Shown one piece after another: positions 1-64,000 of a DNA stretch of 64,000 bases. The translations under genes were made by a program, and so were the position numbers. The notes beneath the pieces are model-generated. The model was not told where the DNA came from, did not search any database, and saw nothing but the letters and a program-made list of their open reading frames with translations. The first letter of the stretch is position 1. The number at the start of each line of letters is the position of its first letter. The stretch is from Mustelus asterias (taxonomy: Eukaryota), in the NCBI RefSeq assembly GCF_964213995.1, contig NC_135810.1, forward strand, positions 1,922,001 to 1,986,000. The letters run 5' to 3'.

Positions 1-400
1 AGATTTGGAAGGTGCTGTCGGAGGAGTTTTGGTGAGTTACTGCAGTGCATTTTGTAGTTGGTACACACGGCTGCCACTGTGTCGGCAGTGAAGGGAGTGA
101 ATGTTTAAAGGGGTGGATGGAGTGCCAATTAAGCAGGCTTGGTCCTGGATGGTGTAAAGCTTCTTGGGTTTTGTTGGCGCTGCACTCATCCAGAGAAATT
201 GAGAAAAATCCATTGCACTCCTGACCTGAGCTTTGTAGATGGTGGACAAGCTTTGGGGAGTCAGGAGGTGAGTTACTCACAACAGAATTCCCTGCCTCTA
301 ACCTGCTCTTGGAGCCACGGTATTTATATGGCTAGTCCAGTTCAGTTTCTGGTCAATGGTAACCCCCAGGATGAGGGTCGGTGCGTTACCATTACTTTGC
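1..400 (-). mobile_element. CR1-group LINE (family B) RT C-terminal relic
   Basis: [20 protein letters not shown] and STIYKAQVRSAM similarity to the 51060-52525 copy. Confidence 0.85.
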
Positions 401-465
401 AACATTTTCTTAAACACATTTGCAAGCACGCCGTGTTTTGTTTTTGAAGATAACTCTAAACTAAC

Positions 466-628
466 CTCAGGGAAATCTCTCAGAACTTCAGACATCTCAT
501 TGCCACGCTCCCCACATCCAACGTAGATGATCACATCACTGTTGGAGTACTTGGAGAGTGATTGAGAAATCACAGTCTTCCCACACCCAAAGGCACCTGG
601 GATAGCAGTGGTTCCACCTTGCACGCAC
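466..628 (-). CDS. ATP6V1A: V-type proton ATPase catalytic subunit A, exon 7 (Walker A/P-loop); gene continues beyond left edge
   Basis: Translates (P)[54 protein letters not shown]; ag acceptor and GAG|gttag donor; 163 nt, phase consistent with exon 6. Confidence 0.97.
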
Positions 629-1680
629 CTTCAAGAACAAAACAAACAAAAAAAACACAATGAATCTACTATAATCTGACTCTCCTGTCAACATAGACAG
701 AAATTTATTCCTTCCCATCATTAATCCCCAGGTTAAGCAAACTATTCAGGATTTATAGAAGCGGATGGAACAATGTAACGCATTGTTTAAGGCCCATTAG
801 TTCTGTCAAGCTGCTCTCTCTGCAATTTGCTCCAGTAGGTCATCACCAGATTATAATGTATTGGAAAAAGAGCAAAAGCCTTAACAAAAGAGACCACCTC
901 CTAACATACATGATTCCTACATTCAAACCTATTGCCACCTGGAGTCCTCATTTTAACTTCACGAAAGGTCTGAAGGGACAGTGCTCATGAGTGAAAGCCA
1001 CTCTTCAAATGGAGGATGAGGTGGGTGAGGGGGCAAGAGGAATGGCTTAAGTGCAGACACCAGTTGTATTACCTGCACCAATCCCATACATTATCGGGGT
1101 CCACAGTATTTCCTGCAGGAGGTAAAACCCATGTAGCTCTGGGTCAGACAGTTCGGAAATCTTCAAATTCAAACCTTAACCTTTGGTGCCAACCCAAATG
1201 TAATGTTTTTGTCTCTCTCTCTCTTGTGGAATTCCATCCCCCTTGGCCCAGTAGCTATCTTAGCATTGAATCAGAGAATAGAACAGCATTAAAAGAGGCC
1301 ATTCGCCCATCCTGTCTGTGTTGGTTACCTGAGGTGAGTAACTTAGCGAGTCCAGTTGAGGTCAGAATGGTGTTTTATAAAGGTTCATCATACCTTCCTT
1401 GCTTTTTTATTCTACGCCTCTATATTATTTATATATAAACCACAATCCCGCCTGCCTTTTGAAGCACTTCCTCAACTTGCCCTGCCACCTTCAATGATTT
1501 GTGCACATATCTTACAAGGGACAAAATGGTCCCTGAAATCAGCCTCAGTGCCTGACCGGGATTTAAGGGAACACTGCATTGTATACCATCTGATATAGGG
1601 CATGAAGAGGCTGCAGGTGAGAAATCCAAACATCTGGGTTTGGACTTTCTAACAAATCAAACTAAAGTGTATTTGACTCA

Positions 1681-1944
<264 letters not shown>

Positions 1945-2679
1945 CTAAATGAACTCAAGAGATTTGAAATCTAATTCAATTACCAAGACACCCTCTGACC
2001 ACATTAAACATTCATCCCCCCAACTACTGGCACACAGTGACCGCAGTGTGTACCATACAGACAATGCACTGCAGCAACGCACCAACGCTCCTTCAACAGC
2101 ATCTTCCAAACCTGTAACCACAACCACCTCAAAGGACAAGGGCAGCAAGTGCATGAGAACACCACCAGCTGCGTGTTCCTCTCCGAGTCACACACATCCT
2201 GACTTGGAACCATTTCTTCATGTCCCTGGGACAAAATCCTGAAAATCCCTCCCGAACAGAACGGCGGGTGTACCTACACCCTGTGGACTGTAGAAGATAG
2301 CGCTCCAATATTTTAAGGGCAATCAGAGATGGGTAATAAATGCTGGCCTTGCCAGTGATGCCTAATCCCACAAACAGCTAGAACAAAGAAAATTTAGTTT
2401 TGGATTTTGAAATGGCTAACATGCTGTTAAAATCTCCTTCAGTTCTACATCATCCCTTTCCTCGTTCAATATCTCCACGCCTCTGATTTTGGGCTCTTGT
2501 GCACCTCCTCCCTCACGGCCAGGCCTCAGTCACTCAGGTCCCATGCTCTGGAATTTTCTACCCAAGTTTCTCCGCCTCTCCAGAACCTGTAAGATTCTAC
2601 TTAAAACCTTTTGGTTCCTTTAATAGTATTTTAGACTTGTTGTTTTTACCTTTGCATAACACCGTGGGATTTCAAGAGT

Positions 2680-3107
2680 TCATAAGATACGGCCAAATTC
2701 TGCGTCTATTCGGCCCATCGAGTCCGCTCTGCCATTCGATCATGGCTGATATGCTCCTCATCCCCATTTTCCTGCCTTCTCCCCATAACTCTTCAACCCA
2801 TTCCCAATTAAAAATCTGTAACTCCTCCTTAAATTCACTCACTGTCCCAACATCCACCGCACTTTGGGGTGGCGAATTCCATAGATTCACAACCCTTTGG
2901 GAGAAGTAGTTTCTCCTCAACTCTGTTTTAAATTTGCTGCCCCTTATCCTCAGACTATGACCTCTCGTCCTAGAATTCCCCACAAGAGGAAGCATCCGCT
3001 CCACGTCTACTTTATCCATACCTTTTATCATCTTGAATACCTCAATTTGATTTCCCCTCATTCTTCTGAATTCCAGAGAGTATCGGCCTAAATTGTTCAA
3101 TCTCTCC
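2680..3107 (-). mobile_element. CR1/HER1-like LINE 3' fragment
   Basis: YSLEFRRMRG..IEVFK..TRGHSL..FSQRVVNLWNS motif typical of the CR1 ORF2 C-terminus. Confidence 0.9.
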
Positions 3108-3435
3108 ATTTATTTTTTTAAGGTTAGATGCAAATAGTCATTCCAATTCCTTCTTGTGTTGCAGTCTGGCTGGCCAGGCCAGCTTTATTGCCAATCCCTA
3201 ATTGGCCCAAGACAATGGAGTGATTGAAGTAAAGTTTATTTATTAGTCACAAGTAGGCTTACATTAACACTGCAATGAAGTTACTGTGAAATTCCCTCGG
3301 CCATGTCATAGTTCATTCAGCAAAGTACAAGTGAGATCTGTACACCATTCTGTCTTGTGAAACATATCTGCAACTGATAAATCCTTGAACACATTTGGTT
3401 CAGATTTGAAATGAATGTAATCTTCAGATACTTAC

Positions 3436-3573
3436 AGAAACATCATAGTTTCCCGATGGGGCGACATACGTGACCGTTCCCCTGCTTTTTGGAGGAAGCA
3501 TAATCTTGTGCTTAATAAGAGAATTCTCAAACACAAAACCATATATATCGCCGCCAGTGATGTGACTGCCAAC
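3436..3573 (-). CDS. ATP6V1A: ATP6V1A exon 5
   Basis: Not in the ORF track; manual translation [46 protein letters not shown]; tttcag acceptor, gtaag donor; 138 nt. Confidence 0.96.
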
Positions 3574-3971
3574 CTGAAAATATACAATTCACAGCTCAAT
3601 GACCAAACCATTTATAAAATAATGAACTAATAAATTCCAGCTTCCACTATTACTTATCACTTAGAAAACTACACATGCAAGTTCTTGTTACCATTGTATA
3701 CAGTCATTAACTGTAGACAGAAGAGTTGATCCAAAATGATGAGAAGTCAATCGCCATGTAGCAGGCACACATGAACAAACTGAATTTACTGACCAAAAGA
3801 TGGTATCACAATTATCAACTCGATTTTCATTACCCCGCCCCAATTACCATGCTGGTTCCATTTGCTGGAACAGCCTTTCTTAGCTGCTTCCTTCCTGTTC
3901 TCAATGCCTCAGCCAGAGGTTCCGTGCCACTTCAGCCCCACTTGCACTGTCAAACTAATTTAATTTCAAAG

Positions 3972-4372
3972 CAAAGTTAATTTATTAGTCACAAGTAGGT
4001 TTATATTAACACTGCAATGAAGTTACTGTGAAAATCTCCTAGTCGCCACGCTCCGGCACCTGTTCGGGTACACTGAGGGAGAATTTAGAATCATCGAATC
4101 CCTACAGTGCAGAAGGAGGCCATTCGGCCCATCGAGTCTGCACCGACCACAATCCCACCCAGGCCCTATTCCCATAACCTCTCATTTTACCCTGCTAATC
4201 TCCCTGAAACTAGGGTCAATTTAGCATGGCCAACCTAACCCGCACATCTTTGGACTGTGGGAGGAAACCCACGCAGACACGAGGAGAATGCGCAAACTCC
4301 ACACAGACAGTGACCCAAGCCAGGAATCGAACCCGGGTCCTTGGTGCTGTGAGGCAGCAGTGTCAACCACTG
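3972..4372 (-). mobile_element. HE1/V-SINE with two different 3' tails in tandem
   Basis: tRNA-like head and V-domain (~4215-4372), HER1-type tail (~4089-4215), second tail (3972-4088) matching that of the SINE at 22351-22657. Confidence 0.8.
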
Positions 4373-6353
4373 GGTTCACTGGTGGGGGTTGGAACAGAGA
4401 ACATAGAATATTACAGCGCAGTACAGGCCCTCGATGTTGCGCCGACCAGTGGTACCAATCTAAAGCCCCTCTAATCTACACTATTCCAATATCATCCATA
4501 TGTTTATCCAATAACCACTTGAACGCTCTCAACGTTGACGAGTCCACCACTGCTGCAGGCTGGGCATTCCACGCCCATACTACTCTCTGAGGGGGACAGA
4601 AGTTTAGTTTAACAAAACTGTAGGTGGCTGGCATAAATGTAGCCCCTTTTCTGCAAGCAGTATTCCATCTCTACCTGCACATGTTCCACGAGTGGCAGAT
4701 GGGAAGCAACGAGACAAATATTTTTAAACGCCAAGCCATATTTCAGTTTCAGGGTGTCGGCGCCCGTGGGGATATCCAGTGCTACTGATTTAGAGAGACT
4801 GAACCAGCCAAATTCTACTTTAACTGAACATGGAAGGTAGCTGGGGTCTGGCTCACAGCAGTCACAGGCAGGAAGCTCAGGCCTGCTCCAGGACTGTAGC
4901 AGACACCCCGCCCCCAAGCAGCATCATCCCACACTACCCCACCAACCAGTAGTGCAGGCCCATGGCATCCCACTTCATACATTACATTTGCAGCTTACCA
5001 ACTGACTCTTGGATATGTGGCTCTGTGCCCATCTCGCTATCTCAGAGTTGTGTGAATTATAGTTTCAAACCATCAACTGAACACTCGAGTTAACTGCAGG
5101 CTATTTATTTTGAAAACAAATTTAAATTCCACCTCAAACAACTTCTAATATTCTCTCTCTAGATTTACTTTCAACAAACAGATAGACTATTTCACACCAT
5201 TACTATCAAAAACCATTGTTCAGCTTGCTTAAAAGCTCCCACGGGGAGATTGGACAAACAGCACATGCTCAGTCTGTGGGGCAAAAGCAAAATACTGCAA
5301 ATGCTGAAATAAGATGACAAAATGTTGGAAATACACAGCCGGTCTGGCAGCAGGATGAAAGGTTACAGACCTGGAACATTAACTATTCCTCTCTCCATAA
5401 ATGCTGCCAAATCTGTTCAGACTGTGGAAACTGCCTTCAGGTTACAGGCACCGCTCTGCATAAAAGAGAAATCTAATGCAGGCCCTGGTTTTAAGGATTG
5501 GCTGAGAGTTTCACGCAAACTTTATTGGAAGAATTACAAGATGCAAAAGCTGTTGATACCTTTAGCTACGTTATCATAGAGCACTAGAGGTTGCCAGTCC
5601 CATGAAGCTTACTTCAAAATGATTACTGTTTTCAAGGAAGGAAATGTTGGGAGACAACAAATCACTCAAGATGTTGTCCAATTGTATTTTATTATCTTAC
5701 TCAAATGTGCCAGTTTGACAGAAGGTGGGTGCAAGAACGATTTCAGGACACAAGAACTTAATCTAGGCTGATACTTTGGGGCAGTACTGAGGGAGCACTA
5801 CATTATCAAAAGACAACCTCTTCAGCACAGGATGATAGATCAGCGCCCTGCCTGCTCGGGTGAGAGTTATTGGGAGCAGGGAGAACTCATGGTGCCTGGC
5901 TAACAATTCCTCTCTCCAGCAACACCATCACAAAGTAACTGCTCATTCCTCTAATGGGAGGGGAACCAAGATGAGCTGAATTGGCTCTCTCAACAGTGAG
6001 ACAGACAGACAGACAAAGGGGAAGGGACTGAAGAGGTGACTAAGCATGATTAGAATGATATGCTTGAGCCCAGGGTATATGTAGAGACAGACTGGTTGGA
6101 CTGAGTGGCCTGTTCTATCTTAATGTCGACACATTTCACATCAAAAAGTAATCCATTAGCTGAAACACACTTTGTAGATACGTGGGAAATTCAAGTCATT
6201 TATTTCTTAGTTACGGAGGACGATATTGAATCATAACAACTGAACGCATGGTTTAGAATTCATCGCAATGTTGGTAACAATTAAGCTAGTCATTTAGGAA
6301 GAGGCAGCCCATCTGAGAGAATTGAGTTAAACTGATTTAATGAAAGTTCTTAC

Positions 6354-6568
6354 CCGCATATTCTTGGAAGGAGTAAATTCCCACTTCAAGTCTTTACTCA
6401 GAGCATTCACATTGACACCACGGGGGATGTAAATACTCTGCGTAAGATCATTGATGTCCTTCAGAGGTCGCTGGATCCCATCAAAAATGGCTCCCATGAT
6501 GCCAGGTCCCAGCTCCACCGAAAGGGGTTTTCCTGTACGAAGCACTGGATCACCGACAGATACGCCAG
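6354..6568 (-). CDS. ATP6V1A: ATP6V1A exon 4
   Basis: (S)[71 protein letters not shown]; taatag acceptor, CGG|gtaaga donor; 215 nt. Confidence 0.96.
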
Positions 6569-7549
<981 letters not shown>

Positions 7550-7804
7550 TTAGAGAAACAGCAAACAGGTTAGTGCATCATCGGAAGTAAACTTTAAAAA
7601 AAACTTTGTATTTGCAAGAAAAATTACCCATTTAAATCTGAATGGATAAGGTTTCTGGATGGCAATTTACTGTAGATAAGGAACTGAATAATTTACATCT
7701 GATTTGCAAGGATCTGGAGAAACTTTTAGAAGAAAATAGACTTTAAAAGTTAGATTCTCGACCTTGAAATAAGAGGAAGGTGAGGAATCCAGCGAGTACA
7801 GACA

Positions 7805-8710
7805 ATAAGACATAGGAGCAGAAGTAAGACATTCAGCCCATTGAGTCTTCTCTGCTATTCAATAAGATCACGACTGATTTGAGGTGATAATCCTCAACTC
7901 CACTCTCCCACTTTACCCCCATCCCCCTCGATTCCCTTACAGATCAGAAGTCTGTCTCAGCCTTGAACATACTTAATGACCCAGCCTCTACAGCCCTCTG
8001 TGGTAAAGAATTCCACAGATTCACCACCCTCAAAGAAGAAATTCCTCTTCATCTCTGTCTCAAATGGAAAACTCCTTACTCTGAGATTATCCCCTCTGGT
8101 CCTAGACCCTCCACAAGGGGAAACAACCTCTTAGCATCGACCCTGTCAAGCCCCCTGAGAATCCTATCTGTCCCAATAAGGTTGCCTCTCATTTTTCTAA
8201 ACTCCAATGAGTACAGGCCCAACCTACTCAACCTCTCCTCATAAGATAATCCTTCCACACCAAGATCAACCTAGTGAACCTTCTCTGGACTGCCTCCAAT
8301 TCCAGTATATCTATCCTTAGATAAGTGGACCCAAATTGTTCACAGTATCCCAGGTGTGGTCTTGTATAGTTTGAGCAAGAATTCCCTATTTTTATTCTCC
8401 ATTCCCTTTGAAACGAAGGCCAACTTCCATTTGCCTTCCCTATTACCTGTTGAACTTGTAGGATAGGTTTTTGTGATTTATGCACAAGGACTCCAAATCC
8501 CTCTGTGCTGCGGCTTTCTGCAGTCTTTCTCCCTTTAAATAATACTCAGCTCCTTTATTCTTCCTACTAAAATGCATAACTTCACATTTTCCCACATTAT
8601 ATTCCATCTGCCATTCTTTTGCCTACTCAACCTGTCTGTGTCCCTCTGTAGACTGTATCATCCTCATCACTTGCATTCCCACCTATGCGTCATCTGCAAA
8701 CTTGGCAATT
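7805..8710 (-). mobile_element. CR1/HER1-like LINE 3' fragment
   Basis: RPHLGYC..LEAVQRRFTRLI..LSYEERLSRLGLYSLEFRKMRG with frameshifts. Confidence 0.9.
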
Positions 8711-8937
8711 GCAACATGGTACCTCAGTCAGACTCTGCATATTAATCCCCAGTAAATAAATCCCCATGCCTCCTCACAATCAAACGGTATGATTTCCATG
8801 CAGCATCAATATCTCAGTAGATCACTGAACACTTGTGGCAGACATAAAGGAGCATGCATTTTACACAGTAACCAGGTTATACATCCCGCTACACCAACCC
8901 GGTTGTTTAGCAGCTGACAAATGGATAAAATGCTCAC

Positions 8938-9019
8938 CAGGACCAGAGACACCGTGGACATAACCAACCATAGTCTCATGGTCCTCATCGCGTATCTTGG
9001 GAAGTTTGCTGAAATCCAT
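8938..9019 (-). CDS. ATP6V1A: ATP6V1A exon 2 coding part (start codon; exon begins at 9029)
   Basis: Manual translation [27 protein letters not shown]; cttttcag acceptor 10 nt upstream of the ATG (context aagATGG); G|gtgagc donor. Confidence 0.96.
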
Positions 9020-12000
9020 CTTGATCAATCTGAAAAGATTTCAAAGCAGATCAGATATAAATAGAAAAATTGGGGACATCTAGAAGACTTGTAAATTTCA
9101 GGCTTGAAGTCTTCCCTTAAGGAACTACATAAATACATCTGTGCATCTGTCTGTTCGAAGCTAGTTAACTTTAAAATATATTCTGTGCACTGCCAAACAG
9201 TGTAGTTAAATAGTGAAATATTAATCCGGAGGTCACAAAGCCATGTGTGGATCCATGGCACTTCACATTGAAGAACAGAATTTAAATGTGCCCAATATAA
9301 AAACACACAAGTCCAATGGAAAGTCCATTCCCAATGGAAAGTTACTTAATAACAATATTCATGATGGATTTGGGTGCTGAATATTTATAAACGTTAAAAT
9401 CAAACACACAAGTTTTCAGCACGTCTATATAATTATATTATATGACGTTTTCTGAAACCAAAGTTAGTTTGAACATGAGTTCTTATATACTTTTACAGAT
9501 ATATTAATTAATGAGACAATTTATACTATGCTGGTTTCTGGAAAGAAGCCAGCATCTGATAAAGGAAGACCAAGCTGAATGAAAATCTTGAAGTAGTAAC
9601 TTTGAGGTGACTCTATAGACACAGACAGGAATAACAGTAGCAGGCATCTTGAACAGGTCAATGATGTGGTTAATTGGAAACGCCTTTGCTATGGTTTGTG
9701 CAATGCAATCAACATTTTTGTGGAGTGAAAATCTTTTAATCGAGATTTATTTGTAATATCAAAAATTGCCATTTTTAAATCTTCATCTCACTGAACAGCA
9801 AGACATTCAACAATGTTATAGCAGAGGAATAAAAACCACATGTACAGCTCCTGTAATGTAGAATTGTTGAAGATTTAACCAGAGAGAGCAATCGGGACAA
9901 TGGAGAGAAGAATTAAGAGGGATCGAAAACAGATGCACTGAGACCAGCATTGCAATTGGACAGAATGCTGGAGTGCAGTGGGAGGGGGTTTGGAAAGCGG
10001 CAGAGTGGGAGACAATCTGGGGTCAGAGGAACTGATGTATTTTCTCGACATGCAGCACAGGCTAGACATGGTTGGAAAAGACCTTGCAGATAGTGACGCG
10101 AGGCTGTAGATATATGTTTGAAAATAAAGGTAGGGGCTCTGTTGTTTAAATGCTGATTTGCACATTCACCTTTCAAAGCAGCCATTATTGTATTCTCTTC
10201 ATGGTGAATACAGTCGATTACACTGGACTGGTAAAACTTTTAAATTAGTTTCATTATTGCTGCAAAACCAGGAGGTTCTGCTTTCTACTACCTACAATAG
10301 TAACAGAAGTGCTGTAAACTTAACTTAAACAAATGCTTCAATAATGGCACCAACTTAATAATACAATGTCTCAAAACCTGGATACTGATTTTACATTTTC
10401 CCCTCATTTATCTGATGCTCCAAAAGTTTGTGATTTGGAATAAACCTGATGTCGTGTGACCTCTCATTTTATTAATGGGGCCTGTGGTGACAGCCCCTCG
10501 GCTTTGCACTCGTCACCAAGACCCAACAGGCAGTTCTTGTATCCCACTACAAGAGTAAATCAGCACATCACTCTGCCTTCACCTACTCATCGCGACACTC
10601 ATGCTTGTTAGGCACAGTATAGCCACTATCAATCGCCTATAATCTGCCCATTGCAAACTGGAGCAAGGTGTGATGCAGCCGAGGTATTCCTGGGCATTAG
10701 CCAATGTTTGGGCACATAAGCAGAGCCTTGCTTTGCCCAGCCGGTGATGGAGAGCTGCTCGAACAATCCCAGAATGCCAGTCTCAAACTGGTAACCTCAA
10801 TCAATGAGTTATGATGGGACTGAAATCTAAATATGTGGAATTTTTTCTTGAAATTGCTAAAGGAATCAACAGAAGTAGAGATTAAATTTAGACAATTAAA
10901 AGGCAAGAAATATTTTGTGTAAACTTAAGTCAGAAGTGAAGAAGATGGCGGATTGATGGAACAAACTCAAAGGCTTGAACAGCTTACTCCTGTGCTAATA
11001 AAAACTTTACCAATCCTTTTATAAAGCTAAATGTTATAGAATACATATATAATTGCAAAGCAAAAACTTCAGCCTATCTTTATTAATCCTGTTTTGAAGT
11101 ACTAAAATATTTAAGGTACTGCACATTTACCATTACTGCAACTGAACTGACCTAGATACAATAGCCTGGGGTTTCTTCCATATATATGCACAAATACAAA
11201 ACAACAGGACACTAATCACATGGCTTAGAAAACAGGGAATTGCAAGCTCGAGTTGGTATGTAACTACAATACGTCCGAGTCTCCCTGAAAGTTTCCATCA
11301 GTCAATCAAATCTCTTGTCTGAATCATCATTTAGTGATGGATTTAGCTCTCCATCAACTAAAACAGCCACTACTCCCTGACACACATGTGAGCATCCTCC
11401 AACAGCCTGGCCTTGAACTATAGTCTCCCAATACTTTGACTGGATTTATTGTCACGTGTATTAGTATACATTGAAAAGTATTGTTTCTTGCACGCTATGC
11501 AGACAAAGCATACTGTACATAGAGAAAGAAAGGAGGGTGCAGAATGTAGAGTTACAGTAATAGCTAGGGTGGAGTGAAAGATCAACTTAATGCGATGTAG
11601 GTCTGTTCAAAAGTCTGATCGCAGCAGGGAAGAAGCTGATCTTGAGTTGGTTGATGTGACCTCAGACTTTTGTATCATTTTCCTGACAGAAAACTTGTGA
11701 CCACATTTTCAGATGCAGCACGAAACAGTAATTTCTCTGGTCCTTTCTTAGCAGACATCACAAAGAATTGTGCTGCATTATCTGTTTCTTTTATTGCACT
11801 TTTGTAGAAAAATGTAAGTCACATTAAAAACTGAACCCTGTTAAAGGTTCCTACACATACCTGATGTATGTTGAATGCTGGTTAAATAAGCTGAAAAACT
11901 TTCAGGATTCAAGGAGGAAACATACTGATGGAGATTCAGCATTCCTCTGGCCCCATTATTTCAGCTGGTATATGCTAATTTAAATCCATCATCACTGTGG

Positions 12001-15000
12001 GCACATGCTAATGAGGTTGCAATGATGTTTGGGCATTTTTCCACTTGGATGCAATGTCAGATGCAATTTCCAGGTTGCACCCATGGAGAATGCTCCAGGA
12101 CAATTTGTTTAAGAGCACAATGATAGAGCTCCCCAGATAGGTTGGCTGATTATGGTTGTGAGTAGCCAAGCCTCAAAGACAGGGAAGGTCTCAGGATCGA
12201 TTCCTGATCCGTGATGCTAGCTTCACCTTAGTTGGAACTGCAGGTGTGCAACATCAGAAGTTAAAGGAGAATCATAAACAGCACAGGCTCTTATTTCTGA
12301 ATGCTATCCAATGATTCCACTAGATGCGCACATATGGATTCTGGGCAATGACAGGAACGATTCAGCTGTAACACCAGTCAAATAGAACACCAATTTTCAC
12401 TTTAAGCTCACGTCAAGAACCGCCAAATGGGTGACCCTCTGCAGGACTCCAAAACCAATGTCTATCCCATTCCAGAAAGGAAAATTTACAAGAACAACGT
12501 GATCATTTGTTTCTGAAATCTAGGAACACATTTATTTCCCCACCTCTAAATGTCCTAAAGGTGATACGAGATGGTCTTGAATTGTTTTAATTGGGTAGCA
12601 TGCAAAGGCAATTCAGAGGGCATTGAGGCTGCCATGTGGTATGGGATTGGGTTTGTACAACAATCCAGGAACACTCATTTTTCTTTTCTGGTACCTAGCC
12701 AACAAATTATTTCAATTTAAATTTGCAACCTTCTATAGTTTGATTTGAATTCACATCTTGGCAGCCATTCCAGTGCACTCACTAGTACATTGTACCAGCC
12801 ATTAATAACTTCAGGATGAGCAATGAAGAAAGTGAGCAGAAAAACAAAAAGAAATCCACAACAGCCCCATAAAATTCCATCCACATGTCGATTACAGCAT
12901 CCTATTGAGCAGGCAGCTCCTATAGCTTGAAGACATCAGCAGGAGGTGGAAATCTCAAGGAGAAAAAAGTAATATCTCCCTGCTACTGGGCAGGAATGCA
13001 TATTTTCACCTGATGTACTGTTGTGGTATTTAACAAGTCTGCTATAGCTGGCCAGCCAAGAACCTAAACTAGCCAACGCACAGCTACTGAATCAGTGCAA
13101 ATGAGATCATCTCAACTTAAATCCAATCCAAAATATTATTTTGTAGGTTAAATGTCTTTGTTTTGCTCAAAGATTTAGCACCCCACATTACTGAATGCAC
13201 ATTCATAATATGCATTGAGAGCTACTGTTCACATGCAGCAGAAGTCTAGATCCTTGAGTTAGCAGCAATATACCAGCAAATTTAATATTGGTTAGAAATC
13301 ATAATTGGCATCACATTCCAGTGTGATTGCAGGCACACAACATTTCAATGTTCTGAGACCTCAGAACAGCAATTTAATTCAAAATATATTAACTCACACC
13401 AGATTACATTCATGACACGCGTCACACTAAACAGCAGAGCACCAAGAATTCTATTCAGAAAGATCCCGTCAATTTGTACAGTTAATCAATGAACAGCTTT
13501 TGCACCCAAGACACTGGTGACATTACTCATTTCCCATTATACCAGAGGACCACTGAACACTCAGCCACAGGCCCTGTGTGTTTCTCAAAGTTTTCATTTC
13601 AAGTCCCAATCTGGACTGGGGTCTACAAATTAATACCTCACTTTCATACTCACATGTGAAGTCTTAAGATTTAATTAACACTCCAGTATGTATCTTTTCT
13701 GGGAGATTCCGGAAATTGATTAACAGCTTAAAAAGCCCACTCCCTCCACAGCAGAAAATAACTTTTTGAATTGAACTCAAGACTTTCACTGCTCGGCAAG
13801 CTAAATAAATTACTAATTAGGCAAAGTGTCTATGATTAATTAACATCATTTCAAAATAGTTTGAATCAGAGCTTTTAGCATAAAGAGAAAGCAGAATGTG
13901 CAGGAGATCCAATGATTTACGTACCTAAAGTTTAGGGCCAGATGTACTTTTGTACAATATAGCCAAAGTTGGACTTGTATTATACATAGGATATTAGCAA
14001 ATGATACCTGGTATGCACACTATTTAATCCTCCTAGTTTGAGTAATTTTACACAAATTTTCATTGAACATTGACTGCAGGCACATTTTTAAAATGATTTT
14101 GTGCAAAAATACTGGGGTTTTCATTTTAAAATTAAACTATGCTAATTGGTCCCTAAATAAAGATGAATATTCCAGACCTTGCTTACTTTGGATGGTTCAG
14201 ATCGTGGTTAAGTACCATGATTGTGGACGAGATTCTGATTTTGCTTACTATTTCGTTCAATTTTCTTTGTCCTTCATTTTTGAATTAATACCAAGCTTGC
14301 TGCAGGCTTTGTGGAGGCTACTGTATGACTAAACTATAACTGCTTCAGCAGTTTTACAGGCAGTTAGTCACAGACACTTGCGTCCAATCCAAGAGTCCCC
14401 AAAACTGACATTTCTCTCTTTCTTCCTCCAGTCTGCAAACATCACCCCAACATCTGACATTTTGGAAAAGGTTCAATATCCAGCATGTCCATTTCTATAA
14501 GGTACAGTTAAAAGTTTAATAAAGAGATGCTTCCACAATTTGAGCAAAATATAATTACATCTACATTTGTACACCATCCTTCTTAATCACTTTTTCCAAG
14601 AGGAAATTAAATTCTTAAGGAAAGTTAAAATTCTCTGAAAGAATGCTAACAAAAGATTTTAGTGCAAATTATTAGTGCATTCTTTCAAGCATAATACCAT
14701 CGAGGGCATTTTACCTTGCTTCCTCACTGTCAGCATTCAAAAATCTCCTAAAAATCTTATTTTCATTACAGCCTTTGACTATCCTTCACCCGTCTGCTTG
14801 CTTGACATCCCTATTATTCCGCTTTAAATATTTAGGATTTTTAAACACTTGTGGAGCCAGGCAAATTTTTAAATTGTGAATTCTCTATTCTATGTTGGGT
14901 GATCAGTTTTAAAGCTCAATTTCACAATAAGTCACAAGTGCAGATCATACAACAAAAAGCATCAGAAAAAAATCAATCACCAATACACATTTGTACACCC

Positions 15001-15587
15001 AAACCAATTCATATATCGATATTATGTAGAAACCGGGATTATACATTGCTAAAAATAACATATCAAAGAAACTGTATATTAACTACTGAAAATTTTATAC
15101 AGATTTCAATATCAGCAGTGCTTTGCACATCTACAATGAGGGGCCATTTTAGCTTAGAATGCCTGTTTAAAAGTTCTCTCCAGTGGGGAGGTGCATTCAC
15201 ATTTCCATGAATTGCAGAACCACTGTTTCACTTCCCACTACTGGTACAAGTCACTACTCAACTCCTCCATCTCACCCTCCCGACACTTCTTGGATGATTG
15301 ATGCAGTTATGCAATAGAGCAGATCTTCAGCTAATTCACTTACTAACTACAGCAAGATATGTCACCACGGGCAAGAAATAGAAATTAATTGTTTTGTGCT
15401 TGGGGGAGGGGATGTGGTGGAACTATCAGCAGAAAGGGGCTGGGGAGATGTAAATGAGTGGGATAAATGGAGAGAGGGAGAGAGAATATTGTTTGAAGAT
15501 GGGGCAAAAACAGCTGAAAATCTGGCAAGGGTAAAGCAGGGAAGCAAGCTGCAGACATATGGGGGAGCAGAGCATTGACTTGGTGGT

Positions 15588-16206
15588 GGAGGGCACCCAC
15601 AGGGGGTGGGGGAGGGCACCCACAGGGGGTGGGGGAGGGCACCCACAGGGGGTGGGGGAGGGTGAGGTGTGCGGAAAGAGGACGCCCGGGGTGGGGGGTT
15701 GAGGTGTGTGGATAGGGGATACGGGGGTGGGGTGTGGGGTGTGGTGGTGGGGGTGTGTGGTGGTGGGGGTGTGTGGTGGTGGGGGGGTGGGGTGTGTGGT
15801 GGTGGGGGGGTGGGGTGTGTGGTGGTGGGGGGGTGGGGTGTGTGGTGGTGGGGGGGTGGGGTGGGGTGTGTGGTGGTGGGGGGGTGGGGTGGGGTGTGTG
15901 GTGGTGGGGGGGTGGGGTGTGTGGTGGTGGGGGGGTGGGGTGTGTGGTGGTGGGGGGGTGGGGTGGGGTGTGTGGTGGTGGGGGGGTGGGGTGTGTGGTG
16001 GTGGGGGGGTGGGGTGTGTGGTGGTGGGGGGGTGGGGTGTGTGGTGGTGGGGGGGTGGGGTGTGTGGTGGTGGGGGGGGTGGGGTGTGTGGTGGGGGGGT
16101 GGGGTGTGTGGTGGGGGGGGTGGGGTGTGTGGTGGGGGGGTGGGGTGTGTGGTGGGGGGGTGGGGTGTGTGGTGGGGGGGTGGGGTGTGTGGTGGGGGGG
16201 TGGGGG
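15588..16206 (+). repeat. G-rich minisatellites: 3 x 23-bp (gagggcacccacagggggtgggg), then a ~20-28-bp unit (ggggtgtgtggtggtgggggggt)n
   Basis: Directly visible tandem repeats made only of G and T from ~15724 to 16206. Confidence 0.95.
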
Positions 16207-16550
16207 GCTGTGGAAAGGGGGATACCCGGGGGCGGGGTGGAATCGAGCCGAGCTGCGACACTCTCAGCAGTTTGACAGGGAACACAAGTCGCTTCACTTC
16301 CCTGCAGTCTCCCCGCAGCCAGCTGTTAAACCCGGGGCAGGGGCGGCTCTCTTCCCGGGGGGGGGGGGGGGGGGAGTCGGCTCTACCGCCCCCCCCGGGG
16401 CTGTGCAGTTTAGCGGGGATCCATCCCCGCGCTGGGCCGAGCGGGCTGCGCACCGCCAGCAAGTGCGGTGCCCCCCCCGCGGCGCGGGGGACCCAGGCCC
16501 TCCCCCGGCTGGGCTCCCCGGGGCCGGTGCACCGGCCGTCCCGGGTTTAC

Positions 16551-16620
16551 CTGCTGCTCCTCCAGCCGCTCTCCGCTCGGCGCCTTCAGCTGGCCGGGGA
16601 CAGTCAGCTGACCCTGGTCC
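16551..16620 (-). other. ATP6V1A: ATP6V1A non-coding exon 1 (5' end approximate)
   Basis: CAG|gtaaac donor at 16551/16550 inside the CpG island, just downstream of NRF1/E-box motifs; a non-coding first exon is the known vertebrate structure. Confidence 0.7.
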
Positions 16621-17369
16621 TGGCGCATGCGCGCGGCTCGGGTCTGGAGGAGGCGGGGCATCGGGGGGGAATAAACGTTCACTCAGATTTAAAAATTTAA
16701 TAAAATTATCCACGGAGCGGCTTAAAACCCACAGAGTGAAATAAAAAATAAAATCCAGAGAGTGAGAATAAATAAAACATTAAACCCTTCTTCCTGCTTT
16801 TAATCATTATTGGGGGGGGGGGGGGCTACCCAGTGACGTCAGCAACCAAACCGTCACCCATTCCAACTCCTAAAAACATTTTGTAAAACACAAATTAATT
16901 TAAAATTCCACGATTTCTGTTTTTAAATCGTCTGGAAATTTGATTTTGTTTGCATTTCTCTTCATAAATCACAATTCTAAAAATCCTCCAATCACGTGAT
17001 CACCATCAGTTTTTACAAATATATATTTTCTGAATAATAAAACGAGGAAACTTCACTCTGATCCCAGACAGAGTTTATTAGAAAATTCACACATTTCATT
17101 TCGACGCGAAGTTGAATAAATATAAAATGCTGAGCAGGGGAGGGTCAAAAGGTCACCCAAATTAATCCCCCCCGCCCCCTTGCTGGTTTTAATATTTCCG
17201 GCTGAAAATGTTTTAATGATATTTTGTGAAGTATTAAATACAGTAAAGATTAACGCGGCGAGATTTGGTGCGATTGATTATTTCTGAGGGGATAGTTGGA
17301 GTTGCGATGGAGTCCGGCCGGGGCTGAGGGGAGGTGGAGCTGCTCGGCCTGGATGGACTGCTGCGGCGC

Positions 17370-17830
17370 TCCGAGAGAGTCCGCCCGGGTTCGGAGACAC
17401 TCGGCTCGGGCCGGGGTGATTCGGGGAGACTCGGTTCAAGCCCTGAGTTGTCGGAGGGACTCGGCTAAGCTCGGGCCCTGCGTTGGAGACTCGGCTGTCC
17501 TCGGGCACTGGTGGGGTGGGGGGGGCAGGGGGAGGTCGGAGAGACTCAGCTTCGTTCAGGCCGGGGCTGGAGTGACTCGCTCGGGTCGGAGGGACTCGGC
17601 TGAGCTCGGGCCGAGGCTGCGCAGTGACCCGGTTGGGCTCGGAGGCACTCGGTTCCGGTCGGGGCTGGGGAGACACGGCTGGGCTCGGGGGGGGGGGTCC
17701 GTGGGGTTCGGAAGTATTCGGCTAGACTCGGGCCAGGTCTCGGAGACACTCGACTCGCTTCGGGCCGGGGCTGGAGGGCACTCGGCTGGACTCGGGCCGG
17801 GTTCGGAAAGACTCGGCTCGGCTCCGAGCG
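17370..17830 (+). repeat. Degenerate CpG-rich tandem repeat (actcggct..gctcgggccg core) upstream of NAA50
   Basis: Recurrent gactcggct / ctcgggccgg motifs at roughly 30-35 bp spacing. Confidence 0.7.
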
Positions 17831-18015
17831 CCCCCTTCCCGAAGGCGGGGGAGGGGTCAGGGGTCGGAGGTGAGAGTGGGTGGCGCGGAGCGGAGCGTGC
17901 GCGGCGAGTGGCATGTGTTAGAGGCTGAAGAGTTTGGGCGATTTTTTTTTACCTCCATCCTCCTCGTCCCCCGCCGCTCGGTCACCAGGTGAAGACGGAC
18001 AAGCGCCCGCCCATC

Positions 18016-18023
18016 ATGAAGGG
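18016..18023 (+). CDS. NAA50: NAA50 exon 1 coding part (MKG)
   Basis: atcATG AAG GG|gtgagt in the CpG island; matches the known NAA50 N-terminus MKGSRIELGDVT. Confidence 0.9.
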
Positions 18024-19199
18024 GTGAGTAGAGCCGACGGGCGAGCGGTTGGCTGGCAGGGAAGGAGAGGCCGGGCCTGCTGGGGCTTTATCCCCCCCCT
18101 TTCCCTCTCTCTTCCCCCCCCCCCCCCCCCCCCCGCGGCCTCGGGGACGCGGCGGGAGTTGCTCCGCCAGAGTTTTGCTCCAAGTTGAAGTTGTTGCTGG
18201 AGTTGGGGCCTGACTCACTGCCTCACTCCCCCCAATACAGGGGAACCTTCCCCTCCTGCTCTGACTCCGGGAGCTGCATTCACAATCCGGATCAGAGCCT
18301 GGATCAGAATCCCAACCCCCCCCCCCCCCCCAGGATATTCCCTTACAATACTTCACTCAATCCACCCCCAGCCTCCCAACCATTGATTTATGATGTATTT
18401 TTATATATTTACACATTGACAGTCTGGAAGTTTGGTTGTAATGTTTCACCTGGTGCTTTCTGTCACTTTTCTCTTCTGCACTAATTGTCTGGGGATTTAT
18501 ATTTTAAAAATCTCAAGTTATTTGTAAAATTTCCAACTTCTGCCCCTTGGTGGCCTGTGGGCAACACAGTCAAATTCTCTCAACTTTTCTATCATTTACC
18601 TTTTTTAATCATTTGGCACGTTTCCTGTGTGGAGCTGGAAGACCAGTGTTAATACTTTATGACTCCCATTTAGAACAGTAACTGAAATGCCAATCACCCA
18701 ACACATTTGGAAGGGTGAGGATTGAAGTTTCTAAAGAAACCTGTTCACACAGAAGTGGTACCAAATTTTTGCTGATGTTTCTTAAACTTACGAAAATACT
18801 GCCATCGCTGCTTTAACTATTTTGTCAGGGTACTGCCATTTATTATGTTTTTAACATATTTTTGTATGGCCAAAGTTATGCAAAAGCAATTGTACAATTT
18901 GAAACAGACCTTTGACTTTAAACCAATTTGGGATGTTCTGAGGTTGTGTAATATATTTTATAAAAGTCTTTTTCTACTTAATGATTTTGCTGAATTTGAA
19001 AACACATTTGTATCCAAGAATATGCAAAGTTTGTCCTACACAGTTTGTCTGGGCATGCACTCTAATTTGTTTTTTGTGGAGTAAAAATTAAAGGAAGGAA
19101 TGGGATTAATAAAATAGCTATTATTAGTCTTCCATATTTGAAAAGGATGCATAATTGTTAATGTTTTGTCATGTTTATTTAATTTTTATGAATTAGAAT

Positions 19200-19500
19200 A
19201 AGCTCCAATGGCAGCACAGCTAATTAAAGCTCGTGTGTAACTGGGCCATACAGAATAGCAGGGTTTGATTCCCGGCCTGTGTTGAGTTTATTGATATTTG
19301 CTGAAGAGCTGCAGTAGATGCTGCATCACTGGGTCAGAGAGGGGAAAATCAGCCAGGATTTCTCTTGCTGGTTGCTGTCCAGTAATTCCTGCTGGAAAGT
19401 GAGATTGTGCAGTTCCTTATAGTGGAGTAACTTGGCAGTGTTTACTCGCACGTGGAGGGTGATTGTTCAGGCAAATTACCAGAAAGTACTCAGCAGAAAG
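19200..19500 (+). mobile_element. LF-SINE-like ancient SINE relic
   Basis: B-box-like ggtttgattccc followed by gaggggaaaatcagccagg...tccagtaattcctgctggaaagtg, recalled as resembling the LF-SINE consensus. Confidence 0.6.
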
Positions 19501-22350
19501 CAAAGTTTTTCAGAGAGAAAATTGATGTGATAAAGTGTGGGAAATTGAAATCCACACCAGTCGTTTTGTGAATGTCCTAAATCATGATCAGCATTGGTGT
19601 TTTCAAACAAATGAGAATGAGTAAATAAATTGAGTGCCTTGTTATAAAATGAGAAAAGCAGTGTAAGTGTTGATTTTACAAATTCTCATCCTCGTGTTCA
19701 AACTTTACCATAGCTTACATTCACACCCCATCTCTGTAACCTCTGCCTGACCTACAACTTTGAGACATCTATATTCCGCCAATTTAGCCTGTTGTGTATC
19801 CCCCCCTTACCATTGGCAGTTGTGTCTCTGCCTCAACCCCTTTGCCTCCCTATCTCTTTTTCTCCACTAAGATACTCCTTGAAATTTACCCCTTTGACTA
19901 AAGGTTTGGTCACTTATCCTGAAAGCTTCTCCTTTGATTCGGTGTCTGAAAAAGTGTTCACTTTTTGTCTGATTATACTCCTGTGAAGCACCTCGAATAT
20001 TTTCCTGTCTTGAATCCAAATTTAAGTACTTCCTAGTTGTTAACAAAGACTTGCTTCTTGGTAATGAGCGATGGTGTCCTGTTACTGGAAAAGACACAAA
20101 TACCTTAGAGACAGTAAGTATGTAAATCCCTGATTGATGTTTTCGAAACTCTCCTACAGTGAAACTGTGATGAAAAAATAGCAAGTGGAAAGCAGGCTGG
20201 GGATTGAGGAAGTTTATTTGAAATGATCCGTTCAGGGTCAGGCATTACACGGTGTGTTGTGTTGCCTGGTAAACATAGAAACACTTGGCGAAAAGTGCTT
20301 GTATTAGAGACAAGTGTGGCAAATGGCGACTATATTTATAGGACACCTGAGAAATAAGTGAGCCAGGTGTGAAGCTATTTGGATTGATATGTGTGATGAG
20401 TAAGAAATGGGAGTGGTTTGAGTCTGAAAGGTCAATTTAAGAATTCTTCATTTTTGTTTATAAAAGGTAAACCGTGTAAGCGGACAGGACTGATTTAGGC
20501 AGCTCATTGTGCTCTAGTGATTAGAATAATGTTGCTTCCTGACTTGGTCACCAAGGAACACCAGAGCTAGGCATTCTGGACATGGTTCTTGTGTGTGTCA
20601 GAGCCACTATTCAGGAAGTAGAAATGGTAGAACTGTCAGGCCATATCACATTGCTTCGACCTGGGAAACAGCACAGAATGTAATCAAACCTCGTATACAA
20701 CTTTTATAGATTTCAGATGTATGGAACATGAGCTACTGAAAGATAAATCTGTTGTGGACAAATGGATAGCCTGTTAGAAGCACTTTCGGTACATTCCCAC
20801 AAGTAGTCCCAGAGCAGCCAAGGCAACATAAATTAATTTACCCAAGTGTGGCTGGAATGTAAATACAAGATAGTCAGTAATAAATTCAGCATGGCATTCA
20901 GGAGAAACCTTTGCCCAGAGATTGGTGAGAATGTGGAACTGTCTATCTCAGTGTGATTTGAAGTGAATGGTATAGATACATTAAGGGGAAGCTCATATAT
21001 ATGTGTGAGCAAGAAGAGAATAATGGGTTATGCTGTTAGTTAGAGGAGTAAGAATGCGTGGGTTTACTCCGGGTGCTCCGGTTTCCTTCCACAGTTCAAA
21101 GATATGGGGGTTTGGTTGATTGGCCATGCTAAATTGACTCTCTTGTGTCAAGGGATTAGCAGGGTAAATATGTGGGGTTGTGGGAATAAGGCCTGGGTGG
21201 AATTGTGGTTGGTGCAGACTCGATGGGCTGAATGGTCTCCTGCACTGTAGGGATTCTATGATTCTTTGAAGAAGAGGAGGAGATTGAGTGGTGCATAAAC
21301 ACTAGCATGGACTAGTTGGGCCAAATGCCCTTTTGCCAGGCTGTTATTTCTATGTAATTATCCAGGAAATAGTCAGCAATACGGCAGCATCTGTGGAGAA
21401 ACAAGTCAAATCAGTTGACTTTTCAGGTCCAAGAGCTTTCCTGCTGAGATGTTTGACTGACTTCTCCTTCTCTAGGGATGTTGTTTGACTTGTTAAACAT
21501 TTTCAGCTGTTTCTGTTTCTGCTTTTTGTAAAGTTAAATCAATGTGGTGATATAAACCTCCAGGCCAGAGAAAGCTCTGATCCCATTTGGTAAACTTCTT
21601 ATATTCTGACAGTGGAAGCAGACCTGCCACACTTTGAGTATTCGCATCAACCTCTGCTCAAGTTTATAAACTGCTGAGGAGATTGGGCAAATTGTACTGG
21701 TGTTATATTCCACGTGGAATCGAGCCACAGTGTGAGGCACTTCAGGGGTCTCCATTATTTATTTGTAGATGTAAGGAATTCATTTTCATACATTCGTTCT
21801 GGGATGAGAACATCGCTGACAAGACCAACATTTATTGCCTAGCTTTCATTGTCCTGAATGCAACTGAGTGTCTTCCTCAGCCACTTCATAGGATAGCTAA
21901 GAGTCAACCACACTGGAGTAACGTAGGCCCAGACTTGGTAAAGACGACAGGTTTCTTTCCTAAGGGGTATGAGTGAACAAATTGGATTATTTTACAGCAG
22001 TGCAACAGCTTTATGGTCACTTTTGTTAGTCCCAGCTCTTTATTTCACAAATGAAATTTGTGAGATTGGCTCAGCGCTTACTGCAGTGCATTGTGGAGTG
22101 AGGGGGATCTTTCAGCTCAGTGATAAAGACCCAAGAAAGATTTGTTCTCATATGCCTGTTAATTTGGCATGAAAATCATTCATAATGCTGTTCTGTGCCA
22201 GCATTGTTTAGTTTTAAAAATCCCAAACTATGTCCTAACTGTCACAGCAGGCAGCCTCTCATCTTACATGCAAGTCTCAGCTTAGTATTGATATCTAGGT
22301 ACAGTGTGATGTACTGATGTGTCATGAGCTCATTCTCAGAACAGGACCGG

Positions 22351-22657
22351 GGTGGCAGCACGGTGGCACAGTGGTTAGCACTGTTGCCTCACAGCGCCAG
22401 GGATCTGGGTTTGATTACCGACTTGGGTCACTGTCTGTGTGGAGTTTGCACATCCTCCCCGTGTCTGCGTGGGTTTCCTCCGGGTGCTCTGTTTTCCTCT
22501 CACGGTCTGAAAGACGTGCTGGTTAGGTGCATTGGCCATGCTAAATTCTCCCTCAGTGTACCCAACCAGGCGCCGGAGTGTAGCAACTTGGGGATTTTCA
22601 CAGTAACTTCATTGCAGTGTTAATGTAAGCCTACTTGTGACAATAAATAAAAAAAAG
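22351..22657 (+). mobile_element. V-SINE (HE1-like head) with alternative 3' tail
   Basis: ggcagcacggtggcacagtggttagcact head, V-domain, tail ...cctacttgtgacaataaataaaaaaa. Confidence 0.85.
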
Positions 22658-22919
22658 AGTCCTAGCTGACTCGTCAATGTCAGTATAACTGAATCATGAG
22701 TTATACAGTTTATTTAAAATAAGTTATATTGAACTAGCATCCTAATCCATGCAAAACCCTTTAAATTTAAAGTTAGCTAGTATGTATGACACAGAAATAG
22801 GCCATTCAGCCCAACTGGGCGATGCTGAGTGTTTATGCTCCACATGAGCCTCCTCCCATCCTATCAGCATATCTTCCCATTTCTTTCTGCTTGTGTTTAC
22901 CTTGATTCCTCTTAAACAT

Positions 22920-23855
22920 CCATGTTGAAGTGCAACAAGATCAGGACAATAATATAAAAGCAAAATACTGCGGATGCTGGAATCTGAAACAAAAACAGAA
23001 AATGCTGGAAAATCTCAGCAGGTCTGACAGCGTCAGTGGAGAGAGAATAGAGCCAAAGTTTCAGGATGACTCTTCATCAGAACAGACGTTAGCTCTATTC
23101 TTCAAGATCTGGACAATATCCAGGCTTGGGCTGATAAGTGGCAAGTAACATTCGCACCACACAAATGCCAGGCAATGACCATCACCAGTAAGAGACATTT
23201 TAAACACCATTCAATGGTGTTACCATCGCTGAATTCCCCCACTGTCAACATCTTTGGGGTTTCCATTGATCAGAAATTCAACTGGACTCATCACATAAAC
23301 ATAGTGGCTACAAGAGCAGGTCAAAGGCTAAGAATACTGCGGCAAGTAATTCACCTGCTGACTCCCCAAAGCCTGTCCATCATTTACAAGGCTCAAGTCA
23401 GGAGTGTGATGGAATACTGCCCACTTGCCTGGATGGGTGCAGCTCCAACAACACTCAAGAAACTTGACATCCAGGACAAAGCAGCCTGCTTGATTGGCAC
23501 CACATCCACTCCCTCCACCACCCAACGCTCAGTAGCAGCAGTGTGTACTATCTACAAGATGCACTGCAGAAATTCACCAAAGATCCTTAGACAGCACCTT
23601 CCAAACCCACAACCACTTCCATCTAGAAGGACAAAGGCAGCAGATACATGGGAACACCACCAGGTTCCCCTCCAAGCAACTCACCATCCTGACTTGAAAA
23701 TATATCACTGTTCCTTTGCAGTCGCTGGGTCAAAATCCTGGAATTCCCTCCCTAATGGCATTGTGGGTCAACCCACAGCACATGGACTGCAGGGATTCAA
23801 AAAGGCAGCTCACCATCACCTTCTCAAGGATAACTAGGGATGGGCATGTTCCACA
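22920..23855 (+). mobile_element. CR1-group LINE family B 3' fragment
   Basis: ORF 23175-23837 WTHHINIVATRAGQRLRILR..IYKAQVRSVMEYCPLAW; nearly identical to 51700-52470. Confidence 0.9.
22952..23102 (-). mobile_element. Penelope-like family B mini-insertion inside a LINE
   Basis: gcaaaatactgcggatgctgg...cagcaggtctgacagc family sequence; 16-bp TSD caagatc(a/t)ggacaata; CTGATGA...GAAAC on minus strand. Confidence 0.72.
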
Positions 23856-26426
23856 AATGAATTTTTAAAAGTATCCATGCCATGTGCATCAACTACTGCA
23901 TGTGGTAGTGAGTTCCACATTCTCAGCACACTCTGGTTAAAGCGACTTCTCCTGAATTTCTGATTGGGTTTATCTTTGATTGATGGCCTTAGCATTCTAC
24001 TCTCTGCAAATGAAAACACCTCTGTGTCCACCCTAACGAGCTCCTAACGAGAATTTTAAAGATCAGGTTTTCTCTTTTTTGAAGAACAACAGCCGATCCA
24101 ATCTTCCCTGGTAGTTGTAATAGTTCTGAAACTATCCTTGCAGTAACTTCATTGCAGTGTTAATGTAAGCTTGCTTGTGACTAATAAACTTTAACTTTGA
24201 ATCTTTTTTGCATTTTCTCTCGTAACTATATCCGTTTTGTAATGTGGAGATTGGGAAAGTTGTGTTGTATTTTGATGCAGTCAAACAATCCCCCCCCCCA
24301 GCATGCGCACACACACACGTGTCATAATGCAGAGCCACGGAGACCAAGAAAGAGAGAATTTTGCAAGTGTATATATCCCAAGGTTGCACCAGTATTTTTT
24401 GTTGCAAAGGTGTGACTGTTGACTACCCTGCTAGATGCTACTTTCAGATTGAATTCTATGCGTTAGAATGGGTCTAACCAACTTATTTTTTTGACACATT
24501 ATTGTAGGCTGGAGAAGTGTAACTCTGAGGAAGAACTAGAGAGGCTGGGTTTTTTTCCTTGGGACAGAGGAGGCTGAAGGGAGATTTAACTGAAGTGTAT
24601 GGTATGAGAGGTCTAGATAGTGTGAATAGGAAGGACCTATTTCCCATAGCAGAGAGGTCAATAACGAAGGGGTGCAGATTTAAAATAATTGGTAGAAGAA
24701 TTAGAGAAGAGTTTTGAAATGTTTTCACTTGTAGGGTGATGGTGGTCTAGAACTCATTATCAGAAAGGGTGATAGAGGCAGAGACCCTCTTAGGGTTTAA
24801 TAGAAGTACTGGGGTATGTACTGATGTGCCATAACTGACAGGGCTATGGATCAAGTGCTGGAAAGTGCAATTAGGCTAGAATGCTGTTTTTCAGCTAGCA
24901 CAGACATGATGGGCCAAATGGCCTGTAAGTTTCCATGATTTTAATGTGATGACATTAAATGTCTGGAAATTATCATGCTCCATTTTTGTCTAGATTTCTG
25001 TCATTGAGTTGAATGGAAACATGAACTTAACTGTGTGGAAAATAATGTAATGTATTGAAACTGTAGATGTGGTTTCAAATTGTGCAGGATCTTTCTGATG
25101 ACGTTCTGTATGTTAAAAATGACAGTCTTTGATTCTGTGCTTTTTGTTGGCACTGTGGGCAACAAAGCAACTTTTAATCTTGCATTTGGGTTGACCAGAT
25201 ACTCAAAATAGTTGGGATGTGTTGGTGAGTGGGATGCGTCAGTGAAGGTGACGGTATTTCCACGCAGGAAAGCCCAAGAGATCCCTCCTTTTACAAAACT
25301 TTGGGAGAACCCCCTGTGATCAAATATTGATTTCAACCTTTCAGTGTTCCCTGGGCAATACATGACTTGTGACGTTGAGCTAGCTAGTTGTGAGGAATTC
25401 CAAGACCTTTGGATAAATGACCACTTTCTGTGACGTATAATTCAAACAGCAGAGCCTGGCATTTCCAACAGTGCATACTTGGCTCTGGAGCTTGAACCCT
25501 CAACCTTCTGACTCAGGCAAGACTGCTGCCCAGTAAGATACGGTTGAGAAATGTTTTAGTTGGGGGAAGAAAATGCCTCTTCTGGTAACCGAGAGGTTCA
25601 GGGCTGATGTCAGGAAGCATCTTTCAAAAGAAAGGGTCATGGAAATCTTTCCCTTCCCATCCCCACAAAAAAAACTGTTGGAATGGAGGGGTGTCAAATG
25701 AAAGATTCAGAACTGAAGAGGTTAGATTTGGTTGGGTAAGGGTGATGTGGAATATGAATCAAAGGCAAGTAAATGGTGTTGAGGTATGGGCCAGTCATGA
25801 TCTAATTGCATGGCAGAACAGCCTTGAGGGGTGTGAGCAGCTGCCCCTTGTTCCTCATGTTCCAATTCCAGTCCAAAGATGTGCGGGTTAGGTTGATTGG
25901 CAATGCTAAAATTGGCCCTTCGTGTCCTGGGATGTGTAGATTAGAGTGATTAGCGGGTAAAATGTGTGGGGATATGGGGGCGGGGCCTGGGTGGGATTGT
26001 GGTCGGTGCAGACACGATGGGCCGAATGGCCTTTCTGTACTGTAGGGTTTCTACGATTTCTATGATGACTGATAATCTCAATGTTATAGCTGACTAACAT
26101 TGTTTGGTTACAACCGAGTGATTGTTTAAAAAAATACTGTACTTTTTAATACAGGATCAAAAATATTTTTATATATCAGTACTGGAGTGCAGGACAATTA
26201 GAGCATTCCTTTAACTGAGTGCCTAATTTTCTGCTGCCACTTGGATATATGAACCCTGTGGCATACAGCAGATAGCAATACCTCTTTCATCATTCGCTGC
26301 AAATTTAAAAAACCTGCATGAGGATGGGACTTAATTTTTCTGGCCATCTTTGCAAGTCACCGCTGAGGTAATGGCAACCTAAAGGATGAAATTGCTTTTG
26401 TACTTTTCTCATCCTCGATGTTTTTG

Positions 26427-27140
26427 GGCAGCATAGTGGCATAGTGCTTGGCACAAAGAATAACGAGAACAAAGAACAGTACAGCACAGGAGCAGGCCCT
26501 TCGGCCCACCATGTCTGTGCCGACACAGATGCCTCTCTGATCTAATAGTTTCTTGTCTCTACATGGTCCATATCCCTCTATTCCCTCCCTATTCATGTAT
26601 CTATCCAGATGCCTCTTGAACGTTGTTTTAGAATCTACTTCCACCACCTCCTCCGGCAGCGCATTCCAGGTACTTTCCAACCTCTGTGTGGAAAAACCTG
26701 CCCCTTACATCTCTTAAACTTTTCCCCCCTCACTCTCAACCTATCCCCCTGAGTAATTGACCTTTCGACCATGGGGAAGAGACTCTGACTATCCACTCTA
26801 TCCAAGCCTGTCATAATGATGTGAACCTCTATCAGCTTCCCCCTCATCCTCCAGTGGTTAGCACTGCTACCTCACAGCACCAGGGACCTGGGTTCAATTC
26901 CAGCCTTTGGTGACTGTCTTCATGAAGTTAGCACATTTTCCCCGTGTCTGCGTGGGTTTCCTCCGGGTGCTCCAGTTTCTTCCCACAGTCCAAAGATGTG
27001 CTGATTAGGTTGATTGGCCATGCTAAATTGCCCCTTAGTGTCAAGGGGATTAGCAGGGTAAATACGTGGGGTTACTGGTGGGCGGTGAAGGCTCAATGGG
27101 CCAAATTGTCACTTCTGCGCTGTAGGGATTCTGTGATGTT
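26427..27140 (+). mobile_element. HE1 SINE split by an antisense CR1 fragment (~26455-26851)
   Basis: SINE head gggcagcatagtggc at 26427 resumes as cagtggttagcact at ~26852. Confidence 0.75.
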
Positions 27141-27214
27141 CCAAATTACTTTGCAGCCAATGATTTTGTTTTTGGAGTGTGCTCAGTGTTATATTGCTGA
27201 ACCTCATTTGTTCT

Positions 27215-27637
27215 GTAAGAAGTCTCACAACACCAGGTTAAAGTCCAACAGGTTTATTTGGCAGCACAAGCTTTCGGAGCATTGCTCCTTCTTCAGGTGA
27301 GTGAAGAGTTGTGTTCACAAACAGGGCATACATAGACACAGACCCAATTTACAAGATAATGGTTGGAATGCGAGTCTTTACAGGTAATCAAGTCTTTACA
27401 GGTGCAGACAATGTGATTGGAGAGAGCGTTAAGCACAGGTTAAAGAGATGTGTATTGTCTCCAGCCAGGACAGTTAGTGAGATTTTGCAAGCCCAGGCAA
27501 GTCATGGGGGTTACAGATAGTGTGACATGAACCCAAGATCGCAGTTGAGGCCGCTCTCGTATGTGGCTATCAGTTTTTGCTTGGCGATTCTGCATTGTTG
27601 TGCGTCATGAAGGCTGCTTTGGAGAATGCATTTGTTT
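27215..27637 (-). mobile_element. Penelope-like element family A, 5'-truncated (GIY-YIG C-terminus + pLTR with hammerhead motif)
   Basis: Homologous to 28551-29000; 12-bp TSD ctcatttgttct (27203-27214 / 27638-27649); hammerhead motif 27265-27299. Confidence 0.8.
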
Positions 27638-28329
27638 CTCATTTGTTCTTTAAATGCCGCAATGAAACTTTGTTTAACTTCTTGCCTCTGAAGAGCAGAG
27701 TGCTATCCCAAAGGGATGATTTTTCTGTCTCCTACCATTGTGGCAGGCAAAGAACAACCTTCCAAGATTTTCAGGGTTGCTATGAAGGGTTCTTACCATC
27801 AGCAGTTCCAAGTAAATGACTAATGAAATTTAAACATTGCTGTATGTTCTTTTATATTACATAGAATTGGATAGTGTATTCAGCATTGAAACGAGCGGTT
27901 CAGCGGATCACAATGTGCAGTTATTCATGCTCCACACAAGCCTTCTTGCAACCTCTGTTCTCACTGCTCTCTGGGATAAGAGGTTTCTCCAGTATTAGTT
28001 CTTACTGACTATCTTCTACTTAAGGCTCCTTGTTCTGGTCTCCCACACGAGTGGAAACATTTTCTCTATGACTGCCATATTGAGCCCCGTGATAATGGTA
28101 ATGATCTTTACCAGCTCTCCCCACAGCACATTCTCTTTGCCAGAGGAATAAAATGACTGCCCATTCAGCCTTCCTGATAGCTATATCCTCTCCTTTCTGG
28201 TATCATCCTTGGAAAGGATGAATGTTTCCTTATTAGTGTTCTTCTCCGGCCAAAGCACTCATTACCTAAAGAGTGCATGACAATTAAATCTCAGGTAAGG
28301 CTTTTCAAAGCAGCTATTAATGATTCCCC

Positions 28330-29150
28330 TCCGTAGAATCCCTTCAGTGCAGAGGAAGACCATTCGGCCCATCAAGTCTGCATCGACTCCAAAAGAGCAT
28401 CTTGCCCAGTCCCACCCCGTCCCACCCTATCCTCATAACCCCGTGCATTTACCATGGTTAATCCACCTAATCTACATATATTTGGACACTAAGTGGCAAT
28501 TTAGCATGGCCAATCCACCTAAGCTGCACATCTTTGGACTGTGGAAGGAATGATAGCCAGGTTCCGCACACACAAGGACGGCCTCAACCGGGATATTGGG
28601 TTTATGTCACACTATTTCACATAAATATTTCTGCTTTTTTCCTCCTGAGTCTTTATCATGCGATCCTAGAATCAGAATTTATGTCACACTATTTGTAACT
28701 CCCACAGTTGCGTGGACCTGCAGAGTTTCACTGGCTGTCTTGTCTGGAGACAATACACATCTTTTTAGCCTGTCTTGATGCTCTCTCCACTCCCATTGTT
28801 TTGTTTCTTAAAGACTGGATTAGTTGTAAGTATTCGCATTCCAACCATTATTCATGTAAATTGAGTCTGTGTCTTATAAGTTCTGTTTGTGAACAGAATT
28901 CCCACTCACCTGAAGAAGGGGCTCAGAGCCTCGAAAGCTTGTGTGGCTTTTGCTACCAAATAAACCTGTTGGACTTTAACCTGGTGTTGTTAAACTTCTT
29001 ACTGTGGAAGGAAACCAGAGCACCCAGAGGAAACCCATGCAGACATGGGGCGGGTGTGCAAATTCCACACAGTCACCCAAGGATGGAATCGAACCCGTGT
29101 CCCTGGCGCTGTGAAGCAGTAGTGCTAACCACTGTGCCACCGTGTTGCTG
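28330..29150 (-). mobile_element. HE1 SINE (host of the Penelope-like insertion)
   Basis: V-SINE sequence on both sides of 28551-29000. Confidence 0.85.
28551..29000 (+). mobile_element. Penelope-like element family A, inserted into an HE1 SINE
   Basis: Encodes IARFRTHKDGLNRDIGFMSHYL* once the 60-bp insert and its duplication are removed (PLE GIY-YIG C-terminal GLN motif); hammerhead motif 28907-28943; AATAAA; 13-bp TSD actgtggaaggaa. Confidence 0.82.
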
Positions 29151-29434
29151 ACCTCATTGCTGTTGGTGATGCGACATTGCTATGAGAATCTGTTTTAGTA
29201 AGTTTGTTCCCTGTGTAGATATGTAGATTAAAACTGACCAAAAGTCAGGACAAGTTAATACAGTTGGCATGGTGTTGGAATTCGAAAGGGGGCAAGCTTC
29301 CTGTTTTGCGTTTAAAGATGAGCTACATTGGTTGCACTTTCCAGGAAGCTGATGTGTTCTGGGCTTCGGGAAACCCTGCAAACACCTAATGACTGCAGTC
29401 CCGTGCAGTGTTCAAGTGAAAACCTGATGATCCA

Positions 29435-30201
29435 GTGGTCCATTTTGGCAAGTCAAATGGGATGAAGGAGTACAATATTAAGGGAAAGACTCTTAGTCCT
29501 GTAGAGGATCAGAAGGACCTTGGGGTCCGGGTCCATAGGACTCTAAAATCGGCCCCGCAGGTGGAGGAGGTGGTTAAGAAGGCGTATGGTGTGCTGGCCT
29601 TTATCAATCGAGGGATTGAGTTTAGGAGTCCGGGGATAATGATGCAGCTATATAAGACCCTCGTCAGACCCCACTTGGAGTACTGTGCTCAGTTCTGGTC
29701 GCCTCATTACAGGAAGGATGTGGAAAAGATTGAAAGGGTGCAGAGGAGATTTACAAGGATGTTGCCTGGATTGAGTGGCATGCCTTATGAGGATAGGCTG
29801 AGGGAGCTCGGTCTTTTCTCCTTGGAGAGACGTAGGATGAGAGGAGACCTAATAGAGGTATATAAGATGTTGAGAGGCATAGATCGGGTGAACTCTCGGA
29901 GGCTTTTTCCCAGGGTGGAAATGGCTGCTACGAGAGGACACAGGTTTAAGGTGCTGGGGGGGTAGGTACAGGGGAAATGTTAGGGGGAAGTTTTTCACAC
30001 AGAGGGTGGTGGGCAAGTGGAGTCGGCTGCCGTCAGTGGTGGTGGAGGAAAACTCAATAGGGTCTTTTAAGAGACTCCTGGATGAGTACATGGGACTTAA
30101 TAGGATGGAGGGTTATAGGTAGGCCTAAAAGGTAGGGATATGTTCGGCACAACCTGTGGGGCCGAAGGGCCTGTTTTGTGCTGTAGTTTTCTATGTTCTA
30201 T
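29435..30201 (+). mobile_element. Relatively young 5'-truncated CR1/HER1-like LINE
   Basis: 176-aa open frame with LYKTLVRPHLEYCAQFWSP..IERVQRRFTRM; (ttctatg)-type microsatellite tail. Confidence 0.92.
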
Positions 30202-32087
30202 AACCACCCTGCTGTTTGTGACCGCTAGTTGTGTGGCTGCTCTCTTTCCTATTTTACAGTGGTGACTTCCAAACCAACAGCACTAAGCCCAATCATCACT
30301 GTGTACCATGCCAACAACACACAGATATCAGACTGTGGCAACTGAGAACGATCATCTTTTTAACTTTGTTCATTAAGGGGGTGCTGTGTTGAAGTCAAGG
30401 CGAAGATATGGAGCAAAAGGATCTTCCATGTGGACCTGGCTGATGAGTGCTTGACTTGGTCAAAAGGGAAAGAATATGCATTTATATAGCCCCCACAGGG
30501 CATCTCAGTGTCTTACAATGGAAACACAGAGGTAGGCAGAATGGTAGCCAATTTGATAATGACCAGATATCTTGAAAGTGATGTCGCTTGCTGGGTAAAT
30601 TTTGGCTCAGAGCATCTTTGACATACGAGATTCCTTGGCTCTACTTCAATGTGGGAGCAGGCAGGGCCTTTGTTTAAAGTGTCTTTTAAAAGATGACACC
30701 TCCAAAAGTGCAGCATTTTCTCATTATTGCCAGCCTGGATATTGTGCTCTAGATGCTGGAGTGAGACTTGGAACTCATGATCTTCTGACATGGGAAAGGT
30801 GTTAGTGGGAGAGACTAGGATCCGAGGACACAGCCTCAAGAGTAAAGGGACGACCAATTAGAACTGAGAAGAAGAGAAATTTCTTCAGTCAGAGGGTGGT
30901 TGAATCTATGGAATTCATTGCCACAAAGGGCTGTGGAGGCCAGGTCATTGAGTATACTTAAGACAGAGGTAGATAGGTTCTTGATTGGTAAGGGGATCAA
31001 AGCTTACAAGGAAAAAGTGGGAGAATGGGTTTGAGAAACTTATCTTCCCTGATTGAATGGTGGAGCAGACTCGATGGACCGAATAGCCTACTTCTGCTCA
31101 TATATCTTGTGGTCTTATAGAGGGGAGCGTGCTATCTACTGAGCCGCAACTAACATCTTGCCTCGATGAGCATTTTAATGTCTGTTCATTCTGCTGCTAC
31201 CTAATTTTTCCAGTATTTTTAATTGAGTTGATGTGTTGATATTTGCTTTTGGCATCATCACCATCAGCAGTTCGATTGCCACATGTAGTGTTGTATCCCT
31301 TGCTACTCATTGGGTCTGAGGTTGCTTTAGAATAAGCCTGTTGAGCATTAACAACAACTTTTAACAAACTTCTTAAAGTGTGATGATCACAGCTTTGGTG
31401 TGTATGGAACAGTTTTGTTGTGGGTCTTTCGTGCTCTGTTCCAGATAGTTGTGGAGTGGGATTGACAGTGGGTGTGTCTGTTCTCCGCTGCACTCCTCTA
31501 ACCTAGTACATGCCATGAGTTTTGGGAAAACTACCTGCCACAAATGGCTTATGTATTGTGCCAAACTCCTGTAGAGTCATTTTCCTTTTTTGGTGCTAGA
31601 TTCCATCATGCATAGAGGCTAATCAATTAACAATGACCACATAGGAACCAATCATCTGATGTCCTTTACTGAATTGATTCCAAGGTGCTTAGTTGTTAGT
31701 TTGCTTCAAGTTTGAGTATAGTCAGATGGAGAATAAGGAAAACCTATTCCTGTCAGCAACGATGAGTAAAGAAATTGAAATCCCATAGCATGATACTATT
31801 TTAACACTAACACCTGTTCAGACAGTCTAAGCAGTGTCCTTTAACAGCTGTCACTGCAAGCATAGCAAATCATTCTAACATATAACAGCCCATTTTATTT
31901 GCAAAGTGCCTAGGTAAGCTCGTAAGCCTGAGGTTTAGAACTGTTAGATGTGTCTATTCTGTCCAGCATTGATCAATTTAAGCTCAAAATAAGAAATGTT
32001 TATAAATGTAGATACAAAATTCAGAGAAAATGGAAAAGTACAGAAGTGGATTTTTCGCATTCTGAATAAACCAACGTATAAAAATAG

Positions 32088-32302
32088 AAACAATGATGGA
32101 AAATGCTGGAAAATCTCAGCAGGTCTGACAGCATCTGTGGGGAGAGAACAACAGAGCCAACGTTTCGAGTCAGGGTGACCCTTTGTCAGAGCTCCTGACT
32201 TGAAACGTTGGCTCTGTTCCCTCTCCACAGATGCTGTCAGACCTGCCGAGATTTTCCAGCATTTTCTGTTTCTGCTTCAGATTCCAGTTTGCTTTGATCT
32301 TA
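32088..32302. mobile_element. Penelope-like family B fold-back insertion
   Basis: Inverted arms ~32100-32174 / 32194-32265; 12-bp TSD gtataaaaatag; hammerhead-like motif 32154-32194 on minus strand. Confidence 0.78.
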
Positions 32303-32872
32303 GTATAAAAATAGGATTCTAAAGATTTGTTAATAAAATGTGGACTGACATCAAGGCTGATTCCAGGGATGGAGAGGTTTGTCTTGAGGAAAGGTTGAGT
32401 GGGTTGGGCCTCTGCTCATTGGACATTAGAGGAATGAGAGGCAATCTTATTGAAACATATAAAATTCTGAGGGGGCTTGGCAGAGTACATACGGAGATGA
32501 TGATTTACCTCATGGGAGAATCTAGAACTAGACAACAGAAAAATAAGGGGTCTTCCATTTGAGACTCTGATGAGAAGGATTTTTTTTTTCTGTCTGAGGG
32601 TCATTGGTCTTTGGAATTCTCTTCAGAGAGCCATGGAGCCAATGGTCATTGAATATATTTAAAAGTTAGATTTTTGACAGATTCCTGATAGTGTTAGGGT
32701 CCATTTTCCACTGCCATTTCTCTCTCTTGATTGAAGCAAGTAACGGGTGGTAGATACATGAGGCATCTGGATAGATACGTGATCATGGCTGATCTCCTGT
32801 CTTAACTCCACTTTCCCACCCGCTGCCTGTATCCCTAATTCCCTGGACAACCAAATATTTGTCTATCTCAAT

Positions 32873-33112
32873 GACAATTGCATTGTCTGCACTTGTAAAA
32901 ACGTGATTGCCTGTTGAGATTCGCGTTCCAACCATTATCTTGTAATTGAGTCTGTGTCTATATATGCCCTGTTTGTGAACTCAACTCCCACTCACCTGAT
33001 GGAGCAGCGCTCCGAAAGTTCGTGCTACCAAATAAACCTGTTGGACTTTAACCTGGTGTTGTGAGACTTCTTACTGTGCCTACCCCAGTCCAACGCCAGC
33101 ATCTCCACATCA
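32873..33112 (+). mobile_element. Penelope-like family A pLTR fragment (hammerhead core deleted) within a CR1 relic
   Basis: Same sequence as the other family A copies; core reads CTGAT-GGAGC (GAA lost). Confidence 0.78.
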
Positions 33113-34059
33113 ATATTAAACATACTCCATGATAGAGCATCCACACCCTCCTGTGGTAGAGAATACTAAAAACTCAATATTTTGAGTGAAATCTTTTTCT
33201 CCTCATCCCAGTCCTAAATGATTGGCCCCATATCCTGAGATTGTGACCCTGTGTTCTAGATTCCTCAGCTAACAGAAACAATCGCACTGTCCAGCCCTTT
33301 CAGAATCTTGTATGTTTTAATGAAATCACCTCCTGTCTTCTAAACTCCAGAGAGTATAGACTCAATTAGCTGAGCCTCTTGCCATAGGACAACCCTCTCA
33401 TCGAAGGAACCAATCTAGCGAACCTTCACTGTACTGCCTGTAGTGTAACTATATCCTTTCTTAAACGCGGACACTATTCCAGGTGAGGCTTCACAAAAAC
33501 CCTATCCAATTGTAGTAAGACTTTCTTCTTCTTGTATTTCAATCCTCTTGCAGTAAAGTCCAATATCTGCCATTTGCCTTCCTAAATGCTTGCTATATCT
33601 GTGTGTTAGCATTCTCTGTTAACTTGTATGAGTTAACCCCAATACTCGCTGAACAAATATTATTTTCTATTCTTTCGTAGCTTTGAAGAGACCATTCAGC
33701 CCAGTGTGTCAGTGCTGGATCTTTAACTGAAGCTAAATAGTCTAATCCTATTTTGATACTCTTACTGATTGCATTAAAGTCTTTGTTTCCCTTTGTTTAA
33801 GCATTTCACTATTAACCTCTTCTTGTTTTCATTCCATTGAACTTACACTATCCGATCCATAGCCCTGATATCCTTCCTATGTATAATGGAGTGCCCAGGA
33901 TACCATGCAGTGCAGTGGCCTAGTCAATGACTTGTACATATTCAGCTGCAGTTCCTTCAAGTCAGTGCTCCATGCAAGAAACCTAATGAGTTTTGATACA
34001 CTTGGCACTGTATTAACATGCAGACTTTGAAGTCAGGTGGTTGTTGATTCCAGTGCCTC

Positions 34060-34390
34060 AGCAGAGACTTAAGTCTCAGCCTGGAGTTTGAACTTCAGTG
34101 CAGCACTGTGGGAGTACTGCACTGTTAGAGGTGCCGACTTTCTGGTGAACTGAGGCAGCAACTGCCCTCGGGGATGTAAAAGATCTCATGGCCGCTATTG
34201 AAGGAGGAGCAGAGAGTTTCCCTAACACCGTGGCCAGTGTTTATCTCTCAATCAATGTTAGTAAAATAGATTATCTGGTCAATATCACGTCTCTGTCTCT
34301 GTGGGAATTTGGTGTGTGTAAATAGGTGTAAAGCACTTTGGGATATCCTAAGTTTATGAAGTGTACTATAGAAATAAAAAAACTTTCCTT
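34060..34390 (+). mobile_element. Deu-domain SINE (SacSINE1/AmnSINE1-like); related copies ~5750-5950, 30470-30800(-), 42030-42370(-), 58735-59490
   Basis: cagtgcagcactg.gggagt.ctgcactgt.agaggtgcc...gatgtaaaagatc.catggc..ctattg and gtaaagcactttgg tail. Confidence 0.7.
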
Positions 34391-35762
34391 TCTTTTAATT
34401 AAAACAGAGTTTTGAAATTGTTTGAAAGGATAATTCAAATGAAACAACCTAAGAATTGAAGGAAGTAGACGACATTCAGAATAACCAGCTATGGATTTTC
34501 ATATCAGTAAATGCAGAATAATCAACCAAGAATTTTGGTGCAAGCTTTGGAAAGGGTAAAAAGGAGCTTTACTCGAATGGTTCCAGGGATGAGGGGTTAC
34601 AGTTATTGGGGTGGAAGAGTTAGGGATGTTCTCCTTAATTCGGAGAAGGGTATGATGGGTATAGAGGGATATGGGCCAAATGTGGGCAATTGGGACTAGC
34701 TTAGGGGTTTTTTAAAAAAAAAGGGCAGCATGGACAAGTTGGGCCAAAGGGCCTGTTTCCATGCTGTAAACCTCTGACTCTATAATCATGAAGAGGTTAG
34801 TTAGAGTAAGTAACAAAAAACATTTTTCAAACCTAAAGGGTTGGCAAGCAGAGGGCACAGATTTACGAGTATTGGTGAAAGAAGCAGAGGCGCCATGAGC
34901 CAAGACTTGTTAAATGATGAGTGATTAGGATTTGGAATAGGGTAGTGGATACACATTCAATCATAGCCTTCACAAGGAAATTGGATAAATACTAGGAGGA
35001 GAAAAAATTGCAGGATTTGGAGAAATAACGGGAATGGGGCTAACTAGATTGCCCTTCTAAAGAACTGGCAGACTTAGTGGGCTGAATGGCCTCCTGAACC
35101 GTACTATTCAAAACTGTACTACTCTATGATTCTATCACTGAGTTTTGGCATGGTTTCTGCATTCAAACATTGGTACGGAATTTTGTTTGTATGTCATTGG
35201 TTAGACCACAGCTGGAGTATGGTGGGCAATTCTGGGCACAACAGGATAAAGGTAAAGGTCTTAAAGAGGGTACAGAGGAAGTTTATCACACTGTTCTCAG
35301 GGATTCCTTGTTCTGAGGAGAGATTGAAAAAGTTAGGACAGTTCTGGTTAAAATAGGGAAGGCTAAAAATGACCTAATCGAGGTTTTTAAGGTGGTTCTC
35401 AGAGAGTAAATAGAGAAAAACCGTTCCGTTAGGTGAGTGGGTTAATAACCAGAGATCAGAGGTTTAAAATCATTAGCAAAAGATGTAGAGCGAGAGGAAA
35501 TGTTTTCACTTTGAGTTGTCAGGTACTGGAACTCTACCTGAAAAGGTGATGGAAGCTTATTCCATGAATAATTTTAAAAGTGAGTTGATAGGTGCTTGCG
35601 GTTGAGGAACTTGCAGGGTTGTGGACAAAAGGTGGAGACTGCTCTTTCAAAGAGTCCGCATGAGCATGACGGGCTGAATGTTTGTCTGCTATAAGTTTCT
35701 ATGATTCAAATTGAAGTATTTCTCCAGGCACAGTTATATGAAACGTCTTTGTTTTGTTTCAG

Positions 35763-35899
35763 TAGCCGGATTGAGCTTGGAGATGTTACTCCACATAACA
35801 TCAAACAGCTGAAACGGTTAAACCAAGTCATCTTCCCTGTCAGTTACAACGACAAATTCTACAAGGATGTGCTGGAGGTTGGAGAACTTGCAAAATTAG
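35763..35899 (+). CDS. NAA50: NAA50 exon 2
   Basis: (G)SRIELGDVTPHNIKQLKRLNQVIFPVSYNDKFYKDVLEVGELAKL; ttcag acceptor (cagtag NAGNAG), G|gtaaaa donor; 137 nt. Confidence 0.97.
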
Positions 35900-36149
35900 G
35901 TAAAATTTGTATTTTTGCATGTACATGTATTTACTGCTAAATTGATTTTAAAATAAATTGTCAATGTTTTGTTTGGTCGTATTTTGCCATGATTGAAACC
36001 TGTGCTGGCGCCATTGTCAAATAGTTAGCTAAATTAATATGAGAATCCAATATTTTTTTAATATTCATAGGATGTGGGCATCATCAGGCCAGCATTTAGG
36101 AATATAGGAGCAGAAATAGGCCTTTCAGCCATCAAGTCTGCTCCACCAT

Positions 36150-37415
36150 TCATAGAAACATAGAAACTAGAAGCAGGTGTAGGCCATTCGGCCCTTTGAG
36201 CCTGCTCCGCCATTCATTTTGATCATGGCTGATCATCAAATTCAATATCCTGCTCCCCATATCCCTTGATCCATTTAGCCCCAAGAACTATATCTAATTT
36301 CTTCTTGAAATCAGACAACATTTTGGCCTCAACTACATTCTGTGGGAGTGAATCCCACACATTCACCACCCTCTGGATGAAGGATTTTCTCCTCATCTCA
36401 GTTCTAAAAGGTTTACCCCTTATCCTCAAACTATGACCCCTAGTTCTGGACTGCCCCCACCATTGGGAACATTCTTTCTGAATCTACCCTGTCTAACCCT
36501 GTTAGAATTTTATAAGTTTCTATCAGATCCCCTCTCACTCTTCTAAACTCCAGTGAATATAATCCTAATCGATTTAGTCTTTCCTCATATGACAGACCTG
36601 CCATCCCAGGAATTAGCCCGGTAAACCTTTGTTGTACTCCCTCTATAGCAAGGACATCCTTCCTCAGATAAGGACACCAAACTTACGCACAATATTCCAG
36701 ATGTGGCTTCACCAACACCCTATACAATTGCAGCAAAACATTTCTATCCCTATACGCAAATCCTTTCGCTATGAAGGCCAACATACTATTTGCCTTCTTT
36801 ACTGCCTGCTGTACCTGCACGCTTACTTTCAGTGACTGATGCATGAAGACTCCAAGGTCTCGTTGAATATCCATCTCTCTCAATTTACACCCATTCAAGT
36901 AATAATCTGTCTTCCTATTATTCATAGAAATCATAGAAACCCTACAGTGCAGAAGGACGCCATTCGGCCCATCGAGTCTACACCGACCACAATCCCACCC
37001 AGGCCCTACCCCCACATATTTACCCGCTAATCCCTCAAACCTACGCATCTCAGGACTCTAAGGGGCAATTTTTAACCTGGCCAATCAACCTAACCCGCAC
37101 ATCTTTGGACTGTGGGAGGAAACCGGAGCACCCGGAAGAAACCCACGCAGACACAAGGAGAATGTGCAAACTCCACACAGACAGTGACCCAAGCCGGGAA
37201 TCGAACCCAGGTCCCTGGAGCTGTGAAGCAGCAGTGCTAACCACTGTGCTACCGTGCCGCCCTCTTATTGCTACCAAAGTAGATAACCTCACATTTATCC
37301 ACATTATACTGCATCTGCCATGCAGATACCCACACACTCAGCTTGTCCAAATCACGCTGAAGCATCTCTGCATCCTCCTCACAGCTCACCCTCTCACCCA
37401 ACTTTGTATCACCTG
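36150..37415 (-). mobile_element. CR1/HER1-like LINE fragment with nested full-length HE1 SINE (~36921-37262, minus)
   Basis: QRDLDKL..W...WQMQYNVDKC, KANSMLAFI, KPHLEYC motifs interrupted by an intact V-SINE. Confidence 0.9.
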
Positions 37416-40400
37416 CAACGTTATACGTGTACTTACATGCCATGACAAGCAGCCATTTATTGAAGGTGATGCAAAGCAGAGGGATTCATCAAAATGTTTT
37501 GTGTATATGAAACCACTAGAAAATCCCTCTTCCTGCTTGGGATCTGAATCTAGCTCCAAAAAATTGTGATAAATCTTTTGATTTTCTTTCAAGCCCAATA
37601 ATCAAAATAAAATAATAGTGTTACTGCCATGCATTCAGTCAAGCTTTGGACTGGCGTGTGTTCTGAATGTTTTTTGGAATCTAACTGCTTGCATGTTGGG
37701 ACCATGCAGCAGGGTGACTTCTACCTAAGTTTCTCCCAAAGGGAAGATTGAAATTTTAGCTTTTGAATGCCATACCACCCAGCATCTCTGTTGCATGTTT
37801 GCCACAGATGGAATCCAGATTGGATTGTGTAGGTCAGGGTTTCTGCTTCTCTTGGTACTTAACTCATGCTTTCAGAAAGTCAAGATTTCTACTTCCGCTC
37901 TGTAGGTAAATTATTGCTTGAATGTTACAAAGAATGGCAAGTGACCATGGAATGTGACTACAGCTGCAAGCTAAAGGGGGAACAGCTTCTCCTTTGGCAC
38001 ACTGAAGGGGTGGGAGGAGGCTTGTTGAATCATAGAGCGATTCGGCACAGAAGGAGGCCATTTGGCCCTGTGCCAGTTCTTTGGTAGGGCTATTCGATTA
38101 ATCCCACTGCATCGCTGCTCTTCAACTGCTCGATAATATATTTTCCCATTTGAAAATTACTATTTAATCTGCTTCCACCGCCCTTTCAGACAGCGCATTC
38201 CAGATCACAATAATTCACTGCATTTTTTAAAAAAAAGCTTCATGTCGCAGACCTGAAGCAGCATTGACCAGTTGGGCTGAATGGCCTGTTTCTGTGCTGC
38301 AAATTCTATGTAACTAAAGGCATGAGCAAGATCTGTAACCGGAGCTTGAGCATATTTAAAATCGCAGGTACTAGAGGCTCATACTTTGAAATGTCTGGAG
38401 TGGCCCTGTCTTCTGTTAGTACAGTACCAGATTATCTAATTCCTTGTGTTTGTGTGCGTAGAGGGTTGGGGGGTGTATAGGTGGGTGTGTATGTCTGTGT
38501 GTGTTTAGGTTTGTGCAGATTGGAATGTGTTTTTGAGTCGTGGAGTGAGTTTGATGATGTTGCCCTTGCATCTAGCTGTTGGCAATCCTGAATCACATTG
38601 GAACCTAGCTTTTCAGTGCAAATCTTACAACAATAAATGGTTTCTATGTCAGGAAAGCTTGAAAGCGCAATCTCCTGAGTAGTCCATGACTTTGTGTTCA
38701 TTCTACAGGTGGCTGGTACTTTTTTTTTCATATGAGGCACCCCTGCCAATGCAGCACTCCTTCAGTTCTCCATTGACATCAGTTGAGTTCTGAGATGCCA
38801 GCCCCCTTTCTTCATTGAATCTTTTAAGACATTGACCCAGCCTGGTTAGGAATGGGGTCATGGTTATCCCCTCTGGTACTGGCTCAATCTGGAGGTGGAC
38901 CCATATTGGTTTAGTCTAGTTTAAAGGGAGAGAATCCCAGGCAGATAGAAGAGGAGGACAGGCAATGTTGACATTTTGTCTGTCTGACTACCCTGAACTA
39001 CTTTTGATTTGAAATGACCAAATCCTTGTCCGTGCCTGTTAAAGTAGCAAGGATGCCCTACATGCAAGCACGGTTACAGATTGTCACTGTTTCTATGCTA
39101 CTGTTCTAGAAGGAACTTGTACAATTTTTGTACAAAAGTTAAATGGGATATGCACGAATGAATCCCATGACTGTACAACAGAAATCTGTAGTAGTTTTAC
39201 TAATTGAATCCAAAGGCAAGCCTTTCCTCACTGCATATTGAAATGTTAACAGAAGGGGCCATTCAAACCTGCAAGAGCACGCGTGCATTACTGATCACAG
39301 ACCATCTGTGTTTCAGCAGCTTCTCTTGGCATTTAACAACAGTGGTTGGTATGAGATTTGAGCAGTTCTGTTAGATTTTTTTGGTATTGTGTTCAAGGGG
39401 AAATAAAGCCTGGAAGTAAAAAGAAATGTCCTAATAATATTTCCTGTGTTTTATAGCTTATAGAATCATTCGGCACAGCAGGAGGCCTTACGGCCCATTG
39501 TGTCTGTGCTGGCTCTCCAAAGGAGCTAGTGAATTAAAACCATTCCTAAAGTGAGATTTATTTTCCTTTTGAGTATTTTTCCAGGTCCCTTTTGAAAGTT
39601 CCTATTGAATCTGCTTCCATCACCTTTCCTGGCAGTGCATTCCAAATCTCAACAATTCACTGTGATTTATAAAAACCCCTCTGGCTGGTTACTTGTCTCC
39701 TGCCTATGGAAACAGTTTGATTTGATTTATTATTGTCAGATGTGTTAGTAAACAGTGAAAAGTATTGTTTCTTGCGCGCAATGGAGACACAGCACACCGT
39801 TCATAGAGAAGGAAAGGAGAGCGTGCAGAATGTACTGGCTGGAGTGTAGAGAAAGACGAACTTGGTGCGAGGTAGGTCCATTCAAAAGTCTAATAGCAAC
39901 AGGGAAGAAGCTGTTCTTGAGTCGGTTTCTCCTTGTCTATCCAATCAAAACCCCACCATAACCTTCACCAGACTAACAATGAAATGTTGGCACCTTACTA
40001 CTTCCCTTTGCTACGTCACTGCCTCATCAGCATCTGATTCACTCTTTTTATGTGGATCTTTACCAGCCTTGGAGTTGGTTTACAACTGGCTCCCTCCTGC
40101 AAAGCTGAGTAAGCAACACCAGTTGCCTGGAAGGAGGTTTTGCAGGGTTCTGAGGATTAAATTTGAAATGATTGGGATCCCCAGCGGCAGTCGCCCTAAC
40201 CTGCATCGCTGGAGAAGCTGAAGGGAGAGCTGGGAGGCAATAATAGGGTCAAATTAAACTATAAAATTTAAGATACTTCTCAAAAAAGTGATTAATTGTA
40301 AAAGATATGGAAAATACTTTACACAAAGTTTAATCTCTTTAAAGAAAGATGTATTCTCAGAAAATGATGTAGCTGAGGAAATGCAGCTTATTGTATAATA

Positions 40401-40491
40401 ATTTTTGTTGGGCTTGTTTTAGTTGGAAATGTTTATATGTTTAGTGCTGAATGGTGAAATTAAAGAATTGTTTTATCTGTTTTATTTTCAG

Positions 40492-40611
40492 CTTATTTCA
40501 ATGACATTGCAGTGGGTGCAGTGTGTTGTAGGGTGGATCATTCGCAAAACCAAAAGCGATTGTACATCATGACCCTGGGATGCCTGGCACCATACCGCAG
40601 GCTAGGAATAG
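40492..40611 (+). CDS. NAA50: NAA50 exon 3 (GNAT acetyl-CoA binding RRLGIG motif)
   Basis: AYFNDIAVGAVCCRVDHSQNQKRLYIMTLGCLAPYRRLGI(G); ttttcag acceptor, gtaagt donor; 120 nt. Confidence 0.97.
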
Positions 40612-41014
40612 GTAAGTTGAATAAGAGGATTACAACATTAAGTTTCCTCTGGTGCCTTTATAAACTCAAAGTTTCTTACCTAATTCGACAATGTTGCTTC
40701 AACTCTGCTTGTATTTCTTTGAGCATAAGAGCTTAAGGCTGATCTTATTAGAGGATTTAAGATGATTCAAGTTGATAAGTTAGATAGACACATTAGAGTG
40801 GAACATTCAAACTAGAGTTGGATGCTATGTTAAATGATAGTCAAGCGATGAACGTCAGTGCACTAAATAGCCTGTTCTCATCTTTGGCTTTGATTTTTAT
40901 TGTCTGTTTATCCAGTATATTCCTTGAGCATTATTATGAGCAATACAACATTGAGTGATTGTTCTGACCATCAGTTGCTGGTTAGCTTTGCTCAAGCCTG
41001 CTGGACATGAATAA

Positions 41015-41175
41015 CTGTGCACTGTTTGAGAGCACATTCCCACTCCATCTGACGAAGGAGCAGTGCTCCGAAAGCTTATGGTGTTTGCTACCAAATAAAT
41101 CTGTTGGACTTTAACCTGGTGTTGTGAGACTTCTTACTGTGCTTACCTCAGTCCAACGCCGGCATCTCCACATCA
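41015..41175 (+). mobile_element. Penelope-like family A mini-insertion with intact hammerhead motif
   Basis: 161 bp between perfect 12-bp TSDs ggacatgaataa (41003-41014 / 41176-41187). Confidence 0.82.
41045..41081 (+). ncRNA. Minimal type-I hammerhead ribozyme motif (PLE type)
   Basis: CCAT-CTGACGA-A-GGAGC-agt-GCTCC-GAAA-GCTT-ATGG: core, stem II, palindromic stem III, stem I CCAU/AUGG. Confidence 0.7.
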
Positions 41176-41753
41176 GGACATGAATAAAGCAGAGATGCTT
41201 TACGGGGATATCATTGATGTCTTCTCTGCTATGTGGAGTGATGTTGACACTCCTAGGGTAGTGCAGAACTCTGGGTAGAACTCCAATTTTCCCATCCAAC
41301 ATGAAACCATCTGAAATGTTTTTGTTTGCTATGTTGCCTCGAATTGTTGTTGACACCAGATGTTGGTGAGTATAGAGTTAGCTGCTCTTGGTGCTCAACA
41401 CCCCTCCTTCAACCCAGATGCTCAAGTCCATGTTTTAAGGCTGTGATGGGGATGCTAGATACACTATATTGCTGAGCAAATAGGAAACCTGATCTGCTTT
41501 TGTAGAGTCTGCAGCAGATATGTGGCTTTATATGGCAGCAGGTCTCACTGAAGACATTTTGATCTACTTTTCCTCTTGGATGAAATATTGTCTTTGTGAA
41601 ACAAACTGCAGAAGTAATACATTTTTTGAAGCTCTGGTAAAGCCTCAAAGCGATTCTGGGGAATAGTGCTGGAAGAAATGAGCTCCTTGTGCGAACTGAA
41701 TCCGTTTGGGGTCAAAAAAGAGTTTAGCTTTGGTCAAATGACCACATCTCCTA

Positions 41754-41773
41754 CCACCGCCACCTAGTGGGCA
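41754..41773 (-). promoter_or_regulatory. CTCF motif in NAA50 intron 3
   Basis: Minus strand TGCCCACTAGGTGGCGGTGG fits the CCASYAGRKGGCR core. Confidence 0.55.
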
Positions 41774-44700
41774 CACAGGCACATACCTTCATAATGTCAC
41801 ATTTTCAGAAATGTGGAAACTTCTTTTTGAGAAAATTATTCCCTACTTCACTTCACAATGTGCCACTTCTCATGGTCCATCCTTGTCCAGAAGGTGGTTC
41901 CTTTTCGCTCTGAGGATCTCTGACCAGCAAGACCTGATCTGTTTTGAGAAATATAAGATTGGCTGAATGTTGGGGAAACTGCTTACTATTTACGTGAATT
42001 TCTGTACCACCTTTACCGACCTCAAGTAATACCAAAGTTCTTCACAGCCAATGAAGTACTTTTGAAGTGTGGTCACTGTGGTATAGGAAGCACAGCAGCC
42101 AATTTACATCAAGATCCCACAAGCAGAAGTATGACAATTGTTGAATCATCTTATTTAATGATATTGCTTGAGAAATAGATATCCATGCCAAATATCAGGG
42201 CGTAACTCCTGTGCTTTTTGAATTAGTGTAATGGTATCTTTTTAGTCCATTTGGGGGGGGCAGATGGGGGCTTCATTTAGTGGCATATATGAAAGAGGAC
42301 ACCTCCACTGATGCAGCACTCCCTCAGTGCTGCACTGGAGTGTCGGACTGGATTATGTGCTTGAGTTTGAGAAATTATAGAATAGCACAGTTCAGAAAGT
42401 GGCCATTTGGCCTATTGAACCTACACTGGCTTTTTTGAAGATAGTCCCACTCTCTAACTAACCCCTTCCCCATATTCCTGCACTTTTACAGTTCCCTTTT
42501 GAAAGTTTCTACTGAATCTGTTTATATCACCCAATCAGGCAGTACATTTCAAATCATAACCCCTTGTTTGTAAAGTAGCTTTTCCTCATGTTGTCTATTT
42601 TTACTTTGCCAATCACCTTAAATCTGTGCTCTCGACTCTTCAGCCATTGAAACAGTTTCCCTTCATTTACTCTGTCTAAACCTTTTTAACATTTTGGGCA
42701 TTGCTATTAAATCTTCTCTTAACCTTCTCTGCTCCAAGGAGAACAACCCCAGCTTCTCCACAGAACCGTAATCCCCCAACCCTTGGATCAATCTAGTAAA
42801 TCTCTTCAAATCCTTTACATCTTCACTGAAGTGTAGCGGGCAGAATTGGATTTAACACTCCAGCTGGGGTCTAGAAAGGTTTAATGTAACTTCCTGCTTT
42901 TGTTCTCTGTGCCTGTACAAAGCCAAGAATCCCATATGTTTTACTGACTGCTTTGTTAACCTGTTCCAATACATTCAAAAATTTCGATTCTCCAAACCCC
43001 CACCTTCTGAGTCCGAGGTGAGGATGCTGACACTTAATTTTGATTCGCTAACTGTGAGAATGTGTTCAGAATTTGAGATTCTGATCTGAGAAATTCCGAA
43101 AGTCTTGCTGTACTAGTTGGTGAGTAGAGGTCATCAATTTTAGTAGGGAGATATTAAGGTGAAATCTAAGAAGGTTAAGTTGTATGTCATGCCCAGTAAA
43201 GGCATGTCTTAGTCATAACATTATACATGGACTATATTCAGTATAGAATTTTCTGAAACTGCCTTTTCATTTAAAAATTGACTGTATCCCATGTTGTGTT
43301 GTTTTGCTGCACTGTCTTTCTAAATTGACTCTGAGGGTCAGGTGACTTTTACAATTTCTGCATAGACTCAGAAATATCTCAAAACTCTGGAGAGTTCCCA
43401 ATTGAAAGACCATGGATGAAGGCCCCTCTTGAATGGACATACTAAGTTGAAACCGCTTGTAGAATTCATACTTATCGTTTGTGGACTTACCCAAAACTCT
43501 CATCTGTGGAATCCTAGGCCGGAGTGTTACTGCCGCTCATGGCGGCAGAATTTTCCCATCCCACTGCAGTGAACGGAGATATGGCTGGCGCCAAATTCTC
43601 CAACCTCGCTGCAGCAGGAGCATGGTGTGAACGGCCGATAAGGCCATGCGCCGAGACTTACTATCTCAGAAATTGAAACTTATCAAAGAGAGCGGCAAAG
43701 AAACCAGTCAAATCGTAAGTTACATGTCAGTGGCCACCATCCAGCCCCACTGTGTAGCAATGGCTTCAAACTTCAAATTATTCTGGATGGACAACAGAAG
43801 TATTGAACGTGACTGTCCTACTTACTCCAAAAGAAATCAAGTCAGTCTGCAAACAGCACAGCAAAAAACAACATCAGTAGAAGCAAAGGCAGCAATATCT
43901 ATGCCTTAAAACCAGAGACTGCAACAACTTAAGGTCTTCGAGCTTATTCTTTTCAAATCCACTGGCACAGAAAACTGACCTAGTAATAAACCACAAGCAA
44001 CTAACTTTGTGACCTGCAGAAAAATCCATCTCTTTGAGGGAATTGTGCAATGACTTTGATATATGACTTCAGTTATTAGATTCTCCTCGCTACATTTGTA
44101 GTGTTGGAAAGAACCTATTCTTCTTCAGGCCTCCATTGAGACCAGCCAATTGTGTGACTTATGAACTATCCCTGTTTGTAATGTGTAAAAGTGCACTATC
44201 CTCTTTAACTATATTTTTTTCGAGTGTGTGAGAGAGAGGTGGTTAGTGAGTGATATAATATTAGATTTTGCAAAGTGAATCCATGAATAAATAACCTTCT
44301 TTATTTAAACCCACGAAAGCTTGCTGCTGGTTATTCAAATTGACTAAAGGTTAAGAAACACACACATCAAGACAGACTGATTACGGACAGCAAGGGAAAG
44401 GGACAGGAGTTTCCATTCTCATCTCTGTTTGTAACTCATGGCATGCCCTACCAGAAACAGTGGTGGTAGCAAAATCTACGGTCGTAGAGCCATAGAGGTC
44501 TACAGCACAGAAAAAGGCCCTTCAGCCCATCCACTCTGCGCCAGTCAAAGACAAACCACCCAACTATCCTAATCCTATTTTCAAACACTTGACTGGTGGT
44601 TTTAAAGGACAGTGAATAGATATTGGAAAAAGGAAAACTTGAAAGTACGAGGAAAATAGTATTTCCATTAGAGCTAGAAATGAAACGGACGAGGTAGGTG

Positions 44701-46579
44701 TTCCAGGATGGAGTGGACATTCAGAGGGCTGTAAAAAGCAACTGTCCTTAAATAAAATCTGCAGCACAGAAGCAGATCATTTCATCTGTTTATCTCATCG
44801 AATCCCTGAGATGGTGAGTTCCATATTCTTGTACATTTGTGATTGAAATGTAAAGGTTGTCCATTCCAGTGTGCAGTTTAGTAATGAAATGTAAGCATTA
44901 ACAATTTGCTATTACTGCCCGTTCATGGTTAATGGGCATGAAATTTGCCCCAAAGTTAAACCTGTTTAACAGCTGAATGCAGGGAATGTGCCAAATGCTT
45001 GTTGCTGGAATGAAATTGTGATTGAAACATTGGGAGTGAACACTGAGCATATCAGAAGGTTTCTGCATTAGACTGGATAAGCAAGCGGGCAAAAGCTGCT
45101 GTAGTGGATTCTCACTTTGCATGGATTGCAATTCAAAATATCTGGACTCACGTTTTAAAAAATCACCGTTTTGGATCAGTATCTTTGCTTTATCCGTAAT
45201 ACACAGAAGAGACTTTGATTACAGCTAACTGGACAGAACCGTGTCTGATCAGACTGTGCAACATCAAAATCAGGAACACAAAATGGTGGAAAAATTCAGG
45301 AGGTTTTGCAGCGTTTCTGAAATGAGAAACCGAGTTAACGTTTCAAGCTGATGACCTTTCAGAACATTTTGTTCCGCTTAATGGCATCAAATTCCATGAG
45401 TCTTTCAGTCTTGTCCAATACTTGGCAGTGGAACATGTTGAATGGACTGCAACACCAACTGACAGCCCATCAAGCTTCTTCATTTAATAGGCCTTTTAGA
45501 CCTGTTCCTATTTTGACTTTGGGATGTATCTGTTTAAAGTGCTGATGAAGAGTTCACCCCACTCAACGTACAGTCTCCAACTAGACAAAAATACAGTAGT
45601 TGCCCGATTAGATGTGTGACATGACAGTAACTCCTGGATGGAATTTATATCCTTTCCTGCTGCTCTGACAATTTGCCAGCGCCAGAGAGCTTGAGTCAAA
45701 AGTTGGCCGGTTAAAGGTTATGTATAAAAGTGCGGTACTTTAAAGTCAAAGTTGTTATCAGCTACCTACATTTTTAAAAAAATCTGGGGTTGTAATTTAC
45801 CTTTTGATCCAGTGGATCTCCACTTCAAATTGGGATGTTGTCATGGGGCAAAATGCCATTGGTGACTTTTTGTTGCTGGATGTAAAAGGCTGTGACCACT
45901 AGAAGCACCTTTCGGTAAGTGCAACCTCACGAGAAAAGTATTTTCGTGACTTTAAAACTGAGGAAAACTGGAAGGCTGCCATCGTTTGCTGCCTCTCAGC
46001 ACCAGGGGTCCAGGTTCGATTCCGGTCTTGGGAGTTCTCCCAGTCTCTGCGCAAGTTTCCTCCAGGTGCTCCAGTTCCCCCCCTCACTCCAAAGATGTGT
46101 AGGTTAGCTGGAAAATGTGTGGGGTTACGGGTATAGGGTGGGAAGATGGCCTGGGTAAGATGCTCTGTTAGAGAGTCGGTGCAGACTTGATGAGCCGAAT
46201 GGCCTCCTCTGCACTGTAGGGATTCTATGATTTGTGCTTTAATATCCAGCTCCAAGTACATGCGTTAATGAAGTAAGTTAATGTAAAAGCCCAGTTTGAA
46301 GGACAGAACTGAAAGTCAGTAGTCAGAGCAGATGTTTTGTCACACTTGTATAAAGGCATCACATCTGTGGCAAAATTCCGAGAGCTTTTATGGTCATGGT
46401 CTGTTTCCTGGAGCACAGCCTGACATATCCTAGTTGCTCCTCATCATGCCCTACCTTGGATTATGTGCATGTAACATTTTGGGTTACTGCCTACTTGTGA
46501 TGCACAGGCAATTTCTTTTCAGAGAATATGAGCTCTGACTACCAGCATTGAATGATTTATTCTTTTTTTTATTATTTAG

Positions 46580-46646
46580 GAACTAAAATGCTGAATCATG
46601 TGTTAAACATCTGTGAAAAGGATGGAACTTTTGACAATATTTATCT
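46580..46646 (+). CDS. NAA50: NAA50 exon 4
   Basis: Manual translation GTKMLNHVLNICEKDGTFDNIYL; tttag acceptor, gtgagt donor; 67 nt. Confidence 0.96.
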
Positions 46647-48155
46647 GTGAGTATGCACTGTTTTTTTCAAATCAGTTCTTCCCCAGCAGATAATTGTTTG
46701 TTAAACGCAAATTTGGAAATGGTTGTTGCATAAGATTGTACAGGGATGTTGCTTGTTTAGCAAACACAATTTCTGTACACTCAATATAAATGTCCGCAGC
46801 TTTTGCCTGCACAGTCTGCAAGCAATCTTAATATCAGCACTCAGATACTCCTTGTATCCATCAAGGTTTGGTGGGGGGATTGATTCTTGTTTGCAGGATG
46901 GATCCTGGCTAATGCCTCATTAGCGAAAAGGAGTCTGACCTCTGACCTGAGGTCCTGTCAGGATCTACAGCCTCTCACTTCAGACCCTGTCCACCTCTTC
47001 TTGTGGTGAGTCCTATTAACCGCTATCTCACAGCGGAGGGACAGATGTTGAAAAGGTGAAACAAAGCACATTGTGGCATGAAGTGTTACGGGTAGTTGGT
47101 AATTTTGGCAGATGTGGCACAATGGCAATGTAGTGTGGACTCTAGCAAAGGGTGAAAGCAGAGAAACACCCTGTATGCAGCTGCCAAAACTACCCAAAGG
47201 TCCTCCTCGCTTCTGGGATCATACAAAAGCAACAGAGAAAGTGGGGGCAGCAGCACGTAACCTTCCTGCATTATAATCAAATTTCTTGCTTGAATATCCA
47301 TCCATAATATTTTCTTCTGAGGTTTGTGTGTTCTAAAACACAACAGTGTTGATAAGTCACGTTATGCTCCAATCTCATTTTAAAATTTAGAACTTGCTGC
47401 AGTAATTGTCGGCTTTGGGGGGATGAGTTATGATGAAGGTGGGGGCGGGGGAAACTGCTATGATTTTTCCTTTTGAGCTTTGACAGAGGTGCCCATGTGT
47501 CGTTTCAACCACCCGAGTGCACAGCAAGCGTAAATAACTCTCGCCCTGTCTAAAAACTCACACCATAACAAGCCACCTAAGCAGCAGCAAGTGGGCTATT
47601 GATTAGGAAATGCATGGTGTGGTGTTCTGGACAGCTTTCGGAGCTGCCAGCAATATAAACACAGACTGTTCTTGTTATAAATTTGACCCTTTGGGCTTAC
47701 AGCAATTATACTCTTGGCTAAGTGTAGATGTTGAACTTTGCTGGCTTTAACCTACGCTGAGGGAACTTACGATGATGAAAGCTGTTGAGTGCTCCAAATT
47801 CTCTGTTTGTCTGCCAGTCCAAATCAGGCACCAGCGAGTGACATTCAGCCATTGTGTGCCAGAATAGCAGGGCGTTCGCTTGTCACGAGTTTAACATTGG
47901 TGCAAAATCAAAATCGCATGCTGAACTCGACGTGTAAATTGAGTCCAAAGCAAAGCATGATCCCCTTCCCCAGGGAACCCTTGCTTCATTTCCTTTTGGT
48001 ATCTGGTTAAGTGCGGGTTCCAGATTGAGTTCCCATTTACTAATGTAACAAAAGCGTTTCACCCCAATGCTGCAGCTGTACTGTAAATGCGTCCTGAGGT
48101 AAATGCTGAATTTCTAGAGGTGCTGTATACATTAACACTGTGTTTACCTTTGCAG

Positions 48156-48327
48156 GCACGTTCAAATCAGCAATGAATCAGCTATTGAATTCTACAGAAA
48201 ATTTGGCTTTGGAATAATAGAAACTAAAAAGAACTACTACAAGAGGATAGAGCCAGCTGACGCACATGTTTTGCAGAAAACCCTCAAATACATTTCTCCA
48301 TGCCAGAGTGTGGAAAATCAGAAGTGA
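48156..48327 (+). CDS. NAA50: NAA50 exon 5 coding part with stop codon
   Basis: Manual translation [56 protein letters not shown]; total CDS 504 nt = 167 aa. Confidence 0.96.
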
Positions 48328-48792
48328 AGTTGTGGCTGAGTGTGCACGTTTGTTGCCAAAAAAGTCTGTACAGACGGTTGGGGGGCGAGCGTCGAGAGGA
48401 ACCTGTTCTCTACAACGCGTTGTGGCAATATTCTTACCACATTAACCTGAAACCACTCAAAATTATTCTCGCATAAAGCATTCTGTATCTTCACCAGTTA
48501 GAATTAATGTATCTGAGACAAACAACCCATCTGCCAGAACTGTAATCAAAGCATGGGGGTTTAGGCATGTTTTTATTACTTTACCAAGTTCTAAATGGGA
48601 TTTTTTTTTTTGTTTTCCAATTCAAACGTGCAAAGAAGTGATCTGATTTTGTATTTAAAAAGAAATTCAGACCTATTCATGCATAGTTCATTTTTTTTTC
48701 CATAAAAGTTGAATTAGTACTTTCAAGAACTAATTGTCCTACAAACTTATTTGTGCCTATTGGAGTTATATCTCCCACTTTTCATTTCATGG

Positions 48793-48798
48793 AATAAA
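48793..48798 (+). terminator. NAA50: Probable NAA50 polyadenylation signal
   Basis: First AATAAA I found after the stop codon, at the end of an AU-rich, repeat-free ~470-nt 3'UTR-like stretch. Confidence 0.6.
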
Positions 48799-49114
48799 TA
48801 TTTCAATTTTAAAGGTGATACTGGATAGTCTGGTGTGCTCACTGATTCATTTTGTCAGCTGGAACCATGTCCTGTCCCTTTTGTCCTGCTGGAGCTGTTG
48901 GTGTATCCACCCACTGGTCTCAATTCCAGTGTTTGCTCCTATTTAATGTGTAGTCCAGCCTTGGGTTGTCAGGTTTCACAAGCCAAGCCTGTGCCACACA
49001 AGGATTGGATGAAACCTCAGGGTTGTGGCAGGAACACAAAGGGTCAGCTGTTGGGGCTTGAGGTGAAGCAATGGGGCCTTGGGTAAATTAATAACAATCT
49101 GATGTATTTTTAAA

Positions 49115-50985
49115 AGTTCTTTCATGAAATGTGGGCATCGTCTCCTCCTCACAACATTCGTTGTCCATTATTAATTGCCCTTGAGAAGGTGGCGAGTCGC
49201 TGCCTTGAACTTCTGCAGTCCATGTGGTGTAGGTACACCCACTGTTCTGTGAGGGAGCTCCAGGGTTTTGATCCGGCTACAGTGAAGAAAGGCCGATTAT
49301 ATTTCCAAGTCAGGGTGGTGTGTGGCTCGGAAGGGAACTTGCAAACGGTGGTGTTCCCATGTGTCTGTTGCCCTTGTCTTTCTAGGTGGTAGTGATTGAT
49401 GGTTTGGAAGGTTCTGTCAAAGGAGCCTTGGGTAGTTGCTACAGTGCATCTTGTATGTAGTACACACTGCTACCACTGTGTGTCATTGGTGGAGGGAGTG
49501 AATGCTTAGCTTAGTTGATGCAGTGCTGATCATGGAGGCTTCTGTGTCCTAGACGGTGTTGAGCTCCTTCTCTGTCCCAGATGGTGTTGTTGAACCTGCT
49601 CTTGTCCATCACACTCCTGACTTGAGCCTTGTAGATTGTGGACAGGCTTTGGGGAATTGGGAGGTGAGTTACTTACTGCAGAGTTCCCAGCCTTTGCTCT
49701 TGTAACGACAGCATTTATATGACTGGTCCAGTTCAGTTTCTGGTCAGTGGTAATCCCCAGGATGTTGTTGATAGGGGATTCAGTGATGATAATGCCATTG
49801 GATGTCATGGGGAAATGGTTAGATTCTCTCTTGTTGGAGATGGTCCTTGCCCAGCACTTATGTGACACAATGTTACTTGACACTTGCCAGCCCAAACCTG
49901 AATGTTGTCCTGGCCTTGCTGCAGATGGACGCAGACTGCTTCAGTATCTGAGGAGTTGTGAATGGTGCTGAACATTCTGCAGTCATCAGCGATCATCCCT
50001 CATGGTGGCAGGAAGGTCATTAATGAAGCAACTGAAAATGGTTGAATCTAGGACACTATTGTGAGGAACTTTGAAGCAAAGCCCTGTGATTGAGATAATT
50101 CACTTCAAATAACTTGAACCATCTTCCTCTGTGCTAGGCATGACTAATTAGTGGAGAGTTTTCCCCTGATTCCCATTGACTTCAATTTTGTCAGAGCTCC
50201 TTCATGCCACACTCTGTCCAATGCTGGCATGATGATAAGGGCAGTCATCCTCACCTCACCTCTGGAATTCCGTCCTTTTGTCTACGTTTGGAACAAGGCT
50301 GTAACAAGGTCTGGAACTGAGTGGTTGTAGCAGAACCCTAGCTGAGCACCAGCGAGCAGGTTATTGCTGTGTGAGTGCCATTTCACAGCACTGTCGACGA
50401 CACCTTCCTTCACTGATGATCGAGAGAAGGTCTGGTCGGATTGGATTTGTCCCACTTTTTGCAGACAGGATACACCTGGGCAATTTTTCATATTGTTGGG
50501 TGGATGTCAGAGTTGTAGCTGTATTGGAATCCTTAGCTCCATAGCTCTGTCTATTGCATGCTGCTTCTGCTGTTTGTCATGCAAATAGTCCTGTGTTGTA
50601 GCTTCACCAGGTTGATGCTTCTTTTGGGTAGGCTTGGTGCATGCCCTCCTGCACTCTTCATTGAACCAGGGTTGATCCCTTGACTTGGTGCTATGATAGA
50701 ATGAGGGATATTCTAGGCCATGAGGTTACAGATTGTGGTTGGATACAATTCTGCTGCTGCTGATGGTCCACTGCATCTCATGGATGCCCAGTTTTGAGCT
50801 ACTGGATCTGTTCTGAATTTAGGATGGTGGTGCCACGCAGCACCATATAGTGTATGCTCAGTGGGAAGTGGGACTTGATCTTCACAAGGCCTCTGGGGTG
50901 TCACTGCTACCTATAATGTCATGGACAGTTGCATCCAGAATAGAGAGATTGGTGAGGACCAAGTCTAATAGCTTTTTCTCTTTGC
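49115..50985 (-). mobile_element. CR1-group LINE family B, decayed copy with RT
   Basis: MIADDCRMFSTI (RT catalytic motif) and [17 protein letters not shown]; many frameshifts. Confidence 0.85.
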
Positions 50986-51059
50986 CTCTGAATTACTAGT
51001 CCAATGACATGACCACTGTTTCCTCCTGGGGAAATGGATAGTGCAAATCAGGGAGCAGC

Positions 51060-52525
51060 CAAAGAAACAGGACTGGGATATTCCAGAAGAGTTTCAACAC
51101 TGGCACCTGCCCAACAATGTGGAAAATTGCCCGTGTATGTCCTGTGTACACAAAGCAGGACAAATCCAACCCGGCCAATTACCGCCCAATCAGTCTACTC
51201 TCGATCATCAGTAAAGTGATGGAAGGGGTCATCAACAGAGCTATCAAGCAGCACCTGCTCAGCAATAACCTGCTCAGTGACGCCCAGTTTGGGTTTCACC
51301 AGGGTCACTCAGCTTCTGACCTCATTACAGCCTTGGTTCACACATGGACAAAAGAGCTGAATTCCAGAGGTGAGGTGAGAGTGACAGCCCTTGACATCAA
51401 GACCACATTCGACCGAGTGTGGCATCAAGGAGCCCTAGCGAAACTGGAATCGATGGGTATCAGGGGCACACTCTCCACTGGTTGGAGTCATACCTGGCAC
51501 ATAGATGGTTGTGGAGGGTCAGTCATCTCAGCTCCAGGACATCTCTGCAGGAGTCCCTCAGGGTAGTGTCCTAGACCCAACAATCTTCAGCTGCTTCATC
51601 AATGACCCTCCCACCATCATAAGGTCAGAAGTGGGGATGTTTACCAATGACTGCACAATGTTCACCATTCGCGGCGACTCAGATACTGAAGCAGTCCATG
51701 TTCAAATGCAACAAGATCTGGACAGCATCCAGGCTTGGGTTGACAAGTGGCAAGTAACATTCGTGCCACACAAATGCCAGGCAATGACCATCACCAATAA
51801 GAGACACTCTAACCACTGCCCCATGGCATTCAATGGTGTAACCATCACTGAATCCTCCACTGTCAACATCCTTGGGGTTGCCATTGACCAGAAACACTCC
51901 ACATAAACACAGTGGCTACAAGAACAGGTCAAAGGCTAGGAATACCGTGGCAAGTAACTCACCTCCTGACTCCACAGAGCTAATCCACCATCTACAAAGC
52001 ACAAGTCAGGAGTGTGATGGAATACTCCCCACTTGCCTGGATGGGTGCAGCTCCAACAACACTCAAGAAGCTTGACACCATCCAGGACAAAGCAGCCCAC
52101 TTGATTGGCACCACATCTACAAACATCCACTCCCTCCACCACCGACGCTCAGTAGCAGCAGTGTGTACTATCTACAAGATGCACTGCAGCAATTCATCAA
52201 AGATCCTTAGACAGCACCTTCCAAACCCACAACCACTTCCATCTAGAAGGACAAGGGCAGCAGATACATGGGAACACCACCACCCACAAGTTCCCCTCCA
52301 AACCACTCACCATCCTGACTTGAAAATATATCACTGTTCCTTCACAGTCGCTGGGTCAAAATCCTGGAATTCCCTCCCTAACGGCATTGTGGGTCAACCC
52401 ACAGCACATGGATTGCAGGGATTCAAGAAGGCAGCTCACCACCACCTTCTCAAGAGCAACTAGGGATGGGCAATAAATGCTGGCCCAGCCAGCGACGCTT
52501 ATGTCCTACGAATGAATAAAGAAAA
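51060..52525 (+). mobile_element. CR1-group LINE family B, RT region to 3' end
   Basis: WKIARVCPVYTK..NPANYRPISLLS..QFGF..ALDIKTTFDRVWH..GVPQGSVL..FTNDC; A-rich tail. Confidence 0.92.
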
Positions 52526-52563
52526 TTCAACATCTTTGACAGCCTCAACCCGTGACCTACCTC

Positions 52564-53160
52564 GATTTTGATTTATTATTGTCACATGTATTAGCACACA
52601 GTGAAAAGTATTGTTTCTTGCATGCTATACAGCCAAAGCATACCGCTCATAGAGAAAGAAACGAGAGAGTGCAGAATGTAGTGTTACAGTCATAGCTAGG
52701 GTTGAGAGGAAGATCAACTTAATACAAGGTAAGTCCATTCAAAAGTCTGATGGTAGCAGGGAAGAAGCTGTTGAGTCTGTTGGTATGTGACCTCAGACTT
52801 TTGTATCTTATTCCCGATGGAAGAAGATGCAAGAGAGTATGTATGGGGTGCGTGGGGTCCTTAATTATGCTGGCTGCTTTGCCAAGGCAGTGGGAAGTGT
52901 AGACAGAGTCAATGGATGGGAGGCTGCTTTGCGCGATGGATTGGGCTACATTCACAAACCTCTGTAGTTTCTTGCGGTCTTGGGCCGAGCAGGAGTTATA
53001 CCATGCTGTGATACAACCAGAAAGTATGCTTTCTATGGTGCATCTGTAAACATTGGTGAGAGTCAAGGATGACATGCCAAATTTCCGTAGTCTTCTGAGA
53101 AAGTAGAGACGTTTCTGGGCTTTCTTAACTATAGTGTCAACGTGGGGGGGGGACCAGGAC
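52564..53160 (-). mobile_element. Rex1/Babar-type LINE 3' fragment; other copies ~11440-11690, 39715-39930, 59062-59390
   Basis: VKKAQKRLYFLRRLRKFGMS..YRCTIESILSGCITAWY..LLPSG.RY; tail tgtgacaataataaatc. Confidence 0.85.
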
Positions 53161-53454
53161 AGGCTGTTCCTAGACAAAGGAAGCAGATACGTGGGAACAC
53201 CATCACGTGCAAGTTCTCCAAGCCACACTTGGAAATATATTGCCGTTCCTTCACTGTCGCTGGATCAAAATCCTGGAACTCCCTCCCTAATAGTATGGTG
53301 GACTGCAGCAGTTCAAGAGGCAGCTCAACACAACCTTGTCAAGGGCAATTAGGGATGGGTAATACATGCTGGACTTGCCGCTGGTGTCCACATCCGTGTA
53401 TGAATAAAGATAAGTTGTTGAAATTGAGTGAGTATTGATGTGTTCTTGAGCTTG

Positions 53455-54850
53455 GAATGTATGTAAGAAATAGGAGCAGGAGTAGATCATATGGCCTGTC
53501 AAACCCGCTTCAAAGTTCAATATAATCTTGGGCTCCAACTCCATTTATCTGCCCACTCCCCATATCCCTTTATTCTCTGAGAGAACAAAAATCTCCATAA
53601 ATATATGTTCAATGATTGAGTATTCACCACCCTCTGGCAAAGCAAATTTCAAAGATTCACAACCACTTAAGTGAAGAAATCTATCCTCACCTCAGCCATA
53701 GATGATTGTTCCCTTGTTCTGGGACTGTGCCTCCAACTTTTAGATTCCCCAGCCAAGGGAAACAACCTTTTGGGTCTACCCAGCCAACCCCTTTCAGAAT
53801 GTTGTATGTTTCATTCTTTCATCACCTTTCATTCTTTTTAACTCCAGAGAATGTTAAGCCAGTTTACTCTGCCTCTCATCACAGCAATCAATCGCGAACC
53901 TTTGCTTTACCGCCTCCAATGTAAATATCTCCTTCCTTAAATATGGAGAACAAAACTGCGCACACTATTCCAGGTGTGGCCTCACCAAGGTCCAATAAAA
54001 TTGTAGCAAAACCTTCTTCTTCTTATGCTCTAATTCCCTTGCAATAAAGACTAACATGCAATTTCTTTTCCTAATTGTTTACTATTCCTGCATTCCTTGT
54101 AAGAGTATGTCTCTTTGAACATCATCATTTACAAGTTTCACTCACTTAAAAAAAAACTTTACTGTTCTCATGAACAAAGTGAATAATCTCTCACTTCCCT
54201 ACATTTATACTCATTCTGTCATCTTGTTGCCCACTTAACTAACCTGTATATCTCTTTGCTGCCTCTTTGTGTACTGTAAGAAGTTTAACAACACCAGGTT
54301 AAAGTCCAACAGGTTTATTTGGTAGCAAAAGGCTTTTGCTACCAAATAAACCTGTTGAACTTTAACCTGGTGTTGTTAAACTTCTTACTGTGTTTACCCC
54401 AGTCCAACGCCGGCATCTCCACGTCATCTTTGTGTCCTCCCCATAGCTTGCATTCCTGTGTGCTTTGTATAATCAGCAAAATTAAATCATTACTCTGTCT
54501 CTTCAAGGTCATTACAGATTGCAAATAGCTGAGATCACAGCAACAATCCTTGTGGAACTCCACTCGTCACAGCATGCCAACTTTGTCCCATTAATGCCTG
54601 CTCCTTATTTACTCAATCCTCTATCCATGCTAATATATGATCCTCAGCTCCAAGACCTCTTATTTTGTGTACTAATGTTTTGTGCGTTTTAGAAATCCAA
54701 GTATGCTACATCTACAGGTTCCGTTTTACCCTATGAGTTACATCCTCAAAAAAAGAACAGAATTTGTCAAACACAATTTCCTTTTTCTAAAACCATGTTG
54801 ACTTTTCTGATCATATGATTTTCTAAGTGCACTGTTAAGGATTTCTTAAA
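53455..54850 (-). mobile_element. Decayed CR1/HER1-like LINE
   Basis: Nucleotide similarity to the 7805-8710 and 36150-37415 copies. Confidence 0.75.
54276..54426 (+). mobile_element. Family A fold-back insertion (113-bp palindrome + tail)
   Basis: 56-bp inverted arms with 1 mismatch around one central G; 9-bp TSD tctttgtgt (54264-54272 / 54427-54435). Confidence 0.85.
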
Positions 54851-55180
54851 AAGAAATTCCAGAACGGATGAACTTCAGTATTTACCCAAGTTATCTTGAG
54901 TTAAGCACCACCACTCTTTTGTGTTATAATGCCTCCCTCATTTTCTAGTCTATCAAAGGCCTTCCCCTTTGCTTTTTCCCACCCTCTTCCCTTGCTTAAA
55001 ACCTATCACCCTTTTTAACTTCCAGTTTTGATGAAAGGTCATTAGCCAGAAACTTTCACTCTCTCTCTCATCGCAGGTGTTGTCTAACCACACAAGAGCA
55101 CTTTTGTGTGCAGTTTTGGTCTCGCCGAAGAGAGGATATACCTGCCGTAGACGGAGGGCAGTGAAGGTTCGCCAGACTGA

Positions 55181-55535
55181 TTTTTTTATTCATTCGTGGG
55201 ACATGGGCGTCGCTGACTGGCCAGCGTTTATTCCCCATCCTTGGTTCTCAAGGGCAGTCGAGAGTCAACCAAGTTGCTGTGGCTCTGGTGTCGCATGTAG
55301 GCCAGACCAAGTAAAGAAGGCAGGTTTCCTTCCCTAAAGGACATTAGTGAACCAGATGGGTTTTTCCGACAATCGACAAATGGTTTCATGATCAGCAGTT
55401 GATTCTTAATTCCAGATTTTTTGCTTTTAATTCAAATTCCACCATCCGCCGTGGCAGGATTTGAACCCGGGTCCCCACAACATTAGCTGAGTTTCTGGAT
55501 TAATAATCGAGTGATAGTACCACTAGGCCATCGCC
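55181..55535 (-). mobile_element. tRNA-derived SINE with LINE family-B 3' tail, nested in a plus-strand CR1 (~55100-55940)
   Basis: Minus strand A-box TGGCCTAGTGG and B-box GGTTCAAATCC; tail aataaacgctggcc..agcgacgcccatgtcccacgaatgaataaaaaa matches 52465-52525. Confidence 0.8.
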
Positions 55536-57043
55536 TTCCAGGGATGGCAGGATTGTCGTGTGAGGAGAGATTGGCATTTAGAACTATGAGGAGCTCTTAT
55601 TGAAATGTATACAGTTCTGACAGGGCTGGACAGATTGGACGTAGGGATGAAGATTTCTCTGGCTGGGGCGCCATCTTGAATAAGGGGTCACAGTCTCACG
55701 ATACAGAGACAAGCCATTTCGGACTGAGATGAAGAGAGGCTTCACTCAGAGGGTGGTGAACCTGTGGAATTCTCTACCAAGGAAAGCCGTGGAAGCCAAG
55801 TCACTGAACATATTTAAGAAGGAAATAGATTTCAAGGCATCAAGGGGAAGCGCAGGAGTATGGTGTTGAAATAGAAAATCAGCCATGATCATATTGAATG
55901 ACGGAACATGCTTGAGGGGCTCATATTTTCTATGTTTCTATAAGGTATAGGAGCTGGAGTAGGCTATTTGGCCCCTTGAGTCTGCTCTGCCATTCAGTAA
56001 GATCATGGCTGATCTGATTATGACTCTAACGCCACTTTTCTGCTTGTCTCTCCATAACTCTTGACTCCCTTATAAATAAAAAAAATTGCTGCTGAATATT
56101 TGTGTCTCTGGTCCAATGCAGGACAATCAGCAGCAAGACTGTGTCACTGGCCTTGGTCCATCACAATCTCTTTTGCTTCAGCCTAGGTGACATCCTGCTC
56201 TTGAAGCTCCTCCTTCAGGCCAGTCCCATATTCTTCCTTCTGGTGGTGTCCATTCTACTGCTGCTCTGGCAGGTTATACGCCCAGGAGGCGACTCTGACC
56301 AGTCCTGTGCAGTACTTCTTCATTGGTGACACTTGAAATTTCCAATACTTTAGAATCAGAGAATGGGATCACGGAAAGTTTACAGCACAGAAACAGGCCA
56401 CTTAACCCATCGTTTCTGCGCCAAACCAAAAAAGAGCTACCAAGCCTAATCATACTTATCAGCATTTGATCCCCAGCCATGAGATGCATAGCCAGACACC
56501 TTTTAAATGATTTGAGGGTTTCTGCCTCTACTAGACTTTCAGGCAGTAGGTTCCAGAATCTCACAACCCTATGGATGAAGACATCTAGGAACAGGAGAAG
56601 ACCATTCGACCTGTTGAGCCTGCTCCACCATTTAATAGGATCGGACACTTCAATGCTTTTTACCCACTGTCCCCATAACCCTTTACGGTATAGTTATTCA
56701 GGAATCTATCAATCTCTGCTTTAAACATACTCAATGACTGAGCTTCCACAGCCCTCTGGGGTGAGAATTCCAAAGATTCACAACCTTCTGTGCAAAGACA
56801 TTTCTCCTCATCTCGGTCCTAAGGGGCGTCCCCCTTATTTCAAAATTGCACCCTTGGGTTCTAGACATCCCAACAAGGGGAAGGATCTTACCCGCATCCA
56901 CAGTGTCTGTTCCTTAATTTTGTAGGTTTCAATGAGATTACCTCATTCTTCCAAACTTTAGAGAATACAGACAGACACAGTTTGCCCAATCTTTCTTCAT
57001 AAGATGTTCCTGCCATCCCCAGAACAAGTCTGGTGAATCTTTG

Positions 57044-57461
57044 CAACAAAAACAGAAAATGCTGAAAAATCTCAGCAGGTCTGACAGTGCCTGTGGAGAG
57101 AGAGCAGAGCCAAGGCACAGTGGCACGTTGGTTAACACTGCTGCCTCACAGCGTGAGGGAGCTGGGTTTAATTCTGGCCCCGGGTGACTGTGTGGAGTCC
57201 GCATGTTCTCCCCGTGTCTGTGTGGGTTTCCTCTGGGTGCTCTGGTTTCCTCCCACAGTCCGAAAGACGTGCAGGTTAGGTTCATTGGCCATACTAAATT
57301 TTCCCTTAGTGTCAGGGGGAGTAGCAGGATAAATACATGGGGATAGGGTCTGGGTGGGATTGTTGATGGTGGTGCAGGCTAGATGGGCCAAATGACCTCC
57401 TTCTGCACTGTAGTGATTCTAAGTGTTTTGAGTCTAGATGACCGTTTGTCACAGCTCCTCG
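57044..57461 (-). mobile_element. Family B insertion interrupted by an HE1 SINE (+, ~57113-57420), all inside a CR1 relic
   Basis: 12-bp TSD ggtgaatctttg (57032-57043 / 57462-57473); family B halves on both sides of the SINE. Confidence 0.75.
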
Positions 57462-57699
57462 GGTGAATCTTTGTTGCACTTCCCTCCCTTGTACCAGTCA
57501 CTCTACACCCAATAGTCACTGACCTCTCCCATCCACTCTATCCAAGCCCCTCACTGTTTTACACATCTGATTCAAATCTCCCCTCAGCCTGCTCTGTTCC
57601 AAGGAGCACAATTTAATTTGTTTTTATTTCACATTTCAAGCATCGATCGTATTTTGCTTTGGTATCAACCGAGTGTCCTATGTTCCGGAAGCGGGACTC

Positions 57700-58200
57700 G
57701 AACTCACCACACTCTGACTCCCTGCGTGGGCGGGGGGGGGGCGGTGGGAAGGAAGGACTCAGCTGAGCTGTCATTCACCCGCCACAGGGGCGGGGAGATC
57801 GAGGCAGACCCCGCCCCCAACACGCAGGCAGGCGTCAGACGGGGAGAAACGCCCCCTTACGCTAGCACGCAAGCCCCACCCCTCACGCTGACGTAACTGG
57901 CAAGTAAGGCCCGCCCTTTATGGTGACGGAACGGGCCATTAAATTCCGCCCCCTCCACCAGGACCGACTGTCAATCACGTACGTCATAGGCGGCATGCCC
58001 CGCCCCCGTCGGCACTTCCGGCTCCGAGGCATTGGTCCGGTGACGTCACGGCCGGCGCGCCGACAGGCCGATCGCCATGACAACGGTGGGCAGCAGGTCC
58101 GGCTGCACCGGGAGCTGAGTTTCTGGGGGGGTTAGGTCGGGGGGAGGGAGAGGCCTGAACCCCCCCCCGAGGCTGAGACAGGCTCACAGAGAAAGTTCCA
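57700..58200 (+). promoter_or_regulatory. CpG-island promoter of a third gene (USF3 expected from human synteny; no coding exon recognised)
   Basis: CpG-rich; GC box 57997-58006, ETS CACTTCCGG 58013-58021, ATTGG 58031-58035, CRE TGACGTCA 58041-58048, X-box-like ATCGCCATGACAAC 58071-58084; direction inferred. Confidence 0.75.
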
Positions 58201-60049
58201 GCAGTTTGGGAGCCTGAGGGGAGGGAGCAAGGGGTCTAACCCCAAACCCCCTCCTCAGCCTAACCCCCAGGCCCTGAGGCCTGCACTGCCTTTGTGGAGG
58301 GAGGCAGGGATTGGGGGATTGGGCCTGCTCTTCACCCCCAGCTGATGGTTTGCTGGAAGCTGAGAGCCCAGGATCCTGGCCCAGCCCCCCCCACACACTA
58401 AACCCCACTTTACCCCAGCCCTACCCCCCCAGCCTCTCTCTTCCCCCCCCCCCCCCCCCCCCAAAAGGATGTGAGTGAGGGATGCGGGGGGGTGGGCAAT
58501 GTGGGCACCGACTGCCAGCACTGTGCGGGAGGGCACAGCTGTGGATTGCTTCCTGACCGGACCCTGAGGTAAGGCCGGGCCTTTGGGTGGGATGGCTGGG
58601 CAATGTGGGTGGTGTTTGTCGAGAGTTTGTGCGGTTGTGAAGTTGAGATGCCCTCCCCTGGCTCCCTGTGCCAGCACTGGCGCATTGGCTTCTGTTTCTC
58701 GATTACCCACCTGGAATGTTAACAAGTGCCAGGCAAGTTTCAGTGGGTGACTCTCATCTGAGTTATAAAGTCATGGGTTCATATCCCACTCTCAAAATGT
58801 GAGCTCAAAATCCAGATTGATGCTACCAGTGCCATAATGAAGGAGTGCTGCAGTGTCAGAGAAGCTGTCTTTCAGCCAACACGTCAAATTGAACTTTGGC
58901 TGCTCTCTTGGGTGGCTGTTAAAGATCCCATGGCACAATTGGATGAAGAGCAGAGGATTATTGCCATGATCAACATCTATGTTTCAACATCACTGGAACA
59001 AACATTGTCTGGTTACTATCACATTGTTGTTTGTGGGGTCGGGGTGCTGCTTTGTGTGCAGATTGATTTAATTTATTGTTGTCGCATGTATTGGGATACA
59101 GTGAAAAGTATTGTTTTTGCACACTATACAGATAAAGCATACCGTTCACTCAGAACAAAAAGAGAGAGTGCAGAATATCGTGTTACAGTCATAGCTAGAG
59201 TGTAGAGAAAGATCAACTTAAAATATGGTAGGTCCATTCAAAAGTCTGATTGCAGACTTTTGTATCTTTTTCCCGATGGAAGAGTATGTCCGGGGTGTGT
59301 GGGGGTCCTTGATTATGCTGGCTGCTTTTCTGAGGCAGCCGAGAGTGTCGACGGAATCAATGGATGGGAGGCTGGTTTGCGCGATGGACTAAAATTACTG
59401 AATTTTCTAAATTGCATAGTGATTATACTTCATTGTTTGCAAAGTACTTAGGAAAACCTGAAATACTCTGTCTAAATGCAAGTCTTTCTTTTCTATCTGT
59501 TTTCTCTTGATTTACCTGATTTCCAGCACTCCTTCGTTGGCAGCCGTGTCTCCAGCTGCCTGGTCCCTGAGCTTGGGAATTTCCTTCCTAAACCTCTCTG
59601 TCTTTCTCTCTTCCTGTGAGACACTTCTTAAAACCCAACTGTTTGATCAAGCTTTTGGTCACCTAATATCACCTTGTGTGCTCAGTGTCAGATTTTGTTA
59701 CATGAAGTCCCACAAAATAACCTGGGACATTTTACTATGTTACAATATAAATGCATGCTCTGTTGAACTCCAGAATTGTGTGGGCTTGTGGATTTTCAGT
59801 TTATTTATTGCTGCTCTCTACGGTTCCAGCAAGGAACACAATACACACCCGCTTTATCCCGGTGTGTACCAGCTGCATCCCCCACTTGGATGTCTGTTTT
59901 TACGCTTCCAATCTACTTGAGGTATTTAATGGCAATCTTGACAAGTGATATGGGGGGTGGGGGGGAAGAAACCAGGTTATGCTGATAGTGAGATGCAGAG
60001 GGATGGAAGGAGGATTGTGTGAAACATAAACACCAGCATTCCCACAACG

Positions 60050-60255
60050 ACAACAGAACATGCTGGAAAATCTCAGCAGGTCTGACACACCTGTGGCGAG
60101 AATAGAGGTAACGTTTCAAGTCTGGATGACTCTTTATCACAGCTCTGACTTGAAATGTTAGCTCTGTTCTCTTTCCACAGATGCTGCTAGACCTGCTGAG
60201 ATTTTCCAGCATGTTCCATTATTTCAGATTCCGGTATCTGCAGTATTTTGCTTTT
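60050..60255. mobile_element. Penelope-like family B fold-back insertion
   Basis: Inverted arms aacatgctggaaaatctcagcaggtct / agacctgctgagattttccagcatgtt; degenerate hammerhead core. Confidence 0.72.
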
Positions 60256-60639
60256 ATATAGCGCCTTTAATGTAGTAAAATGTCCCAAGCCATTTTGCAA
60301 GTGTGTTATGAAATAAAACTTGACACAAACCACATGAGATATTAGAACAAGTGACTAAAAGCTTGATCACAGAGGTGAGGAGTTTAAGGAGCATTATAAA
60401 GGAGGAGACTGAGGCGGAGAGGTTGAGGGTGGGAATTCTGGAGCTTCCGGCCTGGGCAGTGAATCCAGGTACATCATAAATAGACAACTGGGAAATGGAC
60501 ACTTTGTGTAACTGCTAAGTTTTTCTTTCTGGATTTTCCACTGTGGAATTGCATCTAAGGACAGGAAGAGGTTATTCAGCCCCCAGTGCAGTTATTCATT
60601 GAGGTCATGATTGATCTCTATTTGAACTCCAACCACCTG

Positions 60640-61480
60640 AACTTCAGGACATTGAGAAAACACTGAGTGAAAATTGTACGCTCTCTGGAAGCCTCCTTCA
60701 GAAAATGGAAACTTCAGCTAAACACGATCAAAGTTGGAATTTCAGCCTTCCACCTGAACAACCTGAAGCCAGGGAAAACCTTCATGTCCAGCTCTGTGAC
60801 CAACCACTCAGCCAGTGCTCAATGCCAAAATACTCTGGCATCACTTGTCGTCTCTGCGTTGAGCTACTGGCAACACCTCCAGATCACTGGACCCAAGTTT
60901 ACATGAGAGTGGATCCTGTACAGAAACTGGCTGCGCCTGGGGCAGCAGAGGCAACACATTGTTCGCTGTTTCACTCATCCTGGTCCACCTAGCAGCACCG
61001 TGCTGCTGCTGAACCTGATTCAGGAGCTGCCACAGAAACCTGATGGATATCCACCTCTGGGAAGTCATGAGGATTATTTCTGGGGCATTGAGAATTATAC
61101 TGCTCGAGTGGCTTCCTGTGCTAACACACATTGAACCTCCTGATGTCCACAGGGATAACATCCTCCTCAAAGAACACCATCGGCTGACAGCTAAAGAAGC
61201 TCCCACTGAAACAGGACCTCAAAATAAAACTTGACCCACCCATCTGAAATGTCATAGACCTGATTGGAATACACCCCACACCCGACAAACTGATGACAGC
61301 TTCATCCCTCGATGGCGAATTTCTGGGTTGACTGCAAACATCACCAACCGCAGCCTGGTCACTGACCCGGGAGGAGCTCCCAGATTACAACCTTCCTCAG
61401 AAACTCTGGACAACCATCAACACTTGAGGGCAGGCCGGGGAAGATGTGGATTCTTGTCCCACATGAGGAGCAGCTCAAAT
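60640..61480 (+). mobile_element. Vingi/Ingi-like LINE relic
   Basis: FRKWKLQLN..SAFHLNN, PKYSGIT, MRIISGALR..EWLPVLTHIEPPDVHR resemble the Vingi RT C-terminus; frameshifted. Confidence 0.6.
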
Positions 61481-61484
61481 TGTA

Positions 61485-64000
61485 ACTGACCTCCCAGCTC
61501 AGCCCATCACCCCCCGCACTGACCTCCCAGCTCAGCCCATCACCCCCCGCACTGACCACCCAGCTCAGCCCATCACCCCCCGCACTGACCATTCAGCTCA
61601 GCCCATCACCCCCCGCACTGACCATCCAGCTCAGCCCATCACCCCCCGCACTGACCACCCAGCTCAGACCATCACCCACACACTGACCATCCCACTCAGA
61701 CCACCACCCCCGCACTGACCACCCAGCTCAGACCATCACCCACACACTGACCATCCAGCTCAGACCATCACCCACACACTGACCATCCAGCTCAGACCAT
61801 CACCCACACACTGACCATCCAGCTCAGACCATCACCCACACACTGACCATCCAGCTCAGACCATCACCCACGCACTGACCATCCAGCTCAGACCATCACC
61901 CCCCGCACTGACCATCCCGCTCAGACCATCACCCACACACTGACCATCCCGCTCAGACCATCACCCACACACTGACCATCCCGCTCAGACCATCACCCAC
62001 ACACTGACCATCCAGCTCAGACCATCACCCACACACTGACCATCCAGCTCAGACCATCACCCACACACTGACCATCCCGCTCAGGCCATCACCCACACAC
62101 CGACCATCCCGCTCAGACCATCACCCACACACTGACCATCCCGCTCAGACCATCACCCACACACTGACCATCCCGCTCAGACCATCACCCCCCGCACTGA
62201 CCATCCCGCTCAGACCATCGCCCACACAATGACCATCCAGCTCAGACCATCACCCCCCGCACTGACCATCCCGCTCAGACCATCACCCACACACTGACCA
62301 TCCAGCTCAGACCATCACCCACACACTGACCATCCAGCTCAGACCATCACCCCCCGCACTGACCATCCTGCTCAGACCATCACCCACACACTGACCATCC
62401 AGCTCAGACCATCACCCCCCGCACTGTCCATCCCACTCAGACAATCAACCCCCGCACTGACCATCCAGCTCAGACCATCACCCACACACTGACCATCCAG
62501 CTCAGACCATCACCCCCACACTGACCATCCAGCTCAGACCATCACCCACACACTGACCATCCAGCTCAGACCATCACCCACACACTGACCATCCCGCTCA
62601 GACCATCACCCACACACTGACCATCCCGCCCAGACCATCACCCCCCCACCCTGACCATCTAGCTCAGACCATCAACCCCGCACTGACCATCCCGCTCAGA
62701 CCATCACCCACACCCTGCCCATCCAGCTCAGACCATCACCCACACACTGACCATCCAGCTCAGACCATCACCCACACACTGACCATCCAGCTCAGACCAT
62801 CACCCACACACTGACCATCCCGCTCAGACCATCAACCCCTGCACTGACCATCTAGCTCAGACCATCACGCACACACTGACCATCCAGCTCAGACCATCAC
62901 CCCCCGCACTGACCATCCAGCTCAGAACATCACCCCCCGCACTGACCATCCAGCTCGGACCATCCAGCTCAGACCATCACCCACACACTGACCATCGAGC
63001 TCAGACCATCACCCACACACTGACCATCCAGCTCAGACCATCACCCCCTGCACTGACCATGCAGCTCAGACCATCACGCACACACTGACCATCCAGCTCA
63101 GACCATCACCCACACACTGACCATCCAGCTCAGACCATCACCCACACACTGACCATCCAGTTCGGACCATCACCCACACACTGACCATCCAGCTCGGACC
63201 ATCACCCACACACTGACCATCCAGCTCAGACCATCACCCCCCACACTGACCATCCAGCTCAGACTGTCACCCCCCCCGCACTGACCATCCAGCTCAGACT
63301 GTCACCCCCCCGCACTGACCATCCAGCTCAGACTGTCACCCCCCCCGCACTGACCATCCAGCTCAGACTGTCACCCCCCCCGCACTGACCATCCCGCTCA
63401 GACCATCAACCCCCGCACTGACCATTCAGCTCAGACCGTCACCCCCTGCACTGACCATCCAGCTCAGACTGTTAGCCCGCACTGACCAGCTCAGACCGTC
63501 ACCCCCCCCGCACTGACCATCCAGCTCAGACCATCACGCACACACTGACCATCCAGCTCGGACCACCACCCACACACTGACCATTCAGCTCAGACCACCA
63601 CCCACACACTGACCATTCAGCTCAGACCATCACGCACACACTGACCATCCAGCTCAGACCATCACCCCCGTACTGTCCATTCAGCTCAGACCATCGCCCA
63701 CACACTGACCATTCAGCTCAGACCATCACCCACACACTGACCATCCAGCTCAGACCATCACCGCCGCACTGACCATCCCGCTCAGACCATCATCCCCCGT
63801 ACTGTCCATTCAGCTCAGACCATCACCCACACATTGACCATCCAGCTCCGACCATCACCCACGCACTGACCGTCCAGCTCCGACCATCACCCACGCACTG
63901 ACCGTCCAGCTCAGACCATCACCCACACACTGACCATCCAGCTCAGACCATCAACCCCACACTGACCGTCCAGCTCAGACCATCACCCACACACTGACCA
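61485..64000 (+). repeat. 32-bp minisatellite (ctgaccatccagctcagaccatcacccacaca)n, about 78 units, continues past window end
   Basis: Directly visible; 32-nt period (e.g. ctga at 61747 and 61779) with variant units. Confidence 0.97.

What the first reader, a model, noticed from the sequence alone, without database searches (positions are those of the whole stretch)
27215..41187. Family of short Penelope-like insertions carrying minimal hammerhead ribozymes with covarying stems
Seen: four homologous insertions (27215-27637 -, 28551-29000 +, 32873-33112 +, 41015-41175 +) share the layout stemI-CUGANGA-A-stemII-GAAA-GCUU-stemI'. The stems vary between copies while keeping pairing: stem I is CAC/GUG at 27.3k and 28.9k but CCAU/AUGG at 41.0k; stem II is GGAGC/GCUCC versus GGGGC/GCCUC with different loops; N7 is A or C. 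Stem III is only the palindrome AAGCUU and the predicted cleavage triplet is CUU. An extra A follows A9 in all three intact copies. Established: pseudo-LTRs of Penelope-like elements (PLEs) carry minimal type-I hammerheads thought to work as dimers. Inference: this is a shark PLE/ribozyme family whose shortest members (161 bp, 12-bp TSD) are little more than ribozyme + polyA signal + tail, resembling non-autonomous retrozyme-like elements.
Basis: partly seen in the sequence, partly recalled or inferred. Interest (0 to 1): 0.8.

Follow-up and report, generated by a model that had tools for sequence, protein, structure and literature searches.

The report
Shark retrotransposon fragments carrying hammerhead ribozymes
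These are broken-off ends of a very abundant shark jumping gene of a known type, each carrying the small self-cutting RNA motif already described for that type in other animals; they are not a separate mini-element.

Summary
Three copies carry an intact minimal type I hammerhead (0 hits in 100 null sequences), the fourth a damaged one, and a fifth, unlisted insertion has none. They are 5'-truncated ends of an autonomous Penelope-like element (PLE): an 892-aa ORF with reverse transcriptase, a CX4CXXC linker (Neptune/Nematis type) and a GIY-YIG nuclease; unit 3,017 bp; 164,125 exact genome matches to a 3' 32-mer. Across subfamilies the catalytic core stays fixed while N7 (C/A/U) and N17 (U/A/C, never G) switch. 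Covariation is real but amounts to two two-sided events. The 'retrozyme-like minimal member' is not supported: 5' ends are scattered, every subfamily links to the ORF, and the 'tail' is the leader before the ATG. 83 of 97 sampled copies read through the cleavage site, with no significant pile-up there. Minimal hammerheads in fish PLEs, including the extra A and the palindrome, were described in 2014; the tail and the read-through match the anole Poseidon study of 2024. I found no paper on this shark family. New member of a known kind, notable mainly for scale (about 10^5 intact motifs, extrapolated).

The parts
27215..27637 (-). Copy 1 (subfamily B): last ORF codons + pLTR, no tail
   Evidence: tblastn to ORF aa 858-891 at 27609-27517; 12-bp duplication at 27203 and 27638
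27265..27299 (-). Minimal hammerhead of copy 1; predicted cut after 27268
28551..29000 (+). Copy 2 (young sublineage of subfamily C): ORF end + pLTR, no tail; inserted into another repeat
   Evidence: 13-bp duplication at 28538 and 29001
28619..28677 (+). About 60-bp insert beside a duplicated 16-17-mer at the ORF end, a mark of the GCCUC sublineage
   Evidence: 6 further arms in 5 other loci, all with GGGGC-UCAGA-GCCUC
28907..28943 (+). Minimal hammerhead of copy 2; predicted cut after 28940
32873..33112 (+). Copy 3 (subfamily D): partial pLTR + tail; hammerhead at 32993-33024 damaged
41015..41175 (+). Copy 4 (subfamily A): 5'-truncated pLTR + tail
   Evidence: 12-bp TSD at 41003 and 41176
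41045..41081 (+). Minimal hammerhead of copy 4; predicted cut after 41077
41094..41099 (+). AATAAA; its first bases lie in a predicted distal extension of stem I; use as poly(A) signal not shown
41142..41175 (+). Tail = leader that precedes the ORF's ATG in full elements
54273..54426 (.).
   Evidence: 9-bp duplication at 54264 and 54427

Best explanation
The insertions are dead, 5'-truncated copies of an autonomous, Neptune-type Penelope-like retrotransposon. Shown: the unit is leader + 892-aa RT/GIY-YIG ORF + pLTR, 3,017 bp from one hammerhead to the next; copies end at two sites about 35-38 nt apart (pLTR end, and the ATG), are truncated at scattered 5' points, often carry an inverted arm, and have TSDs. 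Inferred (by analogy with anole Poseidon): the protein nicks target DNA and starts reverse transcription inside a more-than-unit RNA at those two sites, copying an RNA that is intact at the hammerhead. Inferred: the hammerhead is a real, weak ribozyme under selection in the master elements that cuts the multimeric transcript 97 nt before the ATG at another stage, probably helped by the element's protein or by a second hammerhead. Single short copies have no partner and no ORF and most likely do nothing.
For: RVT_1 E 2e-9; GIY-YIG E 8e-4, below Pfam's cut-off; DKG, YIDD, CHSNLCKTC and VYLIRC..C..YIG in L095; open frames of 880-940 codons in several loci; shark proteins 79-92% identical. ORF pieces beside subfamily B in 28 of 29, C 26 of 29, D 23 of 29 loci. 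3' ends of 97 sampled arms: 40 at the pLTR end, 33 around the ATG, 17 elsewhere, 7 unparsed; inverted arm within 1.3 kb in 57 of 97. In 43 long copies, 1 of 13 core positions versus 39 of 97 upstream columns have a second base in 3 or more copies (Fisher p 0.029; the one is C11.1>T at a CpG); among 57 copies with a matched core N7 is C29/A22/U6, N17 U34/A20/C3/G0, extra A 57 of 57. Pair 2.1-1.1 C-G 26 / U-A 14 of 43; pair 10.3-11.3 A-U 22 / G-U 14 / G-C 6. PMC11167929 reports the same tail logic and a protein-assisted hammerhead not needed for insertion in vitro.
Against: No cleavage shown. Two-sided changes map to only two branches. The fourth pair of stem I is U-U in 18 of 43, so stem I is only 3 bp there. 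Folding z-scores are weak (-0.4 to -1.6). The active dimer (-19.5 kcal/mol) is no better than two monomers (-10.3 each) and far above a mispaired duplex (-34.4). No significant excess of 5' ends at the site (p 0.24). The 3' 32-mer is as conserved as the core, so conservation alone is not specific. U17 is a slow triplet (recalled, not from a call). Clade rests on one motif; no tree with named references.
Confidence: 0.85

Rival explanations
1. The shortest copies form a separate non-autonomous, retrozyme-like element (ribozyme + poly(A) signal + tail) that is itself amplified.
For: 50 of 97 sampled arms start within 64 nt upstream of the cut site or just after it; truncation per base at risk is about three times higher there than upstream (50/5748 vs 19/7311, p 1.6e-6, boundary chosen after seeing the data). 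A 2026 preprint derives animal retrozymes from pLTRs and finds some in one chondrichthyan (10.64898/2026.07.22.740005).
Against: No shared 5' end: starts are spread over the whole range. Short copies carry the same subfamily variants as ORF-linked ones. No head-to-tail array of short units in the window; the loci were not screened for arrays on purpose.
Confidence: 0.07
2. The motif is hammerhead-derived but kept as a protein-binding or structural element of the pLTR, not as a cleaving ribozyme.
For: Copies read through the site: 83 of 97 at the 3' pLTR and 6 of 10 long elements at the upstream pLTR. U17 dominates young subfamilies. Catalytic mutants of the anole hammerhead did not reduce insertion in vitro (PMC11167929).
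Against: The positions that change between lineages are those a cleaving hammerhead tolerates (N7, N17 not G; rule recalled), and those that stay are the catalytic ones. The anole motif does cleave when protein is added.
Confidence: 0.12
3. Cleavage at two hammerheads and re-ligation give a 3-kb circular RNA that is the real template, which explains tandem copies and read-through.
For: Copies that run leader-ORF-pLTR-leader and upstream pLTRs that cross the site intact; model proposed in PMC4209133.
Against: An uncleaved multimeric transcript explains the same structures; no RNA evidence here.
Confidence: 0.15

Closest known systems
Minimal hammerheads of metazoan PLEs (Xena, Poseidon, Neptune of fishes; coelacanth, Xenopus), Cervera and de la Pena 2014, PMC4209133 (parts 1-2 of 4 read)
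   Same: Type I motif in the pLTR, no real helix III, extra nucleotide between 9 and 10.1, G10.1-C11.1, palindromic 15.2-16.2, mostly lone copies from truncated elements, opposed pairs 100-700 bp apart, families with covariation.
   Different: Sharks are not named in the parts read or in 2 of 3 supplementary files searched. Counts there: about 4,000 (coelacanth) and 9,000 (Xenopus tropicalis); here 14,342 exact matches for one subfamily alone. Stems here are shorter (I 3-4 bp, II 5-7 bp) than the Schistosoma ones described.
Neptune/Nematis clades of EN+ PLEs, Craig et al. 2021, PMC8557442 (passages read)
   Same: RT then C-terminal GIY-YIG, CX2-5CxxC linker, 5' truncation, partial tandems, inverted 5' arm, 30-40-bp tail on one end.
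   Different: No tree with named references, so Neptune versus Nematis is not separated; no Repbase or Dfam comparison possible.
Poseidon of Anolis carolinensis (PAc), Frangieh et al. 2024, PMC11167929 (parts 1-2 of 4 read)
   Same: Two insertion ends define the tail; hammerhead upstream of them (85-92 nt there, about 60 and 97 nt here); template uncleaved.
   Different: Other clade. In PAc the ORF starts inside the hammerhead and the RT start sites lie 111-118 nt into the ORF; here the hammerhead is wholly non-coding and the second end falls on the start codon.
Animal non-LTR retrozymes, Cervera and de la Pena 2020 (PMC7229834, passages read); Li, Clavereau, Pollet 2026 (bioRxiv 10.64898/2026.07.22.740005, parts 1-3 of 5 read)
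   Same: Type I hammerhead in a short repeat related to pLTRs.
   Different: Retrozymes are tandem repeats of defined units without ORF; these copies are dispersed, of variable length and ORF-linked.

Membership tests
EN+ Penelope-like element | Single ORF with RT and C-terminal GIY-YIG nuclease | tested here: met
   892-aa ORF; RVT_1 E 2e-9; GIY-YIG E 8e-4, under the curated cut-off; motifs
EN+ Penelope-like element | pLTRs from partial tandems, inverted 5' arm | tested here: met
   L095 pLTR-ORF-pLTR; inverted arm in 57 of 97
EN+ Penelope-like element | 30-40-bp tail on one end | tested here: met
   two 3'-end modes, 40 and 33 of 97
Neptune/Nematis clades | CX2-5CxxC motif between RT and nuclease | tested here: met
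   CHSNLCKTC at residue 754; definition from PMC8557442
Neptune clade | RT groups with named Neptune elements in a tree | not testable with these tools
   no Repbase/Dfam references on hand
Minimal type I hammerhead of PLEs | Conserved core, extra nucleotide after A9, G10.1-C11.1, palindromic 15.2-16.2 | tested here: met
Minimal type I hammerhead of PLEs | Stems supported by compensatory change | tested here: met
   two two-sided events on the tree; no R-scape significance
Minimal type I hammerhead of PLEs | Self-cleavage (dimer or protein-assisted) | not testable with these tools
   5'-end test shows no trace; energies do not favour the dimer
Rfam hammerhead families | Covariance-model match | tested here: not met
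   no hit to E 10 in the window
Non-LTR retrozyme | Defined non-coding unit without link to an ORF | tested here: not met
   scattered 5' ends, ORF linkage
Non-LTR retrozyme | Tandem arrays of hammerhead units | tested here: inconclusive
   none in the window; genome not screened
Non-LTR retrozyme | Abundant circular RNA | not testable with these tools
   no raw RNA reads available

The most novel reading that the evidence does not exclude
This shark family holds one of the largest loads of minimal hammerheads in a vertebrate (about 10^5 intact motifs) and is a natural mutagenesis series showing that cleavage is under selection in a Neptune element even though the copied RNA is intact at the site. 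The ribozyme would act as a deliberately slow (U17), protein- or dimer-gated switch between mRNA and template, its extended stem I hiding the AAUAAA and stalling the reverse transcriptase, which mass-produces ribozyme-sized insertions.
Probability: 0.3. Interest if true: 0.55.

Novelty: new member of a known kind. Interest (0 to 1): 0.3.

Why it matters
What PLE hammerheads do in vivo is still open. This family has open-ORF copies, young subfamilies with natural N7, N17 and stem variants, and very high copy number, so it is a good second test system (Neptune type) beside the anole Poseidon. The kind of system is known; the gain is an extension to sharks and a convenient model, not a new principle.

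Tried and rejected
Rfam scan: no hammerhead hit; the miRNA hits (mir-7445, mir-649, mir-216, all below gathering score) are inverted PLE junctions. Loose core pattern not above chance. Own-genome DNA search with copy 2 returned nothing (uninformative, the tool skips very common words); the subfamily was found through L093. In vivo trace of cleavage from 5' ends: 8 ends within 3 nt of the site, p 0.24; among 30 ORF-start loci none of the 10 long elements starts at the site (30 of 1,282 matches, two of the 10 look like duplicates). Sequencing runs: no RNA holder listed; four contig sets laid cannot show ends, strand or level and are not used as evidence. Cofolding does not favour the active dimer. 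Earlier findings of the scan: none. The idea that the second family starts at a fixed point beside its hammerhead could not be settled: the query was biased and the offsets were miscomputed. Literature: searches found no paper on hammerheads in shark PLEs; one search gave no source for triplet rates; the preprint's supplements are closed and one supplement of PMC4209133 could not be searched, and either may list shark motifs.

Full report
Observation. Three carry stem I - CUGANGA - A - stem II - GAAA - GCUU - stem I'; the 32873 copy has lost three core bases. A descriptor that demands core and both stems finds these three and nothing else in the window, and nothing in 100 null sequences. Rfam has no match. 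A fifth insertion at 54273-54426 is a head-to-head pair of ends without ribozyme. Exact duplications of 12, 13, 12 and 9 bp flank copies 1, 2, 4 and 5.

What the element is. The window lies in a 3.68-Gb genome. Relatives of the 161-bp copy extend upstream by varying lengths into a reading frame. That frame leads to loci with 880-940 open codons. The protein of L095 has 892 residues with DKG, YIDD, a CHSNLCKTC linker and a GIY-YIG-type end; Pfam gives RVT_1 at E 2e-9 and GIY-YIG at E 8e-4, below its cut-off. The closest named proteins are from sharks at 79-92% identity, then turtles at about 43%. The linker places it with Neptune/Nematis by the definition in PMC8557442. L095 shows pLTR-ORF-pLTR with hammerheads 3,017 bp apart, the cut site 97 nt before the ATG.

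Scale. A 3' 32-mer has 164,125 exact matches, the subfamily A hammerhead 35-mer 14,342, an ORF-start 29-mer 1,282; reversed controls 0. I sampled 97 of the first 100 listed plus-strand matches of the 32-mer (3 Mb of contig C1, chosen without regard to the 5' end). 62 of 97 have an intact core, which extrapolates to about 10^5 motifs; that figure rests on one region. PMC4209133 gives about 4,000 and 9,000 minimal motifs for coelacanth and Xenopus tropicalis.

Is there a minimal non-autonomous member? No sign. 5' ends in the sample run from -14 to beyond +300 relative to the cut site with no sharp mode; 3 of 97 fall within 5 nt of the 161-bp copy's start. ORF pieces lie in 28 of 29, 26 of 29 and 23 of 29 loci of subfamilies B, C and D. 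The tail is the leader directly before the ATG; 3' ends fall at the pLTR end (40 of 97) or around the ATG (33 of 97). The boundary was chosen after the fact, breakpoints come from a simple aligner, and a falling rate with distance from the 3' end could be general, so a link to the structure is only a suggestion.

Is it a ribozyme? In 43 of the 97 copies that reach 110 nt or more upstream (one row misparsed, kept), 1 of 13 core positions against 39 of 97 flank columns vary in 3 or more copies (p 0.029). In 57 of 63 copies with a matched core, N7 is C, A or U, N17 is U, A or C and never G, and the extra base is always A. Pair 2.1-1.1 switches C-G to U-A on one branch; pair 10.3-11.3 goes A-U, G-U, G-C in another lineage. 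So covariation is real but is two events, not many. Against: stem I has only 3 bp in many copies, folding z-scores are weak, the active dimer is not favoured, and 83 of 97 copies cross the site intact with no significant excess of ends there; long elements also cross the upstream site. A second repeat family in the window has the same core with other stems and the palindrome ACGU in place of AGCU.

How it most likely works. Shown: anatomy, two 3' ends, truncation, read-through, pattern of conservation. Inferred from the anole Poseidon (PMC11167929): the protein nicks DNA and starts reverse transcription at two internal sites of an uncleaved, more-than-unit RNA; the hammerhead cuts only with help and at another stage. 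Lone short copies lack both partner and protein and are probably inert.

Novelty. My searches found no description for sharks, but Repbase and Dfam could not be checked, a 2026 preprint reports retrozymes and PLEs in one chondrichthyan (its supplements are closed), and expansion of Penelope-like elements in the whale shark is published (10.1101/443036, passages read). The NUH rule and the slowness of U17 are recalled, not from a call. Verdict: new member of a known kind, interest 0.3.

Noticed in passing
window 22952-23081, 32087-32290, 57035-57113, 60046-60259; L166-L194: A second, older repeat family with its own minimal hammerhead (AGCU CUGACGA A GGGUCA..GACUC GAAA CGUU GGCU; palindrome ACGU), often as short inverted pairs; G8 is often A (CpG decay likely). 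L167 and L186 link it to a distinct GIY-YIG-like frame (36-48% identity), so probably another PLE.
   Followed up: partly
L241, L102, L258, L267: Ends of the main family sit directly against the region just 3' of the second family's hammerhead in four loci; a possible target preference, numbers too small.
   Followed up: no
L285-L314: 20 of 30 ORF-start matches continue less than 270 nt into the ORF, most only 36-90 nt: a third class of insertion ends just inside the ORF, or short internal fragments.
   Followed up: no
window 28619-28677; L223, L234, L264, L265, L304: A young sublineage carries an insert of about 60 bp beside a duplicated 16-17-mer at the ORF end; the frame still closes (..HYFT*), and all such copies have stem II GGGGC/GCCUC.
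   Followed up: yes
window 41024-41098 and 27245-27325: Predicted distal stem I pairs UGUUUG with CAAAUA and so covers part of the AAUAAA in two subfamilies; not predicted for copy 2.
   Followed up: partly
window 54284-54380, 32103-32262, 60060-60212: Inverted PLE junctions form long hairpins that score as miRNA precursors below gathering thresholds: a source of false miRNA annotations, possibly of small RNAs.
   Followed up: no
window 23070-23846, 49152-52482, 29420-29965, 52567-53372: Fragments of LINE-type reverse transcriptase frames; family names not tested.
   Followed up: no
window 36929-37258 and copies at 4089, 21055, 22354, 25869, 26852, 28334-29144, 57114: A SINE-like repeat of about 300 bp with many copies; copy 2 is inserted into one.
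   Followed up: no
window 61485-64000; 15400-18400: A tandem array with period about 64-65 bp to the window end, and a GC-rich, low-complexity stretch that may be a promoter island.
   Followed up: no
L117-L133: Many subfamily C matches on small contigs share identical positions and flanks, likely one insertion inside a multi-copy segment; not used for the counts from the unbiased sample.
   Followed up: no
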